Part shown: piece by piece, positions 1-64,000 of the stretch
Layout of the letters: every line of letters starts with the position of its first letter
How positions within the stretch are numbered: the stretch's first letter is position 1
Source: Staphylococcus sp. CAG:324
Lineage (GTDB): Bacteria > Bacillota_I > Bacilli_A > ML615J-28 > CAG-313
Assembly: GCA_000433035.1 (NCBI GenBank)
Contig: FR890815.1
Location: 21,800 to 85,799 of the forward strand
Reading direction: 5' to 3'
DNA: 64,000 bases
Translations under genes and position numbers: made by a program
The notes under the pieces: model-generated
Seen by the model: the letters and a program-made list of their open reading frames with translations, nothing else
Database searches by the model: none
What the model was told of the DNA's origin: nothing

Positions 1-2
1 CT

Positions 3-131
3 AATCGACCATTAAAAGAGGTTGAAACAAATATTTTTATGTTGCCGGAATTATCAGAAAAAGAAAAATTTATTGCTCAAATTGAAACTATTCAAGCATT
101 TTTACAACAAAGAAAAGGAGAACTAAAATGA
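3..131 (+). CDS. C-terminal fragment of an upstream gene of unknown function (partial at window edge)
   Basis: Open frame from the window start ends in TGA overlapping the next ATG (ATGA). No recognisable motif. Confidence 0.3.
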   Translation, partial: NRPLKEVETNIFMLPELSEKEKFIAQIETIQAFLQQRKGELK

Positions 132-1114
132 TTTTTCGAAATGCCAAATTAGAAGACTTAAAATTAATTTGTGAATTATGGAATGAAGTTGTCACAGAAG
201 AATATTTTCTAAAAACCATGTCTGTTGATGCGTATGAAGAAAAACTTTTGAATAATCCTGATTTCTCATATGATTCAACTTTTGTTGTTTATGATGAAGA
301 GAATATGCTAATTGCTTTTGCCATTGGATATTTACGAAAGCAATATATAGATAATTTAGAAGTTGCAGGAATTGTAAATGCAATTATTGTAAAAAAAGAA
401 TATCGACGTCAAGGCATAGGGTCTAAACTATTAACAAAATTAGAAACGTATTTTAAACATATGGGTAGAAAAAAGATTGCGGTAGCCTATTTTCTTCCCT
501 CTTGTTATGCTTGGTATATTCCTCATACTGATAATCATGATCACCCTTGTGCACCTGGGATTAGAATTAATTCTAATGAATACTTCTTTTATTTACATCG
601 GGGTTATGAACCTTATAATTATCAAGATGCTTTTCATTTAAATCTTGTTGACTATGAAATTAGTGATAAAATTAAAGAAATTCTCAATAATAATGAAAAA
701 GAAGGCATTCAAATTGAAATCTATCAGCCACATAAGCATTATGGGTTAGAGGAGTTTTGTCAAAAATTGAACATTTATGATTTTGAAAAAGTAATTAAAG
801 AAAATTTAGAATTAGAAAAACCATATCCATTTTTGGTAGTTAGCAAAAATAATCAAATTGTAGGATGGACTGGTGCGATGTGGAATGAAGAAAGTGGTCG
901 TGGTCATTTTGATGGTATTGCTATTTTGGAAGAGGTTAGAGGAAAAGGATTAGGACAAGCTTTATTCTCTATGCTTGCATATTATAATAAAATGCATGGT
1001 GCTAAATTTATGACTTTTTATACAGGGTTACATAATTATGCTAGATATATATATATGAAAGCTGGTTTCAAAATAGTGATGTCTTATGCTAGTATGGGTA
1101 AGACTTTCAAATAA
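128..1114 (+). CDS. GNAT family N-acetyltransferase (two tandem GNAT-like domains)
   Basis: RBS AAAGGAG 7 nt upstream. Acetyl-CoA motif RRQGIGSKLL in the N-terminal half and RGKGLGQALF in the C-terminal half. Confidence 0.8.
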   Translation: MIFRNAKLEDLKLICELWNEVVTEEYFLKTMSVDAYEEKLLNNPDFSYDSTFVVYDEENMLIAFAIGYLRKQYIDNLEVAGIVNAIIVKKEYRRQGIGSKLLTKLETYFKHMGRKKIAVAYFLPSCYAWYIPHTDNHDHPCAPGIRINSNEYFFYLHRGYEPYNYQDAFHLNLVDYEISDKIKEILNNNEKEGIQIEIYQPHKHYGLEEFCQKLNIYDFEKVIKENLELEKPYPFLVVSKNNQIVGWTGAMWNEESGRGHFDGIAILEEVRGKGLGQALFSMLAYYNKMHGAKFMTFYTGLHNYARYIYMKAGFKIVMSYASMGKTFK

Positions 1115-1230
1115 GTAGAAGTAACGGTTGTTTATTTTTATAAACATCCTTGCTTCTTTTTCTTTGAAAGTGTATATTTTAATATCAATTATTCCAATAG
1201 ATGCATAAACTAAAATGAGTAGGTGAAAGA

Positions 1231-2151
1231 ATGGACAAACAAATAGAAACGCCATTATATCAAATATATTATAAATATCATGGAGTTGTAAAAAAGGTTC
1301 AAGTCAAAGATGAATCAAAAAATATTTCTGGAAGTATCAAAGATAGGCCAGCAAGAATGATTATTGAGGATGCTTATCAAAAAGGACTCATTCATCAAGA
1401 TACAACCATTTGTGAGGTCACAAGTGGCAATATGGGAATTGCTCTTGCAACAATTGCTAAAGATTATGGTAATCCGGTTATTATTTGTATGCCTCAATTT
1501 ATGAGTCAAGAGCGTAAAGAAATTTTAAATCGTTTAGGAGTAAAATTAATTCTAACCAATTCTTTTGAAGAAGCTTTTCAGATTGCTGAAAAATTAGCGG
1601 TTGAACAACAGGTATTTCTTACTAAACAATTTGAAAATCCTAATAATGCCAAAGCGTATATTGCATTTTGTAAAGAATTAGAAAAAAAGACAACTGAATT
1701 TCCAGCTGTGATTGCAGGAGTAGGAACAGGAGGAACCATTAACGGAATTGGTCATTATTTGAAAGAAAAATATCAAACGAAAGTGTATGCTTTAGAACCG
1801 CTTCAGACCTTAATTTTATCAACTGGCATCAGTCATGGACATCACCGAATAGAAGGTTTATCTGATGGCTTTGTACCAGATTTATATCCAAAAGATATTG
1901 TTGATCAAATAATTAGTGTTGATGATAATGATGCAATATGTATGGCCCAAAAATTAAAACAAAAATTAGGACTCAATGTAGGTATTTCCAGTGGTGCTAA
2001 TTTTATAGGTGCTGTTATGAGTGATGTGGATGGAATCATTACCGTTTTCCCTGATGATGATACGAAATATTATTCTACTGATTTGATGAATGTTGAGTTA
2101 AATAGTAAACTAGTAGATGAAATTGAACTTTTATATTTTGAGGTAATTTAA
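1231..2151 (+). CDS. PLP-dependent enzyme of the cysteine synthase / cystathionine beta-synthase family
   Basis: SGSIKDRPA lysine-PLP motif, TSGNMGIALA, and the GVGTGGTI glycine-rich phosphate loop. Confidence 0.8.
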   Translation: MDKQIETPLYQIYYKYHGVVKKVQVKDESKNISGSIKDRPARMIIEDAYQKGLIHQDTTICEVTSGNMGIALATIAKDYGNPVIICMPQFMSQERKEILNRLGVKLILTNSFEEAFQIAEKLAVEQQVFLTKQFENPNNAKAYIAFCKELEKKTTEFPAVIAGVGTGGTINGIGHYLKEKYQTKVYALEPLQTLILSTGISHGHHRIEGLSDGFVPDLYPKDIVDQIISVDDNDAICMAQKLKQKLGLNVGISSGANFIGAVMSDVDGIITVFPDDDTKYYSTDLMNVELNSKLVDEIELLYFEVI

Positions 2152-2160
2152 GAAAATAAA

Positions 2161-2202
2161 AAGCATATTAAACTAAATCAAATAGTTTAATATGCTTTTT
2201 TA
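2161..2202. terminator. Bidirectional rho-independent terminator between convergent genes
   Basis: 13-bp perfect stem AAGCATATTAAAC / GTTTAATATGCTT followed by a T-run. Lies between the + gene ending at 2151 and the - gene ending at 2206. Confidence 0.6.
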
Positions 2203-2205
2203 AAT

Positions 2206-2487
2206 TTAAATAATTTTAACGATTTTGTCAAGGCGTTTATTGATAGCCTCTAATTCTTCTTTAATACTAGGAGTGAGGATTGCTTCTTCGTCTTTAATTC
2301 CGGCAATATAATCAATGCTTACATTAAATAGCAATGATAGTTTTATTAAAACACTAATTGTTGGTTCACTGATACCTGATTCATAGCGAGTAAGGGTACG
2401 CTCATTAATGTCTAGTTTATCAGCAAGTTCTTTTTTCCCCATATCATGGTCGATACGTAAATCTTTAATTCTTTTATTCCAACTCAT
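2206..2487 (-). CDS. XRE-family helix-turn-helix transcriptional regulator
   Basis: N-terminal HTH_3 pattern (LRIDHDMGKKELADKLDINERTLTRYESG). RBS AAAGGTGGCAAT before the ATG. Confidence 0.85.
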   Translation of the reverse strand: MSWNKRIKDLRIDHDMGKKELADKLDINERTLTRYESGISEPTISVLIKLSLLFNVSIDYIAGIKDEEAILTPSIKEELEAINKRLDKIVKII

Positions 2488-2664
2488 ATTGCCACCTTTG
2501 ACCTCTTTTTCTTCATTATACCCTATTTTGTCTATAATTATGCAAAAGCGGACAAAATAGGTATTTTTTAAAAGAAAAGGACAAATTTGTCAATTTGCAA
2601 AATACAATAAAAAAACCAAATATATGAGTCATATTAGATAAAATGAAAAAGAATTTACTCTAAA

Positions 2665-2693
2665 TTGACGAATAGTTAAAAAAATGTTATAAT
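2665..2693 (+). promoter_or_regulatory. Sigma-A type promoter with extended -10 (TTGACG-17 nt-TGtTATAAT) driving the RlmI-like/dapF/symporter unit
   Basis: Near-consensus -35 TTGACG at 2665-2670, 17-nt spacer, TGnTATAAT at 2685-2693, about 30 nt upstream of the ATG at 2724. Confidence 0.5.
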
Positions 2694-2723
2694 ACAAAAT
2701 ATATGGTACATAGTAGGTAAAAG

Positions 2724-3896
2724 ATGAATATGCAAAAAGTAATTTTAAAAAAAGATGAAGAACAAAGAATTCAAAATGGTCATCCTTGGATTTTTTCTAA
2801 TGAAGTTTTCTCAATTGAGGGTAAAATACAATCAGGGAAACTTTGTGATGTTTATACTTATACTGGAACTTTTCTAGGTAGAGGTTTTCTAAATACCGCA
2901 AGCAAAATTATGGTAAGAATGTTATCATTTGAAAAAATTGAAATTACAGAAGAATTTTTTGTAGAAAGAATTAATCTAGCAAATGATTTTCGAAAACAAA
3001 TGGGTTTATCCGATAATTATCGCGTTGTATTTAGTGAGGCTGATGGGCTACCAGGTTTAATTGTAGATAAATACGGAGAGTATTTATCAGTTCAATTTTT
3101 ATCACTTGGGATGGATATGCATAAGCAGATGATTGTGCATGCTTTAGTAAAAATCTTTTCACCTAAAGGAATAATGGAACGAAGTGATAGTGCTGTTCGA
3201 AAAAAAGAGGGATTAGAAGAATACAAAGGTATGATATATCATGCTCCTTTTCAGCCTAAGGTAGTAATTGAAGAAAATGGTGTGCGGTTAATGGTTGATT
3301 TGGAAAATGGTCAAAAAACAGGATATTTTTTAGACCAAAAATGGAATAGGGCCGCATTAAAATATTATGTCAAAGATCGCATCGTTCTTGATTGTTTTTC
3401 TCATACAGGAAGTTTTGCTATGCATGCTTTGAAATATGGAGCGAAAAAAAGTGTTGCGGTAGATATTAGTCAAAAAGCTTGTGATGATATTTTAACAAAT
3501 GCCAATCTCAATCATTTTACAAATATTGAAGTTGTGTGTGAAGATGTGTTTGATTTTTTGCGAGATAGTAAAAATCAAAATCAATTTGATGTAATCATAC
3601 TTGATCCACCCGCATTTACTAAATCAAAAGATACGGTTAAAAAAGCTTATAGTGGGTATAAAGAAATTAATTTAAGTGCGTTAAAAGCAATCAAATCAGG
3701 TGGAATTTTATTCACTTTTTCTTGCTCTAATCATATGACACCTGCTTTATTTTTACAGATGTTAGAAGAAGCAAGTTTGGATGCAAAACGAATCGTTCAA
3801 ATGCTTGATTTTCGTATTCAATCACCCGATCATCCAGTTAGAATTGATAGTGAAGAATCATTATATCTAAAATGTGTCATTTTAAGAGTGTTATAA
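2724..3896 (+). CDS. rlmI: Class I SAM-dependent rRNA (cytosine-C5) methyltransferase, RlmI/YwbD-like with an N-terminal PUA-like region
   Basis: Rossmann MTase motifs (VLDCFSHTGSF, ILDPPAF) with an N-terminal PUA-like segment. Length about 390 aa, typical of RlmI. Confidence 0.8.
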   Translation: MNMQKVILKKDEEQRIQNGHPWIFSNEVFSIEGKIQSGKLCDVYTYTGTFLGRGFLNTASKIMVRMLSFEKIEITEEFFVERINLANDFRKQMGLSDNYRVVFSEADGLPGLIVDKYGEYLSVQFLSLGMDMHKQMIVHALVKIFSPKGIMERSDSAVRKKEGLEEYKGMIYHAPFQPKVVIEENGVRLMVDLENGQKTGYFLDQKWNRAALKYYVKDRIVLDCFSHTGSFAMHALKYGAKKSVAVDISQKACDDILTNANLNHFTNIEVVCEDVFDFLRDSKNQNQFDVIILDPPAFTKSKDTVKKAYSGYKEINLSALKAIKSGGILFTFSCSNHMTPALFLQMLEEASLDAKRIVQMLDFRIQSPDHPVRIDSEESLYLKCVILRVL

Positions 3897-3924
3897 AAAT
3901 ACGATATATAAAAGGAGGAGCAAT

Positions 3925-4686
3925 TTGGAAATCTATAGCGGTTGTGAAAATACCTTTATTATATGTATGTATCAAAGTCAAAAAGATCATGCTGCTTATG
4001 CACAAATGGTTTGTAAAAATAAAATAGATGGTTTTATGATGGTCAAGACGACACCCTTAGAAATGGTTTTATATAATCAAGATGGTAGTTTAGCTTCTAT
4101 GTGTGGAAATGGTATAAGATGCTTTATTGAATACTGTTATCGTCATCATATTATTCAAGAAGAAGAGAATATGGTTCTCACACCAAGTGGTAGAATAGAT
4201 ACTAAAATAGTAAATCTATCACCATTTATGGTTTACGTAAGAATGAATGAGCCAATCTTCACATATATTGATAATAGAATATATCTTGATGAACCTATTG
4301 TTGTGAACAATCATATATATAAAATTAGTCTTGTGCATACTGGTGTGTGGCATGGAATCATTCTTCCTGATGATTTTAAACAAGCATTAGAAGATGCACC
4401 TTTGATTAGAAATCTACCACTTTTTAAAGAATATTTAAATTTAGATATTATAATGATTACAAATGATATATATGTTAAAACATATGAAAGAGGCGTCGGT
4501 TTTACCAAAGCGTGTGGAACAGGTGTAATGGCAAGTTTTGTAATTTTAGAAAAACTAAAATTATTAACGTGTAATCAAATAGCAGTTCGAACAGATGGTG
4601 GCTATATTGAAGCAGGGAGGAATGAAAAAGGGTTATATATTTTAGGTCCATCAAGATATGTAAGTAGTTATAAAGATGGAGAATAA
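3925..4686 (+). CDS. dapF: Diaminopimelate epimerase
   Basis: TTG start 8 nt after AAGGAGGAG. Catalytic cysteine contexts MCGNGIRC and ACGTG, about 250 aa. Confidence 0.75.
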   Translation: MEIYSGCENTFIICMYQSQKDHAAYAQMVCKNKIDGFMMVKTTPLEMVLYNQDGSLASMCGNGIRCFIEYCYRHHIIQEEENMVLTPSGRIDTKIVNLSPFMVYVRMNEPIFTYIDNRIYLDEPIVVNNHIYKISLVHTGVWHGIILPDDFKQALEDAPLIRNLPLFKEYLNLDIIMITNDIYVKTYERGVGFTKACGTGVMASFVILEKLKLLTCNQIAVRTDGGYIEAGRNEKGLYILGPSRYVSSYKDGE

Positions 4687-4691
4687 AAGAT

Positions 4692-6077
4692 ATGGTAACT
4701 TTAGACGTTATTCGTCAAATTCATGATTTTATTTGGGGGATGCCCCTTATTTGTTTAATCATTATAGTTGGTGTATGGCTAACAATAAAATTAAAAGGTC
4801 TCCAAGTTACAAAACTTAAGAAGGCCTTTTCTTTTATGTTAAAAGAAGAAGAAGGACAAAAAGGAGAAGTGAGCACTTTTCAGGCTTTGTGCATTTCGAT
4901 GTCAGCAACTATTGGGACAGGTAATATTACTGCTGTAGCATCAGCTATTACAATTGGAGGTCCAGGAGCGCTACTTTGGATGATTATTACTGCCTTTTTT
5001 GGAATGGCTACCAAATATGCGGAAGGTTTTTTGGCGGTTAAATACCGTAAAATTGAAAATGATCGAATAATTGGGGGTCCTTATGCTTATATTGAATATG
5101 GATTAGGGGCGAAGTGGAAACCGCTTGCGAAAGCCTTTGCTATCTTCGGTATGTTTGCTTCCATCTTGGGTCTTGGTACTCTTACACAAATTAATGGAAT
5201 TGTTGATGCTACGCAAAATGTTTTTGATAAGGAAAGTTTACATCTTCTATCAATAGGTAAGATAAATCTATCATGGTGTTCTTTGATTGCGGGAGCGCTG
5301 ATTGCTATTTTTTCTGCATTAGTGTTAATTGGAGGAGTGAAGAGAATTGGTAGAGTATGTGAATGGATTGTTCCTATTATGGCTCTTACCTATATTGCTA
5401 TTTGTCTTTTATTGATATGTTGTAATATCAAAGAAGTTCCCCTAGCAATACGGTCAATTGTTCAAATGGCCTTTTCTAATCAAGCACTTGCAGGAGGAAT
5501 TACGGGAATCACAATCAGAAATGTCATTCAACAAGGAGTAGCCAAAGGAATTTTTACCAATGAAGCAGGTCTTGGTAGTGCTCCGATTGCTACGGCAACC
5601 GTTAAATCTAACGATCCTATACGGCAAGGGTTAGTTGCTATGACATCAACTTTTTTTGGCACTGTAATCATATGTAGTCTTACAGGACTTTGCGTTGTCC
5701 TTACTGGTGCTTGGAAAGAAAACTTAATGGGGATTTCAATTGCTGATTATGCCTTTACCAAAGGGCTTCCTTTTCCTAGTATCGTTTGTTCTTTGTTAAT
5801 TTTATTGTGTATAATCTGTTTTGCTTTTACGACCATTATTGGTTGGAATCTATATGGAGTAAAGTGTCTGGATTATTTGACTAAGGGAAATGTGAAAATT
5901 CAAAGGATTTATAATTGGTTATATATTTTAATGGTCTTTATAGGTGCATTTTTAAAAATAGATTTGATTTGGAATTTGGCGGAAATTATAAATGCCTTAA
6001 TGGCAATTCCTAACTTAATTGCTATTTTATTTTTAACAAATGATATTGCTAAAGATACTAACCTATATTTTAAATAA
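4692..6077 (+). CDS. Sodium:alanine symporter family (AGCS) amino-acid carrier
   Basis: Polytopic membrane protein. AGCS signatures FQALCISMSATIGTGNI and GGPGALLWM. Confidence 0.85.
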   Translation: MVTLDVIRQIHDFIWGMPLICLIIIVGVWLTIKLKGLQVTKLKKAFSFMLKEEEGQKGEVSTFQALCISMSATIGTGNITAVASAITIGGPGALLWMIITAFFGMATKYAEGFLAVKYRKIENDRIIGGPYAYIEYGLGAKWKPLAKAFAIFGMFASILGLGTLTQINGIVDATQNVFDKESLHLLSIGKINLSWCSLIAGALIAIFSALVLIGGVKRIGRVCEWIVPIMALTYIAICLLLICCNIKEVPLAIRSIVQMAFSNQALAGGITGITIRNVIQQGVAKGIFTNEAGLGSAPIATATVKSNDPIRQGLVAMTSTFFGTVIICSLTGLCVVLTGAWKENLMGISIADYAFTKGLPFPSIVCSLLILLCIICFAFTTIIGWNLYGVKCLDYLTKGNVKIQRIYNWLYILMVFIGAFLKIDLIWNLAEIINALMAIPNLIAILFLTNDIAKDTNLYFK

Positions 6078-6110
6078 TGCCATCAATGGATAGAAAAGAA
6101 CAAGTAACAA

Positions 6111-6141
6111 AAAAAGAAGCAATGGGTATTTGCTTCTTTTT
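6111..6141. terminator. Rho-independent terminator hairpin between convergent genes
   Basis: GAAGCAA-TGGGTAT-TTGCTTC followed by TTTTT. Confidence 0.5.
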
Positions 6142-6604
6142 AAATATCAAATAAAATTGATATCAATTTAGTAGTTAGTATGCTTACACCAATTCCAAAT
6201 AAACTTCCGGTTAAAATTCTTCTTAAGTTATTGCTTTCTATATCGAAAAAATATTGCAAAGATCCATCAATAATAAGTGGCAATATGAAAGTAATACAAA
6301 TTATCATACTATATATGATGGGAAGAGAAATTATTTTTTTTCGCAAATGTGTTAAATTCAAACATATCATTCCTAAAATATAGAACAATAACATACACGT
6401 ACAACGCCAACAAAGCGGAAAAACAAAATTTCCTATTGCTAATGCGGAATTTTTATTTCGATTACAAAGAGGAACTTTGCCAATGATAGCAAAAGAAAAT
6501 TGTAACTCTTTAGGTAGGAAGGATTGGAGTGCAATCATCATAATAATAAAAATACTAAATGATAGAATAATAGAAGATAGAATACATATTTTTTTCTTAT
6601 TCAA
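6140..6604 (-). CDS. DUF2085-family membrane protein
   Basis: CNRN...PLCWRCTCM cysteine cluster followed by 3 TM helices, typical of DUF2085. The 3' end abuts the terminator, so the C-terminus is uncertain. Confidence 0.55.
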   Translation of the reverse strand: MNKKKICILSSIILSFSIFIIMMIALQSFLPKELQFSFAIIGKVPLCNRNKNSALAIGNFVFPLCWRCTCMLLFYILGMICLNLTHLRKKIISLPIIYSMIICITFILPLIIDGSLQYFFDIESNNLRRILTGSLFGIGVSILTTKLISILFDI

Positions 6605-6619
6605 TGTAAAATCTTAATT

Positions 6620-7006
6620 TTAATAGGCTGTTTCTAAATAAGATACAATGATAACCGCATAGCAAATAGAAACAACGATATTAAAAATAACTCCAATCAA
6701 TGCTCCGATTCCACAAGATTTAGCTTTTCTAGGAGTTTCTCCTTTCCAAACTAAGAAAAGAATGAGCCCAACAATAGGGAAGAAAAAAGAAAGAATTCCA
6801 AAACCTACACTAGATGAATCAGCTTTTTGATTATTTGGTGTAGCATTCATATTATTTTGATTATAGTATGAGTAATCACTATTTGTTGTTGTCACTTGAC
6901 TGCTTTCTTCATTTTCTGGATTTGTTTCTTCAATTTTATTCCCACATACGGGGCAAAATTTTGCATCATCTTCTAATAATTGATTACAGTGATTGCATTT
7001 TTTCAT
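6620..7006 (-). CDS. Zinc-ribbon plus DUF4190-like small membrane protein
   Basis: Start moved to the ATG at 7006 (MKKCNHC), which has an AAGGAG RBS. N-terminal CxxC...CxxC ribbon, Ser/Asn-rich linker, C-terminal KSCGIGALIG motif and TM helices. Confidence 0.6.
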   Translation of the reverse strand: MKKCNHCNQLLEDDAKFCPVCGNKIEETNPENEESSQVTTTNSDYSYYNQNNMNATPNNQKADSSSVGFGILSFFFPIVGLILFLVWKGETPRKAKSCGIGALIGVIFNIVVSICYAVIIVSYLETAY

Positions 7007-7131
7007 ATTTAATCTCCTTTTAAATAAAAATAATTTATTCAATTATATCATAACTATGAATAAAATGCAAGAAAATATAAAAAAAAGTGAAGTTAACAAA
7101 TTGGGTTAATTTCACTTTTTCATAGTTAGAT

Positions 7132-7416
7132 TTATCGATAATGAATTTTTCCGATTATTAGTATGATAATAATGGCTACAACTATGTAAAATACAGAGCC
7201 TATCAATGAGCCCCATCCACAAGATTTTGACTTTAATGGTTTTTTAGTTTGCCAAACTAAATAAAAAATATATCCTAAAATTGGTAGAAAAAAACTTAAA
7301 ATCCAAAATCCCCAATTTAATTTTTGATCAGAAACTTTTGTCGTTTTAGTTTTTTTATTGTCATCTTGTTTGGCGATTTCTGTTGTTTTGATATTGTTTT
7401 CTTCCATAATTAACAC
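7132..7416 (-). CDS. DUF4190-like small membrane protein (paralog of the C-terminal half of 6620-7006)
   Basis: Shares the WxxxxFxPIxGxIxxLVW ... KSxSCGxGxLIG ... IVVAIII architecture with the neighbouring gene. Confidence 0.55.
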   Translation of the reverse strand: MLIMEENNIKTTEIAKQDDNKKTKTTKVSDQKLNWGFWILSFFLPILGYIFYLVWQTKKPLKSKSCGWGSLIGSVFYIVVAIIIILIIGKIHYR

Positions 7417-7554
7417 CTCTTAATCTAATTATATCATATTTTTTCTAAAATGCAAAACAAATGACAAAAGCGTTTGAATAAATTAGCATAATATTTTTTA
7501 AAATTTAGAAGATATGGTAAAATATTGTTAAATAAAATTAGGAGAAAGAATACA

Positions 7555-8589
7555 ATGATTAATTTAAAGAATGATTACTGTTATATTGCACATCCGAGAA
7601 TAATGGAAAAATTGAATCAAAATCTCGATAATACCTATGTTGGCTATGGATTAGATGAACATACCAAAAAAGCTTCTGATTTAATCAAAAATGTTTTTAA
7701 ATGTAAAAAAGCAGATGTTCATTTTTTAACTGGTGGTACAATTACAAATAAAATTTTAATTGCACATTGTTTAAAACCATTTGAAGCTGTGATATCGGCG
7801 GATAATGGTCATATTCATGTTCATGAAACTGGCGCAATTGAGGCAACAGGTCATAAGGTTTTAGTCGTAAATAATAGTGATGGTAAAGTAAAAGCAGACG
7901 ATGTTGAACAAATTGTTGTCAAACATACGGATGAACATATGGTGAGACCTAAAATGTTATATATATCTAATCCTACTGAATATGGCACGATTTATAGTTT
8001 AGCAGAATTAAAGGAACTATATACTATTTGTAAAAAACTGAATATGTATCTGTATGTTGATGGAGCTAGATTAGCTTGTGCTTTGATGGCGAATGAGAAT
8101 ACTATTCAGGCAAGCGATTTGGCTAAATATGTAGATGCATTTTATATTGGTGGTACAAAAAATGGTTTAATGATGGGAGAGGCTCTTGTCATTGTTAATG
8201 ATTGTTTAAAAGAAGAATTTAGATATACTCAAAAACATTTTGGCGGATTGCTAGCAAAAGGTTTTTTATGCGGTTTACAATTTGAGGCTTTATTTGAAAA
8301 CAATTTATTTTTTGAAATTGGTGCTTATCAAAATAATTTAGCCAACCTTTTAACAGAAGGATTCAAACAATTAGGTATTCAATTTTTTACTCAAACAAGA
8401 ACAAATCAAGTATTTATTACGATAGAGAATGATATCGTTGAACAATTAAGCAAATATGTTATGTTTGATATATGGGAAAGAGGTTCTAATCAAACTACAA
8501 TTCGATTCGTGACGCATTATAAATTAGAAGTATCTCAGGTGAATGAAGTGATTCATCTTTTAGAAGTTTTAACCAAAGCGAGAAATTAG
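7555..8589 (+). CDS. Threonine aldolase / beta-eliminating lyase family PLP enzyme
   Basis: Start placed at the ATG at 7555 after AGGAGA. Fold-type I PLP pattern (GGTKNG lysine region). Confidence 0.65.
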   Translation: MINLKNDYCYIAHPRIMEKLNQNLDNTYVGYGLDEHTKKASDLIKNVFKCKKADVHFLTGGTITNKILIAHCLKPFEAVISADNGHIHVHETGAIEATGHKVLVVNNSDGKVKADDVEQIVVKHTDEHMVRPKMLYISNPTEYGTIYSLAELKELYTICKKLNMYLYVDGARLACALMANENTIQASDLAKYVDAFYIGGTKNGLMMGEALVIVNDCLKEEFRYTQKHFGGLLAKGFLCGLQFEALFENNLFFEIGAYQNNLANLLTEGFKQLGIQFFTQTRTNQVFITIENDIVEQLSKYVMFDIWERGSNQTTIRFVTHYKLEVSQVNEVIHLLEVLTKARN

Positions 8590-9552
8590 ATGTTAAAAAT
8601 TGGTAATGTAAGTTTAAAAAATAATATTATTCTTGCTCCAATGGCAGGAGTATCAACATCTAGTTATCGTAATATCTGTTTAGAGCATCAAGCAGGTTTA
8701 GTATGTACGGAAATGATTAGTGACAAAGGACTTGCTTATGAAAATGCTAAAACTTTACAAATGATTCAAATAAAAGAAAATGAGCATCCGATTTCAATGC
8801 AAATATTTGGTTCCGATTATAAAACAATTACAGCCTCGGCTATACAAATGTCAAAACTTTCTCCTATTGATATTCTAGATGTAAATATGGGATGTCCCGT
8901 TCATAAGGTTGTGAAAAGCCAAGCAGGTTCAGCCTTATTAAAGGAACCACAAAAAATCTATGACATTGTTAAATCGTTAAAGGAAAATGTATCTATTCCA
9001 ATAACCATTAAAATTAGAGCAGGATGGGATAATTATTCAATTAATTGTGATAAAGTGGCCAGTCTTGCTTGTAAAGCAGGAGTGGATGCAATTACAATTC
9101 ATGGTCGAACTCGTTCGCAGTTATATACTGGTAGTGTGAATTTGGATTATATAAAAATGGTCAAAGAAGCGTCAAATGTTCCTGTTATAGGAAATGGTGA
9201 TATTAAAGATATCTCTACTGCCATTAAAATGTTTCAACAAGGGGTAGATGGAATTATGATTGGACGTTCAGCAATGGGAAATCCTTTTATTTTTGATCAA
9301 TTAGTGACATATTTTACTGAAGGCAAAATCATTGACCCACCATCAAAAGAAGAAGTAATTCAAACCCTTTTAGATCATGCACAAAGATTAATGGCTGATA
9401 AAGGAGAACATCTAGCAATGATTGAAATGCGATCCCATGCGGGATGGTATCTTAAACTAATTCCTCAATCAAAACAATATAAAAGTGCAATTGTTGGGAT
9501 TCAAACTTATCAAGAATTAGAAAAAATCTGTTGGTGTATATTGAATAATTAA
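8590..9552 (+). CDS. dusB: tRNA-dihydrouridine synthase
   Basis: The start overlaps the upstream stop. Dus family motifs LAPMAGVS, DVNMGCP and ITIHGRTR. Confidence 0.85.
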   Translation: MLKIGNVSLKNNIILAPMAGVSTSSYRNICLEHQAGLVCTEMISDKGLAYENAKTLQMIQIKENEHPISMQIFGSDYKTITASAIQMSKLSPIDILDVNMGCPVHKVVKSQAGSALLKEPQKIYDIVKSLKENVSIPITIKIRAGWDNYSINCDKVASLACKAGVDAITIHGRTRSQLYTGSVNLDYIKMVKEASNVPVIGNGDIKDISTAIKMFQQGVDGIMIGRSAMGNPFIFDQLVTYFTEGKIIDPPSKEEVIQTLLDHAQRLMADKGEHLAMIEMRSHAGWYLKLIPQSKQYKSAIVGIQTYQELEKICWCILNN

Positions 9553-9585
9553 AAACATATAAGCAACCCTTATATGTTTTTAATT
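9552..9585 (+). terminator. Rho-independent terminator of dusB
   Basis: AAAACATATAAG-CAACC-CTTATATGTTTT followed by TTAATTT. Confidence 0.5.
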
Positions 9586-9808
9586 TGATAAAAAAAAACA
9601 ATAATTTGGCAAAGATGAATAGTATAATAAAATAAGAAAGTAAAAAATACATATAAAGAAAGAATAATAAAGATATATAGAATATGTAAAAATATAGTTT
9701 ATCTAAAAGGAATAACATTTAAAAAATTGATGAATGTGTTTCTCCTACTAGATATGTATCTTAGGAATATTTAGAAAATATAATTATATGTTTTCTTTTG
9801 TATGTTTT

Positions 9809-9849
9809 AAAAATAAAAAATCCTTATTTGGTATTAAACTAAACAAGGA
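9809..9849 (-). terminator. Rho-independent terminator of the ClpC-like gene
   Basis: On the minus strand, UCCUUGUUU ... AAAUAAGGA forms a 9-bp stem with one G-U pair, followed by U6AU5. Confidence 0.5.
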
Positions 9850-9875
9850 CTTATATCAATTTTATTTTAGACAAT

Positions 9876-11840
9876 TCATTCTTCAATTGATGTTGAATTA
9901 CCATTGTACCAATCATTTTTAGTATTTTTTAATAAAGCATCGATAATTACATCGGGTAATTTTTCGTTGGGAATTTTTTCAATATTTTGAATTGCAATGC
10001 CATATTTTTTAATAATTTGAGTTAGGTTATTCATATTTTGATTGTTCTTAATTGTTTTTAATTTCGTAATCTTATGGTAAGGGGTATTGTTAATAAACCC
10101 CGTTAAATGTGTATCTAAAGTTGGATTAGAAATCATAAAAATAGTGTTGATCAGATAAATTTTACGATCTTTATTATCTAAAAAGAAAGGTTTTTTGAAA
10201 AGAGTTTTAAAAAAATTTTGGATACTTTGATGGGCACTATTAAAATTTTTAAGAAAAATTAAACTCATGGGATATTTAATTAGGTGTTCAGATAAAATAC
10301 CCCCTTGTTCAAAGCCGACATATCCTTTGCTTGAACCAATTAAATTATTTAACATTGTTATATCGTGAAAATTTTCTAAATCAATTTCTAAATACATTTC
10401 ATTTTTAAATTTAAAGACTTTATTTAAATCGCTTATTAAATAATCGGGATTAAAATCATCTTCTACATATATGACACCCATATTATTTAATTTATAATTG
10501 AATTCATAGCGTTTGATAAATTTTAGATAATTGGTTTTTAATTCAGGATAATTGAGTGATAATAGTTTTAATTTTTTAAGAGATATTTTTTTTACACCAG
10601 TAGTATCTTCAATTACTTCATCAATCAATTTATCAATCGTTTTATGACTTGTTTTTTTTCTAGCTCCAACTTCATCTAAAATATCAATTGCCTTATCAGG
10701 AAAACTTTTATTAATGAGGAATAATTTTGCATTAGTTATAATTTTTTGTAAAGAATATGATGAATATTTGACTTGATGGTATTCCTCATAACTTTGTTTA
10801 ATACCTTCTAAAATTTCATAAGTTTCTGCTTCATTAGGTTCATCAATATAAACGTTTTGAAATCTTCTGGTAAGAGCTTTATCTTTTTCGATAAAACGAT
10901 AATATTCATCAAGTGTAGTAGAACCTATTAATTTAATATCAGAGCGAGATAAATAAGGCTTTAAGATATTGGCAATATCTAGTGATCCATCATTTGAACC
11001 AGCTCCTACAATATTATGAATTTCATCAATAAAGACAATAGCATGATGCTTTTTAATATATTCCATTGCTTTGGTAATTTTTTCTTCTAATTCACCACGA
11101 TATTTTGTACCTGATACAATACTACCAAGATCTAATTGATAAATAGTTTCATTCTTTAAAATTTCTGATAGTCCTTCAATAATAGCAGTTTTACCTACTC
11201 CTGCATTTCCAATAAGTAAAGGATTATTTTTTTGTTTTTTGGACAAAATATATATAATCTTTTCGATATAATTGCTACGTTTAATAAAAGGGTGAACTTT
11301 TTTGGTTTTTGAAAGATTGGTTAAAAAAGGATAGGGTGTAATTTCTAGATCTTCTTTTTCACTAGTTCCTTCAAAAAAGTTAAATATTTCTTCAATGTCA
11401 ATCATTAAGTCTTCAATGTCAAGACCTAGTTTTTCTAAAACAATTGAAGCAATACTATCTTCTTCTTTTAACATTACATAGAAAATGTGTTCATCATAAA
11501 CATATTTACTACCAAGATCTTTTGCAAGTGTTTCTGAATACAAGATGATTTCTTGAAATTTTTTGGTATATGTAAGACTTTGACTATCGCTTTTTCTAAA
11601 AATAACTAAATTGTGAATAACTCTTAAAATATCATCATAGGTAATTTGTTTTTCATCTAAGAGAAAATGGCAGATGGTATCTTTTTTCTTATACATGGCA
11701 AGTAACAAATGCTCACTACCAACTAGCTTTTTATTAAGACTTCTAGCTATTTGTAAGGCATCATCAATAATTTGAATGGCATTTGTACTAAAAGTTTCAA
11801 ACATGTACTCCTCCTTAAAACTTTTTTGTATTACATACAA
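9876..11840 (-). CDS. ClpC-like AAA+ protein with Clp_N repeats and an intact D1 ATPase, but an apparently degenerate D2
   Basis: Clp_N-like N-terminus. D1 Walker A GNAGVGKTAI and Walker B VFIDEIHN. The C-terminal region keeps the D2 tail (GYVGFEQGG) but no second P-loop is visible. Confidence 0.7.
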   Translation of the reverse strand: MYVIQKSFKEEYMFETFSTNAIQIIDDALQIARSLNKKLVGSEHLLLAMYKKKDTICHFLLDEKQITYDDILRVIHNLVIFRKSDSQSLTYTKKFQEIILYSETLAKDLGSKYVYDEHIFYVMLKEEDSIASIVLEKLGLDIEDLMIDIEEIFNFFEGTSEKEDLEITPYPFLTNLSKTKKVHPFIKRSNYIEKIIYILSKKQKNNPLLIGNAGVGKTAIIEGLSEILKNETIYQLDLGSIVSGTKYRGELEEKITKAMEYIKKHHAIVFIDEIHNIVGAGSNDGSLDIANILKPYLSRSDIKLIGSTTLDEYYRFIEKDKALTRRFQNVYIDEPNEAETYEILEGIKQSYEEYHQVKYSSYSLQKIITNAKLFLINKSFPDKAIDILDEVGARKKTSHKTIDKLIDEVIEDTTGVKKISLKKLKLLSLNYPELKTNYLKFIKRYEFNYKLNNMGVIYVEDDFNPDYLISDLNKVFKFKNEMYLEIDLENFHDITMLNNLIGSSKGYVGFEQGGILSEHLIKYPMSLIFLKNFNSAHQSIQNFFKTLFKKPFFLDNKDRKIYLINTIFMISNPTLDTHLTGFINNTPYHKITKLKTIKNNQNMNNLTQIIKKYGIAIQNIEKIPNEKLPDVIIDALLKNTKNDWYNGNSTSIEE

Positions 11841-11943
11841 GGTATTATATGCAAGTCTTTTAAAAGATAGACTCCTGTATTTAAACCTTGCAAAAAAACT
11901 AAAATTGTGTTACAATAATATCCAAAGAAAGAAAGGTGATTAG

Positions 11944-13227
11944 ATGGAAAATGAAATGATAAAGATAAAGACGATAATTGTTGGAGTAAATCATACAAAT
12001 GATGAAGAGTTCAATTATCAAATTCAAGAATTAGAAGCTTTATGTGAGGCTTGTGATTTAGATGTTGTTGCTTCTTTGGTACAAAATATGCCAACACTCA
12101 ATAATGCAACCTATTTAGGAAGTGGAAAACTAGAAGAACTCAAAAATGTAAAGGATTTATACCAAGCTTCTCTTGTTGTCTTTTTAGAAGAATTATCACC
12201 TGTTCAACTTAGAAATATTAAAGATGTAATCGATGTTGATGTGATGGATAGAACGATGCTTATTCTAGAAATCTTTAAAAAAAGAGCGAAGACAAAAGAA
12301 GCGATTTTACAAGTGGAAATTGCCAATTTAAAATATATGTTACCAAGACTAGCAGGCTCTTATACGAATCTTTCTAGACTTGGTGGTGGTGGTAGTGGTT
12401 CAGGTGGAGCAAGAAGAGGAAGTGGAGAAACAAAATTAGAAGAAGATCGCCGTCATATTGAAAGAAGAATTACAAAAGCTGAAAAAGAATTAGCAGAAAT
12501 TGTGGCTAGTAGGAAAAATGCAAGAAAAAAACGTTTGGCTAATGAAATGAAAACAGTTGCTTTTGTTGGTTATACGAATGCAGGCAAATCTTCTAGCATC
12601 AATACGTTAATCCATATGTTTCAAGGTGATAAAAAGAAGGAAGTTTTTGTCAAAAATATGTTATTTGCAACACTTGAAACTGCTACAAGAAGAATCAAAT
12701 TACCGACAAATGAAGAATTTATTATTACCGATACGGTTGGTTTTGTCAGTAATTTACCTCATCATTTAATCGAGTCTTTTAAATCAACTTTAGAAGAAGT
12801 AAAGGAAGCTTCTTTAATTGTACATGTTGTTGATGCTTCAAGTCCTTATGCCAATTTGCAAATTCAAACGACTAATCAAGTTTTAACAAGTTTAGGAGTA
12901 AAGGATATTCCTATGGTTTATTTACTCAATAAATATGATTTAGTAAAGAATGACATGTTTATGCCAACTATCATCGGTGATCAAATTCGAACTTCTAATT
13001 TAGATCAGCGTGGGTTTGATGAATTGATAGCTTATATTAAAGACAAACTTTTTGATGATGTGGTAAAAGTAAAACTATTGATTCCCTATGATAAGGGGGA
13101 AATTTTCAATCTTTTAAAAGAAAAGTCAAATGTGCATGCGTTTTCTTATCATGATGATGGTATTGTAGTAGATACCATTGTAAGTAAATATTTGTATAAT
13201 TTATATCATCAATATGAAATTCAGTAA
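11944..13227 (+). CDS. hflX: GTPase HflX
   Basis: HflX N-domain, glycine-rich GGGGSGSGGARRGSGETKLE linker, G1 GYTNAGKSS, G3 DTVGF, G4 NKYD. Confidence 0.9.
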   Translation: MENEMIKIKTIIVGVNHTNDEEFNYQIQELEALCEACDLDVVASLVQNMPTLNNATYLGSGKLEELKNVKDLYQASLVVFLEELSPVQLRNIKDVIDVDVMDRTMLILEIFKKRAKTKEAILQVEIANLKYMLPRLAGSYTNLSRLGGGGSGSGGARRGSGETKLEEDRRHIERRITKAEKELAEIVASRKNARKKRLANEMKTVAFVGYTNAGKSSSINTLIHMFQGDKKKEVFVKNMLFATLETATRRIKLPTNEEFIITDTVGFVSNLPHHLIESFKSTLEEVKEASLIVHVVDASSPYANLQIQTTNQVLTSLGVKDIPMVYLLNKYDLVKNDMFMPTIIGDQIRTSNLDQRGFDELIAYIKDKLFDDVVKVKLLIPYDKGEIFNLLKEKSNVHAFSYHDDGIVVDTIVSKYLYNLYHQYEIQ

Positions 13228-13363
13228 GAGTCTTATGAAAATAAGATTCTTATTTTTAATTGATTGATATTTTTTTTCCATTTTGCTTTAACAAAACAGA
13301 AGAAAGTGATATAATAAATTATAAAGTGGAGTATTATACATCAAGGTCGATGAGGTAAAAAAG

Positions 13364-16300
13364 ATGAAAAATAAAAATGAAAGAAAATATTATATTCAAT
13401 CTAGAAATCTTCATTTAATGAATATTTTAGAAGAAGATTACTACGTTGAAATTGGTGTCATTGACATGAAAATATTCAATCGAATTCTAAATGATGAAAA
13501 AATCGAATTGAGTGAATTCATTGATTTAGAACTTTTGAGTGATGGAATTGGTAAGATAACAGGTGATCCTATTGCCGATGTATATTATCAATTGAATTAT
13601 TTGATTAATTTAAGATTAAAAAATTCCACTTGTAAATTTTTGTTGACAGCAGGGATTATGAAATATATCGACGATTTGAAGTGTGAAAAATATGCACCAG
13701 TAGTATTAATTCCCTTTGATTTTGACTATCAACATTTAGAAATTATTAAAAATGGTGATCCAGTAATGAATTCTAAGTTGATAAAATATGCTTTGAATGA
13801 TTTAAAAGAAACTTTAAACAATGAAGATAAGCGTTTTTTAGAAAACTATCAAAATCATAAAATTTCAACTGCCAAAGATATCGATGATATTTGTTTAGAA
13901 CTAGCAAGGATAATGAAAACAACAGTGGAACCTATGAGTTATTTAACGATTGCTTTTGTCGAATATCCTGATTTTATTTTAGATAAAGAGTATATGTCCA
14001 TTCAATCATCTATGAATGAAATGACTGAACAGATGATTTTAAATAAATACTATCAGAATATTAAAGGAGTTTTGCCAACCAATACGAATCAAAAATATGT
14101 TATTTTAAAAGCAAGCGATGGAGAGAGATTTGCGGTAGACGGACGTCTAGGTAGTGGCAAAACGTATACTATTATTAATATCATTGCCGATCAAATTGCC
14201 AAAGGAAAAAAGATTCTCTACGTTAATCAAGATTTGGATAATATCTTTGATATTGAAAAAAATTTAACATATTTGGGATTAGGAAATTATACATATAACT
14301 TGACAAAAAACTTGCGGGATATTGAAAAACCAGAACTCATCTTTGATCAAGTTGATGCTAGTAATATTTCTTACAATATTGTCAATGAAATTTTCTTGTT
14401 ACCAAATGCATTGCAAAAAAGAATACATGGATTTAAAATTAACAATGTCTTTGAATATCTAGCCATAATGAAACAAAAATATCTAGATATTAGTCCTATT
14501 TTATTAGAAACTAAATTGGAATATCATGAAGCTGCATGCATTTATCATCAATTAGAAGAAATTGAAGACGCTTTAAAGGTAATTGATTTATATGCAAATA
14601 ATATATGGCATAGGCTTCAAACATCTCATAATAATATTATGGTTGAAGATATTATGAAAAGAACCGAAGAATTATTTCATATTCATCAAGAATTGTATTA
14701 TAAATTAAAAACTTTTATTGTAAAATATGATATTAAAATGCCCACTAGTGTTAGCGATTTATATAAATTGATTTTGCATATTTATAGTTTTGCTTCAATC
14801 AGACCTTTACCAAAGTGGAAAAAAGAAGAAGTTAGAAAAGTTGTACTCAAAGATTTAAGAGAAATCCAAGCTTTAGTAGATATGAATTATACTGTGAATA
14901 AATATTATGAAGCACATATTATGAAAGGCTATAAGGCAGGAAGAATGAAAGAAATCTTTGATATCATTGTGGCTGATCATATGGTAATAGAAGAAGATTA
15001 CAAAACCCAAGATGCCATTTTTGTGAATCGTTTAATTACTTTTGATAATAAGTTAATTTTGCTTTCTAAAGAGATTGCCGATAATATTTTAAGAATGAAT
15101 AATGTTAGTTTAGAACTATCAAGAATTTTTAATTTTAGTGTTTTAAATGAACAAACTTATTTATTTTTTAATAGTTTAAGTAACTTTTTATCTACAATAA
15201 AGTTTAATAGTTTAATTTTTGAAACTTATCGAACACTTCCTGCTATTTTTACTAAACATGGTGAAGAAATTTTAAAAAATTATGAAATATATCAAACAGA
15301 AAAAAATTTTCTTCCTAAATATATAAACCAAATGGAATTTTTAACTAAAGATAGTATTGAATTTGCTTTTCAGCGGAAAAATGTGGAAAAAGCTTTTCAT
15401 CTTTTTATTAATCGTAAAGCTGTTAAGAAGGATCACTTAGAATTAAAAGATATAATAGGTAGAATCAAAAGATATAATGATGCAATGCAGGCAATTGAGT
15501 TGAAACTAAATGAAGTCTTCAATGTGAAAGATTTTGATGAAGAATTTATCAACACTTTTATCCATTTTTATCAATATAGTGTTAGTCTCAACATTGTACA
15601 AAAAACATATTTTCAGATATTTTTAGAAAAACTATCAAAAGAAAAAAATCCTACGAATTATGTAAAGAAAGTGAATCATCTCTTAAAAGATTTTAAAGAT
15701 GAAGGGTACCGAACTACAAGTATTTGTACAACACTTCGAAACTATCATATTCATATTATCGATGGTAATATTTTTGATAAAGTTGAAAAATTGAAAATTT
15801 GGAATGAATATCTAAAAGAAGTAGATGCTTTAAAAGATGAAATAAAAGTAATTTTTAATGGTATTGCTAGCGTAACTTATGATGATATGGTAAGTTTGAT
15901 AAAAATTGATAATCAATATCAAAATTTATTGACAACTTTAAATCAGAATGCGGAACGTTATAAAGAAAATTTAGGTAAATATTATAAAGGATTAGATACG
16001 ATTATCAATGAAATTGGTAGAACAATTGAGCACTATGATGAATTTATCAAAATGCTTAATCATAAAACAATTTTAGATGATATTTTCAAAGAAGAGCAAT
16101 TCAATTCTTTATTAGATGATACTAAAGTGTTAGATGCACTTTATTCAAAATGGAATAGTAGTTTTAGACAGTTTGCGGTATGTTTCAAAGGAAGTCAACC
16201 AGAATTGCTTACGAATAGTTTTGAAACGAATTATAAATTATTTAAACAATTTATGGATAAGACCTCTCAAATTCAACCAATTTTAAAAATCAATGAAATA

Positions 16301-17641
16301 ACAGAAGAATTTTTAAAATATGGTTTGAAAAATTTATCAGAAGGAATTAGAAGTTGCAAATATGGAAAAAACATTTCAAAACAATTTATATATTCTGTTT
16401 TAGTTGAAAATTACAAAGAAGCGATTTCCAATTATCCTGTTTTGAATCAACCTTATCTAGAACTAGAGAAAATTAGTCAATATCAAACATTTGAAGCCGC
16501 ATATTGTCAAAACAATATTAAAGAACTCATTAAAAATAGCAATGAGTTTAGAAAAAATAATGGATATTACCATAATATTGAATTCAATAATTATAATAAA
16601 TTAATTCAAATGATGACCAAAACCGTTCAAGTTTTCTTTAGTGATTTGGATATTTTTAATGGTGATTTAGATTTAGATCCTTTTGATTTGGTTATTATTG
16701 ATGATGTTCATTTATCAACTTCTAATAAATATGGTCGTTTATCAGAATGTCGACAAGTGATTGTTTTTGGTGACCGTCTTTTTCAAACATCCGTTTCTAA
16801 TGCTTTAATGAAAAGACTTGGTGATATGTGCACAATATCTTACTATCGAAGATATGTTTTGGCTAATTCTAAATTTAATAATAATTGGGATTATACAAAT
16901 CAATATATATATTCATATGATAATCGGTATAATATTGTAATGAGTGATACATTTGATGATTTTATCAAAGATATTTTTAATCGATTTAAAGCACATCCCA
17001 AACACATTATGAACATTATTGTAGCCAAAGAACAAACAAGAAGAAAGGTGTATACGTCGGTTGTCAATATCTTAATGGGTAGTTTTTCTCCAGAAGAAAT
17101 CATCAATATCTTATGTTATAATATTAGAATTTTAAATGCTTTGACTGAAGGAAATCGCTATGTGAATGATGTTTTTATGTATTATGATGATTTTAAAGAT
17201 TTAGAAAATTCAGTAAAAGAATTGATTTTTAAAAATTTTATCACTGCTCATAATAGTGTAGTTTTATATTTTATGAAAAATAGAATTGAAGCTGAAAATT
17301 ATAATACGAAATTATCCATTCAGCGTTCAATTGGCAGAAGTATAAATAATTATGAAAAGAATAATGGCATTATTGAAATTGTAAAGAATGCAATTTTAAA
17401 AAGGGGAATAAAGGTTGAATATAGTTTTGGTGGATTTGATTTAGTTATTAGGAAAAAAAGTCCTCTTGGAATCATCATTATGGGTAAAGAAAATGAAAAT
17501 ATGAATACTTTTATTGATGATTATCAATATTATCATAATGAATATGAAAAACGGGGTTGGCAAGTAAAAGTGATTTATACGCTCGATTTATTTCTTTCAT
17601 TTGATAAAGTAATTCATGATATTGTGAAGGAAGATGAATAA
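13364..17641 (+). CDS. Giant (1425 aa) SF1/Upf1-like helicase-related protein with a C-terminal DUF559/Vsr-like REase-fold domain
   Basis: Intact Walker A GRLGSGKTYTI. Motif II-like DLVIIDDVH. Degenerate downstream helicase motifs (VIVFGDRLFQ). C-terminal GIIIMGKENEN...RGWQVKVIYTLD matches the DUF559/DUF3320 'GWxVxR' end domain. Resembles the DUF4011/AAA_11/AAA_12/DUF3320 family of giant uncharacterised proteins. Confidence 0.6.
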   Translation: MKNKNERKYYIQSRNLHLMNILEEDYYVEIGVIDMKIFNRILNDEKIELSEFIDLELLSDGIGKITGDPIADVYYQLNYLINLRLKNSTCKFLLTAGIMKYIDDLKCEKYAPVVLIPFDFDYQHLEIIKNGDPVMNSKLIKYALNDLKETLNNEDKRFLENYQNHKISTAKDIDDICLELARIMKTTVEPMSYLTIAFVEYPDFILDKEYMSIQSSMNEMTEQMILNKYYQNIKGVLPTNTNQKYVILKASDGERFAVDGRLGSGKTYTIINIIADQIAKGKKILYVNQDLDNIFDIEKNLTYLGLGNYTYNLTKNLRDIEKPELIFDQVDASNISYNIVNEIFLLPNALQKRIHGFKINNVFEYLAIMKQKYLDISPILLETKLEYHEAACIYHQLEEIEDALKVIDLYANNIWHRLQTSHNNIMVEDIMKRTEELFHIHQELYYKLKTFIVKYDIKMPTSVSDLYKLILHIYSFASIRPLPKWKKEEVRKVVLKDLREIQALVDMNYTVNKYYEAHIMKGYKAGRMKEIFDIIVADHMVIEEDYKTQDAIFVNRLITFDNKLILLSKEIADNILRMNNVSLELSRIFNFSVLNEQTYLFFNSLSNFLSTIKFNSLIFETYRTLPAIFTKHGEEILKNYEIYQTEKNFLPKYINQMEFLTKDSIEFAFQRKNVEKAFHLFINRKAVKKDHLELKDIIGRIKRYNDAMQAIELKLNEVFNVKDFDEEFINTFIHFYQYSVSLNIVQKTYFQIFLEKLSKEKNPTNYVKKVNHLLKDFKDEGYRTTSICTTLRNYHIHIIDGNIFDKVEKLKIWNEYLKEVDALKDEIKVIFNGIASVTYDDMVSLIKIDNQYQNLLTTLNQNAERYKENLGKYYKGLDTIINEIGRTIEHYDEFIKMLNHKTILDDIFKEEQFNSLLDDTKVLDALYSKWNSSFRQFAVCFKGSQPELLTNSFETNYKLFKQFMDKTSQIQPILKINEITEEFLKYGLKNLSEGIRSCKYGKNISKQFIYSVLVENYKEAISNYPVLNQPYLELEKISQYQTFEAAYCQNNIKELIKNSNEFRKNNGYYHNIEFNNYNKLIQMMTKTVQVFFSDLDIFNGDLDLDPFDLVIIDDVHLSTSNKYGRLSECRQVIVFGDRLFQTSVSNALMKRLGDMCTISYYRRYVLANSKFNNNWDYTNQYIYSYDNRYNIVMSDTFDDFIKDIFNRFKAHPKHIMNIIVAKEQTRRKVYTSVVNILMGSFSPEEIINILCYNIRILNALTEGNRYVNDVFMYYDDFKDLENSVKELIFKNFITAHNSVVLYFMKNRIEAENYNTKLSIQRSIGRSINNYEKNNGIIEIVKNAILKRGIKVEYSFGGFDLVIRKKSPLGIIIMGKENENMNTFIDDYQYYHNEYEKRGWQVKVIYTLDLFLSFDKVIHDIVKEDE

Positions 17642-18181
17642 ATGAAGGCAAAAGCAAATAAAAAGGAATTATCCATTATTATTAATGAAATGAAGAAACC
17701 TTCACCTAAAATAACCTATATCAAAAAAATATTAAAGCAATATCGAATAGCTGACATCAATTTGAATAGTAAATATTATCATGGTAAAACCTTACTTCAT
17801 TATGCTATCGAATATAATTTGAATTGTTTAATTCAACCTTTTATTCAAAGTGGTTGTAATCCCAACATTTGTGATGACAATTATCTTTCTCCGCTTCATC
17901 TTGCGGTAATCAAGAAAAATGCCAAAGCCATTAAAATTCTTATCAAAAATGGAGCCGATATTAACATAACTGGAGAATTTGAACAAACGCCACTCCATCT
18001 AGCAACTACTTATGGAAATTTGAAATTTATGAAATTGTTAATTCATAACAATGCTGATATTATGCAAGTTGATGAGAAAAATTTATCAGTTTTAGATTAC
18101 GCAAATGATGAAAAAGATTTAAAAATTATTGATTATTTGAATAAAAAAAGAAATACTCAAAAAGGAGAAGAGAAATGTTAG
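17642..18181 (+). CDS. Ankyrin-repeat protein (about 4 ANK repeats)
   Basis: ATG immediately follows the upstream TAA. Repeated GxTPLHxAxxxGxxxxxxxLLxxGAD pattern (GKTLLHYA, LSPLHLA, QTPLHLA). Confidence 0.8.
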   Translation: MKAKANKKELSIIINEMKKPSPKITYIKKILKQYRIADINLNSKYYHGKTLLHYAIEYNLNCLIQPFIQSGCNPNICDDNYLSPLHLAVIKKNAKAIKILIKNGADINITGEFEQTPLHLATTYGNLKFMKLLIHNNADIMQVDEKNLSVLDYANDEKDLKIIDYLNKKRNTQKGEEKC

Positions 18182-18960
18182 ATTTACTTAAAGAACATAT
18201 AGCATCTTTAAATTATGGATGGGTCAGTTTTGTTTTTGAAGTTTTAATTGTTATTTTTGCAATCATTGCAATTAGTATTATTTTGGTAAGACATGTTCGT
18301 TCAAAACATATTTTCATATCCTATCTTGTTACTCTTATATTACTATTGATTAGTATAATTGTAGGTACAACCATAGGTATTTATATTACTTTAATTGCTT
18401 TTATTTTATTGAGTTTTATGACAATTTTATATTACTTACCAGAATATAAAAAGTTATTTTCTAAAAAAATCGTAAGAAAACCATCAAAAGAGTTTTTATC
18501 AGATCAAGAAGTAAAAGAAGAACTAATTGAAACGTTAATTAAAGCAGCAGAACACCTCGCTAATAGAAAAATTGGTGCGATTATTACAATTGAAAAAGAA
18601 CATACGTTAAACACTTTAGTTGAAGGATCAGTAAAACTTGATGCTTTGGTTACTTTTGAATTATTGGAAACCATTTTTCATCCAAACACCGCTTTACATG
18701 ATGGGGCTGTCATTATTAGAGGAAACAGAATAAAATGTGCTAGTGCCTTTTATCAACCTAGTCAGAAGAAAGATATTCCTCAACATTATGGCTCAAGACA
18801 TCGTGCTGCTATTGGCATTAGTGAACAAAGTGATGCATTTACTATTGTTGTATCTGAAGAAACTGGTCATATTGCTACTACCATTGGGGGGACTATTACA
18901 GGAAATGTTTCATTAGAAAGTCTTAAAACCTCACTAGATCAACAATTAATTGTTAGATAG
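18175..18960 (+). CDS. cdaA: Diadenylate cyclase CdaA (c-di-AMP synthase), membrane-anchored
   Basis: Start overlaps the ankyrin stop (ATGTTAG). Three N-terminal TM helices. DisA_N/DAC motifs ALHDGAVIIRG and RHRAAIGISEQSDAFTIVVSEETG. Confidence 0.9.
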   Translation: MLDLLKEHIASLNYGWVSFVFEVLIVIFAIIAISIILVRHVRSKHIFISYLVTLILLLISIIVGTTIGIYITLIAFILLSFMTILYYLPEYKKLFSKKIVRKPSKEFLSDQEVKEELIETLIKAAEHLANRKIGAIITIEKEHTLNTLVEGSVKLDALVTFELLETIFHPNTALHDGAVIIRGNRIKCASAFYQPSQKKDIPQHYGSRHRAAIGISEQSDAFTIVVSEETGHIATTIGGTITGNVSLESLKTSLDQQLIVR

Positions 18961-18975
18961 AAAGGAAGGATATTT

Positions 18976-20196
18976 ATGAATATGCTAGCAATTTTTACTA
19001 ATTTTAGTTCAGGACAAATTGTAGCAATTATTTTGTTAACGGCTTTTATTTTAACAGTTTGGTTAGTAAAGTTTTTTTGCCTTAGTAGGATAAACATAAT
19101 TGATTTATCAATTACAATTGTGCTTTTCCTTCTTTGTTTGTTTGTTGATTTGAATGAAATTTTAATTATCATTTGTATTATAGTGAATAGTCTTGATTTG
19201 GTTTATGCTTTATTAGATTTGGCATTGTATGTGTATATGAAAAATGAAATTAGTCAAAAAACAATTGACTATATTAAAAATACGGAATATGATTTTTTTA
19301 TTCAAATGGATAAAAAAGAAAATATTCTAGATTGTAGCAATTCATTATTAAAACTAACTAAACTGTCTAAAAAAGAAGTTTTAAATATGAAAGGTTGGAA
19401 ATTTATTTTTGATAGTTTTGATATTAAAACACTGAATAAGGAAGAATTTTCTTTAAACTATGTAGCACAATTTTTAGCCGAATTTAAAGAATGCAATAGT
19501 AAACATAAAAAATATAAGTTTCAAATGGAAGCTGAACTACAAAATCCTAATAATCTTGATGAAATTAGTATCATTAAATATGATGCAATTATTCAACCTG
19601 TTTTTTGTGGTAAAATGTTGGTGGCAAGAAATATCTTTTTCTATCAAGATAAAGTAGCAGTAATTGAAAAATTAAAAGGAATTGTTAGATCGGCTTGTAC
19701 AGATTTAGAAGATGCTTATCTACAACTTGATGTAATGATGGGTTTATCAGAAGGAATTGTCATGTATTATGATTTTCAAAATAAGGTATATGTTGCAACC
19801 GAATGTATGAGACTATATACAAAAACAACAAAAAAAGAATATACTTTTGAAGAACTATTTTCTCATATTCATCCAGATGATGTACACGCATACATTGAAC
19901 AAGCGGAAACTGTGAATAGTATGTCAATTACTAAAATAAAATATCGCATGCAAATTGGCGATATTTATTATCAAGTTGAAGAAGATTCTATTTATATGCG
20001 AAAAGATTATGGTCTCATTTCTATTATTAGAATTGCGGAAAAAAGTGTCACGCAAAGTATGCCTCAAAATGCTAAAATTCAAAATGATTTAGAAATTTTG
20101 AACAATCTAGCAAAGAAAGACATTACTACGACGATTGATAAAACCGATGATATTTTAAATATTGTCTTAGGAGAGAAAAAAGATGAAGAAGATTAA
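18976..20196 (+). CDS. Membrane protein with two cytoplasmic PAS-like segments. Occupies the position usually held by cdaR.
   Basis: N-terminal TM helices. Two PAS-like stretches (around KKENILDCSNSLLKLTKLSKKEVLNMKGWKFIFD and GIVMYYDFQNKVYVATECMRLY). No YbbR-like sequence. Confidence 0.55.
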   Translation: MNMLAIFTNFSSGQIVAIILLTAFILTVWLVKFFCLSRINIIDLSITIVLFLLCLFVDLNEILIIICIIVNSLDLVYALLDLALYVYMKNEISQKTIDYIKNTEYDFFIQMDKKENILDCSNSLLKLTKLSKKEVLNMKGWKFIFDSFDIKTLNKEEFSLNYVAQFLAEFKECNSKHKKYKFQMEAELQNPNNLDEISIIKYDAIIQPVFCGKMLVARNIFFYQDKVAVIEKLKGIVRSACTDLEDAYLQLDVMMGLSEGIVMYYDFQNKVYVATECMRLYTKTTKKEYTFEELFSHIHPDDVHAYIEQAETVNSMSITKIKYRMQIGDIYYQVEEDSIYMRKDYGLISIIRIAEKSVTQSMPQNAKIQNDLEILNNLAKKDITTTIDKTDDILNIVLGEKKDEED

Positions 20197-21322
20197 GGCT
20201 ATTTTGTTAATGGCAGGTGCGTCAACTAGATTTCATAGTAATCGTAATAAAACAATCTATCAAATCAATCAAAAGCCATTATATTTATATAGCCTAGATT
20301 TATTTTATCAACATCCTAAAATTGCGGCAATTACAGTAGTATGCCATCAAACTATTATAGATGAAGTTTATGAAACAATCAAACAAAATTACGATTTAAC
20401 AAAAATTACTTTAGTTGAAGGAGGAAAAACGAGATTAGAAAGCGTTCAAAAAGCTTTAAACAATATGGTGAGCGATGTTGTTCTCATTCATGATGCTGCA
20501 AGACCGCTCATCACCAAAGTGGATATTGACAATCTAATTGAACAAAGTAGCTTTTTTTCCTGCGGAAGTTTATATCATCCTATTTATGATACGGTTAAAC
20601 AAACAACAAGTAAGGTGAAAACACTTGATCGAAATGAGTTAAAGGCTGTTTCAACGCCGCAATTTTTTACTCAACCATTATATGAAACTATCTTAAAAGC
20701 AAGTGATAATTGTAAAAATATAACAGATGAATTGCAATTATTTGAAACTAATTTTGATATTGCTTTTGTTGAAGAATCCAGAAAAAATTTAAAAGTTACC
20801 ACTTTAGAGGATTTGGAGTATGTCAATTATATCTTGACTAAAAATAATATATATAAAATTGGGCATTCTTTTGATTTTCATCCATTTGCTAAGGATCGTC
20901 TTTTATATCTTGGAGGTATTTCCTTTGATGTGGGTTTTGGTTTAATGGGGCATAGTGATGCTGATGTTGTATATCATGTTGTAGCTGAAAGTATGATGGG
21001 AGCTTTAGAAATGGGAGATTTAGGAACTCTTTTTCCAGATACGGATAGGCAATATTTAAACAAAGACTCTTGTTATTTTGTAAAAGAAGTTGTTAAAAAA
21101 TTAAATCAAGAAAATTTTGTTATTGAAAATATAGATATTATGATTTATTTAGAAAAACCTAATCTTAAAGAGTATAAATCTATCATGGCTAAAAATATCA
21201 AAAAGTTAACGAATTGTAATTATATTAATGTGAAGGCAACTACTCTAGAGAAAAAAGGTTTAATTGGAACTGGAGAAGGAATTGCAAGTGAAGCGGTTGT
21301 CTTAATTAAAAAAGTAATTTAA
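20183..21322 (+). CDS. ispDF: Bifunctional 2-C-methyl-D-erythritol 4-phosphate cytidylyltransferase / 2-C-methyl-D-erythritol 2,4-cyclodiphosphate synthase
   Basis: N-terminal IspD (LMAGASTRF, HDAARP). C-terminal IspF (IGHSFDFHPF, GHSDADV). Overlaps the upstream gene. Confidence 0.9.
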   Translation: MKKIKAILLMAGASTRFHSNRNKTIYQINQKPLYLYSLDLFYQHPKIAAITVVCHQTIIDEVYETIKQNYDLTKITLVEGGKTRLESVQKALNNMVSDVVLIHDAARPLITKVDIDNLIEQSSFFSCGSLYHPIYDTVKQTTSKVKTLDRNELKAVSTPQFFTQPLYETILKASDNCKNITDELQLFETNFDIAFVEESRKNLKVTTLEDLEYVNYILTKNNIYKIGHSFDFHPFAKDRLLYLGGISFDVGFGLMGHSDADVVYHVVAESMMGALEMGDLGTLFPDTDRQYLNKDSCYFVKEVVKKLNQENFVIENIDIMIYLEKPNLKEYKSIMAKNIKKLTNCNYINVKATTLEKKGLIGTGEGIASEAVVLIKKVI

Positions 21323-21372
21323 AATTACTAAAAATAGTATTTGAATAATATAATAAAATAGAAGGTGTGTAT

Positions 21373-22008
21373 ATGAAAAAATTCTTACTTCTATTTTTTA
21401 TTTTTTTAATTCCTATTTTATTATTGACCATGATTGATAATTATTTTAGTAAAAAATCTGATTTGTATATTGAAAAAGAAGTAACGACGATTATTTCGGA
21501 TATTTTAGCAGAATCAATTGAAAAAAATAATGTTTTAAATGATACAGATAATATTTTAAATTATAAGTATAATACAGATGGGAAAATCAGTAGTATCTAT
21601 ATAGATAGTACCAAAACAAGTAAAATAATTTCTTCTATGAATTTAACATTGTCAAAATTGTTGAGGGATGGTACAATTGAAGAATCAGTCAAAGATATCA
21701 ATATGCCGCTTGGTATGCTTGTATCCAGAGCATTGTTTACCACTTTAGGTCCTGATATCAAAATAGAAGTGTTGCCGGTTTCTTCATATCAGACGGATAT
21801 ATATACAAATCTTGTTGATTATGGTATTAATAATTCTTTATTTGAATTGTATCTGAAAGTAAATATTAAGGTTGAAACAATTATTCCTTTAAAAACATCT
21901 CAAATTGATTATCATACAAATTTGTTACTTTCATCCATTGTTATTCAAGGAGAAGTTCCATATTACTACTATATGGGAGAAGGAGCCATCCAATCGTTAC
22001 CACTTTAA
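21373..22008 (+). CDS. Membrane-anchored hypothetical protein (possible YunB-like)
   Basis: Start placed at the ATG at 21373 after GAAGGTG. N-terminal signal anchor. No firm motif. Confidence 0.45.
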   Translation: MKKFLLLFFIFLIPILLLTMIDNYFSKKSDLYIEKEVTTIISDILAESIEKNNVLNDTDNILNYKYNTDGKISSIYIDSTKTSKIISSMNLTLSKLLRDGTIEESVKDINMPLGMLVSRALFTTLGPDIKIEVLPVSSYQTDIYTNLVDYGINNSLFELYLKVNIKVETIIPLKTSQIDYHTNLLLSSIVIQGEVPYYYYMGEGAIQSLPL

Positions 22009-22015
22009 AATAAAG

Positions 22016-22055
22016 AAAAATACAATATCAATGAAAAATGATATTGTATTTTTTT
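22016..22055. terminator. Bidirectional rho-independent terminator
   Basis: 15-bp stem AAAAATACAATATCA / TGATATTGTATTTTT flanked by A/T runs, between convergent genes. Confidence 0.55.
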
Positions 22056-22100
22056 AATTTTTAAGATATTCACATGATTGATTATATTTAATCATAGTAT

Positions 22101-22478
22101 TTATGCAACCTCAGCTTCTCCTTCTGGAGTTTTTTCTTTAAAAATAGTATAACCAAGAAGAATCGTTCCGACTAAAATAAAAACACTTCCTGTTAATCTT
22201 ATTTTTTCTAGCGTATTGTCGTAGTTTACTTTTTGTTTGCTTTCAATATAAAACTCATAATTTCTTTTAACAAAATATATATATAATAAGATGGAAATGA
22301 CTATAATCAAGCGATATATTTTTAGGGCATTAGAAATTTGTGAAATATCGCCGATAAGAATTGCGTTTTCAATAATTGCATTTGCTCTAATATTTAAAAG
22401 ATTTAGTATAATAAAAATAATAGATAAATTGTCTTCAAATTTGAGTCTTGTATAAGTTTGGGTTGATTGATTATTCAT
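22101..22478 (-). CDS. Small integral membrane protein, function unknown
   Basis: 125 aa with three predicted TM helices and no recognisable domain. Only long minus-strand ORF in this interval. Confidence 0.45.
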   Translation of the reverse strand: MNNQSTQTYTRLKFEDNLSIIFIILNLLNIRANAIIENAILIGDISQISNALKIYRLIIVISILLYIYFVKRNYEFYIESKQKVNYDNTLEKIRLTGSVFILVGTILLGYTIFKEKTPEGEAEVA

Positions 22479-22589
22479 ATTAATATATATGAAAAAGATA
22501 CTTTAATTATACAAAAGTAAAATGAAAAACAAATTTTAACCTAAAATAAATAAAATGGTGTATAATAATAAAGAAAAAGGTGAATGTAA

Positions 22590-22838
22590 ATGAATAACGA
22601 TAAAACAATTAAATTAATAAAACAAACAATTAAAAAATTAAGACCCTATCTGAATGCCGATGGTGGTGATTTAGATTTTGTTAAATTTGAAGATGGTATT
22701 GTTTATGTTAGACTTCTTGGAGCTTGTATTGGCTGTTCATCAAGTGATGATACAATCACCAATAGCGTTGAGGCATTGTTATTAGAAGAAGTGCCAGGCG
22801 TCATTGGTGTAGAAGTAGTAGAAGAGGAAAGCATATGA
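22590..22838 (+). CDS. NifU-like (Nfu-type) Fe-S cluster scaffold domain protein
   Basis: RBS AAAGGTGA. CxxC in LLGACIGCSSS, typical of the NifU C-terminal domain. Confidence 0.8.
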   Translation: MNNDKTIKLIKQTIKKLRPYLNADGGDLDFVKFEDGIVYVRLLGACIGCSSSDDTITNSVEALLLEEVPGVIGVEVVEEESI

Positions 22839-23170
22839 AACCAGGAGATATTGTAAATGGTAAAATTACGAATATTTTAGGCTATGGTGCTTTTGTTGTA
22901 GTAGGAGAGTATGATGGCCTTGTACATATTTCAGAATTTTCAGACAATTATGTTAAAAATATCAATGATTTTGTAAAGGTAGGTCAAGAATTAAGATTAA
23001 AGGTTTTAGAGGTTGATGAGGAAAATCATCGTATAAAACTAAGTTATAAACAACTTCACAAAACCAGAGGGATTAGATGCAAAATACCAGAGTATAAAAT
23101 TGATTTTGAACCGCTTGCGGAAAAATTACCCGAATGGATTGAAGAATATAAGGAAGACAAAAATGAATAA
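22835..23170 (+). CDS. S1 RNA-binding domain protein (general stress protein 13 / YugI-like)
   Basis: Single S1 domain (GKITNILGYGAFVVV...GLVHISEF...VGQELRLKVLEVD). Confidence 0.8.
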   Translation: MKPGDIVNGKITNILGYGAFVVVGEYDGLVHISEFSDNYVKNINDFVKVGQELRLKVLEVDEENHRIKLSYKQLHKTRGIRCKIPEYKIDFEPLAEKLPEWIEEYKEDKNE

Positions 23171-23705
23171 GAAGATAGTAGGAATCATATTGGCGATATG
23201 TTTTACTTTAACCCTAATAGGATGTAAAAAGAGGAATATAATGAAAGATTATCCGTCATTGAATGATAAAAATCATATATATAAAGAAGTGCAAATTGAT
23301 GATGTGATTACAATGTTAGAGGATAAGGAATCCTTTTATTTGGTAATGGGGTTTCCTGAATGTCCATGGTGTCAAGCTTTAATGCCCGTTTTAAATGAAG
23401 TTGCTAAAGATGCTGCTGTTGAGGTTGTTTACTATTTGTGTATCAAAGAAATTCGGGATAATGAAAAAGCAAATGGTCATGACTTATATCTTGAACTTGA
23501 AAATAATTATTTCAAGGAGGCTCTTGATTTAAGTAATAATCGTCTTAATGCACCAACATTTGTGAAAGTAGATAGGGGAATAATGGTCAAATATCATTTA
23601 AATACTACGCAAGATCATATCAAAAATGAGAATGGTGTTTTACCACCATTAACACAAGAACAAAAAAATGAACTTGAAAATATTTTAATGGATTTTTTTA
23701 AGTAA
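23163..23705 (+). CDS. Thioredoxin-fold lipoprotein with a CPWC active-site motif
   Basis: Start at the ATG at 23163 (AGGAAG RBS), overlapping the upstream stop. Lipobox LTLIGC. GFPECPWCQ motif. Confidence 0.7.
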   Translation: MNKKIVGIILAICFTLTLIGCKKRNIMKDYPSLNDKNHIYKEVQIDDVITMLEDKESFYLVMGFPECPWCQALMPVLNEVAKDAAVEVVYYLCIKEIRDNEKANGHDLYLELENNYFKEALDLSNNRLNAPTFVKVDRGIMVKYHLNTTQDHIKNENGVLPPLTQEQKNELENILMDFFK

Positions 23706-23718
23706 ACCACGCATAAAG

Positions 23719-24426
23719 TTGCTTTATGAAAATAAAATGTCAATAGGTGAGATTTTGAAAAAATTGAAAAAAAACATTTTATTTTTACTTTTTGCTATTT
23801 TAGTATGTATTACGTTCTTTTCAGTTAAAAAGGTTGTAGCAATATCTAATGAAAAAACGCATTTTATTTATATTGATGCAGGTCATGGTGGTTTTGATGG
23901 TGGAGCTACGTCACTTGACAAAACTATAATTGAAAAAGATATTACATTAAAAGTATGTTTATATTTAGAAGCCTATTTTAAAAAGACTGGTTTAAAAGTA
24001 AAATTGACAAGATCAAAAGATGAGGCTTTAGCAAAATCTAAACGCGATGATATTTTAAAAAGAGTTAGTTTGATTAATGATTCTGCTTGTGATATATATA
24101 TATCTATTCATGCAAATGCTTATCCTTCTTCATCAGTCAAAGGAGCACAAACTTTTTATAACAAAAATTTAGAGGATAATCTCCTTCTAGCAAGTAAAAT
24201 TATGAACTACTTGTATCTAGTTGATTCGACTAATAAAAGGGTTCCTAAAGATATTAGTGGAAAATATTTACTTGATAATACACAGAAAGTTGGTTGTTTG
24301 GTAGAATTAGGATTTTTAACCAATGAAAGTGATTTGGAAAAATTAACAGATGATGAGCAATTAAGAAAAATATCGTTAATGATATATCTTGGAATTTTAG
24401 AATATTTAGAGGAAAAAGGTTCATGA
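23719..24426 (+). CDS. N-acetylmuramoyl-L-alanine amidase (Amidase_3, CwlD-like)
   Basis: IYIDAGHGGFDGGA zinc-binding region and YISIHANA. The start is uncertain: TTG at 23719 or ATG at 23737. Confidence 0.75.
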   Translation: MLYENKMSIGEILKKLKKNILFLLFAILVCITFFSVKKVVAISNEKTHFIYIDAGHGGFDGGATSLDKTIIEKDITLKVCLYLEAYFKKTGLKVKLTRSKDEALAKSKRDDILKRVSLINDSACDIYISIHANAYPSSSVKGAQTFYNKNLEDNLLLASKIMNYLYLVDSTNKRVPKDISGKYLLDNTQKVGCLVELGFLTNESDLEKLTDDEQLRKISLMIYLGILEYLEEKGS

Positions 24427-24908
24427 AAAATTTAGTACTAAAAATTAGTAGTATCGAACAAATGCAATGCCTTGCATATGATATTACTTGTTTTGCCCAA
24501 CCATCTACCATCATCGCTTTAAATGGTGATTTAGGTGCGGGCAAAACAACATTTACAAAAGGGATTGGTAGGGCTCTTGATGTTGAAAAGGTAATCAATA
24601 GTCCGACCTTTACAATTATGAAAATATATGATGCAAGAAAAAAAGTGAATGGAATTGATAAACTCTATCATTTAGATGTTTATCGCTTAAGTAATAGTAG
24701 CAATGATTTTGAATTAGAGGAATATTTTTATCAAAAAGGATTAACAGTTATTGAATGGGCAAGTATTATTGATGACTTATTGCCAGATGATACATGGTTT
24801 ATTGATATATATCAGTTAGATGAGAATACAAGAAAAGTCATTCTTAAAAATTTTCCTCATATGGTAGTTGATAAAATAGGTGAAAAATATGAAATTATTT
24901 ATGGATAG
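24423..24908 (+). CDS. tsaE: tRNA threonylcarbamoyladenosine biosynthesis ATPase TsaE
   Basis: P-loop LNGDLGAGKTTFTKGI. Size and context with tsaB/tsaD. Confidence 0.85.
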   Translation: MKNLVLKISSIEQMQCLAYDITCFAQPSTIIALNGDLGAGKTTFTKGIGRALDVEKVINSPTFTIMKIYDARKKVNGIDKLYHLDVYRLSNSSNDFELEEYFYQKGLTVIEWASIIDDLLPDDTWFIDIYQLDENTRKVILKNFPHMVVDKIGEKYEIIYG

Positions 24909-25479
24909 TTCGACAAATTATTTATATCTTGCTTTATATGATAATCATCAAGAAATCGATAGTTTAGTAAGAGATGGCAAACAGAAACATTCAGAAACAA
25001 TTATTGATTATTTAGAGGCTTTTCTATTAAAAAATAATTTGAATGTTGATGATTTAGATAGTATCTTTGTTGGCAGAGGACCTGGTTCTTATACGGGTGT
25101 AAGAATTTCGGGAACGATTGCTAAAGTATTGGCTCTTGTTAAAAATTTAAAGTTATATAGTTTTTCTTCTTTAGATTTAATGATGGTATCTAATATAAAT
25201 AATAATGGGAAATTTTTGGTAAGAATAATTGCCAAAAAGAATCATAGTTATTATAAATTGGCTTCCATTATGCATCAAAAAATTACTTTTGAAAGTGAGG
25301 ATACCTTTTCACATGATGCATTATTAGAGCCTTTAAAAGAGTATAAGGTGATTGAGGTTAGTGCAGACTTATTTCAAACTAAACAATTGTCTACCTATTT
25401 GTTTGAACAAAATTTATATAAAGAAGAAGATATTTTTCAATATGTTCCTAATTATTTAAGAAGTGAAATCAATGGTTGA
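24889..25479 (+). CDS. tsaB: tRNA threonylcarbamoyladenosine biosynthesis protein TsaB (inactive Kae1 paralog)
   Basis: ATG at 24889 after AGGTGA. YeaZ-like N-terminus (MKLFMDSSTNYLYLAL) and GPGSYTGVRI. Confidence 0.8.
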   Translation: MKLFMDSSTNYLYLALYDNHQEIDSLVRDGKQKHSETIIDYLEAFLLKNNLNVDDLDSIFVGRGPGSYTGVRISGTIAKVLALVKNLKLYSFSSLDLMMVSNINNNGKFLVRIIAKKNHSYYKLASIMHQKITFESEDTFSHDALLEPLKEYKVIEVSADLFQTKQLSTYLFEQNLYKEEDIFQYVPNYLRSEING

Positions 25480-25903
25480 AATTAGAGAATTAAAAAAAGA
25501 AGATATTGATAGGGTAGTTTATTTAGAAGAAACCTTTTTAGGGGAATCTTTGGGTAAAGAAATCTTAGAAGAAGAGTGTGATTCTAAAATTGCTAAATTT
25601 TATGTAGCTACAATTCATGATACAATTGTAGGTTATATTGGTAGATATGCTTATTTAGATGAGGCGGAAATTTTAAATTTTGTTGTTGATGAAGCATATC
25701 AACGTCAAGGAATTGGTCAAAAATTATTGAATAAAATCAAAGAAGATTTGCCATCTTTAAAAAAAATAACGTTAGAGGTTCGTGCATCTAATCAAAAAGC
25801 CATTTGTTTTTATCAAAAAAATGGTTTTTATCTACTTTATAAAAGAACAAATTATTATAGCAATCAAGAGGATGCTTTAGTTTATATGAAGGAGTATATA
25901 TGA
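25472..25903 (+). CDS. rimI: Ribosomal-protein-alanine N-acetyltransferase RimI (GNAT)
   Basis: GNAT motif YQRQGIGQKLL. Conserved position between tsaB and tsaD. Confidence 0.8.
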   Translation: MVEIRELKKEDIDRVVYLEETFLGESLGKEILEEECDSKIAKFYVATIHDTIVGYIGRYAYLDEAEILNFVVDEAYQRQGIGQKLLNKIKEDLPSLKKITLEVRASNQKAICFYQKNGFYLLYKRTNYYSNQEDALVYMKEYI

Positions 25904-26868
25904 AAATATTAGCAATTGAATCGAGTTGTGATGAAACAAGCGTTGCCATTGTAGAAGATGGCAAAAAGGTTTTATGCAACGTTGTTTATACACAAATTGA
26001 AATTCATAAAATGTATGGTGGGGTTGTGCCTGAGGTTGCTAGTAGACACCATATTGAAAAAATTACTTATGTAATTGATGCGGCAATGAAAGAGGCTCAA
26101 TTGAATTATGTTGATATTGACAAAATTGCGGTAACTAGTGAACCGGGATTAATTGGTTCTTTGATGGTTGGTGTGAATGCGGCAAAAGCGATTGGCCTTG
26201 CTTATCATATAGAGGTTGTTATGGTGAATCATATCTATGGTCATATTTATGCAAACTATTTAGAGGATGATTTTGTTTTTCCTTTAATCGCTCTTGTTGT
26301 TTCTGGCGGTCACACTGAACTAGTTTTGATGAAAAATCATTTTGATTTTGAAATATTAGGTCAGACGTTAGATGATGCTGTAGGAGAGGCCTATGATAAA
26401 GTTGCTCGTGTTGTAGAAGTCGGTTATCCTGGTGGTCCTGTTATTGATAAGATGGCAAAACTTGGCAAGCCAACCTATGTTCTTCCCCATATAAAACTTG
26501 CAAAAGATAGTTATGATTTTAGTTTTTCTGGTTTAAAGTCAGCGGTAATCAACCTTTATAACAAATGCAAAATAAAAGGTGAAAAATTGGATTATTATAA
26601 TCTTGCTGCAAGTTTTCAAGATGCAGTAATTGATGTTTTGGTATCAAAAACAATTAGAGCTGCACAAGAATATCAAGCAAAGCAAGTAATAATTGCCGGA
26701 GGGGTTGCTGCTAACTCGGGCTTAAGACAGAAAATGAAAGAAGAGGTAGCCAAATTAAATAAGAAGTTTACTGTTCCTTCAATTAAAAATTGTACGGATA
26801 ATGCTGCCATGATTGGAGTTGCTGGATATTTTCAAATATTATGTGATCAATCAAGAAAAGATATTTAG
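25900..26868 (+). CDS. tsaD: tRNA N6-adenosine threonylcarbamoyltransferase TsaD
   Basis: Kae1/Gcp motifs (ILAIESSCDETSVAIV, metal-binding HIYGH, GGVAAN). Confidence 0.9.
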   Translation: MKILAIESSCDETSVAIVEDGKKVLCNVVYTQIEIHKMYGGVVPEVASRHHIEKITYVIDAAMKEAQLNYVDIDKIAVTSEPGLIGSLMVGVNAAKAIGLAYHIEVVMVNHIYGHIYANYLEDDFVFPLIALVVSGGHTELVLMKNHFDFEILGQTLDDAVGEAYDKVARVVEVGYPGGPVIDKMAKLGKPTYVLPHIKLAKDSYDFSFSGLKSAVINLYNKCKIKGEKLDYYNLAASFQDAVIDVLVSKTIRAAQEYQAKQVIIAGGVAANSGLRQKMKEEVAKLNKKFTVPSIKNCTDNAAMIGVAGYFQILCDQSRKDI

Positions 26869-26882
26869 ATATATCTTTTTTA
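26856..26882 (+). terminator. Rho-independent terminator of the tsa cluster
   Basis: AAAAGATAT-TTAG-ATATCTTTT followed by TT. Overlaps the tsaD stop codon. Confidence 0.55.
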
Positions 26883-27141
26883 TATCACTCACATATAAAA
26901 GTAGGATTGCCTATTAAGCAATTCCATTGAATTAAAAAAGTAGGTATGATATAATAAATTTGAAGAATTTGGTTTTTTTGATGAAAGACTAAATTTACTA
27001 AATTCAAAAAAGTGTTTGATGTATATTATATTATGCACACATATATCAAAATTGCTAGCGCAAAGGGTATACATCAGTATGCTTTTTGCGTTTTTAAATA
27101 GTTTAAAAATAAAAAATATATAAATAGAAGAGGAGGCCAAT

Positions 27142-28776
27142 ATGGCAACAAAAAACAATTTACCTATGAGTGAAATCGGTGCTCATAACAAAAAGGTATT
27201 CAGCCGTATCCGTACAACAATTGAAAGTGCATTTTATCGTAACAATGTTGTTGAAGTAACATCTTTAGCACAAGCGTATGAACTTGCAAAAAATTCAAGT
27301 GGAACAATTGTAACTGATCAACCCATTGTAAATCCTGAAAAATTTGGATTACCTAAAGATGCTAAAGTTTTACTTTATAATGATGGGAAAGTAACAGGAC
27401 GTCAAGCAAAATTACGCCGTTTAGTAGATGAAACGAATGTTGAAGAATATGCTGGATATGTTCGTGAAGTTGTATTTGCATCACGCAATAAAAAGATGTA
27501 TCACGCTATGGCATATGTAGGTCTTGATAAGAAATTTATGTTAAAAGCCCATTTATTAGTACCAGAAGGATATGAAAATACCTTATATTCTTGGATTTTA
27601 AATTTCCAAACTGTTAATGAAGAATATACTAAAATGTATCATGATTCTCTTGTTTTAGATGAAGGGGATATCTATATTTATTCTGATCCAGATATGTATA
27701 CAGATCGTTTCCCAGAAGGACTTGCTTTATTTGATCAAGCTCACAATTGTGCTATGATTTGTGGTATGAGATATTTTGGTGAACATAAGAAAGGTACATT
27801 GACACTTGCTTGGAGTATTGCGGAGAGAAATGGTTATACTGCATGCCATGGTGGACAAAAACGCTTTAATTTCAAAGATGGTTCATCAACTGTCATTGGT
27901 GTATTTGGTCTATCTGGTTCTGGTAAATCAACAATTACTTTATCAAATCATGGTGGTAAACTTGACACAACTGTTTTACATGATGATGCATTTATTATTT
28001 CTAATAAAGATTGTTCTTCCATTTCACTTGAACAATCATATTTTGATAAAACTCAAGATTATCCACTAGACAATCCTCAATCAAAATATTTCTTGACTAT
28101 TCAAAATTGTGGTGCCACTCGCAACAATGAGGGGAAACTTGTACCAGTGACTGAAGATATTTGTAATGGTAATGGTCGTACTGTTAAATCAGTTCTTGCA
28201 ACAGGAAATCGTGAATATGCATTTAATACTCCGGTTGATGCTATCTTTTGGATTATGAAAGATAAATCACTTCCTCCTGTTGTAAAAGTAAATGATCCTG
28301 CTTTAGCATCAGTTATGGGTGCAACTCTTGCTACAATGCGTTCTACTGCTGAACAAGTATCAGCGGATGAATTGAATAAACTTGTTTTCGTTCCATATGC
28401 TAATCCATTTAGATTATACGAATTACATAAGGATTATGAACATTTTAAACAATTATTTGAAGAAAAGCATGTTGATTGCTATATTATCAATACTGGTTTC
28501 TTCTTAGATACAAAAGTTACACCAAAAGTTACGCTTGGTTTAATTGAAGAAATTGTTCAACATCAAGCAAAATTTGTTCCATTTGGACCATTTACACAAC
28601 TTGAATATTTACCACTTGAAGGATATGAAGTAAACTTTGGTGATAAAGAATATCTTGAACTTGTTAAAAATCAAATGGCATCAAGACTTGATTATGTGAA
28701 TAGTTTAAAAGGTACACGTGAAGAATTACCTACTGATGCAGTAGAAGCAATTAAAAAAGTTACTACTGAATGCTAA
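27142..28776 (+). CDS. pckA: Phosphoenolpyruvate carboxykinase (ATP)
   Basis: RBS GAGGAGG. ATP-PEPCK kinase-1a P-loop GLSGSGKST. 544 aa. Confidence 0.9.
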   Translation: MATKNNLPMSEIGAHNKKVFSRIRTTIESAFYRNNVVEVTSLAQAYELAKNSSGTIVTDQPIVNPEKFGLPKDAKVLLYNDGKVTGRQAKLRRLVDETNVEEYAGYVREVVFASRNKKMYHAMAYVGLDKKFMLKAHLLVPEGYENTLYSWILNFQTVNEEYTKMYHDSLVLDEGDIYIYSDPDMYTDRFPEGLALFDQAHNCAMICGMRYFGEHKKGTLTLAWSIAERNGYTACHGGQKRFNFKDGSSTVIGVFGLSGSGKSTITLSNHGGKLDTTVLHDDAFIISNKDCSSISLEQSYFDKTQDYPLDNPQSKYFLTIQNCGATRNNEGKLVPVTEDICNGNGRTVKSVLATGNREYAFNTPVDAIFWIMKDKSLPPVVKVNDPALASVMGATLATMRSTAEQVSADELNKLVFVPYANPFRLYELHKDYEHFKQLFEEKHVDCYIINTGFFLDTKVTPKVTLGLIEEIVQHQAKFVPFGPFTQLEYLPLEGYEVNFGDKEYLELVKNQMASRLDYVNSLKGTREELPTDAVEAIKKVTTEC

Positions 28777-28810
28777 TTTATAGCATAAAATTTTTTGAAG
28801 GAGAATCACA

Positions 28811-30205
28811 ATGAGTGTTAAAATCGTTGATACTTGTTTAAGAGATGGGCATCAATCACTTCTTGCTACTCGTCTTACGACAGAAGATATTTTACCAATT
28901 GCAAGTCTTTTAGATAAGGCTGGGTATTATGCTTTAGAAGTTTGGGGAGGAGCAACCTTTGATGCATGTCTTCGTTTCTTAAATGAAGATCCATGGGAAA
29001 GATTACGAGCAATTCGTAAAGCTTGTCCTAATACTAAATTACAAATGTTATTTAGGGGACAAAATATTTTAGGATATCGCCATTATTCAGATGAACTTGT
29101 TGAAAAGTTTGTTCAAAAATCATTAGAAAATGGAATTGATATTATTCGTGTTTTTGATGCCTTAAATGATTTACGTAATTTAAAAAGTGCAGTTGATGCT
29201 ACGAATAAATATAAAAAACAGTATGGCGGTCACTGCCAGATTGCCTTATCTTATACAACAAGTCCTGTACATACTATTGATTATTATGTATCACTGGCTA
29301 AAGATGTTGAAAAAATGGGGGCTGATTCTATTTGTATCAAAGACATGGCAGGAGTATTACTTCCAGCCGATGCCTATGAATTGATATCAAAAATGAAAGC
29401 AGCTGTTAAACTTCCACTTGAATTGCATACACATTGTACTGGTGGTGTTGCTGAAATGACAGTGATGAGAGCTATTGAAGCGGGTATTGATATTGTTGAT
29501 ACTGCTTTATCGCCACTTTCAGGAGGTACAAGTCAACCATGTACGGAGGCTTTAGAATATGTACTTCAAGGAACTCCATACGATCCAAAATTAAATTTAG
29601 AATATCTTAAAAAGGCATGCGATAAATTAACTATTGTCAAAGATCGTTTTCTTGCTAATGGTGGATTAAATCCTAAAGCTTTAACTACCAATCCTAATAT
29701 TTTAAAGTATCAGGTTCCTGGTGGTATGCTTTCTAATTTGATGAGTCAGTTAAAAGGGCAAGGAGCAATGGATAAATATGAAGAGGTTTTAAATGAAATT
29801 CCTCGAGTTAGAAAAGATTTAGGTTATCCTCCTCTTGTTACCCCCCTTTCACAAATGGTTGGTACACAAGCTGTTATGAATGTTATTAGTGGTGAACGAT
29901 ATAAGATGAGTCCTGCTGAGGTTAAGGCATATTTAAAAGGCGAATATGGCAAAGCTCCTGCTTCAATTGATGAAGATATTCGTAAAAAAATTATTGGTGA
30001 TGCTTTAGTGATTACGCATCGTCCAGCCGATGATATTGCACCTGAATTTGATGCGATGAAAGCAAAATATGCAAATATTGTAAAATCAGATGAAGATGTT
30101 TTATCATGTGCATTATTTGAAAATGTTGCAGTAAAATTCTTAGAAAATCGTAATGCACCAACATTACAAGATGAAGTAGAAGAATTTGATGTATTAATTG
30201 GTTAG
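28811..30205 (+). CDS. Oxaloacetate decarboxylase alpha subunit, carboxyltransferase (5S/HMGL-like) domain only, without a fused biotinyl domain
   Basis: HMGL-like TIM barrel (VKIVDTCLRDGHQS, metal-binding HTHCTGG). Ends with a PycB-type association region but no AMKM biotinylation site. Confidence 0.85.
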   Translation: MSVKIVDTCLRDGHQSLLATRLTTEDILPIASLLDKAGYYALEVWGGATFDACLRFLNEDPWERLRAIRKACPNTKLQMLFRGQNILGYRHYSDELVEKFVQKSLENGIDIIRVFDALNDLRNLKSAVDATNKYKKQYGGHCQIALSYTTSPVHTIDYYVSLAKDVEKMGADSICIKDMAGVLLPADAYELISKMKAAVKLPLELHTHCTGGVAEMTVMRAIEAGIDIVDTALSPLSGGTSQPCTEALEYVLQGTPYDPKLNLEYLKKACDKLTIVKDRFLANGGLNPKALTTNPNILKYQVPGGMLSNLMSQLKGQGAMDKYEEVLNEIPRVRKDLGYPPLVTPLSQMVGTQAVMNVISGERYKMSPAEVKAYLKGEYGKAPASIDEDIRKKIIGDALVITHRPADDIAPEFDAMKAKYANIVKSDEDVLSCALFENVAVKFLENRNAPTLQDEVEEFDVLIG

Positions 30206-30212
30206 GTGAATT

Positions 30213-30917
30213 ATGAAAAAAGTTATCAGATTTATATCAATGTTTATCGTCTTAACCTTTACACTTGTTATTTCAGGATGTAAAGAGGAAAGACCAACAT
30301 TTGATAAAAAGAATTTTACTGAAAATGGGGAAGTAGTTGTTGAAGTCAAAGAAGGATATACATTTGTAGGATATCTCAAAAATGATATAGATAATAAGAC
30401 TGCTATTCTATATTTACCAGGATCAACTATTCCTCAAGGTGAATATGAAATTATATTTGTAGAAGATAGTAAAGTAAATCAAACAACAAAGGTCTATTCT
30501 TATCCTGAAATAGCAAATGATGGATTAACTTTTGCTGGATGGTATACAACAAATGATTTCCAAAAAGGTACAAGAGTTTCGACTAATAATAATCAAAGTG
30601 CCAATATTTTGTATGCAAGATATATCACATTTGCTGATGCATGCTTGGTTGCTCTTGTATGTATATTAATTGTATTTTTGATGCTTGCACTTCTTTGGGG
30701 TGTTGTTTCACTATTTAAATATTTAGCACCAAAAACTAGTAATGAAAAAGTTAATACAAAAGAAAATAATACGATTGTAAATACCCCTAAAAAAGTTTTT
30801 ACAATGGCAGATATTACTGATGATGATATGATGGTTGCCACACTTGTAGCGACGATTGCATATCGTAATGAAACACATGAGAATGTTAGAGTTGTTTCGG
30901 TTAAACAAATAGGATAA
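30213..30917 (+). CDS. OadG-family gamma subunit of a Na+-pumping decarboxylase, with an N-terminal lipoprotein-like extension
   Basis: The central TM (LVALVCILIVFLMLALLWGVVSLF) resembles the OadG anchor. N-terminal signal with lipobox VISGC. Positioned between the alpha and biotin carrier genes. Confidence 0.5.
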   Translation: MKKVIRFISMFIVLTFTLVISGCKEERPTFDKKNFTENGEVVVEVKEGYTFVGYLKNDIDNKTAILYLPGSTIPQGEYEIIFVEDSKVNQTTKVYSYPEIANDGLTFAGWYTTNDFQKGTRVSTNNNQSANILYARYITFADACLVALVCILIVFLMLALLWGVVSLFKYLAPKTSNEKVNTKENNTIVNTPKKVFTMADITDDDMMVATLVATIAYRNETHENVRVVSVKQIG

Positions 30918-30928
30918 GGAGAAAAAAC

Positions 30929-31285
30929 ATGAAAGTTTATAAAGTTAAAGTAAATGGTAAGGTTTACGAAGTAGAAGTAGAAAGTGTTACTGAAAGTAAT
31001 GCTACAATTACTACCCCTTCTAAAGCACCAGTAACAGAAGAAAAAAGTACTCCAGTTGTATCAAATGGTGCAGGTACAGATTTAAAAGCTCCAATGGCTG
31101 GTACTATTTTAGATGTGAAAGTTAAAGTAGGAGATAGCGTAAATGTTGGTGATGTTATTTGTATTTTAGAGGCTATGAAACTTGAAAATGAAGTTGTTGC
31201 AGATACGGCTGGTGTGATTCGATCCATTGCTGTTTCTAAAGGCGATTCAGTTCAAAATGGTCAACTTTTAGTAGTAATTGGGTAA
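30929..31285 (+). CDS. Biotin carboxyl carrier (biotinyl domain) subunit
   Basis: Biotinyl-lysine motif ILEAMKLEN inside a Gly/Val-rich hammerhead fold. Pro/Thr-rich linker. Confidence 0.85.
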   Translation: MKVYKVKVNGKVYEVEVESVTESNATITTPSKAPVTEEKSTPVVSNGAGTDLKAPMAGTILDVKVKVGDSVNVGDVICILEAMKLENEVVADTAGVIRSIAVSKGDSVQNGQLLVVIG

Positions 31286-31291
31286 TAATTT

Positions 31292-32464
31292 ATGATTGGT
31301 GAATTATTTAAAAATTTCTTTGGCCAAATGGGATTTTTAGATAATGGTTCATTTAATGCTACAAGTTTCTTGTTAAGATTAATTATGATTTTGGTTGCAT
31401 GTTTATTAATATATCTTGCAATTACCAAAGGTTTCGAACCATATTTATTAATTCCTATTGGAGTTGGTATGTTGCTTGTTAATTTAGCGCCAGCTCTATA
31501 TAATGATGGTACAAATGGTGAATCTTTAGGACTATTATATTCATTCCATAAAGGAATTGAATGGGAAATTTTTCCACCACTGATTTTTCTTGGAATTGGA
31601 GCAACTACTGATTTTGGACCACTCATTTCACGTCCTAGTAGTTTACTTTTAGGAGCAGCTGCTCAACTTGGTATTTTTATTACCTTTTTAGGTGCAATCC
31701 TTTTTGGTTTCAATGCGTTAGAGGCTTCATCAATTGGTATCATTGGTGGTGCTGATGGACCTACTGCTATTTTCTTATCAAATAAGTTATTAACAGGTGC
31801 AGATGGTGGTGCAATGTTATGTGCTTCGATTGCGGTTGTTGCCTATTCCTATATGGCATTAGTACCCGTTATTCAACCACCTATTATTAAGGCTCTTACT
31901 AGTAAAAAAGAACGTCAAATTAAAATGGTTGAATCAAGAGTGGTTTCAAGAAGAGAAAAAATTATTTTTCCGATTGCTGTAATGGTTATTGTTATTATTT
32001 TAATTCCATCATGTGCAGCTTTAATTGGAATGCTTATGCTTGGAAATTTGATTAAAGAATCTGGTGTTGTTCCGAATTTAGTTGATGCTTCAGCTAAAAC
32101 ACTTCTTTATGTTATCACAATTATTTTGGGTCTTGCAGTAGGTGCTACCGCAATGCTTACGGAACTTAGTCAAGCCCTTAATTTTGGCTTAATTTTAGTA
32201 CTTGGTATGATTGCTTTTAGTTTTGCAACTGCCGGAGGCGTACTTGTAGGTAAAGTGATGTGTAAATTATCAAAAGGCAAGATTAATCCGATGATTGGTG
32301 CTGCAGGAGTATCAGCCGTGCCAATGGCTGCGCGAGTTGTGCATAAGATTGGTCTTGAAGAAGATAAGTCAAATTATTTATTGATGCATGCAATGGGACC
32401 AAATGTTGCAGGTGTTATTGGTAGTGCAATCGCTGCAGGTTTATTACTCAGTATCTTCGGATAA
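31292..32464 (+). CDS. Na+-translocating decarboxylase beta subunit (OadB/MmdB/GcdB family)
   Basis: Polytopic membrane protein with signature patterns IGIIGGADGPTAIF and GAAGVSAVPMAARV. Confidence 0.9.
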   Translation: MIGELFKNFFGQMGFLDNGSFNATSFLLRLIMILVACLLIYLAITKGFEPYLLIPIGVGMLLVNLAPALYNDGTNGESLGLLYSFHKGIEWEIFPPLIFLGIGATTDFGPLISRPSSLLLGAAAQLGIFITFLGAILFGFNALEASSIGIIGGADGPTAIFLSNKLLTGADGGAMLCASIAVVAYSYMALVPVIQPPIIKALTSKKERQIKMVESRVVSRREKIIFPIAVMVIVIILIPSCAALIGMLMLGNLIKESGVVPNLVDASAKTLLYVITIILGLAVGATAMLTELSQALNFGLILVLGMIAFSFATAGGVLVGKVMCKLSKGKINPMIGAAGVSAVPMAARVVHKIGLEEDKSNYLLMHAMGPNVAGVIGSAIAAGLLLSIFG

Positions 32465-32506
32465 AAACTCCTATTTATATTGAAGAATATAAATAAAAAT
32501 TCTTAT

Positions 32507-32542
32507 AAAAAAGTAAGAATTTTCGTTCTTACTTTTTTATTT
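32507..32542 (+). terminator. Strong rho-independent terminator after the decarboxylase operon
   Basis: AAAAAGTAAGAA-TTTTCG-TTCTTACTTTTT followed by TATTTT. Confidence 0.6.
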
Positions 32543-32651
32543 TACAAGATAAAATGGAAGAATCGGATCCATATTTTAAAATAAATATAATACAACAAGT
32601 ATTATTCTTTTATTTTAATAGGAGAAATGATATAATATATTTGGTGATAAA

Positions 32652-34184
32652 ATGCGTACAATTGTAACTGAATTTGAAAAAGTAATAGAAGAATTGAAAA
32701 AGCAAAATAGGTTAGATAAAAAAGCGCTTATAGAGCCTAACTTTTATTTGTCATATGAAAAATTATATAAAAATATACTTATTTTGGCGACTAAAGTGAT
32801 TGAAAAGACAAATAAAAATGAAGTTGTAGGAATTGTCACAAATAGAGGGGTTAGTACTGTTGTAGCAATGTTTGCTTGTATATATGCGAACAATCCTTAT
32901 GTAGTGATTGATGTGGAATCACCAAAACAACGAGTTAATAAAATAATAGAGGTTGCAAAACCGAAACTGATTCTAGTGGATAAGCATAATCAAAATCAAT
33001 GGGATTTTTTCCAAGATATTGCTTCCATTTGTGTTGATATAACATATAATGATGCGTGTTATGATAAATCCTTAATCAAAAAACGATTGGAGAAAATGGT
33101 ATCTATTGATCCTTTGTATGTTTTATTTACTTCAGGATCAACAGGAATACCAAAAGGAACGGTTGTTAGTCATTTAAATGTTGTTAGTTATATAGAATGG
33201 TTTAAAAATTGTTTTCAAATAAATCAAGAAACCATTTTTGCTAGTCAAACACCATTTTATTTTAGTATGTCGGTTTCAGATGTTTTTTCAACCCTTTTAT
33301 CTGGAGCCTCAATCATCATTGTGCCAAAAAGTTATTTTTCTTTTCCGGTAAAATTATTTGAAATGATGAATACATATCAAGTCAACACAATTTATTGGGT
33401 TCCTTCTGCCTATCAAATTATTTCACAAATGCATTTGCTGGATTATTGTTTACCTCAATATTTAAAACTAGCAATGTTTGCGGGAGAAGTCATGCCCGTT
33501 AAAGTTCTAAATGATTGGATGGATAAATTACCCAATGTTAAATTTGCTAATCTTTTTGGACCTACAGAAACTACTGATATTTGTACTTATTATAAAGTAG
33601 ATAGAAGATTTGTCAATGAAGAATCTTTACCAATTGGAAAAGCTTGTGAAAACTTAGAGGTATTTTTACTTAATGAAAAAAATGAATTGGTATCAGTTTA
33701 CGATAAAACAGAAGGAGAATTGTATGTAAAAGGTGCATTTGTTGCTATGGGGTATTACAATAATCCACAAAAAACTTCTGAAGCTTTTGTTCAAAATCCA
33801 CTGAATCCTCATTATAGTGAAATTGTTTATAAAACCGGTGATATATGTAAATACAATGATAAACAAGAATTGATCTATTTGTGCCGTAAAGATTTTCAAA
33901 TCAAACATATGGGATATCGTATTGAACTTGGAGAAATTGAAACACTTTGTAATTCGTTAGATGGAATACAAAATGCTTTTTGTTTATATGATTCTTCATT
34001 AGATGAAATTATTTGTTGTTATGTAGGAACAATGGATACAAATGAATTGATATCGCAATTGAAAATAAAGATGCCATATTATATGTTGCCATCAAGGTAT
34101 GAAAAACTATCAATAATTCAATTGAATCAAAATGGTAAAATTGATCGACATTTTTATCAAGAAAAATATAGTTTAAATAGATAG
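32652..34184 (+). CDS. dltA: D-alanine--D-alanyl carrier protein ligase
   Basis: Adenylation-domain motifs (LFTSGSTGIPKG, YKTGD, lysine near the C-terminus). Followed by the carrier protein, MBOAT and DltD genes. Confidence 0.85.
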   Translation: MRTIVTEFEKVIEELKKQNRLDKKALIEPNFYLSYEKLYKNILILATKVIEKTNKNEVVGIVTNRGVSTVVAMFACIYANNPYVVIDVESPKQRVNKIIEVAKPKLILVDKHNQNQWDFFQDIASICVDITYNDACYDKSLIKKRLEKMVSIDPLYVLFTSGSTGIPKGTVVSHLNVVSYIEWFKNCFQINQETIFASQTPFYFSMSVSDVFSTLLSGASIIIVPKSYFSFPVKLFEMMNTYQVNTIYWVPSAYQIISQMHLLDYCLPQYLKLAMFAGEVMPVKVLNDWMDKLPNVKFANLFGPTETTDICTYYKVDRRFVNEESLPIGKACENLEVFLLNEKNELVSVYDKTEGELYVKGAFVAMGYYNNPQKTSEAFVQNPLNPHYSEIVYKTGDICKYNDKQELIYLCRKDFQIKHMGYRIELGEIETLCNSLDGIQNAFCLYDSSLDEIICCYVGTMDTNELISQLKIKMPYYMLPSRYEKLSIIQLNQNGKIDRHFYQEKYSLNR

Positions 34185-34196
34185 GAGAAGGCTATT

Positions 34197-34427
34197 ATGA
34201 GAAAAACATTATTAGATATTTTAAATGATGTAAAATCAGGAATTGATTATGAAAAAGAACAACATCTAGTTAGTGAACAAATTTTAACTAGTATGGAAAT
34301 TGTAATGCTTATTATGAAAATCTCTGATGAATTTGATATTACAATTTCACCGCTTGATATTGTACCAGAGAATTTTGAGTCACTAGATGCTATTTTAAAA
34401 CTGATTAACAAAATTCAAGAAGAATAA
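34197..34427 (+). CDS. dltC: D-alanyl carrier protein
   Basis: 76 aa. Phosphopantetheine-attachment serine context LTSMEIVMLI. Confidence 0.75.
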   Translation: MRKTLLDILNDVKSGIDYEKEQHLVSEQILTSMEIVMLIMKISDEFDITISPLDIVPENFESLDAILKLINKIQEE

Positions 34428-34428
34428 T

Positions 34429-35976
34429 ATGAAGGCATATGAGCAACTGATATATTTAGTTATATTTGCAACAATTGTATATCTTTTCTACATGATTTTT
34501 TTCAAGAAATATCGATATATTGTATTAATTGTAGGAAGTTTAATTTTATTATTTGTGGCTAGCAAATTTATGGGATTTTTTGTAATTTTAAGTTCGTTAA
34601 TTGTCTATGTATTTGCTTTAATAATCAGTAATCGTACTGAAAAAACGAATCAAAAAAAGGATTTTTTAGAAAAAGAGGAATTTAAAAAATTAAAACAAGA
34701 AACTAAAAAAGTGAACAAACGCTATTTATCTATAGGGTTGATATTAAATTTAGGATTATTAATCGGTCTAAAATATGTAAATTTTTTTGATAGTTTTTTA
34801 AATAATGTCTTTGGTTTTTTGCAATTAGAATTAGAAATTCCATATTTAAATATTTTGTTACCAATTGGTATCAGTTATTATACCCTTTCGAATACGGGTT
34901 ATTTAATAGATGTGTATCGTTCGAAATATCAAGCTAGTAAAAATTATTTGGATGTTTTATTATTCACTAGTTATTTTCCTTGCCTTTTAGAAGGACCAAT
35001 TTCTCATTATGATTACGTATTGCCACAATTAAAAGAAGGACATTCTTTTCGTTTTGATAATTTTAAAAGAGGCGTTTTATGCATTCTTGTAGGATTATTT
35101 AAAAAAATAGTCATTGCCGATCGTTTATCCATTTTAGTTGTTGCTTGTTTTGATAAAGAGTTGACAGGACCTATTTTAATTTTAGGTATAATTGGGTTTA
35201 CTTTTCAATTATATGCTGAATTTTCTGGTATAATTGATATGGTACGCGGAATATCAAAAATGTACGGAATTGAGATTGAAAAAAATTTTGAACAACCATT
35301 TTTTTCATCATCAGTGGGAGAATTTTGGCGTCGCTGGCATATTAGTCTTGGAACTTGGTTTAAAGAATATGTTTTTTATCCACTTTCTATGTCAAAGTTC
35401 CTAAATTTTCTTTGTAAAAAATTAAAAGGCAAAGTACCTAAATTTTGGGAAACTTTTATTCCTAGTTGTATCGTTCTTTTTGTCGTTTGGTCTTTAACCG
35501 GTCTTTGGCATGGAGCTAGTTGGAAATATTTAGGATATGGATTATATTATTATTTTATAATGATGCTAGAAACAGTCTTTTCTTTCCTTTTTAAAAAGAA
35601 AAAAACTTCTCATGTTTTTATTCGATTTTTAAAGATAATAAAAACCTTTATTTTAGTTAATATTGGAATGCTTATTTTTAGATGCAATCGTTTAACTGAT
35701 GTAGGAATGTATATAATGCGTATTTTTCAACCAAATAGCCAATCATTCAATGAGGTTTTTGCCATTCATGAACTGATTATTTCTATTCTTGCTTTAACCA
35801 TTTTATTGATTTTTGAATATTTGCAAACGAAAAAAATAGTAATTCAAGATTACCTTTTTAAAATGCCGATTTTTGCTAGATATAGTGCTTATTTGATCTT
35901 AATTTTTAGTATTATTATTTTTGGTGCATATGGACTTGGGTATTTACCACCTGATCCAATTTATGGAGGTTTTTAA
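34429..35976 (+). CDS. dltB: D-alanyl transfer protein DltB (MBOAT family)
   Basis: Polytopic MBOAT with conserved His region (WRRWHISLGTWFKEYVFYP, WHG). Confidence 0.85.
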   Translation: MKAYEQLIYLVIFATIVYLFYMIFFKKYRYIVLIVGSLILLFVASKFMGFFVILSSLIVYVFALIISNRTEKTNQKKDFLEKEEFKKLKQETKKVNKRYLSIGLILNLGLLIGLKYVNFFDSFLNNVFGFLQLELEIPYLNILLPIGISYYTLSNTGYLIDVYRSKYQASKNYLDVLLFTSYFPCLLEGPISHYDYVLPQLKEGHSFRFDNFKRGVLCILVGLFKKIVIADRLSILVVACFDKELTGPILILGIIGFTFQLYAEFSGIIDMVRGISKMYGIEIEKNFEQPFFSSSVGEFWRRWHISLGTWFKEYVFYPLSMSKFLNFLCKKLKGKVPKFWETFIPSCIVLFVVWSLTGLWHGASWKYLGYGLYYYFIMMLETVFSFLFKKKKTSHVFIRFLKIIKTFILVNIGMLIFRCNRLTDVGMYIMRIFQPNSQSFNEVFAIHELIISILALTILLIFEYLQTKKIVIQDYLFKMPIFARYSAYLILIFSIIIFGAYGLGYLPPDPIYGGF

Positions 35977-35977
35977 G

Positions 35978-36949
35978 ATGAAGTTTTGGAAAAGAAGTAT
36001 CCTTTTTATTTCTATGTTTTTGTTTGTATATATAGCATTATGCTTCATCTTCACACCAAAGACAAGAACTGATAAAGGGGGAAAACAATTTTATGCGGGA
36101 AGAGGATTTGAAGCAGAGGCGAAAGACACCATTGAAGTTGTAGGACTTGGCAATAGTGATTTATATAGTGGCATCAATCCGTTAGAATTATATCGCCAAT
36201 ACAACATTACTGCTTATTCTTGTGGGATTGCTAAATGTTCTACTGCTGCTTCGTATCGTTTATTGCGAGATATTTTAAAAAAACATCAAATCAAAATCTG
36301 TTTAATTGAAACTGATTTTTTGTATAATCGATTAGGACTTGCTGAATATGTTCAAGCGTTTGCTAAACTTCAGTTTTTAGCAGCTCCATTTATTTATCAT
36401 TCAAGATGGAAAAATTTAACATGGAAAGATTTCACTCAATTGCCCAATTTAAATGATAATTATGATCCTTTTAAAGGCTTTATGTATTCATCTAAAGTAT
36501 TTGATTATAAATTAACAGATTATATGGGAAATATCCATGATGAAGCTTTACCAATACCTAATGAAAATATCAAATATTTAGATAAAATTAGAAAATTATG
36601 TGAAAAAGAAAATATCAAGATTTTATTTATTGAATTACCATCACCATCATCATGGTCTTATGCCAAAAGTTATGGTGTAAAAAAATATGCAGATAAATAT
36701 AACATTGATTTTATTGATTATAATGTGAATCCAGAATACATTCATTTTGATTTTAATCGAGATTTTAGGGATAAAGGCAATCATTTAAATGTCTATGGTT
36801 CCATAAAGGTAGCTAAACATTTAGGGAAAATCCTTTTAGACTATCAGGTCTTGACGATTCATCCTAATAATAGTCAATTTTGGCAAGCAGAATTGAAAAT
36901 GTATGAGGATAGGCTAAAACGAGATGGGATTAAAGTGGATAATGTATGA
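35978..36949 (+). CDS. dltD: D-alanyl-lipoteichoic acid biosynthesis protein DltD
   Basis: Start set at the ATG at 35978 after GGAGG (the ORF track's upstream extension has no RBS). N-terminal TM plus SGNH-like domain (GNSDLYSG). Confidence 0.8.
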   Translation: MKFWKRSILFISMFLFVYIALCFIFTPKTRTDKGGKQFYAGRGFEAEAKDTIEVVGLGNSDLYSGINPLELYRQYNITAYSCGIAKCSTAASYRLLRDILKKHQIKICLIETDFLYNRLGLAEYVQAFAKLQFLAAPFIYHSRWKNLTWKDFTQLPNLNDNYDPFKGFMYSSKVFDYKLTDYMGNIHDEALPIPNENIKYLDKIRKLCEKENIKILFIELPSPSSWSYAKSYGVKKYADKYNIDFIDYNVNPEYIHFDFNRDFRDKGNHLNVYGSIKVAKHLGKILLDYQVLTIHPNNSQFWQAELKMYEDRLKRDGIKVDNV

Positions 36950-37054
36950 TTAAATCATAGTTAAAATGGAGAAACACTTTGGATGCAAAAAATAATCTAA
37001 TGCGTTTGTGTTTTGAAAGAGGCGAGTTGAGTCAAATGAAATAAAAAAGATAAG

Positions 37055-37090
37055 AAAAGGTTAGAAATCAATCTAACCTTTTTGTTTTTA
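37055..37090 (+). terminator. Rho-independent terminator downstream of the dlt operon
   Basis: AAAAGGTTAGA-AATCAA-TCTAACCTTTT followed by TGTTTTTATTT. Confidence 0.5.
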
Positions 37091-37378
37091 TTTGAGTTTA
37101 TATAGGAAAAAATTAAAAAATAAAAATGACCATAAAAAAACACTGGTATGCAAAAGTATACCTTTACATACTAATATATTCACTAATAAAAAATATTATT
37201 ACTATAATTATTTTAACAAATAAAGGTTAATTTTGTCAAATAATATGGTTAATTTTGATTAATATTGTACATTTTAATATTTATATTGCGTGTTAAAAAG
37301 GTATAGGATTAACATCTAATAAAATATTCTAAAAAATAAATTAAAATACGCTTTTTTCGTCTTTTTTTTGGTGACTAT

Positions 37379-37855
37379 ATGAAAAAATATTCAAATGATA
37401 AAGGATATACACTCATTGAATTGGTTGTAAGTATTGCAATTATTGCAATTCTTTTGTCAATGATTGCGGTAATTACCAATTCCTTTTATAAAAGTTATCG
37501 AGCATCTTATGCGGAAAATAAAAGAGTAGAAGAAAAAAATTATGTGATTACTCAATTTGAAAATATGATTGAAGATGCGAATCAAAATGCTAAAGAACTC
37601 AGCATTGAAAATGATGTAAGCTTAACCAAATGGTCTGTAAGATTAGATAACAAAATAATTTTTTCATATGATCAGGCTAGTAGTAGTATGTATAATGCTA
37701 ATGGAAGTTTAATTAAAACATTTGAAAAAATTAAAAATATTACAATACATCAATATACACAATCGGGTATTTTAATAGAAATATATTTAGATAATGAGGA
37801 AAAAGAAACATGGATTAAAAATATTATTCATGTGAATGAAAAGAAGGAAGTATGA
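37379..37855 (+). CDS. Type IV pilin / pseudopilin-like protein (prepilin-type N-terminal cleavage/methylation domain)
   Basis: Class III signal NDKG|YTLIELVVSIAIIAILL with Glu at +5. Confidence 0.7.
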   Translation: MKKYSNDKGYTLIELVVSIAIIAILLSMIAVITNSFYKSYRASYAENKRVEEKNYVITQFENMIEDANQNAKELSIENDVSLTKWSVRLDNKIIFSYDQASSSMYNANGSLIKTFEKIKNITIHQYTQSGILIEIYLDNEEKETWIKNIIHVNEKKEV

Positions 37856-38823
37856 AAAAAAAGATTTTCTGTTTAGTAACTAACGATAAAGATCATTATA
37901 GGATTAAGATGACATGTTGTGTTCAAACATTATCTAAGAAAAAAGTAATCGAAACACTAAATTATAAAATTTCCATCAGTGATATGGATAATGAGTTTAC
38001 TAAAGAGTTAATTTTTAACGATTTAAAAAGACTTCATTTCAAAAAGGCTCAAATTATCATAGGATTAAATCTTTCTGATATTTTTATTGAAAAAATTAGA
38101 ATACCAAATTTAAATAGTATAGATGCGAAAAAAACATTGGCTTTAGAAATCAAAAAGTTATATGGTAGTGATTTTAACAATACCTATATATATGCGAAAA
38201 CCAAATATAGGCTGAACAAACATATTTTAGATTATTATTATACAATTTGTAAAAAGAATATCTATCAACAGATTATAGGTTTGTTTTCTAAATTACAATT
38301 AAAAATAGTAAAAGTGCAGTATATCCCTTATGCACTAAAGCAATATTTATGCATGAAAAAAGTTTTTATCAAAAATAGTTTTAGTATGTTTATCCATATT
38401 GACAAACAACAAACTATAATTCTTATTGGGAAGAACGATGTTCTCCTAAATAATTCTATTGTACAACTAGGTACTGATTATTTGAATGAATTATTGGTAT
38501 CTAGTGTACCTAATAATCAATTATTTAGCAATATCGAGGAAAATAAATTAGAAGAAATGGTTCAAATATTTCTTCAAAAAATAAATATTGAATTAAAAAA
38601 AATTCTTTATTTATCACAAGTAGAAATTGACAAGTATTATTTAAATGTTGAAGCTGATGCGTTGGCCCTTTTGATTAAAAAGGTAATAGAACAGGAGTTA
38701 AACATAACGATTTCAGATTTGAAACTAGTAGACAAGCAAGACTTCTTGCTTCAAAGTTTAAAGATACATCATACTTTTATTGTATCTAATCATGATTTTA
38801 AGTTTCAGGTTAAAGTAAAATGA
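37852..38823 (+). CDS. Hypothetical pilus-locus protein (possibly a degenerate PilM-like assembly protein)
   Basis: No clear motifs. Embedded in the pilin gene run with overlapping start and stop. Confidence 0.4.
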   Translation: MKKKIFCLVTNDKDHYRIKMTCCVQTLSKKKVIETLNYKISISDMDNEFTKELIFNDLKRLHFKKAQIIIGLNLSDIFIEKIRIPNLNSIDAKKTLALEIKKLYGSDFNNTYIYAKTKYRLNKHILDYYYTICKKNIYQQIIGLFSKLQLKIVKVQYIPYALKQYLCMKKVFIKNSFSMFIHIDKQQTIILIGKNDVLLNNSIVQLGTDYLNELLVSSVPNNQLFSNIEENKLEEMVQIFLQKINIELKKILYLSQVEIDKYYLNVEADALALLIKKVIEQELNITISDLKLVDKQDFLLQSLKIHHTFIVSNHDFKFQVKVK

Positions 38824-39254
38824 AAAGTAATAAAGGCGATACATTAGTAGAAGTTTTAGTATCAATTGTTGTGTTGGCAATTATTTTTATAAGTAGTGGC
38901 CAGATGATTTTGTCAATTAAAAAAACCCAAAGAAATATTGAAAAAACAACAAATATGGTTTTAGAACTAGAAAAAATATTGGAGATATTTACCATTGAAC
39001 CACAAACTTTTAATGAAAGATTGGAAATAATATATCCTGTTGTTCAAGCTAATCATTTTCTTTATTTGTATTATGATAGCCAATTTAATATATCCAAAAA
39101 GGTTACTGATAACTATTTTATCATAGATGTAAAGGAAATCACATCTGATGATCAAATAACAAGATATTTTGCAATAGAAGTAAGAATTTATGTCAATCAT
39201 GAAGAATATCCGTTAGATCAAAAATGTTTAGAAAGAACTATTTGTGTAGAATAA
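38820..39254 (+). CDS. Minor pilin-like protein (prepilin-type N-terminus)
   Basis: SNKG|DTLVEVLVSIVVLAI class III signal. Confidence 0.65.
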   Translation: MKSNKGDTLVEVLVSIVVLAIIFISSGQMILSIKKTQRNIEKTTNMVLELEKILEIFTIEPQTFNERLEIIYPVVQANHFLYLYYDSQFNISKKVTDNYFIIDVKEITSDDQITRYFAIEVRIYVNHEEYPLDQKCLERTICVE

Positions 39255-39264
39255 AAGGTATGAT

Positions 39265-39684
39265 ATGAAAAAAAGAATGTTAGATAATAGAGGGGCATCT
39301 TTATATATAACACTGCTAGTTGTTATTGTTTTAGTATTTTTATCTATGTCACTATTGATAACTATTCATACTTCATCACAAAAACTGAATGCAAATACGA
39401 AAGAACAATTGTTAAAGTTAGAGTTAGAAAATGTTGCATATGAATATTTGAATCAATTATCTTTAGAAGATCTTGCTTTATTAGAAGTTGATATTTCATG
39501 TGAATTTGAATATACAACGCATTATCAAATTGTTGTAACTAGACTTCAAACCACGCATGAATTTCATTTTATTATTCAAAAAATAAATACTAAATTAAAA
39601 TTTCAAATTCAAGTGCAGTTTCAAATATCCGAAAATAGAATAACAAGTTATCACCTTATGAAAAAGGGCTATGTATATGATTAA
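39265..39684 (+). CDS. Pilus minor component-like protein (ComGG/PilX-like N-terminus, non-canonical)
   Basis: N-terminal hydrophobic helix after NRGAS but no Glu+5. Position within the pilin run. Confidence 0.4.
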   Translation: MKKRMLDNRGASLYITLLVVIVLVFLSMSLLITIHTSSQKLNANTKEQLLKLELENVAYEYLNQLSLEDLALLEVDISCEFEYTTHYQIVVTRLQTTHEFHFIIQKINTKLKFQIQVQFQISENRITSYHLMKKGYVYD

Positions 39685-40519
39685 ACATTTATTGTTAATA
39701 AGTTCCACTAAAGAATTGATAAAAGAATCCTTTTGGTTGTATGCTTTAGTTATTACATTTTATTTGCTTTTCTTTGTAGCAATCGGTAGTTTTTTAAATG
39801 TTCTCATTTATAGACTACCTAAAAAAATGTCAATTATTAAGAAATCATCCCATTGTCCACTTTGTGGTTACAAAATAAAATGGTATGAAAATATTCCTAT
39901 TTTCTCCTATCTTTTTTTAAGAGGGAGATGTCATCACTGTCAAGAAAAAATTAATATAAGATATGTTATTGTGGAAGTTTTAGGATTGCTAGTTGCAATT
40001 GTTTCACTAATAAGATTTGATTTATCTTATACAAGTATTGTAGTAACGCTGCTTTTAGAGATTTTTATCGCTATCTTTTTCATTGATAAAGATGAGTTGA
40101 TTATTCCCGATTCATTAAATATAGCAGTAGCGGTTTTAGGACTTTTATCAATCATAATGGCTGATATTACTAGTTTAAATCATGAATATACAATTGATTA
40201 TAGTGATAAATTTTTATCCTTACTTGTCAATATCATCATTATTGGTATTTTTTACATTATACAAAAAATAATTCGAAAACCTGTAATTGGTGGCGGTGAC
40301 TTAAAATTATTTTTAGGAATAGGTCTTTTTATGGGATGGCAATTAGAGATTTTAGGATTAGTTATTGCTTGCATCATTGGAGCAGGTGTTGAACTTATTT
40401 TTTCTAAAAAATTAAATAGAAAAATAGTGCCTTTTGGTCCTTATCTTGTCATTGGTTTTACAATTAGTTTATTTTTTGGTCCTGATTTAATTTTGTGGTA
40501 TTTGCATTTGTTTCAATAA
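39671..40519 (+). CDS. Prepilin peptidase (A24 family, PilD/ComC-like)
   Basis: N-terminal tetracysteine CPLCG...CHHCQ. Polytopic membrane. Catalytic Asp contexts (IPDSL, GGGDLKL). Confidence 0.85.
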   Translation: MYMIKHLLLISSTKELIKESFWLYALVITFYLLFFVAIGSFLNVLIYRLPKKMSIIKKSSHCPLCGYKIKWYENIPIFSYLFLRGRCHHCQEKINIRYVIVEVLGLLVAIVSLIRFDLSYTSIVVTLLLEIFIAIFFIDKDELIIPDSLNIAVAVLGLLSIIMADITSLNHEYTIDYSDKFLSLLVNIIIIGIFYIIQKIIRKPVIGGGDLKLFLGIGLFMGWQLEILGLVIACIIGAGVELIFSKKLNRKIVPFGPYLVIGFTISLFFGPDLILWYLHLFQ

Positions 40520-40532
40520 AAGGAGGGAAAAG

Positions 40533-41744
40533 ATGCCAAAATTTAAATTTAAAGCCAAGGATTTAAATAATAAAATCATTCATGGAGTATTCTTTGCCAA
40601 AGATGAAGAGGATTTAAGAGCAATCATTAGTAATTTAGACTATTATTTAATTAGTTCTAAAAAAATTCAAGAAAGTTCACAACTATTTACCTTCTTAGAA
40701 AAAATACGAGTGGATGAATTATCGTTATTTTGTAGACAACTTGCAATTATGTTAGATGCAGGAATGGAACTGAATAAATGTATTGAAATTCTAAAGAATA
40801 ATACTAAAATAAATAAATTAAAAACGATTTTAGAAGTCGTTCATTACGATTTGATGCAAGGGATGATGCTTAGCCAATCACTTGCAAAATATCCCAAAAC
40901 TTTTCCTGTTTTCTTTAGAAATATGATTCATATTGGAGAGCTAAGTGGCAAAATGTCATTGGTTTTAAATAAACTAGCAGATTATTATGAAAAGGATAAT
41001 AAAACAAAACGAAAAGTGAAAAGTGCTTTGGCTTATCCAATCTTTTTATTAACATTATGCATGGTAATTTTGGCTGTTTTATCCTTGTATGTGATGCCTA
41101 TTTTTAAGGATGTTTTTACATCATTAGAAGCACAATTACCTCCAATCACAACGGTTGTTTTAAAAATCACTGATTTTATTAAAAATAACATTTTATATAT
41201 TTTATCAATCATACTATTATCTATTATGGCATTTTTGTTACTTTTGCGTAATCAAAAATTTAAAAAGCTTTATGATCAATTTAATGTTCATCATAGTATT
41301 CAAAGTAAAGTCGTTTTAGCAAGTATAACATCGAGATTCACAAATGGATTTTCCACTTTGTTAAATAGTAGTATTTCTATCGTTGATGCTTTAACTATTA
41401 TGAGTAAATTGCTAGGTAATCGTTATGTTGAAGAGAAAATGCAAGTTACGATTAGTGAAATCAAAAGAGGACAGCCAATTGCTAAAAGTTTGGAAACAAT
41501 TAATATTTTTCCTAATATTTTGATTGAAATGATTTCGGTCGGTGAGCAATCCGGTCAACTTGAGGAAGTGCTGAATCGAGTTTGTACATATTATGATGAT
41601 CAAGTAGATTATGCCATTAAAAAAATGACAGCTTTAATTGAACCACTCATGATTATTTTAATTGGTATGATTGTAATTGTTGTATTGTTATCAATTTTTT
41701 TACCGATGCTAGATATTACAAGTTCAATTGATACGGGAGTTTAA
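40533..41744 (+). CDS. Type II secretion system F-family platform protein (PilC/ComGB-like)
   Basis: RBS AAGGAGGG. Two GspF repeats and three TM helices. Confidence 0.85.
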   Translation: MPKFKFKAKDLNNKIIHGVFFAKDEEDLRAIISNLDYYLISSKKIQESSQLFTFLEKIRVDELSLFCRQLAIMLDAGMELNKCIEILKNNTKINKLKTILEVVHYDLMQGMMLSQSLAKYPKTFPVFFRNMIHIGELSGKMSLVLNKLADYYEKDNKTKRKVKSALAYPIFLLTLCMVILAVLSLYVMPIFKDVFTSLEAQLPPITTVVLKITDFIKNNILYILSIILLSIMAFLLLLRNQKFKKLYDQFNVHHSIQSKVVLASITSRFTNGFSTLLNSSISIVDALTIMSKLLGNRYVEEKMQVTISEIKRGQPIAKSLETINIFPNILIEMISVGEQSGQLEEVLNRVCTYYDDQVDYAIKKMTALIEPLMIILIGMIVIVVLLSIFLPMLDITSSIDTGV

Positions 41745-41745
41745 A

Positions 41746-43443
41746 ATGAAAAATGAAATCCAACAAAATATTCATCAACAAATATGTTTGCAACTTGTTA
41801 AAATGAATGTATGTAGTATAGAGGAAATACATTATATTTTAGAAAAAATAAATACGGAAGAAAAACCATTTTATGAAGTTTTCAGCCAAGAAAAATGGAT
41901 AAATGAAGAACAATTATCCCAAGTATTGGCTAGTTATTTAGGATATGATTATTATAACATTGATACGATTAGGATTGATGAAAATCTAGTTAAAACTTTG
42001 ACTTATGAATGGATTAGTAAATATAAAATAATTCCGCTTACTTTTGATGAGTCAAATCAAAGATATATTCTTGCAACATCTAACCCTTTTGATTTTAATG
42101 CAATCAATATTGCGTATGCTTTATTTGGTACCCATTCGCAAATTGTCGTGTGTCCTGATACTAAATTGGTAAGAATTCAGTCAAGAATATTTGCCAAAAA
42201 CGAAATGAACCAAACGATTGCCGCTTATAATAAACAAGAAAACCTTTTAGAAAAAGAACATATTGTTGGGATGGATGAGGCTGATTTGGTGAATTCACCA
42301 GCTGTTAAATTGGTGGATTCATGTTTAAATGATGCGATTGCTGTAGGGGCTAGCGATATTCATATTGAGCCATACGAAGATATTGTTAGAATTCGATATC
42401 GAATTGATGGTATGCTTTATGAGAATACTGCATTTAGTCCTAAAATGTATCCAGGAGTTTCCACGAGAATAAAAATTATTTCCAAATTGAATATTGCAGA
42501 ACGCAGAATTCCTCAAGATGGAAGAATTACAAAAATTTATAATAATGAAACATATGATTTTCGTGTTTCAACTTTACCAACTTCTTTTGGTGAAAAAATT
42601 GTAATTCGGATTTTGGATACAAAAGCGTTTAATTATGATAGAAGTAAATTGGGTTTTTTACCAGAAGAAAACTTAATTGTCGATGAATTATTAAAAAAAC
42701 CTTATGGTATTATTTTGTTAACAGGACCTACTGGTTGTGGTAAATCGACAACATTATATAGTTTTATTAAAGAAATGAATAATGAATCAGTTAATGTCAT
42801 TACGGTTGAAGATCCTGTTGAATATACAATTTCAGGTGTAAATCAAGTTCAAGTAAATAATAAGGCTAATTTAACTTTTGCAAGTGCTTTAAGAAGTATT
42901 TTAAGACAAGATCCTAATATTGTTATGGTCGGTGAGATTCGTGATGAAGAAACGGCTGAAATTGCCATGAGAATGGCAATTACTGGACATCTAGTATTGT
43001 CTACTCTTCATACTAATGATGCTGCAGGAGCAGTGACTAGATTGATTGACTTAGGGTTACAACCCTATTTTGTAACTGATGCTTTAGCGGGGGTGATTTC
43101 TCAAAGACTTGTTAGAAGATTATGCCCAGAATGTAAAAAAGAATATCTTTCTAGCAAGCGTGAGAATGAAATTTTAAATATTCATCAATCGCAAAAATTA
43201 TATAAGGCGGTGGGCTGTCCGGCATGCCATAATACGGGATATCGAGGAAGACTTGGTGTTCATGAAGTTCTAAAAATGACGGAAGATTTAAAAGAACTCA
43301 TTATCAATAAGGCCTCAACAAAACAAATTAGACAAAAGGCCCTTGAAAATGGAATGTTGGATTTATATTCCACTTGTAGAACGGTAGTATTAAATGGAGA
43401 AACTACAGTTCAAGAATTATTGGCAATTATGTATAACAAATAA
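41746..43443 (+). CDS. Type IV pilus assembly ATPase (GspE/PilB/ComGA family)
   Basis: Start at the ATG at 41746 just after the PilC stop. Walker A GPTGCGKST, Asp box, His box, and CPEC...CPAC tetracysteine. Confidence 0.9.
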   Translation: MKNEIQQNIHQQICLQLVKMNVCSIEEIHYILEKINTEEKPFYEVFSQEKWINEEQLSQVLASYLGYDYYNIDTIRIDENLVKTLTYEWISKYKIIPLTFDESNQRYILATSNPFDFNAINIAYALFGTHSQIVVCPDTKLVRIQSRIFAKNEMNQTIAAYNKQENLLEKEHIVGMDEADLVNSPAVKLVDSCLNDAIAVGASDIHIEPYEDIVRIRYRIDGMLYENTAFSPKMYPGVSTRIKIISKLNIAERRIPQDGRITKIYNNETYDFRVSTLPTSFGEKIVIRILDTKAFNYDRSKLGFLPEENLIVDELLKKPYGIILLTGPTGCGKSTTLYSFIKEMNNESVNVITVEDPVEYTISGVNQVQVNNKANLTFASALRSILRQDPNIVMVGEIRDEETAEIAMRMAITGHLVLSTLHTNDAAGAVTRLIDLGLQPYFVTDALAGVISQRLVRRLCPECKKEYLSSKRENEILNIHQSQKLYKAVGCPACHNTGYRGRLGVHEVLKMTEDLKELIINKASTKQIRQKALENGMLDLYSTCRTVVLNGETTVQELLAIMYNK

Positions 43444-43511
43444 AATACATAGTTGATATATAGGTGTTAATAGCAGTCACCAAAAATTTTATATAAATAA
43501 GGAGAAAAGGA

Positions 43512-43991
43512 ATGGAAAAATCATTAAAAAATAAAAAAGGTTTTACATTAACCGAATTGATTGTTGTCATTGCTATCATTGGAATTCTTGCGGCAGTGTT
43601 AATTCCATCAATTACAAGTTATATTAGAAATGCAAAAGAATCTGCAGCCATTCAAGATGCAAGCGCAATGTATCAAGAATTAATTGCAGAGGTTAATGTT
43701 ACAGATGATATTTATGAAACTTTAACTACAAATAAATATTATATTGTTGAAACCGATGGGGGATATTATGTTTTATTAGAAAATGGTTCATGTAATGTTT
43801 CACCATTAAAGGATAATAGTGTAGTTGATGCCGCAAGTGCTGCAACTGAATTCAATATAGAAGGAGTGAGTACTTTTTTTGTTCTAAGAAAAGTAAATGA
43901 AGCATACCGCGTTTTGGAACTTTCAAAAGAAAATACAACTTGGACAGAATCACAAACTCCAATTTATCCAACTCAAACACAGACAGAATAA
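43512..43991 (+). CDS. Type IV major pilin candidate
   Basis: RBS AAGGAGAAAAGG. Class III signal KKG|FTLTELIVVIAIIGILAAVLIPS. 159 aa. Confidence 0.75.
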   Translation: MEKSLKNKKGFTLTELIVVIAIIGILAAVLIPSITSYIRNAKESAAIQDASAMYQELIAEVNVTDDIYETLTTNKYYIVETDGGYYVLLENGSCNVSPLKDNSVVDAASAATEFNIEGVSTFFVLRKVNEAYRVLELSKENTTWTESQTPIYPTQTQTE

Positions 43992-44010
43992 AGTAGATGA
44001 GGATGAATAT

Positions 44011-45825
44011 ATGAATAGCGTAAAGAAAAAAGGTTTTACACTAACAGAATTAATAGTAGTCATTGCTATTATTGGAATTCTCGCAGCTGTTCTAATCCCA
44101 TCAATTGCAGGTTATATTAAAAAGGCAAAAGTATCAAAAGGTGTGCAAGAAGCTAAAAATATTTCAGTTGTTTTAGCAGCAGAGGCCGCTTTTCAAGATC
44201 GAGAATATTTTGAACCATATGAAATTTCGCGTATTATTGAAGAATATGATTACTCGTTAGAATCAACAATCAAAGATTATCGTTTTTGGTATGATGCTAG
44301 TAAAAATGAAGTAAAATTTCTATCAATGGAAGAGGCATTTAGTACAAGTACCAAACAAAATTTATCTTCAACAAAAACTTTTACCCAAGATTGTATTGAA
44401 GCCTTATCAGCAGGTCATCCAGAATATCGCTATGTGGATACTTTTGATGATGAATTAACACAAATTGTATATACTGTTAGAAATTTGCCTTTATTAGCTC
44501 TAAATGGGATGGATAGTGGATCACTAGATTCACAAGCTAAAAAAAGAGAGATTTTAGATAAAATGGATAGTTTATTAGATAGTGCTATTGAGGCTTTAGA
44601 TGATTTAAAATATAAAGGTTTCGATAATTCTGATAAGCAATCGATTCAAAACTATGTATCAACTTTTGATACAGTTCAAACCGTTTATGTTGATAATAAT
44701 ATTATGTATAATAGAGCATATTTTTCTACTAAAGCAGAACTTCAATCACTTGCTAATGCTTATAGCAATATTGTTCAGTATAATGATACTCATGTAACAT
44801 TAAATATTTCTAGAATGGTTTTTGTACCTGATATTACTTTGATTCCTGCATGTCAACCGTTTGCGGAAGAAGAGTCAGTAGAATATCGTGTAAATATTAC
44901 AACAGCTTTTGAGATACCAGATACAGTAGAAATTGTTAAAGCAAATTCATTTAAGAATGTAATAGGCTGTGCGGGAATTGTTGCTAAAAACACAGTGTTA
45001 TTTGATCCAGAGGCTTTAAGTGAGGCTGCTTTAAAAGCAAAGACGGATAGAACATCTTATTTAAATGTTATTCCACTTACTTATGGTATAGATTTTAACA
45101 TAACATACTATACAGCTGAGGCCAAATTAAATAATGGTGTAACGGTAACATATACGAATACCATAAATGGTAAAGAAGAAGTAATAACCGCTTTAGAAAA
45201 TGTCATATTTCAAGATACAGCTGAACAACAAATAATTAGTAAATATTTGATTCCTAATATAAATTTTTTAGGAAAAACAATTAATTATTCAAAAGTAGAA
45301 AAAGTCATAATTAGAAGATCATTATCAGAAAATATTTGTACTTATACTGCTATTTTAGTAGATGAAAATCTAAATTGCTATAAAGTAGAAAATTTTGGAT
45401 ATGTTTCTGATGTCGATTGGGAAATCAAACAAGAATTTAGTTTTGATAATAATGAGGCTACTATTAGAGTATATCTTCCTACATATGTTTATAATTATAC
45501 GAATTTTAAAGATGCTTCAATGGAAATTGAGTTGTTGCCACAAGTTTTAAAATCTAAAGATGTTGTTGGATTAACCGGTATAGTTGAAGTATTTGATGGA
45601 TTTGCATTATCAGATCAAAAAATCAAAATCTATATTAAAGATGGTATTTATGATAGTGAAAATAATTGTTATGTATATGAAAAGAAAATAGAAAATTTAA
45701 ATACTCATACAGTTTTAGTAAATGGTGAATCATTATCTTGTAATCAAGTATCAATTTCTCAAATTGCTATTGTTACAGGGGATGAACAAGATCCAAAATA
45801 TTTATTTATTCGTGAATATAAATAA
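44011..45825 (+). CDS. Giant pilin-like protein (605 aa) with an N-terminus identical to the 159-aa pilin over about 27 residues
   Basis: Start corrected to the ATG at 44011 after AGGATGA. The ORF-track start at 43897 overlaps the preceding pilin. KKG|FTLTELIVVIAIIGILAAVLIPSI followed by about 570 aa of globular sequence. Confidence 0.7.
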   Translation: MNSVKKKGFTLTELIVVIAIIGILAAVLIPSIAGYIKKAKVSKGVQEAKNISVVLAAEAAFQDREYFEPYEISRIIEEYDYSLESTIKDYRFWYDASKNEVKFLSMEEAFSTSTKQNLSSTKTFTQDCIEALSAGHPEYRYVDTFDDELTQIVYTVRNLPLLALNGMDSGSLDSQAKKREILDKMDSLLDSAIEALDDLKYKGFDNSDKQSIQNYVSTFDTVQTVYVDNNIMYNRAYFSTKAELQSLANAYSNIVQYNDTHVTLNISRMVFVPDITLIPACQPFAEEESVEYRVNITTAFEIPDTVEIVKANSFKNVIGCAGIVAKNTVLFDPEALSEAALKAKTDRTSYLNVIPLTYGIDFNITYYTAEAKLNNGVTVTYTNTINGKEEVITALENVIFQDTAEQQIISKYLIPNINFLGKTINYSKVEKVIIRRSLSENICTYTAILVDENLNCYKVENFGYVSDVDWEIKQEFSFDNNEATIRVYLPTYVYNYTNFKDASMEIELLPQVLKSKDVVGLTGIVEVFDGFALSDQKIKIYIKDGIYDSENNCYVYEKKIENLNTHTVLVNGESLSCNQVSISQIAIVTGDEQDPKYLFIREYK

Positions 45826-45908
45826 TGAATATAAGGGAATATGCATTTAAATTTCGTTTATATATATGAATATATATAAAAATATAAAAAATTAAAGGAG
45901 AATAAAAA

Positions 45909-47579
45909 ATGAAAATAATAAAAAAATTATTTTTATCATTCGTTATAGCTGGACTTGGTTTTGCAACCTTAGTTGGATGTGTATCATTAGAAAATGCTGA
46001 AAGAATTAGCATTGTTGAAATGCCAACAACAACATTTGTTAAAAACCAAGAAGTAACTGGCAATTTAATGAAAGTATTAATTACCGATGCTGAAGGTAAT
46101 GATGTAGTACTAACTTTAAGTTATCCTGATGAAAACGGCAATGTTAGTGCGCAACAAGACGGAGTACCATTTGATGTAAAAATTACAATTAAAAACTTTA
46201 ATTTGTCAACAATTGGGAACAAAACTGCTTCTGTTACGTATGGAGAAGCTACATCTTATTTTGATTATCAAGTAGTTGATCCAGAACAAGGATTTGCTGG
46301 CGGAAATGGAAGCTTAAATAATCCATATCAAATCACAAATGCTATACAATTTATGAATATAAACACACTTGAAACAACAAAAGATGTTTACTTCAAATTA
46401 ATGAATGATATTGATATGAGTACTGTTATAAACGATGCTCAAATGTTTTGGGATATGGGATATGCCTTTATTCAATTATTTGAAGGTGTACTAGATGGTA
46501 ATAATAAACGTATATATAATGTTGTTGAACCAATCAATTATCTATTTGGTGAATTATCAGGAGCAACATTAAAAGATTTATCTGTTTTTGTTAAGGGTAA
46601 AGATATTAGTGTAAGTTGTTTGGCTAATTCATATGGTGATAGAACCATCAGTTTCTTAAATGTTGATTTATATGGTTCAGTAAGTACTGGATACAATTAT
46701 GCAGGATATGCAATTTATTCAATGACTTTGAAATATGCAGCCGAAGGAAGAGAGTATAGTTTCTTAGATTCAACTGTTGTTTTCAAAAATTGTGATAGTT
46801 ATTTAGATAATATTGGTCTTTCAACAAGAGTTGGCGTATTCTTTGCCATTCCAACAGGTAATTATACATTTGAAAATTGTTATAATTATGGGCATGTTGA
46901 GGCTTTAAATACATCACTTTTATTTACAAATGGTTATGCAACTGGATATGGAGCTAGTGGAAAAACTGTTTATAAAGTTATCTCTTCTGGTAATAGAGGA
47001 ACACTTTCATCTGTAGAAGCTAAGTCTGATTTAGTATTCTGTAATAAAGCAAATGGTGGTTCTCATTCTAAACTAGAAGGATCAGAAGAGTTGGTTGAAG
47101 GTACAAATTTAGTCATTCCTACACTTGATTTTACACAAGTTTTACAAGTACAAGATAACTATTTAGAGTTAAAGGCTGTAGCTGATGATAGTAATATTGC
47201 AAAAGTAAAAGTTAATTTATATTTTGAAGGTATGAGTTGTAAAGAGTATGGTACTTTAACTGATTTTGTAACTGTAGAACTTTCAGTTAGTAGTGAAGCA
47301 CAAAAAACTGGTTTATTTGCAACTGAAATCAAAGATGGCAAACTTTCAATAAAAGTTGTGACTAAAGGTTCTATTGAAGATACAACTGAAGCATCAGATG
47401 AAATAGTTACTTTAGGTAAAGATTGGTTAACCTATAATGTAACCAAAGGCTTTTATGTATTTGATGGTACAAAAGTAAAAGAAGGATATACATTTACTGT
47501 TGGTTCTCAATCTTTCTCTGTATTTGCATATAATTCTGAAGAGGAAGTTATTGCTAGTGTTAAGGTAGCAACAAAATAA
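45909..47579 (+). CDS. Surface lipoprotein, function unknown
   Basis: RBS AAAGGAG. Signal peptide with lipobox LVGC. 556 aa, Thr/Ser/Gly/Val-rich and beta-rich. Confidence 0.6.
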   Translation: MKIIKKLFLSFVIAGLGFATLVGCVSLENAERISIVEMPTTTFVKNQEVTGNLMKVLITDAEGNDVVLTLSYPDENGNVSAQQDGVPFDVKITIKNFNLSTIGNKTASVTYGEATSYFDYQVVDPEQGFAGGNGSLNNPYQITNAIQFMNINTLETTKDVYFKLMNDIDMSTVINDAQMFWDMGYAFIQLFEGVLDGNNKRIYNVVEPINYLFGELSGATLKDLSVFVKGKDISVSCLANSYGDRTISFLNVDLYGSVSTGYNYAGYAIYSMTLKYAAEGREYSFLDSTVVFKNCDSYLDNIGLSTRVGVFFAIPTGNYTFENCYNYGHVEALNTSLLFTNGYATGYGASGKTVYKVISSGNRGTLSSVEAKSDLVFCNKANGGSHSKLEGSEELVEGTNLVIPTLDFTQVLQVQDNYLELKAVADDSNIAKVKVNLYFEGMSCKEYGTLTDFVTVELSVSSEAQKTGLFATEIKDGKLSIKVVTKGSIEDTTEASDEIVTLGKDWLTYNVTKGFYVFDGTKVKEGYTFTVGSQSFSVFAYNSEEEVIASVKVATK

Positions 47580-47613
47580 TTTTAGAATTATAAAAATTTA
47601 AGTAAAATGATGA

Positions 47614-47656
47614 AAAGGAAGACTATTGTAAAAAAATAGACTTCCTTTTTATTTTT
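47614..47656 (+). terminator. Rho-independent terminator
   Basis: AAAGGAAGACTAT ... ATAGACTTCCTTT, a 13-bp stem with one mismatch, followed by TTATTTTT. Confidence 0.6.
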
Positions 47657-47679
47657 AATGTATTCAATATAGGAGGAAA

Positions 47680-49746
47680 ATGAATATAAAAAAATGTATT
47701 TTTATCATTTCAGTTTTATTGCTATGCTTTTTATCATCCTGTAATAATAAACAAAATGTAAGGAAAGAAACAATGTATTATGATGTCCATTTTAATACCA
47801 ATGGGGGAAGTGAAATTGCGTCTATCAAAGTAGAGGAAGGAAAAACAATTCAAAAACCAAGTGCTCCCCAAAAGTTAGGATATTATTTTGTTGGTTGGTA
47901 TTATGATTTTGAATGTACCATTTTATACAATTTTGATACCAAAATGAATAGAAATATGACTTTATATGCCGCATGGGAAACAATGCCGATTAGTATAATT
48001 GTCAATCTGGATAATCAAAATAGTGAAAAGCAAAATCTAAATTATCAAGATACAATTGCCAATCTAAACGTTCCAAATAAAAAGGGATATCGATTTGTAG
48101 GATATTATTTTGATGAAAAATTGACACAAAAAATAGAGAGTGATTATTGTTTTTTACAAGATAGTACAATTTGGTGCAAATGGGAAATTGTAAAGTATGA
48201 AATTGAGATAGTGATTGATGAAACAACCAAACAAACACAATTTGTTGAGTATGGTTCTACTATAAAGAATTTACAACAACCATCTAAAGAAAATCACATA
48301 TTTAATGGTTTTTATTTAGATAGTGATTGTAAAAATCCCATTAATGAAGAAAATTTAATTGATAAAAATTTAACTATCTATGTGAAGTGGATAGATATCC
48401 ATGCTATTCCATATAAAGTAGTCTATAAGGGTGAAAATATTACGGATGATAAGTATAGCATAATTGAAACAAATGTTTTATATGGTAGTTTAAATGAAGA
48501 GGTGGTAGCACCAATAAAAACTTATGAAGGATTAGAAGTGATAAGTAGTGATGTCAAAGGACAGATTGTGTTAGATGGCTCTTTGGTACTTGAGGTGCTA
48601 TATCGAAGAAAGACTTATGAGGTTACATATATTATTCATGGAGAAGAATATGAGAAAGTCACCGATTTAAAATACAATACGAAGTATAAGTTGATAGATA
48701 ATGTAATGCTGAAGGGATATATTTTTAGAGGTTGGTATGTTGATGACCAATTTAAAAAAGTGGCCTCATTAAATCAAATACCTAGTCATGATACAATTGT
48801 TTATGGTAAATTAGAACCAATTACTGTTGGAAGTAGTGGTCTTTCTTATGTTTTAAATCCTTCCAAGACCGGTTATATTATAAGTAGCTATACGGGAACA
48901 GAAACAGAAATTATAATTCCTAATGGCTATAATTGTTTACCTGTTGTGGCAATTGATTGCTATTTTGATAGTGAGAATATCCAAAAAATTACGATAGGTA
49001 AAAATATTCAAGAAATAAAAGAAGATGCTTTTATTCGCTGTCTTCATTTAGAAACCATTTGGGTTGAAAGTGAAAATGCGAAATATTATAGTGAAGATGG
49101 TGTTTTGTATGATAAAAGTAGAAATAGTTTAAAAGTTTATCCATTAGGAAAAAAGGATACCTCCTTTTATATTCCATCAAATATATTGGTATTAGAGCGT
49201 TTTTGTTTTCATGCGAATTCCTATTTAGAAAATTTAATTATAAATGATAATCTAACAACCATTCATAGTGAAGCATTAAGGGGTTGTACAAATTTAAAAA
49301 CAATTTCCATTGGTAAAGGAGTTAGTTTTATTAGTGATACGTGGGTCAATGCATGTTATCATTTAGAAATGATTTATGTGGATTTAGACAATCCATTTTA
49401 TAAAGATCAAAATGGTGTTTTATTTGACAGTAGTGGAGAAAGTTTACTTCACTTTCCCGCATCTAATAGCCAAACTTTTTATGTGATTGATCATAATGTC
49501 AAAAAAATTAACTATCATGCCTTTGATTCTTGTCTACAACTACAATATGTTGTAATTCCAACTAGTGTTGATGTAATAGAATATCAAGCTTTTGTCGATG
49601 CTTCTTTTACCATTTATTTTGAAGGATTTCAAATACCCAAAAATTGGCATCCCTATGCAATTGAACATACTTTTGAATTAATTTTAAAACCAAATTGGCA
49701 AGAGTTGAATCCAATCCCCTATAAAATTGTAGGAGGTATAGAGTGA
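47680..49746 (+). CDS. Surface lipoprotein with Listeria-Bacteroides (Flg_new) repeats and C-terminal BspA-type leucine-rich repeats
   Basis: Lipobox FLSSC. Four GYxFxGWYxD...W repeats. C-terminal LRRs (ITIGKNIQEIKEDAFIRCLHLETIWV, TISIGKGVSFISDTWVNAC). Confidence 0.8.
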   Translation: MNIKKCIFIISVLLLCFLSSCNNKQNVRKETMYYDVHFNTNGGSEIASIKVEEGKTIQKPSAPQKLGYYFVGWYYDFECTILYNFDTKMNRNMTLYAAWETMPISIIVNLDNQNSEKQNLNYQDTIANLNVPNKKGYRFVGYYFDEKLTQKIESDYCFLQDSTIWCKWEIVKYEIEIVIDETTKQTQFVEYGSTIKNLQQPSKENHIFNGFYLDSDCKNPINEENLIDKNLTIYVKWIDIHAIPYKVVYKGENITDDKYSIIETNVLYGSLNEEVVAPIKTYEGLEVISSDVKGQIVLDGSLVLEVLYRRKTYEVTYIIHGEEYEKVTDLKYNTKYKLIDNVMLKGYIFRGWYVDDQFKKVASLNQIPSHDTIVYGKLEPITVGSSGLSYVLNPSKTGYIISSYTGTETEIIIPNGYNCLPVVAIDCYFDSENIQKITIGKNIQEIKEDAFIRCLHLETIWVESENAKYYSEDGVLYDKSRNSLKVYPLGKKDTSFYIPSNILVLERFCFHANSYLENLIINDNLTTIHSEALRGCTNLKTISIGKGVSFISDTWVNACYHLEMIYVDLDNPFYKDQNGVLFDSSGESLLHFPASNSQTFYVIDHNVKKINYHAFDSCLQLQYVVIPTSVDVIEYQAFVDASFTIYFEGFQIPKNWHPYAIEHTFELILKPNWQELNPIPYKIVGGIE

Positions 49747-52700
49747 AAAAGAAAAATGTTGTATATATAATAGGTATTGTATTGTTTATATCGTTCATTG
49801 CTATTGATGTTTTTAAAGTTAAAGAAAAAGGCGGTCTGTTTAGTATTTTTAATTTTGAAGAAACCAGTGAAAAAAAACAAATAGAAAATACTTTAACTGA
49901 AATTGAAATCAATGAAAAATTAAATGGTGAAAAAATTATGTATTTAGGTGATACGCTGCAACTAACTTTAAAGGCAAATATCGTTACAAATTTGAATGCT
50001 TGGAATTATAACTGGTTGAGTACTGACCAAAGTATTGCCTCAGTATCAACAACAGGTAGTGTATATGGGAAAAAAATAGGTGAAACAACAATTAGAGTAA
50101 CGAATAAAAATGATGCCAATCTTTATGATATTGTAAAAATTAAGGTTATTGAAAGAAACAACAAATTAGAATTCTCGAACGAGTATCAACAAAAATTGCA
50201 ATTAATAAAAGGAGAAATAAAAAAACTTGATATTCATATAGGCGGGAGTGTGGCTTTAGGTAAACTTGAATGGATATCTAGTGATGAAAAGATTTGTACA
50301 GTTCAGGATGGTTATCTTTATGCTAAAGAAAATGGTCAAGTAACCATTACAGTAAAAAGTTTAGTAGATAGTAGATATTTTGATAGTATAAATGTTGAAA
50401 TATATAATGTATTAGATAAAGTTGAAATTGCTGACGATATTTCTATTCATGCAATATATATTAATAATAAAGAAATAAATGGCAGTATGTCGGATTATGA
50501 TATATATGTTGGGGATACAATCACCATCAATTCATCTTGTAATACTTCTAGTAATGCAATGGTAAATTTTTCTTTACAGACAGATACTATATCTTTTAAA
50601 AGTACAGAACAATATGTTGCAACAGTTAATTGCAATCGCGTTGGTAAAGCAGTCATTGATATTTCTAGTAAGTATAATCATTTATTAAACAAGACTTTAG
50701 AATTTGAGATCAAACCTCGAGAAGTGGATAATCTCACATTAAAAAATCCTACCTTACAAAACGTAGAAAATGGTTGGATATATGAAATGCATGAAAGAGA
50801 TGCTGTTTTTCTTGAAGTATTAGGATCAAATGAAGTATTAGATCAAGATGATATAATTGTAGAGATTGCAAATCAGGATATTGCTATAGTGAATAATGGA
50901 TATTTCATTGCTAAGCAAGTTGGAGAAACGCAAGTTACAATAAAATACCGATATGATGAGAACCAAAAGATTAGTTTTACTCTTTTTGTTAGTGAGAATA
51001 CCAATCAAAAAATTGAATATATAGCCATTGAACAGCCTACATTAAATGATAAACCCTTTGCTTTAAATACATATCAAAAAAATAATGTTACAGTATTAGA
51101 TACAATCAGTTTTTATATTGTTGTAACTCCTTATATTTATGCCCAAAGTGATAATTATTTAATTTATGCAACTAATCCTGATGTTGCATCTTGTACAACT
51201 ACTTACAACAATCATCAATATATTGTAAAAATTAATTTTCTAGAAATAGGGAATACCCAAATTATTATTCAATTTTTTGATAATCTAGAACAAGAAATTA
51301 TTTTAGATTTTCATGTCGAGAATATGATTTTTGATCTATCTGCTAAAGCAGCTCTTGAAATGGAGGTTGGAAAAACATATAGTTTTTTCACTACGATTAC
51401 AAACTCATTATCCAAAAAATTAAATTATACTTATACATCATCCAATCCTCAATCAGTTATCATCGGAAGTAATGGGGATATGATGGCAATTGGTGAGGGG
51501 ACAGCAGATGTTTGTGTAACAGTAGATGATGGGAAGACAGTTAAATCCAAAACCCTTACTATTCATGTTAAACAAAATTATATAGAATATCAACCAGTGA
51601 CGCAAATGAGTTATACAACATACTTAAAAGAAGATGATCATTATGTTGAAGTTGATTTTTCAACCCGAATGTTAAATGTTTTTCAAAACGCATATATGAG
51701 CATAAATGTCATGCCAAATTTTAATAATGCTAATAATTATCAAATTATAACTAGCAATCCAGATATTCTATCTATTACGTATAGTAACAATATGTATCAA
51801 CTTTATGCTTTAAGTGCAGGTATTGCAACAATTTATATTAAAAATTATGAAAATAGTGATTTAGATCTTTCTTTTGAGATTAAAGTATGTGAAGTATTGC
51901 CAAAATATGTAATAAGTATATTAGAAAATAATGTTTTATCATTTGATGAATATCAAAAAATTAATTTAAATGTTGATCCAAATGCAACATTTTCAAAAGT
52001 TTCTTATCGCTTTTCCACTCCTAATGTCATTAAAATTATCAATAACACAATCATTCCCTTACATGCAGGAAAAACGACTGTTATTATTGAAGTAGATGAT
52101 CAAGATGATGCAACCTCAAATTATTATTTTTCTTTTCCTGTTGAGGTTTTACCAAATACTAAAATTGGTTTTATGAAATATTCAACGTTAGAAATAATTA
52201 GTTTTTGTTTATTTCATATCATTATTTATGGGCTACTAGGAGTATATTTTTGGTTATTATTTCAAAACTTGCAAATGAAAAAAATATTAACCATTACGGC
52301 TATTGTTGTTATTCCTCTTGCCATATGTTGTTTGCCAGAAGTATTAAAATTAGAAGATAGCAATAAAAGTATCATTATGATATCTATGGGACTCAATAGC
52401 ATATGTTGCGGTGCTGCCATTGTTTTGACATATTTTATAATGAAATGTAAAGGAAAGAAAAAAATGAAAATGAGTAAATATATAATTCTTATTTTAAGTT
52501 TTTTAATGATACTGACGATAACTTCTTGTAAAAAAGAACAAGATAGGATAGAAGATAATTATAATTTTATTTTAAATGTTGAGAAGCAAAATGCTAAAAT
52601 AGCAGAACTTGGGAAAACCATTACGAATCAACAATTAATATATTTACAAGAAGATAGTTCAACATTAATTTATGTGAAATATAATTTTACAGAAAATATG

Positions 52701-52907
52701 TCAACACAAAAAATCATATATCGCTTTTTCAATGATTTAGATGAGTATAGATTGTTTTTTAATCAATATGATAATTTTTTAGATGGTAACTTTTTAGAAG
52801 TAAATGAAGAAATCTTAATGATAGCAACCACATATCAATATATTGATAAAAAAAGTTTTAGTCAATTATATGATGTCATTCATCATCAGTATGTTATAAT
52901 TGAATAG
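49743..52907 (+). CDS. Large Big_2 (bacterial Ig-like group 2) repeat surface protein with a C-terminal multi-TM segment and an embedded lipoprotein-like module
   Basis: GTG start after GGAGG. N-terminal signal anchor. At least 6 Big_2-like repeats, then about 4 TM helices. In-frame MKMSKYIILILSFLMILTITSC at 52464. Confidence 0.7.
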   Translation: MKKKNVVYIIGIVLFISFIAIDVFKVKEKGGLFSIFNFEETSEKKQIENTLTEIEINEKLNGEKIMYLGDTLQLTLKANIVTNLNAWNYNWLSTDQSIASVSTTGSVYGKKIGETTIRVTNKNDANLYDIVKIKVIERNNKLEFSNEYQQKLQLIKGEIKKLDIHIGGSVALGKLEWISSDEKICTVQDGYLYAKENGQVTITVKSLVDSRYFDSINVEIYNVLDKVEIADDISIHAIYINNKEINGSMSDYDIYVGDTITINSSCNTSSNAMVNFSLQTDTISFKSTEQYVATVNCNRVGKAVIDISSKYNHLLNKTLEFEIKPREVDNLTLKNPTLQNVENGWIYEMHERDAVFLEVLGSNEVLDQDDIIVEIANQDIAIVNNGYFIAKQVGETQVTIKYRYDENQKISFTLFVSENTNQKIEYIAIEQPTLNDKPFALNTYQKNNVTVLDTISFYIVVTPYIYAQSDNYLIYATNPDVASCTTTYNNHQYIVKINFLEIGNTQIIIQFFDNLEQEIILDFHVENMIFDLSAKAALEMEVGKTYSFFTTITNSLSKKLNYTYTSSNPQSVIIGSNGDMMAIGEGTADVCVTVDDGKTVKSKTLTIHVKQNYIEYQPVTQMSYTTYLKEDDHYVEVDFSTRMLNVFQNAYMSINVMPNFNNANNYQIITSNPDILSITYSNNMYQLYALSAGIATIYIKNYENSDLDLSFEIKVCEVLPKYVISILENNVLSFDEYQKINLNVDPNATFSKVSYRFSTPNVIKIINNTIIPLHAGKTTVIIEVDDQDDATSNYYFSFPVEVLPNTKIGFMKYSTLEIISFCLFHIIIYGLLGVYFWLLFQNLQMKKILTITAIVVIPLAICCLPEVLKLEDSNKSIIMISMGLNSICCGAAIVLTYFIMKCKGKKKMKMSKYIILILSFLMILTITSCKKEQDRIEDNYNFILNVEKQNAKIAELGKTITNQQLIYLQEDSSTLIYVKYNFTENMSTQKIIYRFFNDLDEYRLFFNQYDNFLDGNFLEVNEEILMIATTYQYIDKKSFSQLYDVIHHQYVIIE

Positions 52908-52914
52908 TAATTGA

Positions 52915-52946
52915 AACAAACCAAGTTAACTTGGTTTGTTTTTTTA
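52915..52946 (+). terminator. Rho-independent terminator after the adhesin gene
   Basis: AAACAAACCAAG-TTAA-CTTGGTTTGTTT followed by TTTT. Confidence 0.6.
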
Positions 52947-53148
52947 AAAAAAAGGCATATTTTTATAAAAAACATACTATTATTTTATGTAAAATGTTCC
53001 AAAACATTGATAAAATCGATTTTAACATTTATATTATATTGACAAACTATCTTAAAAATAGTATAATTATAACATATCTTGTCGATTATTTAGATATTAA
53101 AATGGATGAGAAAAAGAATTATTTAGAATTATGTAAGGAGAATTTAAA

Positions 53149-53766
53149 ATGAAAAGAAAGACGTTAACGTTAACTTTATGCTTATTATCATGTTTAGCAT
53201 TGATTGGTGTTGGTTTTGCGGCATGGATCATTACTTCTGACACTAAACAAGAAATAGAAGGTAACATTTCAGTTGATACCGTAACAGATAATAGATTGAG
53301 TGTTGAGACAAGTTGGAAAGATGATAAAAATGCCATTGTTTTTGGTTGGAAAACTGGTGAGTATACCTATTCTTGGTTAAAGAATACAGATCCAACTTAT
53401 GCAGAAAATCTAACAGTTACTCTTGTTGTGAATGTAAAAGATAGTGGGGGTAGTCCTATTGATGCCCAAACTGTTAATGCAACAATTACGGGAGATGACG
53501 CATATACTACTGCTGTATCTAGCAATTTAGTTAATGCTTTGCCTACATTAACAGCTCAAAAGCAAGAAACTGGTGTTTATCATATTACAATTACTCTCTC
53601 ATGGGGTAGTGCATTTAATAATCAAAACCCTATGGAATATTATAATAGTCAAGATTATACATCAGAGTTAGCAGATCAAGCTAAAACCAATTTAACCGCT
53701 CTTGAGGCATTGAAAACTAGTAAATTTACTGTTACAGTAACGGTAACACCAACTGAGGCAGAATAA
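53149..53766 (+). CDS. Secreted protein with a SipW-cognate-type (TasA/camelysin-class) signal peptide
   Basis: RBS GGAGAA. N-terminal K/R followed by a hydrophobic core and GVGFAAWIITSD, compared with the TasA 'GGGTWAAF' context. Shares the C-terminal WGSAFNNQNPMEYY motif with the next gene. Confidence 0.6.
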   Translation: MKRKTLTLTLCLLSCLALIGVGFAAWIITSDTKQEIEGNISVDTVTDNRLSVETSWKDDKNAIVFGWKTGEYTYSWLKNTDPTYAENLTVTLVVNVKDSGGSPIDAQTVNATITGDDAYTTAVSSNLVNALPTLTAQKQETGVYHITITLSWGSAFNNQNPMEYYNSQDYTSELADQAKTNLTALEALKTSKFTVTVTVTPTEAE

Positions 53767-53793
53767 TATTATAAATAATAAGAAGGTTGTAAG

Positions 53794-54507
53794 ATGGCTA
53801 AATTAACAAAAAATTCTTATAAAAGAAAAGTTATTTTATTCGGTGTTTTATTATTTATGTCTATTGCTTTGATATCAACAGGTTTTGCGGCATGGATAAT
53901 GTCAACGAATGCAAATTATGAAGATGATGGAAATGTGAGTGTTGGTACTGTTACAGATGGATCAATAAAGTTGACGGATGTTGCGCTATCAACCGATTCA
54001 ATCAAATTTGAACCATTAGAAGAAGATACAACAGGTAGAGTTAGAAATGATGGAACTAATTTTGAATCATTACAGATAGTAGTAACAGGAAAAGTATCTC
54101 CTAGAGATATTTTAGGTGAACTTACGATTGAACTGCAAATGGAAGAAAAAGTGAAAACAGCTCTACAAGCTGCTGCTGATAAAAATTATATTATTTTACC
54201 AGAATGCGCAAATTCGGCAGTGGATTTAAAAACTTTGGGTGGTGCATGTACTGAAAATGAAGAGGGTGGATACGATTTTACTTATACGATTGAATTTAAA
54301 TGGGGAAGTTTTTTCCAAAATTTAAATCCAGGTGAGTATTATGACGAAAATGAAACGGGTACAAAAGTATCAGACGAAGAAGTGAAAAAAATTCTAAAAG
54401 AGTTAAGAGCTACTATTTATGGATATGACGTCGATGCATCAGATGAAATAATCAATGCAGCGGTTGGTCCTACTTTTAAAGTAGTAATCAATGCTAGGGC
54501 AAATTAA
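53794..54507 (+). CDS. Paralogous secreted protein with a SipW-cognate-type signal peptide
   Basis: STGFAAWIMSTN signal context and the shared C-terminal WGSFFQNLNPGEYY motif. Confidence 0.6.
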   Translation: MAKLTKNSYKRKVILFGVLLFMSIALISTGFAAWIMSTNANYEDDGNVSVGTVTDGSIKLTDVALSTDSIKFEPLEEDTTGRVRNDGTNFESLQIVVTGKVSPRDILGELTIELQMEEKVKTALQAAADKNYIILPECANSAVDLKTLGGACTENEEGGYDFTYTIEFKWGSFFQNLNPGEYYDENETGTKVSDEEVKKILKELRATIYGYDVDASDEIINAAVGPTFKVVINARAN

Positions 54508-54512
54508 TTCAA

Positions 54513-55520
54513 ATGTCTTCTGCTGAAATTATTTCCCTCATAGTTACAATCATCGGGGTATTTAGTTTTGCAACAATATTTACGATATTATATCAATCAT
54601 ATGCAACTTCACAAATAAATGAAATTCAGTCTGGAAAAAAAGATCTTGAATTGATCGATGAAGTAATCTATGAAAGACAAGAAAAAATTAAAAAGCGCAA
54701 GATGGTAACAAAGATAGTTAAATCTATTTGTTTCTATCTTGCCTTATTCTTCATTATACCTTTATTTATTTTTTCATTAATTAATCGATTTCAAAATAAT
54801 ATAACAATGATTGGTAATAAAACCATTATGGTTGTTGCCTCAGGCTCAATGAGTAAGAAAAATGACGCAAATGCTTATCTAAATAGTAACAATTTGAACA
54901 ATCAATTTCAAACGTATGATATAATTGTTTTGGAAAAGGTTGAAAATGCATCAGATTTGAACAAATACGATGTTATTGCTTATCGAAATGATCAAGGAAT
55001 CAATGTCATTCATAGAATAATTGAAATAGAAGATGGAAAATATGTAACCCGTGGTGATGCCAATGACGCAAGTGATAAATATCATCCAACTTTTGATGAT
55101 GTAATTGGAAGATATACAGGTAAGAAAATACCTAGTATAGGGATATTTATTATGTTTTTACAGTCATATGCTGGTATCATCACGATTATTTCATTAATTT
55201 ATTGTTTAATCATGATTGATAAAATTTCTAATAAAATAAATACAGCTCAAAAAAGAAGAATTGAACAATTAGAAGAAGCAATTGATTATACCGATGAATT
55301 AGAAGTTGAAAAAATAAAGGCAGAATATGTTGAGACAATTTATTATAAGGGATATGCTTATCATTTTAATGAAACAGGGTTTGTTGAAAAAACTAAGATG
55401 AAAGATGGTCCCTATTTAGAAAAATCGAATAAGACAATGATTAAAGAAGTGCTTAATTTAAAGACTTCAGAAAAAATTGCCGAAGAAGTCGTAATTGAAA
55501 ACGATAATCAAGGAGAATAA
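54513..55520 (+). CDS. sipW: Signal peptidase I of the archaeal/eukaryal SipW type, with N- and C-terminal extensions (335 aa)
   Basis: Catalytic-Ser box VVASGSM. IHRI and TRGDANDASD match SipW THRI/TKGDNN. One TM before the catalytic domain, one after, plus a charged tail of about 100 aa. Confidence 0.75.
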   Translation: MSSAEIISLIVTIIGVFSFATIFTILYQSYATSQINEIQSGKKDLELIDEVIYERQEKIKKRKMVTKIVKSICFYLALFFIIPLFIFSLINRFQNNITMIGNKTIMVVASGSMSKKNDANAYLNSNNLNNQFQTYDIIVLEKVENASDLNKYDVIAYRNDQGINVIHRIIEIEDGKYVTRGDANDASDKYHPTFDDVIGRYTGKKIPSIGIFIMFLQSYAGIITIISLIYCLIMIDKISNKINTAQKRRIEQLEEAIDYTDELEVEKIKAEYVETIYYKGYAYHFNETGFVEKTKMKDGPYLEKSNKTMIKEVLNLKTSEKIAEEVVIENDNQGE

Positions 55521-55521
55521 G

Positions 55522-57321
55522 ATGATGAACAAACCTTATTTTACAAGAAAAAATTTAATATTTATATCATTAGCAATATTTTATTCATTTTTATTGTTAT
55601 TTACAGGCCTTTGTATAGAAGGATCACATTCTTTTGCTAATAAAAATAATCCACTAGCACAAGTGGCGCAAGCACTTCATTTTAAATCAATTAGTTGTGG
55701 TGTAACGGGCTATGTTGCTTTGATACTTGTAGCAATCTATGTTAGTGTTTTTGTCACTATCTTTTTATATGAGAAAAGGTTTGCTATTGTCAATAACAAA
55801 AAACCATTTAGTTTGAAAATGATTTTAATATATATCAGTTCTTTTATTTTATGTGCGTTATTATCAGTAGGTGTGGGAATTCTCATTCAAAGACCATTAG
55901 ATGCTGAAAACATTGGTAACATTATGCTTTTTATTTGGCAAACTATTTTATTGACAACTTGTATATATGTTTTATTATTTTTATTTATTGGTGGTATGTT
56001 AATGTTTGTAGTCAACTATATTTTAGTTGATAAACCATTTAGAGCATATGATAAAAATGAACCGATTACTTTTGATGAGGAAGATACTAAAATTGACGTC
56101 ACTACTAATTTTGATGCAACACTAAATGCAACGGCATCTTCTATTGCTGGCGGACAGATTACAACCGCTACTTCAAGTATGCCAAATGAAAGTATTGTTC
56201 GCACAGTTGAAAAGTTAGATGATCGGGAAAAAGTTTTTCCTGCTTTATCTATGATGGATACTACTTATGATGGTTATGCAATAGAGAAAATAGATAGTGA
56301 TACATATAGTTTAGAAGAAATTAGTATTCGCTTTCGCAATTATCTTGCAAAAGAAGAAAAACTATATTTTGATCTAGATACCATTAGATTTTTTGTCAGT
56401 GGATTTGCGGCATCACACTTTATGATTTTAGAAGGGTTAAGTGGTACTGGTAAATCAAGTTTGCCTAGATATTTTGCAAAATTTATTCATGCTGATGTTT
56501 TATTTATTCCTGTTCAAGCAACATATCGTGATAAGACAAATCTAATTGGATATTTTAATGATTTTTCAAAAACTTATACCGAAACAGAGTTTTTGATTTC
56601 ATTATATCATGCCAATTATAATCCCGATCAAATTCATTTTTTTGTTTTAGATGAAATGAATATTTCTAGGGTTGAGTATTATTTTGCTGACTTTTTATCA
56701 GTATTAGAATATCCAAAAGAACTTTGGAAATTAAAAATTATGCAACTTCCGTATGGATTTGTACCACCTGCTAAACTAGAAGATGGTTTTATTACAATAC
56801 CTGAAAATTCCTATTTTGTTGGTACCGCAAATAAAGATGATTCAACCTTTACAATTACTGATAAAGTGTATGATAGAGCAATAACAATTGATTTTGATGA
56901 TCGCAATATTCCTTTTGAAGTAAAAGAAGAAGTGAGTAAAATTCATATTAGCAAAACACATCTGCAACATTTATATCAAGAGGCATTGAATAATCCTAGT
57001 TATCAGATGACAAAAGGTGATTATGATAAATTTCAAACTGTTTGTGATTTTATTTATGACAAGTTTGATATTACTTTTGGTAATCGTATTTTGAATCAAA
57101 TTGCAAAACTCGTGCCTGTTTTTGTTGCATCCGGTGGAACAAAAGAAGATGCTATTGATTTTATTGTTTCACGAAAAATAATTAGTAAAATTGAAGGTCG
57201 TTTTGAAGAATATGTTAAGGGTGCTTTGAAAGATTTATTAACTTTAATAACGAAAACATACGGAATAGATGTTTTATATCGTAGTGAAAAAGTAATTCAA
57301 AGTTTAATAAGAAGGTTATAA
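55522..57321 (+). CDS. Membrane-anchored McrB-family (AAA_5) NTPase
   Basis: ATG 1 nt after the sipW stop, with an AAGGAGAA RBS. About 190-aa N-terminal domain with 4-5 TM helices. Walker A LEGLSGTGKSSLP, Walker B FFVLDEMN, and the McrB-like FVGTANKDDS ... DKVYDRAITIDF segment. Confidence 0.65.
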   Translation: MMNKPYFTRKNLIFISLAIFYSFLLLFTGLCIEGSHSFANKNNPLAQVAQALHFKSISCGVTGYVALILVAIYVSVFVTIFLYEKRFAIVNNKKPFSLKMILIYISSFILCALLSVGVGILIQRPLDAENIGNIMLFIWQTILLTTCIYVLLFLFIGGMLMFVVNYILVDKPFRAYDKNEPITFDEEDTKIDVTTNFDATLNATASSIAGGQITTATSSMPNESIVRTVEKLDDREKVFPALSMMDTTYDGYAIEKIDSDTYSLEEISIRFRNYLAKEEKLYFDLDTIRFFVSGFAASHFMILEGLSGTGKSSLPRYFAKFIHADVLFIPVQATYRDKTNLIGYFNDFSKTYTETEFLISLYHANYNPDQIHFFVLDEMNISRVEYYFADFLSVLEYPKELWKLKIMQLPYGFVPPAKLEDGFITIPENSYFVGTANKDDSTFTITDKVYDRAITIDFDDRNIPFEVKEEVSKIHISKTHLQHLYQEALNNPSYQMTKGDYDKFQTVCDFIYDKFDITFGNRILNQIAKLVPVFVASGGTKEDAIDFIVSRKIISKIEGRFEEYVKGALKDLLTLITKTYGIDVLYRSEKVIQSLIRRL

Positions 57322-57325
57322 TTTT

Positions 57326-58591
57326 ATGAAACTCATCGAAGAGTTAAAACTAAAAGAAGTTATTAAAAAAATAAGAAAATATAAAGATGAACATCGAAGT
57401 ATTAAATTTTTCTATCGAGATTTAGATAATTTAAAACTTCCATCTTTGCAAGATTTCTCTTTTAAGAAAGATGATGAATTCTTTGATGAAGTGAATTTTA
57501 TTCTAAGCGTGATAGTTTCTATTATTGCTCATCCTAGTCTTTCTAATAAAGGAGAAGACATTATTGTTAGATCAGAACTAGCAGGGCATATTTCATCTGA
57601 TTCTTTTCAACAAGTATGTAAAGATAATAGACTTTGGAAAGAAAAAAATGATGAAATGGTACCTGAATATGTGCATCACTATCAATATACTGATGATATT
57701 CAAATTTATGAAAATATTTTTATCGGAATGCTTATCAATCTTATACGTTTGGAGTTAAATAAATATAGTGAATTTTATGCATCACTGATTCCTTCGGTAG
57801 AATCAAATAATGATAAATATTTAGAAAATAAGATTGCGGAAAAGATGATTACTAAAATTGAAGCATTACAAAGAAAACAAATGTTTATTCAAAATACTTC
57901 TTTTTATAAAGAAATTTCTAAGTGCAATCTTCATCTTACAAAAGTTTTACCTACTAACATTTTATTAAAAAATCGTTTATACAATTATTGTTATAAATTT
58001 TATCTTCAATTTATTAAAAGTGAAGATGAAAATAGATTACTTGAAGAACTTACTATCTATTATAAATATGTGATATTAAAATGTTTCAAAGAAAAAAACT
58101 TTGTATTAGATAATACGAAAAGTCAAAACTATAATTGTTTATCTTTTATATATAAAGATTATAGACTAAAACTTTCTCTAGAAGAAAACATACCATGTAT
58201 TAATCTTGATATTTCATATGGTTCAATTCCTGCTAAACATCATTTAATCATTAATACGGAAAATAAACTTCAGATGAATCAATTTTTTGATTACAACAGT
58301 ATATCTAATGATTTGATTACAATTTGGCGTATATATGATTTAGAAAATGCAAATAAGCCATATAATAATCAACTAGTTTCTGAAAAAAAATTAGTGTCAT
58401 TTTGGCTGAATTCTAAGTTGCAAGAGATTTTTGCAAAAAAGGAATTATATATGAAATATTGTCCTGTTTGTAAAAGTAAAAATATAGAAAATAATCAAAA
58501 ACTATATACATGTTGTGATTGTGGAAGTATGTATACATTTAAAGACGTCAATCAGGTTGATACCATTTGGTTTTTAAAATTAAGGAGGTAG
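57326..58591 (+). CDS. Hypothetical partner protein with a C-terminal Zn-ribbon (CPVC...CCDCGSMY). Candidate McrC-like component.
   Basis: 421 aa, directly downstream of the McrB-like gene as in McrBC pairs. No PD-(D/E)xK signature could be confirmed by eye. Confidence 0.45.
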   Translation: MKLIEELKLKEVIKKIRKYKDEHRSIKFFYRDLDNLKLPSLQDFSFKKDDEFFDEVNFILSVIVSIIAHPSLSNKGEDIIVRSELAGHISSDSFQQVCKDNRLWKEKNDEMVPEYVHHYQYTDDIQIYENIFIGMLINLIRLELNKYSEFYASLIPSVESNNDKYLENKIAEKMITKIEALQRKQMFIQNTSFYKEISKCNLHLTKVLPTNILLKNRLYNYCYKFYLQFIKSEDENRLLEELTIYYKYVILKCFKEKNFVLDNTKSQNYNCLSFIYKDYRLKLSLEENIPCINLDISYGSIPAKHHLIINTENKLQMNQFFDYNSISNDLITIWRIYDLENANKPYNNQLVSEKKLVSFWLNSKLQEIFAKKELYMKYCPVCKSKNIENNQKLYTCCDCGSMYTFKDVNQVDTIWFLKLRR

Positions 58592-58596
58592 CTTTG

Positions 58597-59355
58597 ATGG
58601 AAGAAAACAAACTTTCTCAAGAAGAACAAAAAGCCACAATTATGATCAATGACCTCTATAAATCCTATGGTGATAAAGATGTTTTAACGGGGTTAAATTT
58701 AGAAGTTTATGAAAAAGAGTTATTTGGTTTTATTGGTAGAAATGGTATTGGAAAATCAACAACAATTGATTGTATGATTGGTTCTAAAAAATTTTCTAAA
58801 GGCGAGGTATATATCTCAGGTTTTGATATAAAAAAATATCCTCTTCAAGCAAAGCAAACGTTTGGTTATGTTGCTAGTGAGCCAACTTGTTATGAAGAAA
58901 TGACAGGATATGATTACTTAGAATTTATTGCTAGTATATATGGTTTAGGTGAAGAAGATTTTAATCACAATTACAAATATTTATGTACAAGACTTCAATT
59001 CAATTTAGAAGAATTGTCAAATCCCATTTCTGATTATTCTCATGGTATGAAACAAAAATTATGTTTAGTTGCAAGTTTGTTGCATAGTCCTAAAATTTGG
59101 ATTTTAGATGAACCTACAGTTGGTCTTGATATTATGGCTGTGGAAGAATTGAAAAAAATGATGAGAGAGTATGCAAATCATGGGAATACCGTTTTTGTTA
59201 CGAGCCATAATATTGAATTAGTATCTAAAATTTGTGATAGAGTAGCGATTATTAACAATGGCAAAGTGGTGGAATTATTTGATTTGAATAAAAATCCTAA
59301 TAAAAGATTACAACTTGCTAAAATCTTTATTGAAACGTATGGAGGACGAGAATGA
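58597..59355 (+). CDS. ABC transporter ATP-binding protein
   Basis: Start at the ATG at 58597 after AAGGAGG. Walker A GRNGIGKST, signature YSHGMKQKL, Walker B ILDEPTVGLD. Confidence 0.85.
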   Translation: MEENKLSQEEQKATIMINDLYKSYGDKDVLTGLNLEVYEKELFGFIGRNGIGKSTTIDCMIGSKKFSKGEVYISGFDIKKYPLQAKQTFGYVASEPTCYEEMTGYDYLEFIASIYGLGEEDFNHNYKYLCTRLQFNLEELSNPISDYSHGMKQKLCLVASLLHSPKIWILDEPTVGLDIMAVEELKKMMREYANHGNTVFVTSHNIELVSKICDRVAIINNGKVVELFDLNKNPNKRLQLAKIFIETYGGRE

Positions 59356-60944
59356 TTAACCTCCTTGCGAAAGATTTTAAATTGATGTTTGGAAAAGAAA
59401 AAAGTATTGCTAAAAAAATAATTACTATTTTAATAACAATCTTTTTTCTTACTTGTTTTATTGGAATTGAGGTATTTTTGTTTACAACTATTTTGAATAA
59501 AATAGGAAAATTTCATCAAGCACCAATGGCCTTTATGAATGTATTTTTATTTATTATTTCTATTCTTATTACTATTTCTGGAATCTTTAGAGCGATGAAA
59601 CTTTTTTTTAATCAAAAGGATATTGAACAATTATCCACAAAACCAGTTAGTAATAGTGCAATTATTTTATCTAAATTAGTCTTTCTATTCATTACTCATT
59701 ATGCAATTAGTATTTTATTTATCTATCCATTATTTATTGCATATGGTATTCACTATGCAATGACATTAAAATTTTATTATCTAGCCCTTTTTTATCCCAT
59801 TCTTTCTTTCTTTTTTGAGATGGGAGTTGCTCTTCTTTTTATCTATCCTTTTTGGCTTTTAAAAAATTATTTAAACAAGCATCTATTAGTAAGATTTCTT
59901 TTAATCGTAATATTGCTTGTGATTGGATGTTATTTTTACGCAAAAGTTTTGAATCTGTTTATTGAAATGATTGCGGGGGGAAATATAAATCATTTATTTA
60001 CCCAAACAATGATGGATAAACTCATCAATTTTAGAAAATATGAGATTCCAATTAATTTTTTAACAGATATTTTTATTCAAAATAGATATAGTAGTATATT
60101 ACCATACTTAGGTATATCATTGGGTATTTTTATTCTTGGTTTAAGTATTACTATTTTTACTTTTAGTTATGTAAGAAATATTTTTATTTCTAATAAGAAA
60201 AAACATAGAATAAAAGATTACAAAAAACAATCTATCCAAAAAGCTTTAATCAAAAAAGAAGTTATACTTTTAACTAAAAATCAAAATTATACTTTATCTT
60301 TTACAGGGCTTTTGATTGTTCAACCCTTTTTAGTATATTTGGTAATCAAAGCTTTAAATACAATTTTTACTTCTGGTATTTTTGCTTATTATATTTCAAT
60401 TGTACCATCTTTTATTCCATTATTAGATATTTTAATTTTAATGTTATTTACCGTTATTATCAATCAGGGAGCAAGTCAATATATTCAAATGGAGAAAAAG
60501 ACGATTAAAGTGATGAAAACAATACCAGTTTTACCTCGAATTCAATTGTTGATAAAAGTAAGTATACCTTTGCTACTTTCTTTTACATCCCTTTTTATCA
60601 CTTTACTTGTCTTATTGGTGTTAAAAACGATTACGTTTATCACTTTCATTTTTGCTTTTGTATTAGTAAGTTTATTATTATTCATTTATGATGTGATTTC
60701 TTTAAAGGAAGAATTGAATATTAGAAATCATAAACCAAGAAGGTCAATTGTTTCTAATCTATACTCATATATTTTACCAATTATATATTTTATAGTGACA
60801 ACAATTCTTTCATATTTTGGTATGTCGATATATATTGCCTATTTGATAGGATGTATTGTATTTGTCATACTAGGAATACCACACGTGTTTCATTTGAAAA
60901 AAAATATGGAATCTTTATTTATGGATTTGGATGTGATCAATTAA
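59352..60944 (+). CDS. Polytopic ABC-transporter permease-like membrane protein
   Basis: Overlaps the ABC ATPase stop (ATGA). About 12 predicted TM helices in two bundles. Confidence 0.6.
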   Translation: MINLLAKDFKLMFGKEKSIAKKIITILITIFFLTCFIGIEVFLFTTILNKIGKFHQAPMAFMNVFLFIISILITISGIFRAMKLFFNQKDIEQLSTKPVSNSAIILSKLVFLFITHYAISILFIYPLFIAYGIHYAMTLKFYYLALFYPILSFFFEMGVALLFIYPFWLLKNYLNKHLLVRFLLIVILLVIGCYFYAKVLNLFIEMIAGGNINHLFTQTMMDKLINFRKYEIPINFLTDIFIQNRYSSILPYLGISLGIFILGLSITIFTFSYVRNIFISNKKKHRIKDYKKQSIQKALIKKEVILLTKNQNYTLSFTGLLIVQPFLVYLVIKALNTIFTSGIFAYYISIVPSFIPLLDILILMLFTVIINQGASQYIQMEKKTIKVMKTIPVLPRIQLLIKVSIPLLLSFTSLFITLLVLLVLKTITFITFIFAFVLVSLLLFIYDVISLKEELNIRNHKPRRSIVSNLYSYILPIIYFIVTTILSYFGMSIYIAYLIGCIVFVILGIPHVFHLKKNMESLFMDLDVIN

Positions 60945-60945
60945 T

Positions 60946-63417
60946 ATGACAAAGAAAAACTTAATTATTTTATTGTTAATTCCCTTTTTAATTGCTTTGC
61001 TTGGTGTTGTAACGATTAATACGACCTTTCATTTCATTGATAATGATATTATTGCAATTCAATGGGATTATGATGATACCGAGGCTTTCAAGTTACAAGA
61101 TAATTTATATTTGTTAGAAGCGGTTGGTGTCAATCAAAAAAACTATCCAGCAGGGGCTGGTAATACACTTGTATGGAGTATTAGAAATCGTAATATAGAA
61201 GATGACAATGTGTATGGTGAAATTGTTAAACAAGATCAGCACTATTATTTAAAAACACTTGCGTGTGGAGAGGTGATTATCACATGTTCAAATGAAAAGG
61301 GTACAATTTTTAAATCCATGCATGCGATCATTTATGAAAATGGAGCCATTCTTATTCAAACGAAAATTAGAGGTTCTCAAAACAATATTGATCAAACAAT
61401 TTACTATGGTGAATATGATTTAGAAAATCAAAATAAAATAAAGGCAAGTGTTGATTTAGAAATTACAGCCGTACCAAAGAGTATCTCTTCGCTACTTAGA
61501 ATTGAAAACCAAACGGATAATATTGAAATTGATTTAATGAATCATACATTAGAAATTAAAGATGCTGGTTTTGCTTCATTTACCATTAGTTGTGGTGATG
61601 AAAATATTGCGAAAAATGCTACTTATTCCTTTGAAGTAGTTGAAAATGGAGTGAATGTATATAGTTATGATGATCTATTGAATTGTTCTAATTATTCAAA
61701 TACTGGTGAAATTATTGTTCTTCGAAAATCATTTGAATCACTAGAAAATGCTTATCAGATGAGTGCTAGTGGAGAGGTTCTCTTAGAAGATGGCAAGCCA
61801 GTTTTAAAAGAAAATAATGTTGAATGTTTTGGTAACTATAATCCAGTCACTAAAAAATTTAATTTTAAAAATGAAATCTATCGTTTTGTTACAACCTATA
61901 ATAAAAATTATATTGATCAGTGGAATCAAAGTGTTGCAACAAGTGGCGGTAGCAATTACATATCAACTGAAATTTTAGTAGGTCTTCATATTCAAAAAAA
62001 CTTTTATGGGAATGGATATACGATTAATATGCATAATCTGACTTATCCAACTGAAATAATTGAAGTAGATAGTGGTGATGGAACGTTTGTATCTATTCCT
62101 CATTTAGCTAAAGATGATTTATTTAGAGGTCCTCTTCCTTTTTATGCTTTGGGTGACCATAATAATATGCCATTGGTTGAAGCTTTTGGTCAAGATAATA
62201 TTGGAATGTATGTGGAAGGCAATGATATTTTAATCAATGATGTCTATGTACGAAATTGTGATTTTGGTAATAGATTGGCTAATCTTGATACAGTGGGAAC
62301 AGTTTTAGAAGTGAGTGGAAATAATATAAAAATTATGAATGCTAGACTTGCGAATGGTAAAAATGTTTTACGTAGTTTTTCTTCCATGCATGTAGAAGTA
62401 ATCAATAGTATGTTAAGTTATGCAAGAAACTTTTTGGTTTCGCTTGGTACGAATGAGTACATTCTTATTGATGGCAGTAAAACGTATGATTTTACCGATT
62501 TAAATGGGAATTTGACATCACTTCAAATAGAAGATTATTTTCAAACGAATGGGGTTGGTGACAATATTTTAAATGCCTATTTACAAGCCAATTTTAGTTC
62601 AAAAGAGAATATGAAAAAAGCTCTTTTGTCTATGCAAAGAGCGCTTAGTAATGAAAAGTTAATTCAAGATGAAGAGAATAATCCTATTTACAAAGGTAGT
62701 ATGAAAATAAAAGATACTTTCTTTTATCAAAGTGGAATTGCGGCAATCTCTCTTGAATCTATGTTTAATGGACCTTTCTTATATTCGAATATTCCTAGTG
62801 TAATTTGGGAAGTATTAGGAATGCTTGAAACACAAGAAGGTATACCTCTTGATAGTCTTAAAACAAGTAAGATTGCGGGGTTATCTTATCCAGTTGAATT
62901 AGAAATTTGTGGTAATACGAAATTTTATGATTATAAAGCTACGGATAGTGTGGATATTAGTGGATTAATTACCGAAAATATATCAAAGTTTGCTCAATCC
63001 ATTGATCCAAGTTATGAGGGAATAATAGATATTGATAAAATATTTCCAATTAAACAATATTTAATTGACAAGGCCACAACTCAAGGTTCAATTTATACAG
63101 ACAATGGTAAAACATATATAAATTTACCTATTGCGTATTATGGTGGTGGACTTAATTTATCTAAAGTTGAGGTTTCCACTGAGGATATAACGATTCATTT
63201 CAATCGAGAAATTGAAATTGATTTGATTGATAATTATTTAAATTTAGGACAAGGTTCTAATACAGTTGAGATGTTAAAAAATATGATGCTAAAAGCAGTA
63301 ACGGTGGTAACCGGTTATGAACCATTCAAATTTGTATGTATGAAAGGTGATGGTTATTTATATGGAGAAACACCAAAGATTTCTGATTTAATTTTGAATA
63401 ACATAAAAGGAGAATAA
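60946..63417 (+). CDS. Large surface protein with an N-terminal signal anchor and a probable right-handed beta-helix (pectate-lyase-like) repeat region
   Basis: Signal anchor LIILLLIPFLIALLGVV. Repetitive N/G/V-rich segments with the N-x-(L/I/V) periodicity typical of PbH1 repeats. Confidence 0.5.
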   Translation: MTKKNLIILLLIPFLIALLGVVTINTTFHFIDNDIIAIQWDYDDTEAFKLQDNLYLLEAVGVNQKNYPAGAGNTLVWSIRNRNIEDDNVYGEIVKQDQHYYLKTLACGEVIITCSNEKGTIFKSMHAIIYENGAILIQTKIRGSQNNIDQTIYYGEYDLENQNKIKASVDLEITAVPKSISSLLRIENQTDNIEIDLMNHTLEIKDAGFASFTISCGDENIAKNATYSFEVVENGVNVYSYDDLLNCSNYSNTGEIIVLRKSFESLENAYQMSASGEVLLEDGKPVLKENNVECFGNYNPVTKKFNFKNEIYRFVTTYNKNYIDQWNQSVATSGGSNYISTEILVGLHIQKNFYGNGYTINMHNLTYPTEIIEVDSGDGTFVSIPHLAKDDLFRGPLPFYALGDHNNMPLVEAFGQDNIGMYVEGNDILINDVYVRNCDFGNRLANLDTVGTVLEVSGNNIKIMNARLANGKNVLRSFSSMHVEVINSMLSYARNFLVSLGTNEYILIDGSKTYDFTDLNGNLTSLQIEDYFQTNGVGDNILNAYLQANFSSKENMKKALLSMQRALSNEKLIQDEENNPIYKGSMKIKDTFFYQSGIAAISLESMFNGPFLYSNIPSVIWEVLGMLETQEGIPLDSLKTSKIAGLSYPVELEICGNTKFYDYKATDSVDISGLITENISKFAQSIDPSYEGIIDIDKIFPIKQYLIDKATTQGSIYTDNGKTYINLPIAYYGGGLNLSKVEVSTEDITIHFNREIEIDLIDNYLNLGQGSNTVEMLKNMMLKAVTVVTGYEPFKFVCMKGDGYLYGETPKISDLILNNIKGE

Positions 63418-63421
63418 GAAC

Positions 63422-64000
63422 ATGAAAAAGAAAATCCTAAATTTAATAACTATGATATTATTATGTTTTGTTTTAGCAGGATGTTCTAGTTTCTTTGGTG
63501 ATAATGAGTCACTACAAATTGAAAATATTCAAGCTGAAAGTTTAGAAAATGGTGACATTAAAATAACAATTACATATGTAAATGAAGTTTTAGATCCAAC
63601 CATTTTTATTGTACCAAAGGGTGATACAGGCTCAACAGGGGTAGGAATTAAAGAAATAATAACGACTAAAAAAGAAGATGGTAGTGGTTCAATTTTAACA
63701 ATTACTTATACGGATGATTCTATTTCACCAACAATTGTGGAAGTAAAAGATGGTGTTTCGGTTAGCAGTATAGATCCTGTTGTCAATCCTGAAACTGGAG
63801 AAATAGTAATTTATATTAGATATAGTGATGGGACGAGTTCAGAACCGATGGTACTTCCAAAAGGAGAAGATGGTAAAGATGGCATTTCGGTGATCGGCAT
63901 TGACCAAAGAATCAATAGAGATTTTAGTGTGACTTTGACTTTTAAAATGTCGCAAGGTGAAGATGTCATTGTGAATATTCCTGCACCTCAACAAGGAGAA
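63422..64000 (+). CDS. Lipoprotein (partial at window end) with repeated beta-rich modules and short Gly-X-Y-like triplets
   Basis: Lipobox VLAGCSS. Repeated TITY...DxSISPTIVEV modules. PKGDTGSTG and PKGEDGKDG motifs. Confidence 0.5.
   Translation, partial: MKKKILNLITMILLCFVLAGCSSFFGDNESLQIENIQAESLENGDIKITITYVNEVLDPTIFIVPKGDTGSTGVGIKEIITTKKEDGSGSILTITYTDDSISPTIVEVKDGVSVSSIDPVVNPETGEIVIYIRYSDGTSSEPMVLPKGEDGKDGISVIGIDQRINRDFSVTLTFKMSQGEDVIVNIPAPQQGE

Follow-up and report, generated by a model that had tools for sequence, protein, structure and literature searches.

Many Firmicutes cannot do without c-di-AMP, whose main synthase is CdaA. To our knowledge, the control of CdaA is understood solely through CdaR and GlmM. 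In the classical arrangement, the cdaA-cdaR-glmM operon encodes a complex in which CdaR and GlmM bind and regulate CdaA (PMC8573169). In the locus described here, cdaA lies behind the gene of a giant helicase-like protein and that of a small ankyrin-repeat protein, raising the question of whether these three genes merely share an operon or encode a unit that controls c-di-AMP synthesis.

Organisation of the locus

Five genes occupy positions 13364-21322 of the window (the whole 64-kb stretch of DNA that was analysed), all on the + strand and with junctions of +0, -7, +15 and -14 nt.

13288..13315, + strand: promoter-like site, TTAACA-16 nt-TATAAT with an upstream TG (consensus match only)
13364..17641, + strand: giant protein, 1425 aa (open reading frame list)
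17642..18181, + strand: ankyrin-repeat protein, 179 aa (Ank_2)
18175..18960, + strand: cdaA, 261 aa (DAC domain)
18976..20196, + strand: p406, membrane protein, 406 aa (predicted fold)
20183..21322, + strand: ispDF, 379 aa (IspD and IspF/YgbB)

As originally predicted, the TAA of the giant gene abuts the ATG of the ankyrin gene (gap 0, read from the sequence) and the 3' end of the latter overlaps the cdaA ATG at 18175 by 7 nt (ATGTTAG). Further overlaps had been proposed into the PAS-membrane gene and ispDF; the p406/ispDF overlap is indeed present and measures 14 nt, whereas cdaA and p406 are spaced 15 nt apart and do not overlap. The promoter-like site lies 49 nt 5' of the giant ATG and is the best + strand match within 13100-22700, agreeing at 11/12 positions. 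Over the same interval, a scan demanding at least three G-C pairs per stem returned no terminator-like site. Genes for GlmM and CdaR are absent throughout the 64-kb window.

Conservation and evolution of the gene order

The complete order giant-ank-cdaA-p406-ispDF is found in about 40 species-level loci with giant identities down to 28%, and the first three genes (the trio) remain together in about 47 loci, with giant identities down to 20% and in at least five different neighbourhoods. Upstream of the trio there may be a clpC-like gene, SpoIID, Flg_new proteins, NUDIX, or RNR/hflX, depending on the locus, and downstream there is PAS or MGS plus PAS-GGDEF in some loci and 5-FTHF cyclo-ligase plus ispDF plus sbcDC, or 2Fe-2S/hydrogenase-like genes, in others. 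In every member of the giant family with a long enough contig, cdaA lies downstream of the giant gene, and in no locus examined is cdaA directly followed by a gene for YbbR/CdaR or GlmM. The synteny check that had been proposed for the ankyrin-cdaA linkage thus came out in its favour, since relatives keep giant-ankyrin-cdaA and not cdaA-cdaR-glmM. The junctions each measure about -20 to +20 nt in 40 orthologous loci and -20 to +2 nt in seven much more distant ones; because this spacing is kept across both sets, the tight junctions are not due to chance. The operon forms part of the core genome, is passed on by vertical descent and has the three-gene module giant-ank-cdaA at its conserved heart.

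Such an arrangement could also arise from co-transcription without joint function, where the giant protein, with or without the ankyrin protein, would be a lineage-specific DNA/RNA repair, recombination or RNA-quality factor sharing an operon with the essential cdaA, much as ispDF does. We consider this reading less likely than not. Both ispDF and yunB are likewise co-directional and tightly packed, and adjacency within the clade is no proof of joint function, because ispDF is also linked and a functional tie with it is unexpected. Moreover, most species of the clade have a clpC-like gene before the block and ispD/ispF after it, the slot filled by radA-disA-yacL in B. subtilis (a literature search for the order clpC-radA-disA-yacL-ispD found nothing); given this position, the giant could be an enzyme acting on nucleic acids in a place used by repair genes. 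By mirror-tree residuals (giant-cdaA 0.54, giant-ispDF 0.40, values near 0 for the ankyrin protein), cdaA does not stand out and is not separable from the ispDF control. However, the trio persists while every other neighbour changes, including ispDF and clpC, the start/stop overlaps at both of its junctions are retained at CdaA identities of 36-39%, and it is hard to see what an ankyrin adaptor would do for a helicase that functions alone.

All trio loci may belong to one clade, so that phylogenetic inertia contributes to the conserved order. The metagenome-assembled genomes of this clade carry the NCBI labels 'Mollicutes', 'Bacilli' or 'Acholeplasmatales', and the hosts are uncultured low-GC Bacilli, probably of an RF39-like kind. 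Within the clade, the giant is inherited vertically and is under purifying selection at housekeeping level: its distances correlate with those of dus, clpC and hflX (r 0.79-0.91), and its dN/dS of 0.076 compares with 0.099 for ank, 0.065 for cdaA and 0.078 for hflX.

These data bear on a further proposal, namely that the giant belongs to an Hhe-like anti-phage system still active in defence, in which it would sense phage nucleic acid, the essential neighbours being captured or used as output. Its only named relatives are anti-phage proteins (ProA, Hhe and PADLOC PDC-S37), and ankyrin models also figure in candidate defence systems (PDC-M72A and 'Ankyrin' in PADLOC, MzaA in NCBIfam). However, the giant descends vertically with its position fixed in about 40 species, its composition is the same as that of the surrounding DNA, the flanks of the block in the window consist of housekeeping/core genes in which no integrase or other defence gene was found, and its dN/dS equals that of housekeeping genes. 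Together with tiny scores against the family cut-offs and an unconserved nuclease site, both described below, this makes an active defence function highly improbable. The same evidence of vertical descent, purifying selection, normal composition and core-gene setting does not uphold the suggestion in the original prediction of a 'defence-like module' that had captured essential genes.

The giant protein

Database searches with the giant gave little. No Pfam match reached threshold, with DUF4011 itself sub-threshold in the window's protein and weakly matched in 7 of 23 family members, and profile searching of the PDB yielded no more than a marginal match to SMUBP-2. The NCBIfam hits to ProA (E 2.5e-17, 61.6 bits against a cut-off of 1500) and Hhe (E 4e-8, 31 bits against 2000) cover only the surroundings of the P-loop, and the PADLOC match to PDC-S37 (7e-20) is likewise sub-threshold. 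To establish homology, profiles were therefore aligned with each other, using canonical proteins that a genome scan had supplied; 23 giant homologs and 20 canonical DUF4011 helicases align colinearly over aa 22-1439 (hhalign 99.4%, E 3e-21). The resulting features are as follows.

13622..13810, + strand: DUF4011-like core, aa 87-149, EKYAPVVLIPFDFDY (hhalign)
14141..14164, + strand: Walker A / motif I, GRLGSGKT, aa 260-267 (sequence)
14366..16618, + strand: all-helical insertion of ~750 aa within RecA-like domain 1A, aa ~335-1085 (AF2, hhalign)
16694..16711, + strand: Walker B / motif II, IIDDVH (canonical DEAS), aa 1111-1116 (sequence, hhalign)
16946..17368, + strand: degenerate RecA-like domain 2A, aa ~1195-1335 (AF2 model, Foldseek)
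17369..17638, + strand: REase (MTES_1575 / Vsr-like) tail, aa 1336-1425 (hhalign)

The domain order is colinear with that of the DUF4011/AAA_11/AAA_12/REase_MTES_1575/DUF3320 helicase-nucleases, with which the giant shares the DUF4011 core (aa 87-149 against the canonical region: hhalign 96.8%, E 3e-10), motif I, the helical insert, motif II and the REase domain, as well as a Upf1-like SF1B fold. Domain 1A is recognised in its N-terminal part (99.5%) and in the C-terminal part that contains IIDDVH (95%, E 3e-8). The intervening insertion consists solely of helices in the AF2 secondary structure and aligns with the shorter insert of canonical DUF4011 proteins (84%, E 7e-6), but had no specific structural match. 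An AF2 model of aa 226-1425 (pLDDT 87) gave Foldseek matches to IGHMBP2, SETX/Sen1, Aquarius and Upf1. By these comparisons, the giant is a strongly divergent and shortened DUF4011-family SF1B helicase-like protein, a putative NTPase with an REase-like tail. It is about 500 aa shorter than the canonical proteins, lacking an N-terminal region of about 450 aa as well as DUF3320; it ends about 30 aa past the REase-like domain, and no region aligns to DUF3320. Of the domains that had been anticipated, DUF4011, AAA_11 and REase were thus recovered by hhalign, with Pfam remaining sub-threshold, whereas AAA_12 (0.4%) and DUF3320 were not.

The motifs quoted in the original prediction (GRLGSGKT, IIDDVH, GDRLFQ and RGWQVKVIYTLD) are all present in the translation, GDRLFQ at aa 1136-1141 and RGWQVKVIYTLD at aa 1397-1408. 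Across 30 sequences of the giant family, including members at 20-23% identity, Q243, G260, G265, K266, D1113, Q1131 and G1136 are invariant and D1114 is nearly so, G1136 being part of 'FGD', a remnant of motif III. The predicted NTP-binding site, comprising the Q motif, Walker A and Walker B, is kept under selection. The family differs from canonical DUF4011 proteins in having DDxH in place of DEAS in motif II and FGDxxF in place of GDPKQLPP in motif III, which in the window's protein reads FGDRLFQ and not GDxxQLPP. Domain 2A adopts an alpha/beta fold in the AF2 model but is unrecognisable by sequence, with nil profile-profile similarity to canonical AAA_12 (the hhalign value of 0.4% above), and the canonical 'RRLNVAVSRAR' with its motif VI arginines has no counterpart. 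The prediction of an intact P-loop alongside otherwise degenerate helicase motifs is borne out by this pattern. With QLPP and the arginines of motif VI lost and no sequence signal left in 2A, a role as NTP-dependent switch or scaffold is more probable for the giant than processive helicase activity.

The Vsr/DUF559-like C-terminus that had been noticed is an MTES_1575 REase-like domain (hhalign 91%, E 1e-6 against the canonical domain). However, the conserved nuclease acid of the canonical domain is not kept: position 1373, aligned with the Asp of the canonical 'LLDG', is Met in the window's giant and variable among 97 homologs (E30, I22, V16, L13, Y7, M3). D1359 is present in 91 of the 97 close homologs and lost in distant members. 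The tail would accordingly be classed, from its residues, as a nuclease-dead relative with no conserved active site. Of the earlier alternatives, an NTP-binding scaffold or switch is favoured, and a nuclease is disfavoured by the variable catalytic position.

The loss of motifs III and VI and of the nuclease site, together with a rate of evolution about twice that of the neighbours (mean distance 1.46 vs 0.56-0.89), could also mark a gene in decay, once a helicase-nuclease and now persisting only as spacer or leader for the essential genes downstream. However, an intact open reading frame of about 1400 aa is found in roughly 70 clusters at 50% identity, and the low dN/dS, the invariant NTP-site residues and the confident AF2 model all speak against decay, so that this reading is already close to refuted.

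Among the canonical DUF4011 helicase-nucleases is Hhe, a single-gene anti-phage protein (NCBIfam NF042953) that PMC11232893 lists as a defence system whose component is a 'DUF4011 domain-containing protein'; a literature search on DUF4011/Hhe function found nothing relevant. The giant differs from canonical DUF4011 helicases, which show no link to cdaA, in being a core, vertically inherited gene fixed beside ank-cdaA, and this genomic context argues against it as a mobile defence gene.

CdaA and the ankyrin protein

The cdaA product has a DAC domain (E 2e-38) and carries both LHDGAVII (DGA) and GSRHRAA (RHR); among the orthologs, DGA is present in 40/41 and RHR in 41/41. It scores 162.4 bits against TIGR00159 (CdaA), under the cut-off of 188.8, yet no other DAC model comes close. 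The E-values (CdaA model 1e-47 vs DisA 2e-7) led us to reject a derivation from DisA. Three N-terminal hydrophobic stretches (aa ~15-38, 45-63 and 66-86) were read by eye from the sequence. The protein is a predicted catalytically intact CdaA-type membrane diadenylate cyclase, and its best 120 homologs all come from the window's own clade.

The ankyrin protein has about four repeats (Ank_2 at E 5e-34, with three Ank repeat matches at 2e-21) and, with no hydrophobic N-terminus in its sequence, is cytoplasmic. Orthologs occupy the equivalent position in 39 loci, and the gene is also present in five more distant loci (Pfam on four; a precomputed Pfam match for L076). The lineages L018 and L027 lack the ankyrin gene and retain giant-cdaA, which suggests that the adaptor role proposed below would be dispensable or replaceable. 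A literature search combining ankyrin and CdaA found no paper.

A possible unit controlling c-di-AMP synthesis

By analogy with RadA-DisA and CdaR/GlmM-CdaA, the giant, the ankyrin protein and CdaA may form one unit controlling c-di-AMP synthesis, a reading that we judge to have about an even chance of being correct. In such a unit the ankyrin protein would link the NTPase giant to CdaA as an adaptor, and the nucleotide state of the giant, possibly also its nucleic-acid-bound state, would raise or lower c-di-AMP synthesis.

The genes radA and disA are described as members of one operon (PMC10804225, PMC8573169); radA lies immediately 5' of disA, and the helicase RadA binds and inhibits DisA (PMC8573169). 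Similarly, in the trio the gene of a helicase-type NTPase shares an operon with, and lies 5' of, that of a diadenylate cyclase. However, the cyclase here is of the CdaA type with no HhH DNA-binding domain, the NTPase is of the SF1B/DUF4011 type whereas RadA is RecA-like/Lon-like, and an ankyrin gene stands between the two; any resemblance is positional and functional only. In common with CdaA-CdaR-GlmM (PMC8573169), the CdaA of the locus is a membrane protein that has three N-terminal helices and whose DAC domain is intact, and its gene shares an operon with others whose products could control it by protein contacts. The locus differs in its upstream helicase-like NTPase and ankyrin genes, in the absence of an adjacent cdaR or glmM, and in what lies downstream, which is p406 (cytoplasmic PAS-PAS) and then ispDF in the window's clade and MGS, 5-FTHF cyclo-ligase or a 2Fe-2S protein in distant loci.

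A more specific and rather unlikely version is that an Hhe-type antiviral helicase-nuclease was domesticated as a sensor of nucleic-acid/NTP state that gates CdaA via the ankyrin adaptor. Such a 'split DisA' would tie c-di-AMP to DNA/RNA status, possibly still as an abortive-infection switch of the core genome that collapses potassium/osmotic homeostasis upon foreign nucleic acid.

In this clade of abundant uncultured gut bacteria, the CdaR/GlmM arrangement appears to be replaced by the ankyrin protein, the giant NTPase and partly a PAS sensor. If the trio proteins interact, they would represent a new class of diadenylate cyclase regulator and a clear example of core signalling having recruited a helicase-nuclease of the defence type. 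The prediction is approachable by heterologous expression, even though the hosts are uncultured.

The downstream genes p406 and ispDF

In the window's clade the usual place of cdaR is taken by p406, a membrane-anchored protein that might be a second, lineage-specific partner of CdaA. It combines three transmembrane helices with tandem PAS-like domains and a short helical tail, and it lacks an output domain. No Pfam or NCBIfam match was obtained, including no above-threshold Pfam PAS, but the AF2 model (pLDDT 74) contains two alpha/beta PAS-like domains, for which Foldseek returned the LOV-PAS-HK structure 6ph4 (E 3e-11), HIF/ARNT PAS-PAS and many other PAS-PAS structures. PAS_9 is matched in one ortholog, and distant homologs carry a GGDEF domain at the C-terminus. 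An equivalence to YacL (PIN-TRAM) or CdaR (YbbR) was rejected, the soluble part being tandem PAS. The ispDF product combines IspD (1e-39) and YgbB (8e-48); the gene is linked in most loci but missing from the L080 context, and is probably a co-transcribed passenger of the operon.

Organisation of the locus

The open reading frames of the original prediction were recovered at the same coordinates in the window, and all the peptide motifs quoted with them are found in the translation. The locus comprises:

13288-13315, + strand: promoter-like site TTAACA-16-TGnTATAAT, the best promoter-like match of the region, just 5' of the giant gene
13364-17641, + strand: ORF of 1425 aa, the giant (helicase-like protein with a REase-like tail)
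17642-18181, + strand: ORF of 179 aa, ankyrin protein
18175-18960, + strand: ORF of 261 aa, cdaA
18976-20196, + strand: ORF of 406 aa, membrane protein p406
20183-21322, + strand: ORF, ispDF
21367-22008: yunB, the next gene 3' of ispDF

The tight junctions proposed earlier hold in part: read from the sequence, the ankyrin ATG directly abuts the TAA of the giant gene, cdaA, from its ATG, shares 7 nt with the 3' end of the ankyrin gene and p406 shares 14 nt with ispDF, but cdaA and p406, said to overlap, are spaced 15 nt apart. A scan of 13100-22700 for stems with three or more G-C pairs found no terminator-like sites. The flanks consist of housekeeping genes on one side (dapF, Na/Ala symporter, aminotransferase, dus, a clpC-like gene and hflX) and on the other (yunB, tsaEBD, rimI and pckA), and base composition is evenly AT-rich throughout the window (GC 0.25-0.34), without any shift near the giant-ankyrin-cdaA region.

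The window shares with L001 and L002, the two species closest to it, an hflX/clpC-like pair (9876-13227) that is inverted compared with all other species (L003-L040), where the clpC-like gene reads straight into the giant gene. In the window's sublineage the giant gene therefore requires its own promoter, for which the site at 13288-13315 is a good candidate. The clpC-like gene adjoins the giant gene in most species; its product in the window (9876-11840, - strand) has just 654 aa and a second AAA+ module that looks degenerate, with a Pfam AAA_2 match limited to profile positions 25-122 and neither a GPTGVGKT-type Walker A nor a DE Walker B visible by eye in this half.

The giant protein and its family

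Direct searches with the giant gave only sub-threshold matches around the P-loop to ResIII and DEAD in Pfam and to PDC-S37 in PADLOC, P-loop-region matches to ProA (2.5e-17) and the anti-phage helicase-nuclease Hhe (4e-8) in NCBIfam with scores far under the cut-offs, and a sub-threshold match to SMUBP-2 in the same region in the PDB (E 0.012). An exhaustive phmmer search over 1.84 billion representatives recovered ~70 full-length giant clusters (1380-1510 aa, lowest identity 20-23%), beyond which matches showed merely P-loop similarity to ordinary helicases. Canonical DUF4011 helicases of ~1950 aa, recovered from Paenibacillus and Clostridia by genome scan, have the architecture DUF4011 - AAA_11 (split by an insert) - AAA_12 - REase_MTES_1575 - DUF3320. 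Profile-profile alignment of 23 giant homologs with 20 canonical proteins is colinear almost end to end (Prob 99.4%, E 3e-21). By region, hhalign matched the DUF4011 core (96.8%, E 3e-10), the motif I region (99.5%, E 2.6e-22), the helical insert (84%, E 7e-6), the motif II/III region (95%, E 3e-8) and the REase tail (91%, E 1e-6); the 2A domain gave no significant match (0.4%). In the AF2 model covering aa 226-1425 (97 sequences, pLDDT 87), a ~750-aa all-helical insertion splits the RecA-like 1A domain, after which come another domain and a tail, both alpha/beta; in Foldseek the model matches Upf1-like SF1B helicases (IGHMBP2, SETX/Sen1, Aquarius, Upf1 and SLFN11). The giant is a domesticated, degenerate DUF4011/Hhe-type helicase-nuclease.

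Residues invariant in 30 family-wide giant sequences, among others Q243, G260, G265, K266, D1113, Q1131 and G1136, map to the Q motif, Walker A, Walker B and a motif III stub. Whereas canonical DUF4011 helicases carry DEAS and GDPKQLPP, the giant has DDxH and FGDxxF(Q), and the canonical motif VI (RRLNVAVSRAR) has no counterpart in the giant of the window's clade. The nuclease activity suggested earlier fares poorly: the position aligned with the canonical catalytic Asp is Met in the window and variable over 97 homologs (E in 30, I in 22, V in 16, L in 13, Y in 7 and M in 3), and D1359, the first Asp of the REase tail, is present in 91 of 97 close relatives and lost in distant ones. To judge from these alignments, cleavage cannot be a conserved function of the family. 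However, ~30 of the 97 homologs have D...ExK (D...E-G-K) at the REase-like site (aa 1359-1375), a plausible PD-(D/E)xK motif that reads M-G-K in the window, so some sublineages might still cleave and nuclease competence may differ between them. On the most economical reading, the giant would be a switch or scaffold that binds NTP, or hydrolyses it slowly, and that may still have affinity for nucleic acid; the earlier proposal of a switch or scaffold rather than a helicase, while unproven, is backed by this comparative evidence.

Selection and inheritance

The giant gene is functional, belongs to the core genome and is inherited vertically. Its dN/dS against a 92%-identical ortholog is 0.076, compared with 0.078 for hflX, 0.065 for cdaA, 0.099 for the ankyrin gene and 0.087 for p406, and its pairwise distances follow those of dus, clpC and hflX (r 0.79-0.91), with the giant and p406 evolving about twice as fast. 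An identical giant protein was found in 173 sample blocks; the contigs that carry it reach 388 kb. The low dN/dS, vertical descent, housekeeping flanks and ~70 full-length clusters argue strongly against both a decaying relic, which the invariant NTP-site residues also make very improbable, and a mobile defence island. An active defence system would suit the kinship with Hhe, but is improbable given the descent, the flanks and a nuclease site that is not conserved; together with the even base composition and a dN/dS like that of hflX, these features speak against the captured defence module originally envisaged.

Conservation of gene order

The order (dus, hflX, clpC-like) - giant - ankyrin - cdaA - p406 - ispDF - (yunB) recurs across ~40 species-level genomes, labelled as Mollicutes, Bacilli or Acholeplasmatales MAGs, with each junction within about 20 nt, and from giant to ispDF it holds even where the giant is just 28% identical. 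Seven distant loci (giant 20-28% identity, GC 0.28-0.43) retain giant - ankyrin, and six of them, every one whose contig reaches far enough, giant - ankyrin - DAC, with junctions of -20 to +2 nt. Their ankyrin proteins are 35-41% identical to that of the window and their CdaA proteins 36-39% over most of the length (in L077, 50% over the DAC domain alone). Other neighbours change: L041, L077 and L078 have SpoIID 5' and MGS, a TM-PAS-GGDEF protein, 5-FTHF cyclo-ligase and separate ispD/ispF 3'; L079 has Flg_new proteins 5' and 5-FTHF cyclo-ligase, ispDF and sbcDC 3' with the PAS gene absent; L080 has NUDIX 5' and 2Fe-2S/hydrogenase-type genes 3' with ispDF absent; and L076 has RNR and hflX upstream of the giant gene. 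What stays constant is thus giant - ankyrin - CdaA, and ispDF is a frequent but dispensable neighbour. All these loci may come from one broad clade.

The ankyrin-cdaA linkage is thus kept in related genomes; cdaR and glmM never follow cdaA in the loci examined, neither was found within the 64-kb window, and the neighbourhoods of canonical DUF4011 helicases contain neither an ankyrin gene nor cdaA.

The ankyrin protein, CdaA and p406

The ankyrin protein is unambiguous (Pfam Ank_2, E 5e-34) and its N-terminus lacks a hydrophobic stretch. The cyclase (Pfam DAC, 2e-38) is of CdaA type (NCBIfam CdaA model 1e-47 versus DisA model 2e-7), its 162 bits lying under the CdaA equivalog cut-off of 188.8 bits; three hydrophobic helices form its N-terminus and the DGA and RHR motifs are intact.

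Pfam and NCBIfam gave no family match for p406. Its AF2 model (25 orthologs, pLDDT 74) has three transmembrane helices, two PAS-like domains, predicted to be cytoplasmic by the positive-inside rule, and a helical tail, and in Foldseek it matches LOV-PAS-HK (E 3e-11) and many PAS-PAS structures. It is an addition specific to the clade and appears to descend from a PAS-GGDEF protein by loss of the output domain. Distant homologs of ~510-520 aa carry an extra C-terminal GGDEF (L077 14030-15592, L041 13219-14772, L078 14023-15555), over the Pfam cut-off in L077 (5e-8), with a motif degenerate-looking by eye; in these loci an MGS-like gene lies between cdaA and the PAS-GGDEF gene.

A candidate partner set for CdaA

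CdaA activity is governed by partners from its own operon, CdaR acting via the membrane region and GlmM on the DAC domain, and the RadA helicase, encoded directly upstream of DisA, inhibits DisA (PMC8573169, PMC10804225). We give an even chance to the giant, the ankyrin protein and CdaA forming a functional unit, a new candidate partner set for CdaA. In this clade the ankyrin protein would link the giant NTPase to CdaA, c-di-AMP synthesis would be modulated by the giant's nucleotide state and possibly by its nucleic-acid state, and p406 would take the place of CdaR at the membrane, supplying a cytoplasmic PAS input. What the analysis shows is the identity of each domain, an NTP site kept by selection, the loss of nuclease and helicase coupling motifs from the giant, an intact cyclase and a conserved, tightly packed trio. 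Comparative evidence favours the protein-protein regulation of CdaA first suggested, itself unproven. In the library of papers searched, none mentions an ankyrin-CdaA link.

Two lineages (L018 and L027) can dispense with the ankyrin gene, and there the giant gene runs directly into cdaA. Plain co-transcription, with the giant serving an independent nucleic-acid role, is a possible but rather doubtful explanation; a mirror-tree type co-evolution test on the operon proteins did not discriminate between partners. In L027 (12491-13336) and L018 (12311-13126) the giant gene ends 2-8 nt 5' of cdaA; the L027 giant has 1499 aa and its CdaA carries DGG, not DGA.

In most species the trio lies between the clpC-like gene and ispDF. 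In B. subtilis the clpC-ispD interval holds radA-disA-yacL, and this shared slot is suggestive only.

Other features of the window

Within 27142-36949, PEPCK precedes genes for all parts of an oxaloacetate decarboxylase (HMGL-like/PYC_OADA alpha, OAD gamma, biotinyl carrier and OAD beta), and these precede a dltABCD-like cluster (AMP-binding protein, 76-aa carrier, MBOAT protein and 323-aa protein). A type IV pilus or competence-like cluster (37379-45825) encodes N_methyl pilins, prepilin peptidase A24, T2SSF, a T2SSE/MshEN ATPase and a 604-642-aa protein with a weak N_methyl match. The long co-directional run of large ORFs at 45909-64000 (556, 688, 1054, 608, 421, 530 and 823 aa), mostly without Pfam matches except for Flg_new/LRR_5, Big_2 and one ABC ATPase, probably encodes surface proteins or a transporter.

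What the first reader, a model, noticed from the sequence alone, without database searches (positions are those of the whole stretch)
53149..64000. Tightly coupled operon: two SipW-signal proteins, extended SipW, membrane McrB-like AAA+, Zn-ribbon protein, ABC exporter, giant surface proteins
Nine consecutive + strand genes have stop/start overlaps or gaps of at most 6 nt (for example sipW TAA at 55518-55520 and ATG at 55522). Two paralogous secreted proteins with TasA-class (SipW-cognate) signal peptides sit directly upstream of a SipW-type signal peptidase. In Bacillus the tapA-sipW-tasA operon has no AAA_5 NTPase, no ABC exporter and no beta-helix protein. Here SipW is followed by a membrane-anchored McrB-family NTPase with a Zn-ribbon partner, an ABC transporter, an 823-aa beta-helix-like surface protein and a lipoprotein. 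The gene set suggests a dedicated export/assembly machine for a SipW-processed fibre or sheath. Alternatively it is a SipW fibre operon with an McrBC-like defence pair inserted into it. I do not recognise this architecture.
Basis: partly seen in the sequence, partly recalled or inferred. Interest (0 to 1): 0.78.

Follow-up and report, generated by a model that had tools for sequence, protein, structure and literature searches.

The report
SipW surface-fibre operon with McrBC-like GTPase
A nine-gene operon, conserved as a block in uncultured gut bacteria, joins a dedicated signal peptidase and its secreted substrates to a membrane-anchored relative of the McrBC restriction motor that has lost its nuclease, so a DNA-restriction engine seems to have been re-used to build a cell-surface structure.

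Summary
The genes are real and mostly as described. Seven of the eight junctions are -4 to +5 nt; p1-p2 is 27 nt. A perfect sigma-70 promoter lies upstream.

The order p1-p2-sipW-GTPase-McrC-like-ABC ATPase-permease-820 aa protein-lipoprotein recurs collinearly in about 76 GTDB species loci and most of 80 metagenome loci, in Bacilli and Clostridia MAGs. Where the contig reaches, SipW is present in 66/67 loci and the ABC genes in 70-73 of 70-73. This refutes the inserted-defence-pair reading.

The GTPase has four or so N-terminal membrane helices and the N-x-D-[DE] motif of the 'NxD' McrB branch. Its partner has the McrC N-domain (DUF2357) and a Zn ribbon, with no conserved nuclease residues.

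The substrates carry their own N-terminal signal, G-F-[AS]-[AS]-W: 172 hits in N-termini against 1 elsewhere. It is not TIGR04088, and p1 folds as an Ig-like sandwich, not like TasA.

The closest described system is 'CoCoPALM' (Bell et al. 2024), named in one paragraph and never characterised. This cassette is a separate clade with a different architecture.

Best reading: a SipW-dependent surface filament or adhesin assembly machine with a GTP-driven McrBC-derived membrane module. The function is inferred, not shown.

The parts
53039..53067 (+). Candidate operon promoter, TTGACA-17 nt-TATAAT
   Evidence: 12/12 match, the best in the region. It lies 80 nt upstream of the p1 ATG and just after the hairpin and T-run at 52911-52945 that ends the upstream gene.
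53149..53766 (+). p1: 205-aa secreted protein with the dedicated signal MKRKTLTLTL...LIGVGFA|AW. Likely the major, fastest-evolving substrate
53794..54507 (+). p2: 237-aa paralog of p1 with the same signal motif (STGFAAW)
   Evidence: BLASTP gives 33% identity, E 4e-16. Present in 61/63 loci where the contig reaches.
54513..55520 (+). Extended SipW-type (archaeal/ER-type) signal peptidase I, 335 aa, with three hydrophobic segments and a conserved cytoplasmic C-terminal tail
   Evidence: TIGR02228 scores 64.2 bits against a cut-off of 51.85; the SipW equivalog model scores 65.6, below its cut-off of 190. S112, M113, H167, R168, G181 and D182 are invariant. The extra N-terminal TM, the 'GKRDIELIDE' motif and the tail 'ETIYYKGYAYxFxExGF' are conserved.
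55522..57321 (+). Membrane-anchored McrB-like GTPase, 599 aa: about 4 TM helices (9-171), a linker, an AAA+ domain (Walker A GLSGTGKS, Walker B VLDEMN, signature GTANKDDST) and a C-terminal helical domain
   Evidence: PDB best match is McrB, E 1e-3. PADLOC PDC-M26A gives 6.7e-39, GTPase core only. There are 7723 representative homologs. The N-x-D-[DE]-ST motif is conserved. The 4TM type forms its own clade. The start at 55522 is supported by a 100%-identical 599-aa database protein.
57326..58591 (+). McrC-like partner, 421 aa: DUF2357 (McrC N-terminal domain), a beta-rich middle domain with no conserved catalytic residues, and a C-terminal CPxC...CxxC Zn ribbon
58597..59355 (+). ABC transporter ATP-binding subunit (DrrA/ABC-2-like), 252 aa
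   Evidence: PF00005 gives 8e-22; TIGR01188 drrA gives 3.6e-51, below its cut-off. It is the most conserved gene of the cassette at 62-98% identity. Present in 73/73 loci.
59352..60944 (+). Polytopic permease, 530 aa, about 12 hydrophobic segments. Start overlaps the ATPase stop by 4 nt
   Evidence: for the segments. No Pfam or PDB match. The length of 530 aa is kept in nearly all orthologs. Present in 70/70 loci.
60946..63417 (+). 823-aa protein with a single N-terminal membrane anchor and a large extracytoplasmic part, possibly beta-helical
   Evidence: One TM at residues 1-32. No Pfam or PDB sequence match. 2 of 37 orthologs hit Beta_helix at about 1e-3. Present in 62/62 loci.
63422..64000 (+). 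Lipoprotein, cut by the window end; about 366 aa in the 90% relative L003. Repeated beta-rich modules and a C-terminal Listeria-Bacteroides repeat in orthologs
   Evidence: The lipobox ...VLAGC|SS is. The ortholog in L001 hits PF09479 and TIGR02543 at 1.3e-8. Present in 61/61 loci.

Best explanation
This is the first nine genes of a conserved operon of about eleven genes. It most likely builds a SipW-dependent cell-surface filament or adhesin complex, and it has a McrBC-derived GTPase module as an integral membrane component.

Shown:
- The whole gene set is inherited as one collinear block.
- The substrates share a private N-terminal signal: a K/R-rich start, a hydrophobic stretch, then G-F-[AS]-[AS]-W. 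These are p1 and p2, and in relatives also a third small protein and a protein of over 1100 aa downstream.
- The peptidase keeps its Ser/His/Asp catalytic residues.
- The GTPase keeps its Walker A and B motifs and the N-x-D-[DE] signature. It has membrane helices where McrB has a DNA-binding domain.
- The McrC-like partner keeps the GTPase-activating N-domain and a Zn ribbon but has no conserved nuclease residues.

Inferred:
- The precursors enter the membrane by the Sec pathway.
- SipW cuts after G-F-A. That leaves an invariant Trp at P2', the kind of aromatic P2' residue that makes TasA need SipW.
- The released Ig-like subunits assemble on the surface, with p1 as the variable major subunit and p2, p3 and the giant protein as minor or tip components. 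The 823-aa anchored protein and the lipoprotein would form the base.
- By analogy with McrBC, the GTPase forms a hexameric ring plugged by the McrC-like protein. Fixed to the membrane, it would spend GTP on mechanical or gating work on the precursors' cytoplasmic N-termini, on the peptidase's cytoplasmic tail, or on the ABC exporter. In that respect it would resemble the hexameric ATPase of type IV pili.
- The role of the ABC exporter is open. It could clear cleaved signal peptides or export a non-protein component.
For: Block conservation and collinearity in L001-L078 and most of L082-L161: AAA 69/70, sipW 66/67, p2 61/63, abcA 73/73, abcP 70/70, big823 62/62, lipo 61/61. The loci come from Bacilli and Clostridia MAGs, and per-gene identities fall together.

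The signal motif occurs 172 times within the first 70 residues and once in 410,807 other residues. It is also present on downstream p3 and on giant proteins. The p1 signal is nearly invariant while the mature part diverges. An aromatic P2' residue as the reason for SipW dependence is taken from the abstract of PMC10269814.

The GTPase motifs are. No conserved nuclease residues appear.

Two other contexts support a link to surface filaments. In the CoCoPALM-like locus L080, a TM plus coiled-coil NxD GTPase and a McrC homolog sit with three proteins carrying TasA-class signals and a SipW. In L113, L125 and L144, a stand-alone 3-4TM GTPase/McrC-Zn-ribbon pair lies directly downstream of pilD-pilC-pilB.

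There is no compositional anomaly, one strong promoter, and no full-length copy on plasmids or phages.
Against: No experiment exists for any member, and every homolog is annotated as hypothetical.

p1 shows only a generic Ig-like fold, and nothing demonstrates that it polymerises. The donor-strand idea rests only on a disordered, conserved N-terminal segment.

The relatives of the GTPase, the CoCoNuT-type NxD GTPases and PADLOC PDC-M26A, are predicted defence proteins. L001 and L002 have a restriction-modification gene and a resolvase upstream.

No precedent exists for a McrB-like GTPase acting on proteins or membranes. The permease and the 823-aa protein have no recognisable family.
Confidence: 0.58

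Rival explanations
1. The cassette is a membrane-associated conflict or anti-phage system of the NxD McrBC (CoCoNuT/CoCoPALM) lineage. The GTPase/McrC-Zn-ribbon module senses invading nucleic acid or infection. It then controls processing or release of surface proteins, for example shedding or masking receptors, or decoy fibres. It would not be powering assembly.
For: The GTPase core matches the PADLOC candidate PDC-M26A at 6.7e-39. It belongs to the NxD branch, whose described members are predicted defence systems. The Zn ribbon could bind nucleic acid. L001 and L002 have an MmeI-like methyltransferase/restriction gene and a resolvase just upstream. p1 evolves fastest, as expected for a phage-exposed surface protein.
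Against: There is no nuclease or other recognisable toxic effector. The McrC-like protein has no PADLOC match. Flanks vary and are often housekeeping or surface genes rather than defence islands. No copies occur on plasmids or phages. Seven of the nine genes encode membrane or secreted proteins. Block conservation from Bacilli to Clostridia is unlike the patchy spread typical of defence islands.
Confidence: 0.15
2. The operon is a SipW-dependent export system for a non-filamentous surface coat or a set of adhesins. The GTPase/McrC pair acts only as a GTP-sensing checkpoint or regulator, tying export to the cell's nucleotide state. It would not be a mechanical motor.
For: p1 has a plain Ig-like fold, as in many non-polymerising surface proteins. 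The downstream giant protein and the Flg_new lipoprotein look like adhesins. No evidence for polymerisation was obtained.
Against: The nearly invariant signal and mature N-terminus (W26, I28, G38, V42, D43) suggest a role beyond cleavage. Tandem expansion of p1/p2 paralogs, up to six, resembles pilin gene sets. The stand-alone pair sits directly after pilB in type IV pilus operons.
Confidence: 0.22
3. This is a TasA-like SipW fibre operon into which an unrelated McrBC-type defence pair was inserted.
For: McrBC-like pairs are mobile and often occur as two-gene modules. Stand-alone 3-4TM GTPase/McrC pairs do exist.
Against: The pair is present at the same position in 69/70 loci, with SipW in 66/67 and the ABC genes in 70-73 of 70-73, across two classes and down to 27% McrC identity. 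Its divergence tracks that of its neighbours. It is translationally coupled on both sides, with gaps of 1 and 5 nt. It lacks both a nuclease and a DNA-binding domain.
Confidence: 0.03

Closest known systems
[quoted passage not shown] 2024, eLife 13:RP94800 (PMC11090510). Computational only; its analysis was deferred to a later paper that I could not find
   Same: Both have an NxD-type McrB-like GTPase tethered to the membrane, a McrC homolog, and a genomic association with a SipW-type signal peptidase and with secreted proteins bearing an aromatic-P2' signal.
   Different: CoCoPALM is described as an FtsB-like single TM plus coiled coil fused to the GTPase, with coiled coils on both partners. 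L080 fits that description: a 507-aa GTPase, a 533-aa McrC with a K/E-rich tail, and SipW downstream. Here the GTPase has about 4 TM helices and no coiled coil. The McrC-like protein ends in a Zn ribbon. SipW lies upstream and is extended. An ABC exporter, an 820-aa anchored protein and a lipoprotein are obligatory. The substrates are an unrelated family, and only the signal region aligns. The GTPases form a separate clade.
Bacillus subtilis tapA-sipW-tasA operon (TasA fibres)
   Same: Both have a dedicated archaeal/ER-type signal peptidase encoded next to its substrates. Both have a cleavage context with small residues at -3 and -1 and an aromatic at P2' (TasA ...GTWA|AF, here ...GFA|AW). Both have a major substrate plus a paralogous or accessory substrate.
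   Different: There is no TIGR04088 match and no TasA or camelysin fold. The peptidase has an extra TM and a cytoplasmic tail.
McrBC type IV restriction system (E. coli, T. gammatolerans)
   Same: The GTPase shares an AAA+ core with Walker A and B motifs and an Asn/Asp signature. The partner shares the DUF2357 (McrC N-terminal) domain. The two genes are adjacent and coupled.
   Different: The N-terminal DNA-binding domain is replaced by membrane helices. The signature is NxD[DE] rather than NxxD. No PD-(D/E)xK residues are conserved. The pair is embedded in a secretion and surface operon.
Type IV pilus machinery (PilD peptidase, pilins, PilB hexameric ATPase, PilC platform)
   Same: The logic is the same: a dedicated peptidase, several subunits sharing a conserved N-terminal signal, a hexameric NTPase at the membrane and polytopic membrane partners. 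Related GTPase/McrC pairs sit directly after pilB in some genomes. A type IV pilus cluster lies 7-10 kb upstream in this window.
   Different: There is no sequence relationship. The signal here precedes the cleavage site as a classical signal peptide, rather than remaining as the pilin core helix. The NTPase is an AAA+ GTPase, not a PilB-type ATPase.

Membership tests
SipW / archaeal-ER-type signal peptidase I | Match to TIGR02228 above its curated cut-off, and Ser/His(/Asp) catalytic residues | tested here: met
   64.2 bits against 51.85. S112, H167 and D182 are invariant and D188 nearly invariant in 31 sequences. The Bacillus SipW equivalog model NF046067 is below its cut-off (65.6 against 190), so this is not an ortholog of B. 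subtilis SipW.
TasA-class SipW-cognate substrates (TIGR04088) | N-terminal region matches the TIGR04088 signal model | tested here: not met
   There is no hit for p1, p2 or two related N-termini even at E <= 10. For comparison, L080 proteins give 15-16 bits against a cut-off of 19.
TasA / camelysin fold | Mature protein has the TasA jellyroll (Peptidase_M73-like) fold | tested here: not met
McrBC type IV restriction system | McrB-type AAA+ GTPase core | tested here: met
   phmmer against the PDB gives McrB as best match, E 1e-3, aligned over residues 285-455 and including Walker A, Walker B and the Asn signature.
McrBC type IV restriction system | McrC partner with DUF2357 N-domain | tested here: met
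McrBC type IV restriction system | PD-(D/E)xK nuclease domain in McrC and a DNA-binding N-domain in McrB | tested here: not met
   There is no nuclease Pfam hit in 62 members. No D/E/K is invariant between residues 226 and 379. The N-terminus of the GTPase is four hydrophobic segments.
NxD branch of McrB-like GTPases (Bell et al. 2024) | Signature Asn-x-Asp, strictly conserved and usually followed by D or E | tested here: met
   GTAN-x-D-[DE]-ST occurs in the window protein (NKDDS) and in about 125 of 150 representatives. The definition is quoted from the paper.
CoCoPALM | [quoted passage not shown] | tested here: not met
   There are 4 TM segments and zero coiled-coil-like windows by a crude composition proxy in the window-type GTPases. 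The McrC-like protein has a Zn ribbon instead of a coiled-coil tail. The 4TM type forms a separate NJ clade from the 1-2TM type.
CoCoPALM | Association with signal-peptidase-family genes | tested here: met
   SipW is present in 66/67 loci.
PADLOC candidate defence system PDC-M26 | Both the A and B components are present | tested here: not met
   Only PDC-M26A matches, and only over the GTPase core (profile positions 307-433 of 724). No other cassette protein matches any PADLOC model at E <= 1 except chance-level hits.
ABC-2-type exporter | ABC ATPase plus a recognisable ABC-2 permease | tested here: inconclusive
   The ATPase is clear (PF00005 at 8e-22, drrA subfamily at 3.6e-51). The permease has about 12 hydrophobic segments but no Pfam or PDB match.
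Right-handed beta-helix surface proteins | Match to PF13229 or a beta-helix fold | tested here: inconclusive
   The window protein has no hit. 2 of 37 orthologs hit at E about 1e-3.

The most novel reading that the evidence does not exclude
Membrane-anchored, nuclease-less McrBC derivatives (an NxD GTPase hexamer plus a McrC-like plug) are a previously unrecognised class of GTP-driven motor or gate for Gram-positive surface-filament biogenesis. They would have been recruited independently to SipW-dependent fibres (this cassette and CoCoPALM) and to type IV pilus operons. That would be the motor of a restriction enzyme exapted to work on proteins at the membrane.
Probability: 0.35. Interest if true: 0.85.

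Novelty: new variant of a known kind. Interest (0 to 1): 0.7.

Why it matters
Only DNA-directed roles have been demonstrated experimentally for McrB-type GTPases (my recollection; the CoCoNuT relatives are merely predicted to target RNA). Here a McrB/McrC pair has lost both its DNA-binding and its nuclease parts and gained membrane helices. It is locked into an operon of secreted and membrane proteins in abundant, uncultured human and animal gut bacteria; one ortholog alone was found in 409 blocks of the assembly collection.

If the pair drives or gates assembly, it defines a new energy source for protein export or pilus biogenesis in Gram-positive bacteria. It also gives a concrete, testable example of the CoCoPALM idea, which was raised in 2024 and never followed up.

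The private signal G-F-[AS]-[AS]-W is a simple marker for cataloguing the surface proteins of these lineages. Those proteins are likely adhesins or antigens in the gut.

Tried and rejected
1. TIGR04088 and TasA membership: there is no HMM hit and no TasA-like fold. Rejected.
2. A defence-pair insertion: rejected by co-occurrence.
3. Pfam and NCBIfam for the 823-aa protein, the permease, p1 and p2 gave nothing useful. PDB profile searches for the 823-aa protein and the permease found nothing.
4. PADLOC: only the GTPase core matches a candidate system. 'PDC-M26' is not mentioned in the literature library.
5. Homology between the p1 family and the L080 TasA-class proteins: only the signal region aligns, and not significantly.
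6. Plasmid and phage collections: only GTPase-core matches to unrelated systems, so there is no evidence of a mobile element.
7. Rfam on the whole window gave no hit.
8. Conservation of the upstream type IV pilus cluster next to the cassette: not conserved, with only three pilD-like hits in 81 loci.
9. The afdb50 fold library was unavailable.
11. Kaur et al. 2020 (PMC7159879) was checked for a description of such systems. It mentions neither McrB/McrC nor signal peptidase.

Full report
**Observation**

The region 53149-64000 holds nine consecutive + strand ORFs:
- p1, 53149-53766, 205 aa
- p2, 53794-54507, 237 aa
- a signal peptidase, 54513-55520, 335 aa
- an AAA+ protein, 55522-57321, 599 aa
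- a 421-aa protein, 57326-58591
- an ABC ATPase, 58597-59355
- a 530-aa polytopic protein, 59352-60944
- an 823-aa protein, 60946-63417
- a lipoprotein starting at 63422 and cut by the window end

The junction gaps are 27, 5, 1, 4, 5, -4, 1 and 4 nt. The coupling is real, but the first junction exceeds the stated 6 nt. The upstream gene ends in a hairpin plus T-run at 52911-52945 (read by eye). A perfect TTGACA-17-TATAAT promoter follows at 53039-53067. G+C content is uniform with the rest of the window.

**Identity of the parts**

*Peptidase.* It passes the archaeal/ER-type signal peptidase I model TIGR02228 (64.2 bits against 51.85) but not the Bacillus SipW equivalog model. In 31 orthologs S112, M113, H167, R168, G181 and D182 are invariant. 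The family also has an extra N-terminal TM helix, a 'GKRDIELIDE' motif and a conserved cytoplasmic tail 'ETIYYKGYAYxFxExGF'.

*AAA+ protein.* It has four hydrophobic stretches in residues 9-171. Its core aligns best to McrB among solved structures (E 1e-3, residues 285-455). It matches the PADLOC candidate PDC-M26A over the core only (6.7e-39). An exhaustive search finds 7723 representative homologs of the C-terminal 360 residues, with variable N-termini. The signature downstream of Walker B is GTAN-x-D-[DE]-ST in the window protein and in about 125 of 150 representatives. This is the 'NxD' variant that Bell et al. 2024 use to define a major branch of McrB-like GTPases.

*Remaining genes.* The ABC ATPase is unambiguous. 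The permease and the 823-aa protein match nothing in Pfam or the PDB. Only 2 of 37 orthologs of the 823-aa protein touch Beta_helix, at about 1e-3.

**The substrates**

p1 and p2 are paralogs (33% identity). In 58 p1 homologs the first 28 residues (MKRKTLTLTLxxLxCLALIGVGFA[AS]W) are nearly invariant, while the mature part drops to about 40% identity.

Across all fetched loci the motif G-[FY..]-[AS]-[ASTG]-W occurs 172 times within the first 70 residues of ORFs. It occurs once in 410,807 residues elsewhere. It also marks a third small protein and a protein of over 1100 aa just downstream of the lipoprotein in relatives. One of these is L003, the 90%-identical relative, labelled 'uncultured Mollicutes bacterium UMGS116'.

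By the -3/-1 rule, cleavage after G-F-A would put the invariant Trp at P2'. The abstract of PMC10269814 states that TasA's aromatic P2' residue makes it a poor substrate for the general peptidase and a client of SipW. So the logic of a SipW-cognate signal holds.

**Conservation**

The close relative P0066 (69% identity) lies in the same nine-gene arrangement. A scan of one genome per GTDB species with the McrC-like alignment returned 79 loci. 76 of them are collinear cassettes from Bacilli MAGs (labelled Mollicutes, Acholeplasmatales, Anaeroplasmataceae, Bacilli) and Clostridia MAGs (Christensenellaceae, Eubacteriales, Oscillospiraceae, Ca. Scatosoma).

Where the contig reaches, the counts are:

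| gene | present / loci covered |
|---|---|
| GTPase | 69/70 |
| SipW | 66/67 |
| p2 | 61/63 |
| ABC ATPase | 73/73 |
| permease | 70/70 |
| 820-aa protein | 62/62 |
| lipoprotein | 61/61 |

A metagenome scan with more distant 4TM GTPases again returned mostly full cassettes, some with up to six tandem p1/p2 paralogs. Identities of all nine genes fall together. The ABC ATPase and the GTPase are the most conserved. p1, the lipoprotein and the McrC-like protein are the least conserved. This refutes the inserted-defence-pair alternative.

**Relation to what is known**

Bell et al. 2024 (PMC11090510) describe 'CoCoPALM' in one paragraph. These are NxD GTPases fused to an FtsB-like TM plus coiled coil. 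[quoted passage not shown] The analysis was deferred to a later paper. I found no follow-up.

The three outlying loci L079-L081 fit that description. L080 has the following, in order:
- three proteins with ...STFAWFTS signals (TIGR04088 at 15-16 bits, just under the cut-off)
- a small TM/coiled-coil protein
- a 416-aa protein
- a 507-aa TM plus coiled-coil NxD GTPase
- a 533-aa McrC homolog with a K/E-rich tail
- a 264-aa SipW-type peptidase

The window cassette differs in several ways:
- The GTPase has about 4 TM helices and no coiled coil.
- The McrC-like protein ends in a Zn ribbon.
- SipW is upstream and extended.
- The ABC exporter, the 820-aa protein and the lipoprotein are obligatory.
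- The substrate family is unrelated beyond the signal.

In a neighbour-joining tree of 144 GTPase domains, the 4TM type is a nearly pure clade of 46 leaves holding all 45 4TM sequences. It is separate from the 1-2TM clade and from the coiled-coil types. I therefore class the cassette as a new variant of the CoCoPALM-like kind, not a member.

**A third context**

Sixteen metagenome loci carry only a 3-4TM GTPase (542-565 aa) and a McrC-Zn-ribbon partner. In L113, L125 and L144 the pair lies directly after pilD-pilC-pilB on the same strand. L135 has pilB nearby, and L097 and L124 have an adjacent type IV pilin gene. That is 6 of 16, against about 3 of 140 cassette loci.

The window itself has a type IV pilus cluster 7-10 kb upstream on the same strand: pilD 39671-40519, pilC 40533-41744, pilB 41728-43443 and pilins 43512-45825. 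That adjacency is not conserved among cassette loci. These observations tie the membrane McrBC-like module to surface-filament genes in three different settings.

**Mechanism**

Shown: the block inheritance, a private signal, an intact peptidase, intact GTPase motifs, and loss of the nuclease and DNA-binding parts.

Inferred: precursors are inserted by the Sec pathway and cleaved by SipW at GFA|[AS]W. The Ig-like subunits then assemble into a surface fibre or adhesin complex. This may involve the conserved, disordered mature N-terminus acting as a donor strand, as in TasA. The complex would be anchored by the 823-aa protein and the lipoprotein, with p1 as the variable major subunit. The GTPase would form an McrB-like hexamer plugged by the McrC-like protein at the inner face of the membrane. 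It would use GTP for mechanical or gating work on the precursor n-regions, the SipW tail or the ABC exporter.

I put 0.58 on this overall reading. I put about 0.9 on the narrower claim that the GTPase/McrC pair is an integral part of the system.

The rivals are:
- a regulatory-only role for the GTPase in export of non-filamentous adhesins (0.22)
- a membrane-linked defence function (0.15)
- an unrelated insertion (0.03)

**Verdict**

The finding is real and robust. The nearest prior art is one uncharacterised, computationally named sister system.

Noticed in passing
window 39671-45825 (+): A complete type IV pilus gene set lies upstream on the same strand: prepilin peptidase (A24) 39671-40519, PilC/T2SSF 40533-41744, PilB/T2SSE 41728-43443, and two N_methyl pilins at 43512-43991 and 43897-45825. 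A preprint on C. perfringens proposes that type IV pilus proteins help SipW-processed BsaA polymers cross the wall (PMC11580942).
   Followed up: partly
L113:4679-11426, L125:2550-9483, L144:3-3868: Stand-alone 3-4TM NxD GTPase plus McrC-Zn-ribbon pairs lie directly downstream of pilD-pilC-pilB on the same strand, with gaps of 19-69 nt. 6 of 16 stand-alone loci have type IV pilus genes nearby, against about 3 of 140 cassette loci.
   Followed up: partly
L080:3127-13605: This is a CoCoPALM-like locus. It has three proteins with ...TFAWFTS signals, a small TM/coiled-coil protein, a 416-aa protein, a TM plus coiled-coil GTPase, a McrC homolog with a long K/E-rich tail and a SipW-type peptidase. 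A 527-aa protein follows whose sequence looks like an EAL (c-di-GMP phosphodiesterase) domain; that was judged by eye and not tested.
   Followed up: partly
L084, L085, L091, L096 (GTPase 800-870 aa, partner 1050-1190 aa): This is a further architecture: a 4TM NxD GTPase with a long N-terminal extension, paired with a very large McrC homolog, and with no SipW or ABC genes nearby.
   Followed up: no
window 49743-52907 (+): A 1054-aa ORF combines Big_2 and HL_N-beta repeats, a multi-TM stretch and, near residue 880 in the same frame, a lipoprotein-like start (MKMSKYIILILSFLMILTITSC...). It may be two genes with no stop codon between them, or a fusion.
   Followed up: no
window 32652-35976 (+): An AMP-binding enzyme and an MBOAT protein lie in tandem and look like dltA/dltB, which D-alanylate teichoic acid. 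If so, the organism has a Gram-positive envelope, although its 90% relative L003 is labelled 'uncultured Mollicutes bacterium'.
   Followed up: no
window 47680-49746 (+): A 688-aa protein has three Listeria-Bacteroides repeats (Flg_new, 3.6e-42) and BspA-type leucine-rich repeats. Together with the 1054-aa protein and the cassette, it makes this stretch a surface-protein island.
   Followed up: no
L001:1-7320, L002:6751-7356: In the 69% relative the cassette is preceded by an N6_Mtase/Eco57I-type gene and a resolvase on the opposite strand, directly upstream of p1. This could be a defence-island flank or an invertase acting on the promoter.
   Followed up: no
L137, L139, L142, L149-L153 (about 3600-4900): An extra p1-like gene with the G-F-[AS]-[AS]-W signal lies on the opposite strand just upstream of p1. 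L116, L119 and L123 carry up to six tandem p1/p2 paralogs. This may reflect antigenic or phase variation of the major subunit.
   Followed up: no
L003:11422-15480; L001:19084-21800: Beyond the window end, relatives continue with a p3 protein of about 228 aa (signal ISIGFSSW) and a giant protein with a related signal (VGMSTW or IGYASW). The giant protein is at least 1125 aa in L003 and 1615 aa in L001. The operon therefore probably has about eleven genes.
   Followed up: partly

Follow-up and report, generated by a model that had tools for sequence, protein, structure and literature searches.

McrBC is the textbook GTP-driven restriction enzyme. In this enzyme, the DUF2357 helical bundle and the beta finger of McrC enter the ring of McrB and activate its hydrolysis of GTP. 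Passages of PMC7680126 describe canonical McrB as translocating DNA, and passages of PMC6624300 describe McrC as a regulator of McrB GTPase activity in McrBC. An NxD clade of McrB GTPases was defined by Bell et al. (2024, PMC11090510), in which NxD is strictly conserved instead of NxxD and is usually followed by D or E. The CoCoNuT systems (CnuB/CnuC) belong to this clade; the nuclease of their McrC homologs is often inactivated or absent, and zinc ribbons are often present in them (PMC11090510).

CoCoPALM systems, which were named in one paragraph of the same paper, are NxD-type McrB GTPases that are membrane-tethered and signal-peptidase-linked (PMC11090510). The CoCoPALM GTPase has an FtsB-like fusion consisting of a single transmembrane (TM) helix and a coiled coil, and coiled coils are usually present in the homologs of McrB and of McrC alike. 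Bell et al. independently linked these systems to "pilus assembly", as a prediction only. CoCoPALM is not mentioned in the text supplementary files of that paper, and no follow-up beyond Bell et al. was found in a literature search. Signal peptidases of the SipW type are also encoded in matrix-fibre operons, namely tapA-sipW-tasA of B. subtilis and sipW-bsaABC of C. perfringens (PMC9245690, PMC11580942).

The window, which is the whole stretch of 64,000 nucleotides analysed here, contains a McrBC-like gene pair. Gene A (55522-57321, 599 aa) encodes a McrB-type AAA+ protein and gene B (57326..58591, 421 aa) encodes a McrC-like partner. Both lie on the + strand, as do all other features described here. 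The pair resembles canonical McrBC (E. coli; T. gammatolerans) in its AAA+ GTPase core with Walker A/B and Nx(x)D signatures, and in having a DUF2357 partner gene immediately downstream in the same gene order. However, gene A has a membrane anchor instead of a DNA-reader domain and carries NxD rather than NxxD, gene B lacks the conserved PD-(D/E)xK residues, and the genomic context is one of secretion and surface proteins, whereas canonical McrBC is found in a restriction-modification context.

The resemblance to CoCoPALM is closer, since both combine a TM-bearing NxD GTPase with a DUF2357 McrC homolog and a signal-peptidase linkage. In contrast to the single TM helix and coiled coil of CoCoPALM, the window anchor consists of four TM segments and a non-coiled linker, and its McrC homolog has 421 aa with a Zn ribbon compared to 550-745 aa. 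Furthermore, the window locus contains one sipW, plus an ABC exporter and an ~820-aa protein. Neither gene A nor gene B showed an FtsB-like or coiled-coil region, the latter judged by eye. The ATPase domains of the two groups share 41-44% identity and were placed in separate clades of an NJ tree. The earlier note had regarded a membrane-tethered McrB-like motor as a new configuration. In that general form it had already been named as CoCoPALM, but the polytopic clade represented by gene A is by sequence a distinct, separate branch, for which no description was found in the literature search. It is a variant of the predicted signal-peptidase-linked McrB kind, and the clade itself is uncharacterised.

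Operon structure of the locus

A TTGACA-17-TATAAT sequence at 53039..53067 was selected as the candidate operon promoter by consensus match only. It agrees with the consensus at 12 of 12 positions, is the sole perfect match in the 52.8-64 kb region, and lies 80 nt 5' of the first secreted-protein gene. This gene (53149..53766) encodes secreted protein 1 of 205 aa, whose N-terminal signal ends in VGFA-AWIITS. The second (53794..54507) encodes a 237-aa secreted protein in which a beta-rich domain comes after a signal that ends in TGFA-AWIMS. The sipW gene (54513..55520) encodes a SipW/archaeal-type signal peptidase I of 335 aa, which has an additional TM helix at its N-terminus and a C-terminal tail of ~100 aa.

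Genes A and B are followed by an ABC transporter ATPase gene (58597..59355, 252 aa; Pfam ABC_tran, E=9e-22) and, with a 4-nt overlap, by the gene for a 530-aa polytopic permease (59352..60944) whose homologs carry PF09847 (12TM_1). The next gene (60946..63417) encodes a protein of 823 aa that begins with a TM or signal segment and in which Pfam found no known domain. The window ends within a lipoprotein-like gene (63423..64000), whose equivalent in a near-identical contig encodes a 366-aa Flg_new protein.

The gene junctions in the operon are 1-5 nt long or overlapping, and the sipW stop and the gene A start codon are separated by 1 nt. The final codons of gene B, AGG AGG TAG, serve as the Shine-Dalgarno sequence of the ABC ATPase gene. 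Because the junctions are this short, one consensus promoter lies upstream, and no credible terminator was found within the operon, these genes were considered a single operon. Genes A and B are apparently translationally coupled and packed inside it.

Family of the ATPase encoded by gene A

The best start of gene A is the ATG at 55522, which is preceded by AAGGAG and gives a 599-aa protein identical to a database protein (P0001). It comprises a membrane domain (aa 1-171, 55522..56034), a cytoplasmic linker (aa 172-280, 56035..56361), and a McrB-type AAA+ GTPase domain (56362..57321) recognized by a PDB profile match, AAA_5, and sequence motifs. These motifs are Walker A GLSGTGKSS (aa 305-313, 56434-56457), Walker B FFVLDEMN (aa 373-380, including D377/E378), GTANKDDS (aa 434-441) with the NxD(D) residues N437-D440 at 56830-56841, and DKVYDRAITIDF. 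The earlier note had reported both reading frames and the same motifs, and all of them were found.

A profile of full-length gene A gave only compositional TM-region matches to GPCRs and LMBD1 in the PDB, which were discarded, and the search was redone with the ATPase domain alone. E. coli McrB was then the only significant match (E=4.3e-8), all others having E>=0.7. The single gene A sequence also had McrB as its top PDB match (E=1e-3), and AAA_5 was matched by 19 of 24 members. The McrB assignment made from the motifs was thus upheld. A placement among MoxR/CbbQ chaperones was rejected because the domain profile had no PDB match to MoxR, CbbQ, or RavA at E<=1.

Residues G305, S307, G308, G310, K311, D377, N437, and D439 were invariant among the relatives of gene A (45 and 24 sequences), and E378 was nearly invariant in the same sets. 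R452 was also invariant. The NxD consensus was GTAN(K/N)D(D/E)ST, with D at position 440, or E in L033. Gene A is therefore assigned by sequence to the NxD clade under the definition of PMC11090510, since N437-x-D439 is invariant and followed by D or E at 440. It is a McrB-like AAA+ protein and, by family, a predicted GTPase. Soluble relatives of ~700-870 aa are probably CoCoNuTs, an assignment based only on their length and on the absence of TM helices. CoCoNuTs belong to the same NxD clade as gene A, but they differ in having long coiled-coil N-termini, no TM helices, and HEPN or other nucleases, and they formed a separate clade in the NJ tree.

Membrane anchor and linker of gene A

A Kyte-Doolittle scan detected four hydrophobic segments in gene A (aa 9-35, 56-85, 95-127, and 133-171). 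The N-tail, loop 2, and the region after TM4 together contain 11 K/R residues, compared to 3 in loops 1 and 3. Because of this distribution, the protein fits a predicted four-TM topology in which the two termini and the ATPase are cytoplasmic. A polytopic domain with four or five helices had been suggested in the earlier note. The polytopic domain and the lower number are retained, but the higher one is not, since five helices would place the NTPase outside the cell.

Relatives were collected at E<=1e-3 and clustered at 50% identity, which gave 7,723 clusters. A multi-helix N-terminal membrane domain (>=3 segments) was kept in approximately 45 of the best 50 relatives from these clusters. The rest of these 50 were N-terminally truncated fragments without the membrane domain and one shorter single-segment protein. 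The domain was present throughout the >=3TM clade, and FtsB-like N-termini with a TM helix and coiled coil were confined to the sister clade (e.g., L079).

The first half of the linker is rich in S/T/D/E and varies among homologs. Its first ~60 aa are of low complexity, and the homolog consensus was mostly "x" to about aa 238. Conservation starts at F239, in the region upstream of Walker A. Inspection by eye, without a predictor, revealed no evident coiled-coil heptads in the linker. The nucleic-acid reader that is usual at the McrB N-terminus is thus replaced, as predicted from the gene A sequence, by a four-helix anchor and a flexible linker, which would hold the motor ring at the membrane's cytoplasmic side.

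FtsK/SpoIIIE and FtsH are membrane-anchored hexameric P-loop or AAA+ motors. By a general-knowledge analogy, gene A resembles them in its N-terminal TM helices, linker, and cytoplasmic ring NTPase. However, they belong to unrelated ATPase families, gene A has no protease or gamma domain, and no homology was detected.

The McrC-like partner encoded by gene B

Three regions were distinguished in gene B: a DUF2357-like bundle of helices that bears a beta "finger" (aa ~40-230), a beta-rich region (aa ~235-375), and, at aa 379-399 (58460-58522), a Zn ribbon. The four ribbon cysteines, in C379-P-V-C382 and C396-C-D-C399, were all invariant in 29 homologs with 35-68% identity, in agreement with the ribbon reported earlier. 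The accompanying claim that the partner shows only a ribbon did not hold. PF09823 (DUF2357) was matched by 14 of the 29 close homologs, with a best E=6.7e-9, and gene B itself was below the threshold. Homologs from the sister and stand-alone clades scored 28-47 bits for DUF2357 against a cut-off of 23.3. The AF2 model of gene B contained a helical bundle and a beta hairpin at aa 73-124, in which R82, W104, P113, and E114 are invariant, and McrC-type chains ranked 1, 3, and 4 in a Foldseek search with this model, as weak matches (E=0.01-0.1). A gene B profile searched against PDB sequences matched only Zn ribbons (e.g., those of ribosomal L37Ae and of RPA70), all of them with E>0.2. Gene B is a McrC homolog, with a weak structural match.

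Gene B keeps the DUF2357 bundle and beta finger and has lost the PD-(D/E)xK catalytic residues. The conserved acidic/lysine triad of the nuclease was not found in gene B; the only invariant residues of aa 235-375 were L307 and W334. Furthermore, none of the 37 gene B relatives scanned matched a nuclease family in Pfam. On these two grounds, gene B was considered to be without a nuclease. A phmmer likeness to TapA/YqxM was weak (E about 1) and was treated as chance.

Secretion genes upstream of the pair

The window SipW scored 64.2 bits with NCBIfam TIGR02228 (cut-off 51.85). With the SipW equivalog model based on B. subtilis it scored 65.6 bits (E=4e-18), below the cut-off of 190. Therefore, the peptidase is of the SipW type but not a SipW ortholog. 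It carries the SGSM, HRI, and GDAND motifs and has ~145 aa outside the peptidase core, including a tail past the last TM helix.

The secreted proteins share a predicted SipW-style cleavage motif, GFA|AW. In the 237-aa protein, S28-T-G-F-A-A-W34 was invariant among 26 homologs, and its AF2 model (pLDDT 79) was disordered at aa 27-44, a stretch that spans the predicted cleavage site. In related loci, 2-8 paralogs or orthologs of secreted protein 1 are encoded upstream of sipW. Neither of the window's secreted proteins matched a Pfam or NCBIfam family. A Foldseek search of the 237-aa protein against the PDB gave no significant match, with no TasA among the top 50. A TasA/camelysin identity was rejected on these family and fold results. 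The sole TasA-like feature is the GFA-AW motif, which we take to resemble GGGTWA|AFND of TasA. Since neither family nor fold linked the proteins to TasA or a known pilin, fibre formation is something that we infer for them.

The locus resembles tapA-sipW-tasA and sipW-bsaABC in having a dedicated SipW-type peptidase and several secreted paralogs with a common aromatic-rich cleavage motif. It differs in that those operons contain no NTPase and in that the window's secreted proteins have no detectable TasA match.

Conservation of the gene order

Locus counts were made for the best ~80 of at least 582 genomic relatives. Within this set, a McrC-like gene followed mcrB in all 81 loci. A sipW gene was located on the same strand within 6 kb, usually adjacent, in 59 of the 63 loci with enough flank, so the signal-peptidase association of CoCoPALM extends to the window clade. 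In most loci examined, sipW and the gene A homolog were 1 nt apart or overlapping. No sipW was detected in the other 4 of the 63 loci. Three of these four (L047, L056, and L057) contain the 4TM-McrB and McrC pair alone; the pair can therefore exist without secretion genes.

The type-1 operon comprises 2-8 GFA-AW secreted proteins, sipW, mcrB, mcrC, the ABC ATPase, the permease, and the ~820-aa protein, and most type-1 loci hold all nine genes. In nearly all of them, the ABC ATPase was ~1.2-1.8 kb downstream of mcrB; the permease was syntenic in 50 loci, and the ~820-aa protein in 48. Synteny was kept down to 35% identity of gene B. With 7,723 clusters of relatives, the features of the pair are far beyond chance. 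Flg_new proteins were encoded downstream of the cluster in L001-L006. The Pfam-annotated flanks of these loci and of the window's own contig contain housekeeping or surface genes, not defence genes. Among the best ~80 relatives, the pair proposed earlier is thus a constant one, usually accompanied by sipW, and, where the flanks are annotated, it lies outside a defence island.

The carrier lineages include RF39/Acholeplasmatales-like Bacilli, Christensenellales-like Clostridia, and Collinsella from human and animal gut. In Collinsella, Erysipelotrichaceae, Lachnospiraceae, and Oscillospiraceae, CoCoPALM was recovered as type 2 loci, which contain secreted T(Y/F)AWF proteins, sipW, mcrB, mcrC, and one more sipW. 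Likewise, sipW genes and T(Y/F)AWF secreted proteins flank the sister clade, whose members have 1-2 TM helices and a coiled coil.

Proposed function and alternative explanations

We propose, with a probability of about 55%, that genes A and B are an NTPase module of McrBC origin that the cell envelope has taken over. Judged from sequence and gene context, the module most likely serves SipW-dependent surface-fibre assembly, as a motor or switch, and not restriction. Gene A would form a membrane-tethered hexamer and gene B would activate it. NTP hydrolysis would then drive or gate the export, processing, membrane extraction, or polymerisation of SipW substrates, which may end up as a surface fibre or matrix in a pilus-assembly-like role. 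The earlier note had left defence and fibre or substrate handling side by side; the conserved synteny with sipW and secreted proteins favours the latter over the former. Counted against an envelope role were the loci that lack a detectable sipW, including the three with the pair alone, the absence of a match between the secreted proteins and TasA or a known pilin, the weak structural match of gene B to McrC, and the fact that, to our knowledge, known SipW/TasA systems need no dedicated NTPase.

In a bolder and only tentative form of this proposal, the polytopic McrB-like GTPase and the nuclease-dead McrC could be the engine of previously unrecognised NTP-driven surface-fibre assembly machines in gut Firmicutes and Actinobacteria. 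A restriction motor would have been exapted beside a SipW-type peptidase and would extract and polymerise the cleaved subunits. Such a machine would be analogous to PilB/PilC/PilD of type IV pili while being evolutionarily unrelated to them. If true, a large McrBC branch rewired to membrane and secretion would be a clear case of defence-motor exaptation for cell-surface biogenesis, and SipW/TasA-type matrix systems, whose assembly is currently believed to need no dedicated NTPase, would gain an energy-dependent step. With its 7,723 clusters (50% identity, E<=1e-3), the family is a large one, and its carriers include lineages that are abundant in the human and animal gut. The sister system is present in cultured Collinsella isolates, among them Collinsella sp. 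TF11-5AC and AM34-10 (L077 and L081), which makes direct testing possible.

An improbable alternative, and the one that survives best, is a membrane anti-phage or abortive-infection system, in which the McrBC-like module would sense nucleic acid, for example through the Zn ribbon, and trigger the four helices as a membrane-disrupting effector, with the neighbours being accessory or unrelated. In favour of this, the family has its origin in Type IV restriction systems, the minimal two-gene versions without sipW (L047, L056, and L057) would suit such a system, and transmembrane effectors are frequent among defence systems. However, no nuclease or other recognizable effector domain was present, and the synteny of nine genes, with a signal peptidase and secreted proteins among them, holds up across distant genomes, in contrast to the variable makeup of a defence island. 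The annotated flanks with housekeeping or surface genes also argue against defence. The best PADLOC match of gene A is the candidate defence protein PDC-M26A (E=7e-39). This model matched three N-terminal classes equally, and in the TM-bearing classes over the ATPase core only; therefore, it says nothing specific on the polytopic clade. A literature search for PDC-M26 yielded nothing beyond Bell et al. Relatives are nearly absent from viral contigs, with 1 in 2.9 million contigs compared to at least 582 in the genome collection, and a phage-borne origin was rejected on this count.

Next, and also improbable, is a regulatory switch or quality control, in which A and B, through their GTPase cycle, would act as a gate on SipW activity or on the timing of subunit release without mechanical work, perhaps via the cytoplasmic tail of SipW. 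The tight spacing of sipW and gene A in most loci, the ~145 aa beyond the peptidase core in the window SipW, and the McrC control of McrB GTPase described in passages of PMC6624300 are consistent with it. Sequence alone cannot separate the switch from the motor, but pore-facing and arginine-finger-type residues are strongly conserved, including the invariant R452, and this would suit a working motor.

A membrane-anchored, FtsK/SpoIIIE-like nucleic-acid translocase, whose ring would carry DNA or RNA along the membrane or through it (e.g., eDNA into the matrix) with the Zn-ribbon partner loading the substrate, is very unlikely: the DNA translocation described for canonical McrB, the layout of four TM helices, long linker, and motor domain, a possible nucleic-acid binding by the invariant gene B ribbon, and the co-encoded ABC exporter and matrix-like proteins would fit it, but neither A nor B has a recognizable nucleic-acid-binding domain except the generic ribbon, nothing points to channel formation by the four helices, and the FtsK analogy is drawn from general knowledge.

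The members of the family that were named by a source are all labelled "hypothetical protein" or "hypothetical surface-anchored protein".

The McrB-Like ATPase and Its Membrane Domain

The G+C content of the window is about 28%, and every gene around the McrB-like gene A and its McrC-like partner gene B lies on the + strand. Gene A (55522–57321, +) starts at an ATG preceded by the Shine-Dalgarno sequence AAGGAG and encodes a 599-aa protein that is 100% identical to database protein P0001. All motifs quoted for the two genes in the earlier note were found in the translation. A 19-residue Kyte-Doolittle scan detected four hydrophobic segments in gene A (aa 9–35, 56–85, 95–127, and 133–171). Counted from the sequence, 11 K/R residues were located in the N-terminal tail, loop 2, and the stretch after TM4, versus 3 in loops 1 and 3, which fits a predicted N-in, four-TM, C-in topology. 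The domain is polytopic, as had been claimed, and by the scan and the K/R count the proposed four to five helices come to four. With this topology, the NTPase would be cytoplasmic.

The single sequence of gene A showed only sub-threshold Pfam matches to AAA_5 and AAA_22, and its two top PDB sequence matches were E. coli McrB (E = 1e-3) and then T. gammatolerans McrB. A profile of the family over its full length was uninformative because the TM region attracted GPCRs, and the ATPase domain alone was used instead. This profile (A3; 24 sequences, identity down to 41%) matched E. coli McrB at E = 4.3e-8, with no other PDB match below E = 0.7 and no MoxR, CbbQ, or RavA chain among the PDB matches; AAA_5 was matched by 19 of the 24 members. 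The earlier assignment to McrB, rather than to MoxR or CbbQ, was therefore right.

Across 45 membrane-type homologs, Walker A residues G305, S307, G308, G310, and K311, Walker B D377, and N437, D439, and R452 were invariant, and E378 was nearly invariant. Position 440 is D, with E in one sequence of the A3 set. Bell et al. (eLife 2024, PMC11090510) defined a major McrB branch by a strictly conserved NxD replacing NxxD, usually followed by D or E. Because the N437/D439 and D/E440 pattern matches this definition, gene A belongs in the NxD McrB clade.

The McrC-Like Partner

Gene B (57326–58591, +, 421 aa) contained no hydrophobic segment in the same 19-residue scan, and the window protein had no significant match in Pfam. 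Many of its homologs carry precomputed matches to PF09823 (DUF2357). This domain was matched by 14 of 29 scanned homologs (best E = 6.7e-9), and the counterparts in more distant loci scored 28–47 bits against a gathering cut-off of 23.3. DUF2357 is the N-terminal domain of McrC, which engages and activates McrB (PMC11090510).

The AF2 model of gene B (pLDDT 85.6) consists of a helical bundle with a beta hairpin (aa 73–124), a beta-rich domain, and a terminal ribbon. Invariant residues in the N-terminal half were R82, W104, P113, E114, Y128-E-N130, P209-T-N-I-L213, and K215. In the ribbon they were C379, C382, C396, and C399, with F416 just after it. Since only L307 and W334 were invariant at aa 235–375, a D...(D/E)xK triad is not conserved, and no nuclease family was matched by any gene B relative scanned. 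The protein had been described as showing only a ribbon, which undersold it. Judged by sequence, gene B is a McrC homolog, nuclease-dead, with a zinc ribbon.

Operon Structure and Secreted Proteins

A perfect consensus match to TTGACA-17-TATAAT was present at 53039–53067, upstream of the first of two secreted-protein genes (53149–53766, 205 aa; 53794–54507, 237 aa), and no credible + strand terminator was found before 63.4 kb. The genes are tightly packed, with gaps of 1 nt between sipW and gene A, 4 nt between gene A and gene B, and 1 nt between the permease gene and the 823-aa gene. The final codons of gene B, AGG AGG TAG, form the Shine-Dalgarno sequence of the ABC gene, which overlaps the permease gene by 4 nt. 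The 823-aa protein (60946–63417) has an N-terminal TM or signal segment and no Pfam match, and it directly follows the ABC permease in 48 related loci.

The sipW product matched TIGR02228 (archaeal/SipW-type signal peptidase I) at 64.2 bits against the curated cut-off of 51.85 and kept the SGSM, HRI, and GDAND motifs. The window SipW (54513–55520, 335 aa) carries one additional TM helix at its N-terminus and, after the last TM helix, a charged tail of ~100 aa; B. subtilis SipW is about 190 aa, roughly 145 aa shorter. This tail presumably lies in the cytoplasm, where the McrBC-like module might dock on it.

In the secreted proteins, a basic N-terminus and a hydrophobic stretch lead into a nearly invariant motif, (V/T)GF(A/S)(A/S)W(V/I)(I/M)(S/T) in the window clade and T(Y/F)AWF in the sister clade. 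This motif is similar to the region where SipW cleaves TasA and CalY. The window proteins matched no Pfam or NCBIfam family. For the 237-aa protein, the AF2 model (pLDDT 79, with disorder at aa 27–44) had no significant neighbour among PDB structures and no TasA among its top 50 matches. The most fitting description of these proteins is a new secreted family associated with SipW. The number of GF(A/S)xW paralogs upstream of sipW varied by genome from 2 to 8 (6 in loci L026 and L028, 8 in L032), which suggests, by analogy with major and minor pilins or variable surface antigens, a possible subunit diversification.

Conservation of the Locus

At least 582 relatives were detected in a scan of one genome per species; 80 loci were kept, and ORFs were called in all of them and searched with profiles from the window proteins. 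In three look-ups of gene B homologs at 35–48% identity, the gene order was identical in unrelated contigs. Two or three ~210–290-aa proteins are followed by a 233–346-aa protein in the sipW position, a ~600-aa gene A homolog, a ~420-aa gene B homolog, an ABC ATPase, a 530-aa permease (12TM_1), a ~800–830-aa protein, and a Flg_new protein. The flanks differ by contig and include tyrosyl-tRNA synthetase, ribosomal protein L31, a LytTR two-component system, and alcohol dehydrogenase.

Flanks of at least 2.5 kb upstream and 4.5 kb downstream were available for 63 loci; in 59 of these, a sipW-like gene lay within 6 kb on the same strand, nearly always adjacent to or overlapping the McrB-like gene. 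In each of the 81 loci that extended at least 1.5 kb downstream, the McrC-like gene immediately followed the McrB-like gene. The loci closest to the window (L001–L055) had an essentially complete nine-gene set and came from MAGs labelled Bacilli, Acholeplasmatales, Mollicutes, Christensenella, 'Scatosoma', and Clostridia.

A second group (L061–L086) came from Collinsella, including two cultured isolates, Erysipelotrichaceae, Lachnospiraceae, and Oscillospiraceae. Here, three or four ~270-aa secreted proteins precede sipW, a McrB-like protein of 510–570 aa with 1–2 TM helices, a McrC-like protein of 550–745 aa, and often a second sipW; the ABC module is absent. Loci L077 and L081 (Collinsella sp. 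TF11-5AC and AM34-10; about 4.9–14.1 kb per locus) carry this sister CoCoPALM-like operon with four secreted T(Y/F)AWF proteins, sipW, a 2-TM McrB-like protein, a 745-aa McrC-like protein, and a second sipW. These cultured isolates offer an experimentally tractable entry point.

No sipW was detected in four of the 63 adequately flanked loci (L047, L056, L057, and L075). L075 retained secreted proteins. The other three (L047, 8116–12494; L056, 3436–6380; L057) contained only the 4-TM McrB and McrC pair, with sipW, the secreted proteins, and the ABC module all missing, indicating that the pair can persist without secretion genes. In L047 and L056, the two inspected by translated N-termini, the neighbours look like housekeeping genes, such as a tRNA-synthetase-like ORF. 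The McrB-like gene of L047 occurs as a tandem duplicate.

Relation to CoCoPALM Systems

In one paragraph, Bell et al. described CoCoPALM as NxD GTPases fused to an FtsB-like TM and coiled-coil domain and left the details to a future paper (PMC11090510). No follow-up was found in the literature searched, nor any other literature linking McrB-like proteins to SipW. The second group agrees with the CoCoPALM description; for example, L079 has a TM helix and then an obvious heptad-rich stretch. The gene A system differs in its four TM helices, low-complexity linker, compact McrC, and added ABC module.

In a rough neighbour-joining tree (ATPase domains, 144 cluster representatives, BLOSUM distances, midpoint rooting), three clean clades separated by N-terminal type: long without TM, 1–2 TM, and at least 3 TM, the last including the window protein. 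The first is by inference CoCoNuT-like, and the second is CoCoPALM-like. The lone exception was P0279, which is short, has only one detected hydrophobic segment, and falls within the clade of at least 3 TM. The polytopic domain was present in about 45 of the 50 top representative clusters. The earlier note had regarded a membrane-tethered McrB-like motor as a new configuration; the general idea, McrBC tied to the membrane and to signal peptidases, is already in print, although never characterised, whereas the polytopic, ABC-linked clade is a distinct, undescribed variant of the predicted kind.

Proposed Role of the McrBC-Like Module

The identity of the parts, namely a McrB-type NxD GTPase, a McrC-type partner, and a SipW operon, can be held with high confidence. 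A role in envelope assembly is given a probability of about 0.55, and its specific mechanism well below that. This reading rests chiefly on genomic context, which we regard as the decisive evidence, and the linkage between module and peptidase is conserved across two sister clades and several phyla. The cytoplasmic NxD GTPase ring domain of gene A, tethered by four TM helices, would form a membrane-bound hexamer activated by gene B, which retains the McrC-type activating domain and lacks conserved nuclease residues. NTP hydrolysis may then power or gate one step in the handling of SipW substrates, with candidates being membrane extraction of cleaved subunits, hand-over to a growing fibre, or cleavage timing. 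The likely substrates are the secreted proteins of the operon, which also encodes an ABC exporter and surface proteins.

Between the two roles raised earlier, defence and fibre or substrate handling, genomic context favours the latter. A membrane-acting defence module is unlikely: the McrB ancestry and the stand-alone pairs speak for it, as does the match of gene A to the PADLOC candidate defence protein PDC-M26A (E = 7e-39), but the synteny with secretion genes, the housekeeping flanks, the lack of an effector domain, and the single relative in 2.9 million viral contigs speak against it. The PDC-M26A match is also not specific to gene A, because the three N-terminal classes of the clade are matched about equally, the TM-bearing ones over the ATPase core only. 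That the module serves purely as a regulatory switch on SipW is slightly less probable still. An FtsK-like translocase of nucleic acids is improbable.

Other Genes in the Window

A type IV pilus or Com-like gene set (39671–45825) lies about 8 kb upstream on the operon strand. It comprises prepilin peptidase A24 (39671–40519, +), T2SSF (40533–41744, +), a T2SSE ATPase (41728–43443, +), and a protein of 642 aa bearing an N_methyl pilin motif (43897–45825, +). BsaC, which is encoded in a SipW operon of C. perfringens, needs type IV pilus genes for its secretion (PMC11580942), and by analogy the nearness of the set to the operon may be meaningful; the related loci, though, do not have this arrangement.

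At 32652–35976, genes for a dltA-like AMP-binding enzyme and a dltB-like MBOAT protein suggest that teichoic acids may be D-alanylated. Although its G+C content is Mollicutes-like, the organism probably possesses a cell wall. Two large surface proteins are encoded immediately upstream of the operon (47680–52907), a 688-aa protein with Flg_new and BspA-type LRR_5 repeats and a 1054-aa ORF with Ig-like repeats of the Big_2 and HL_N-beta types. Gene callers divided the latter, in a near-identical contig, into a protein of 911 aa and a lipoprotein-like one of 147 aa.
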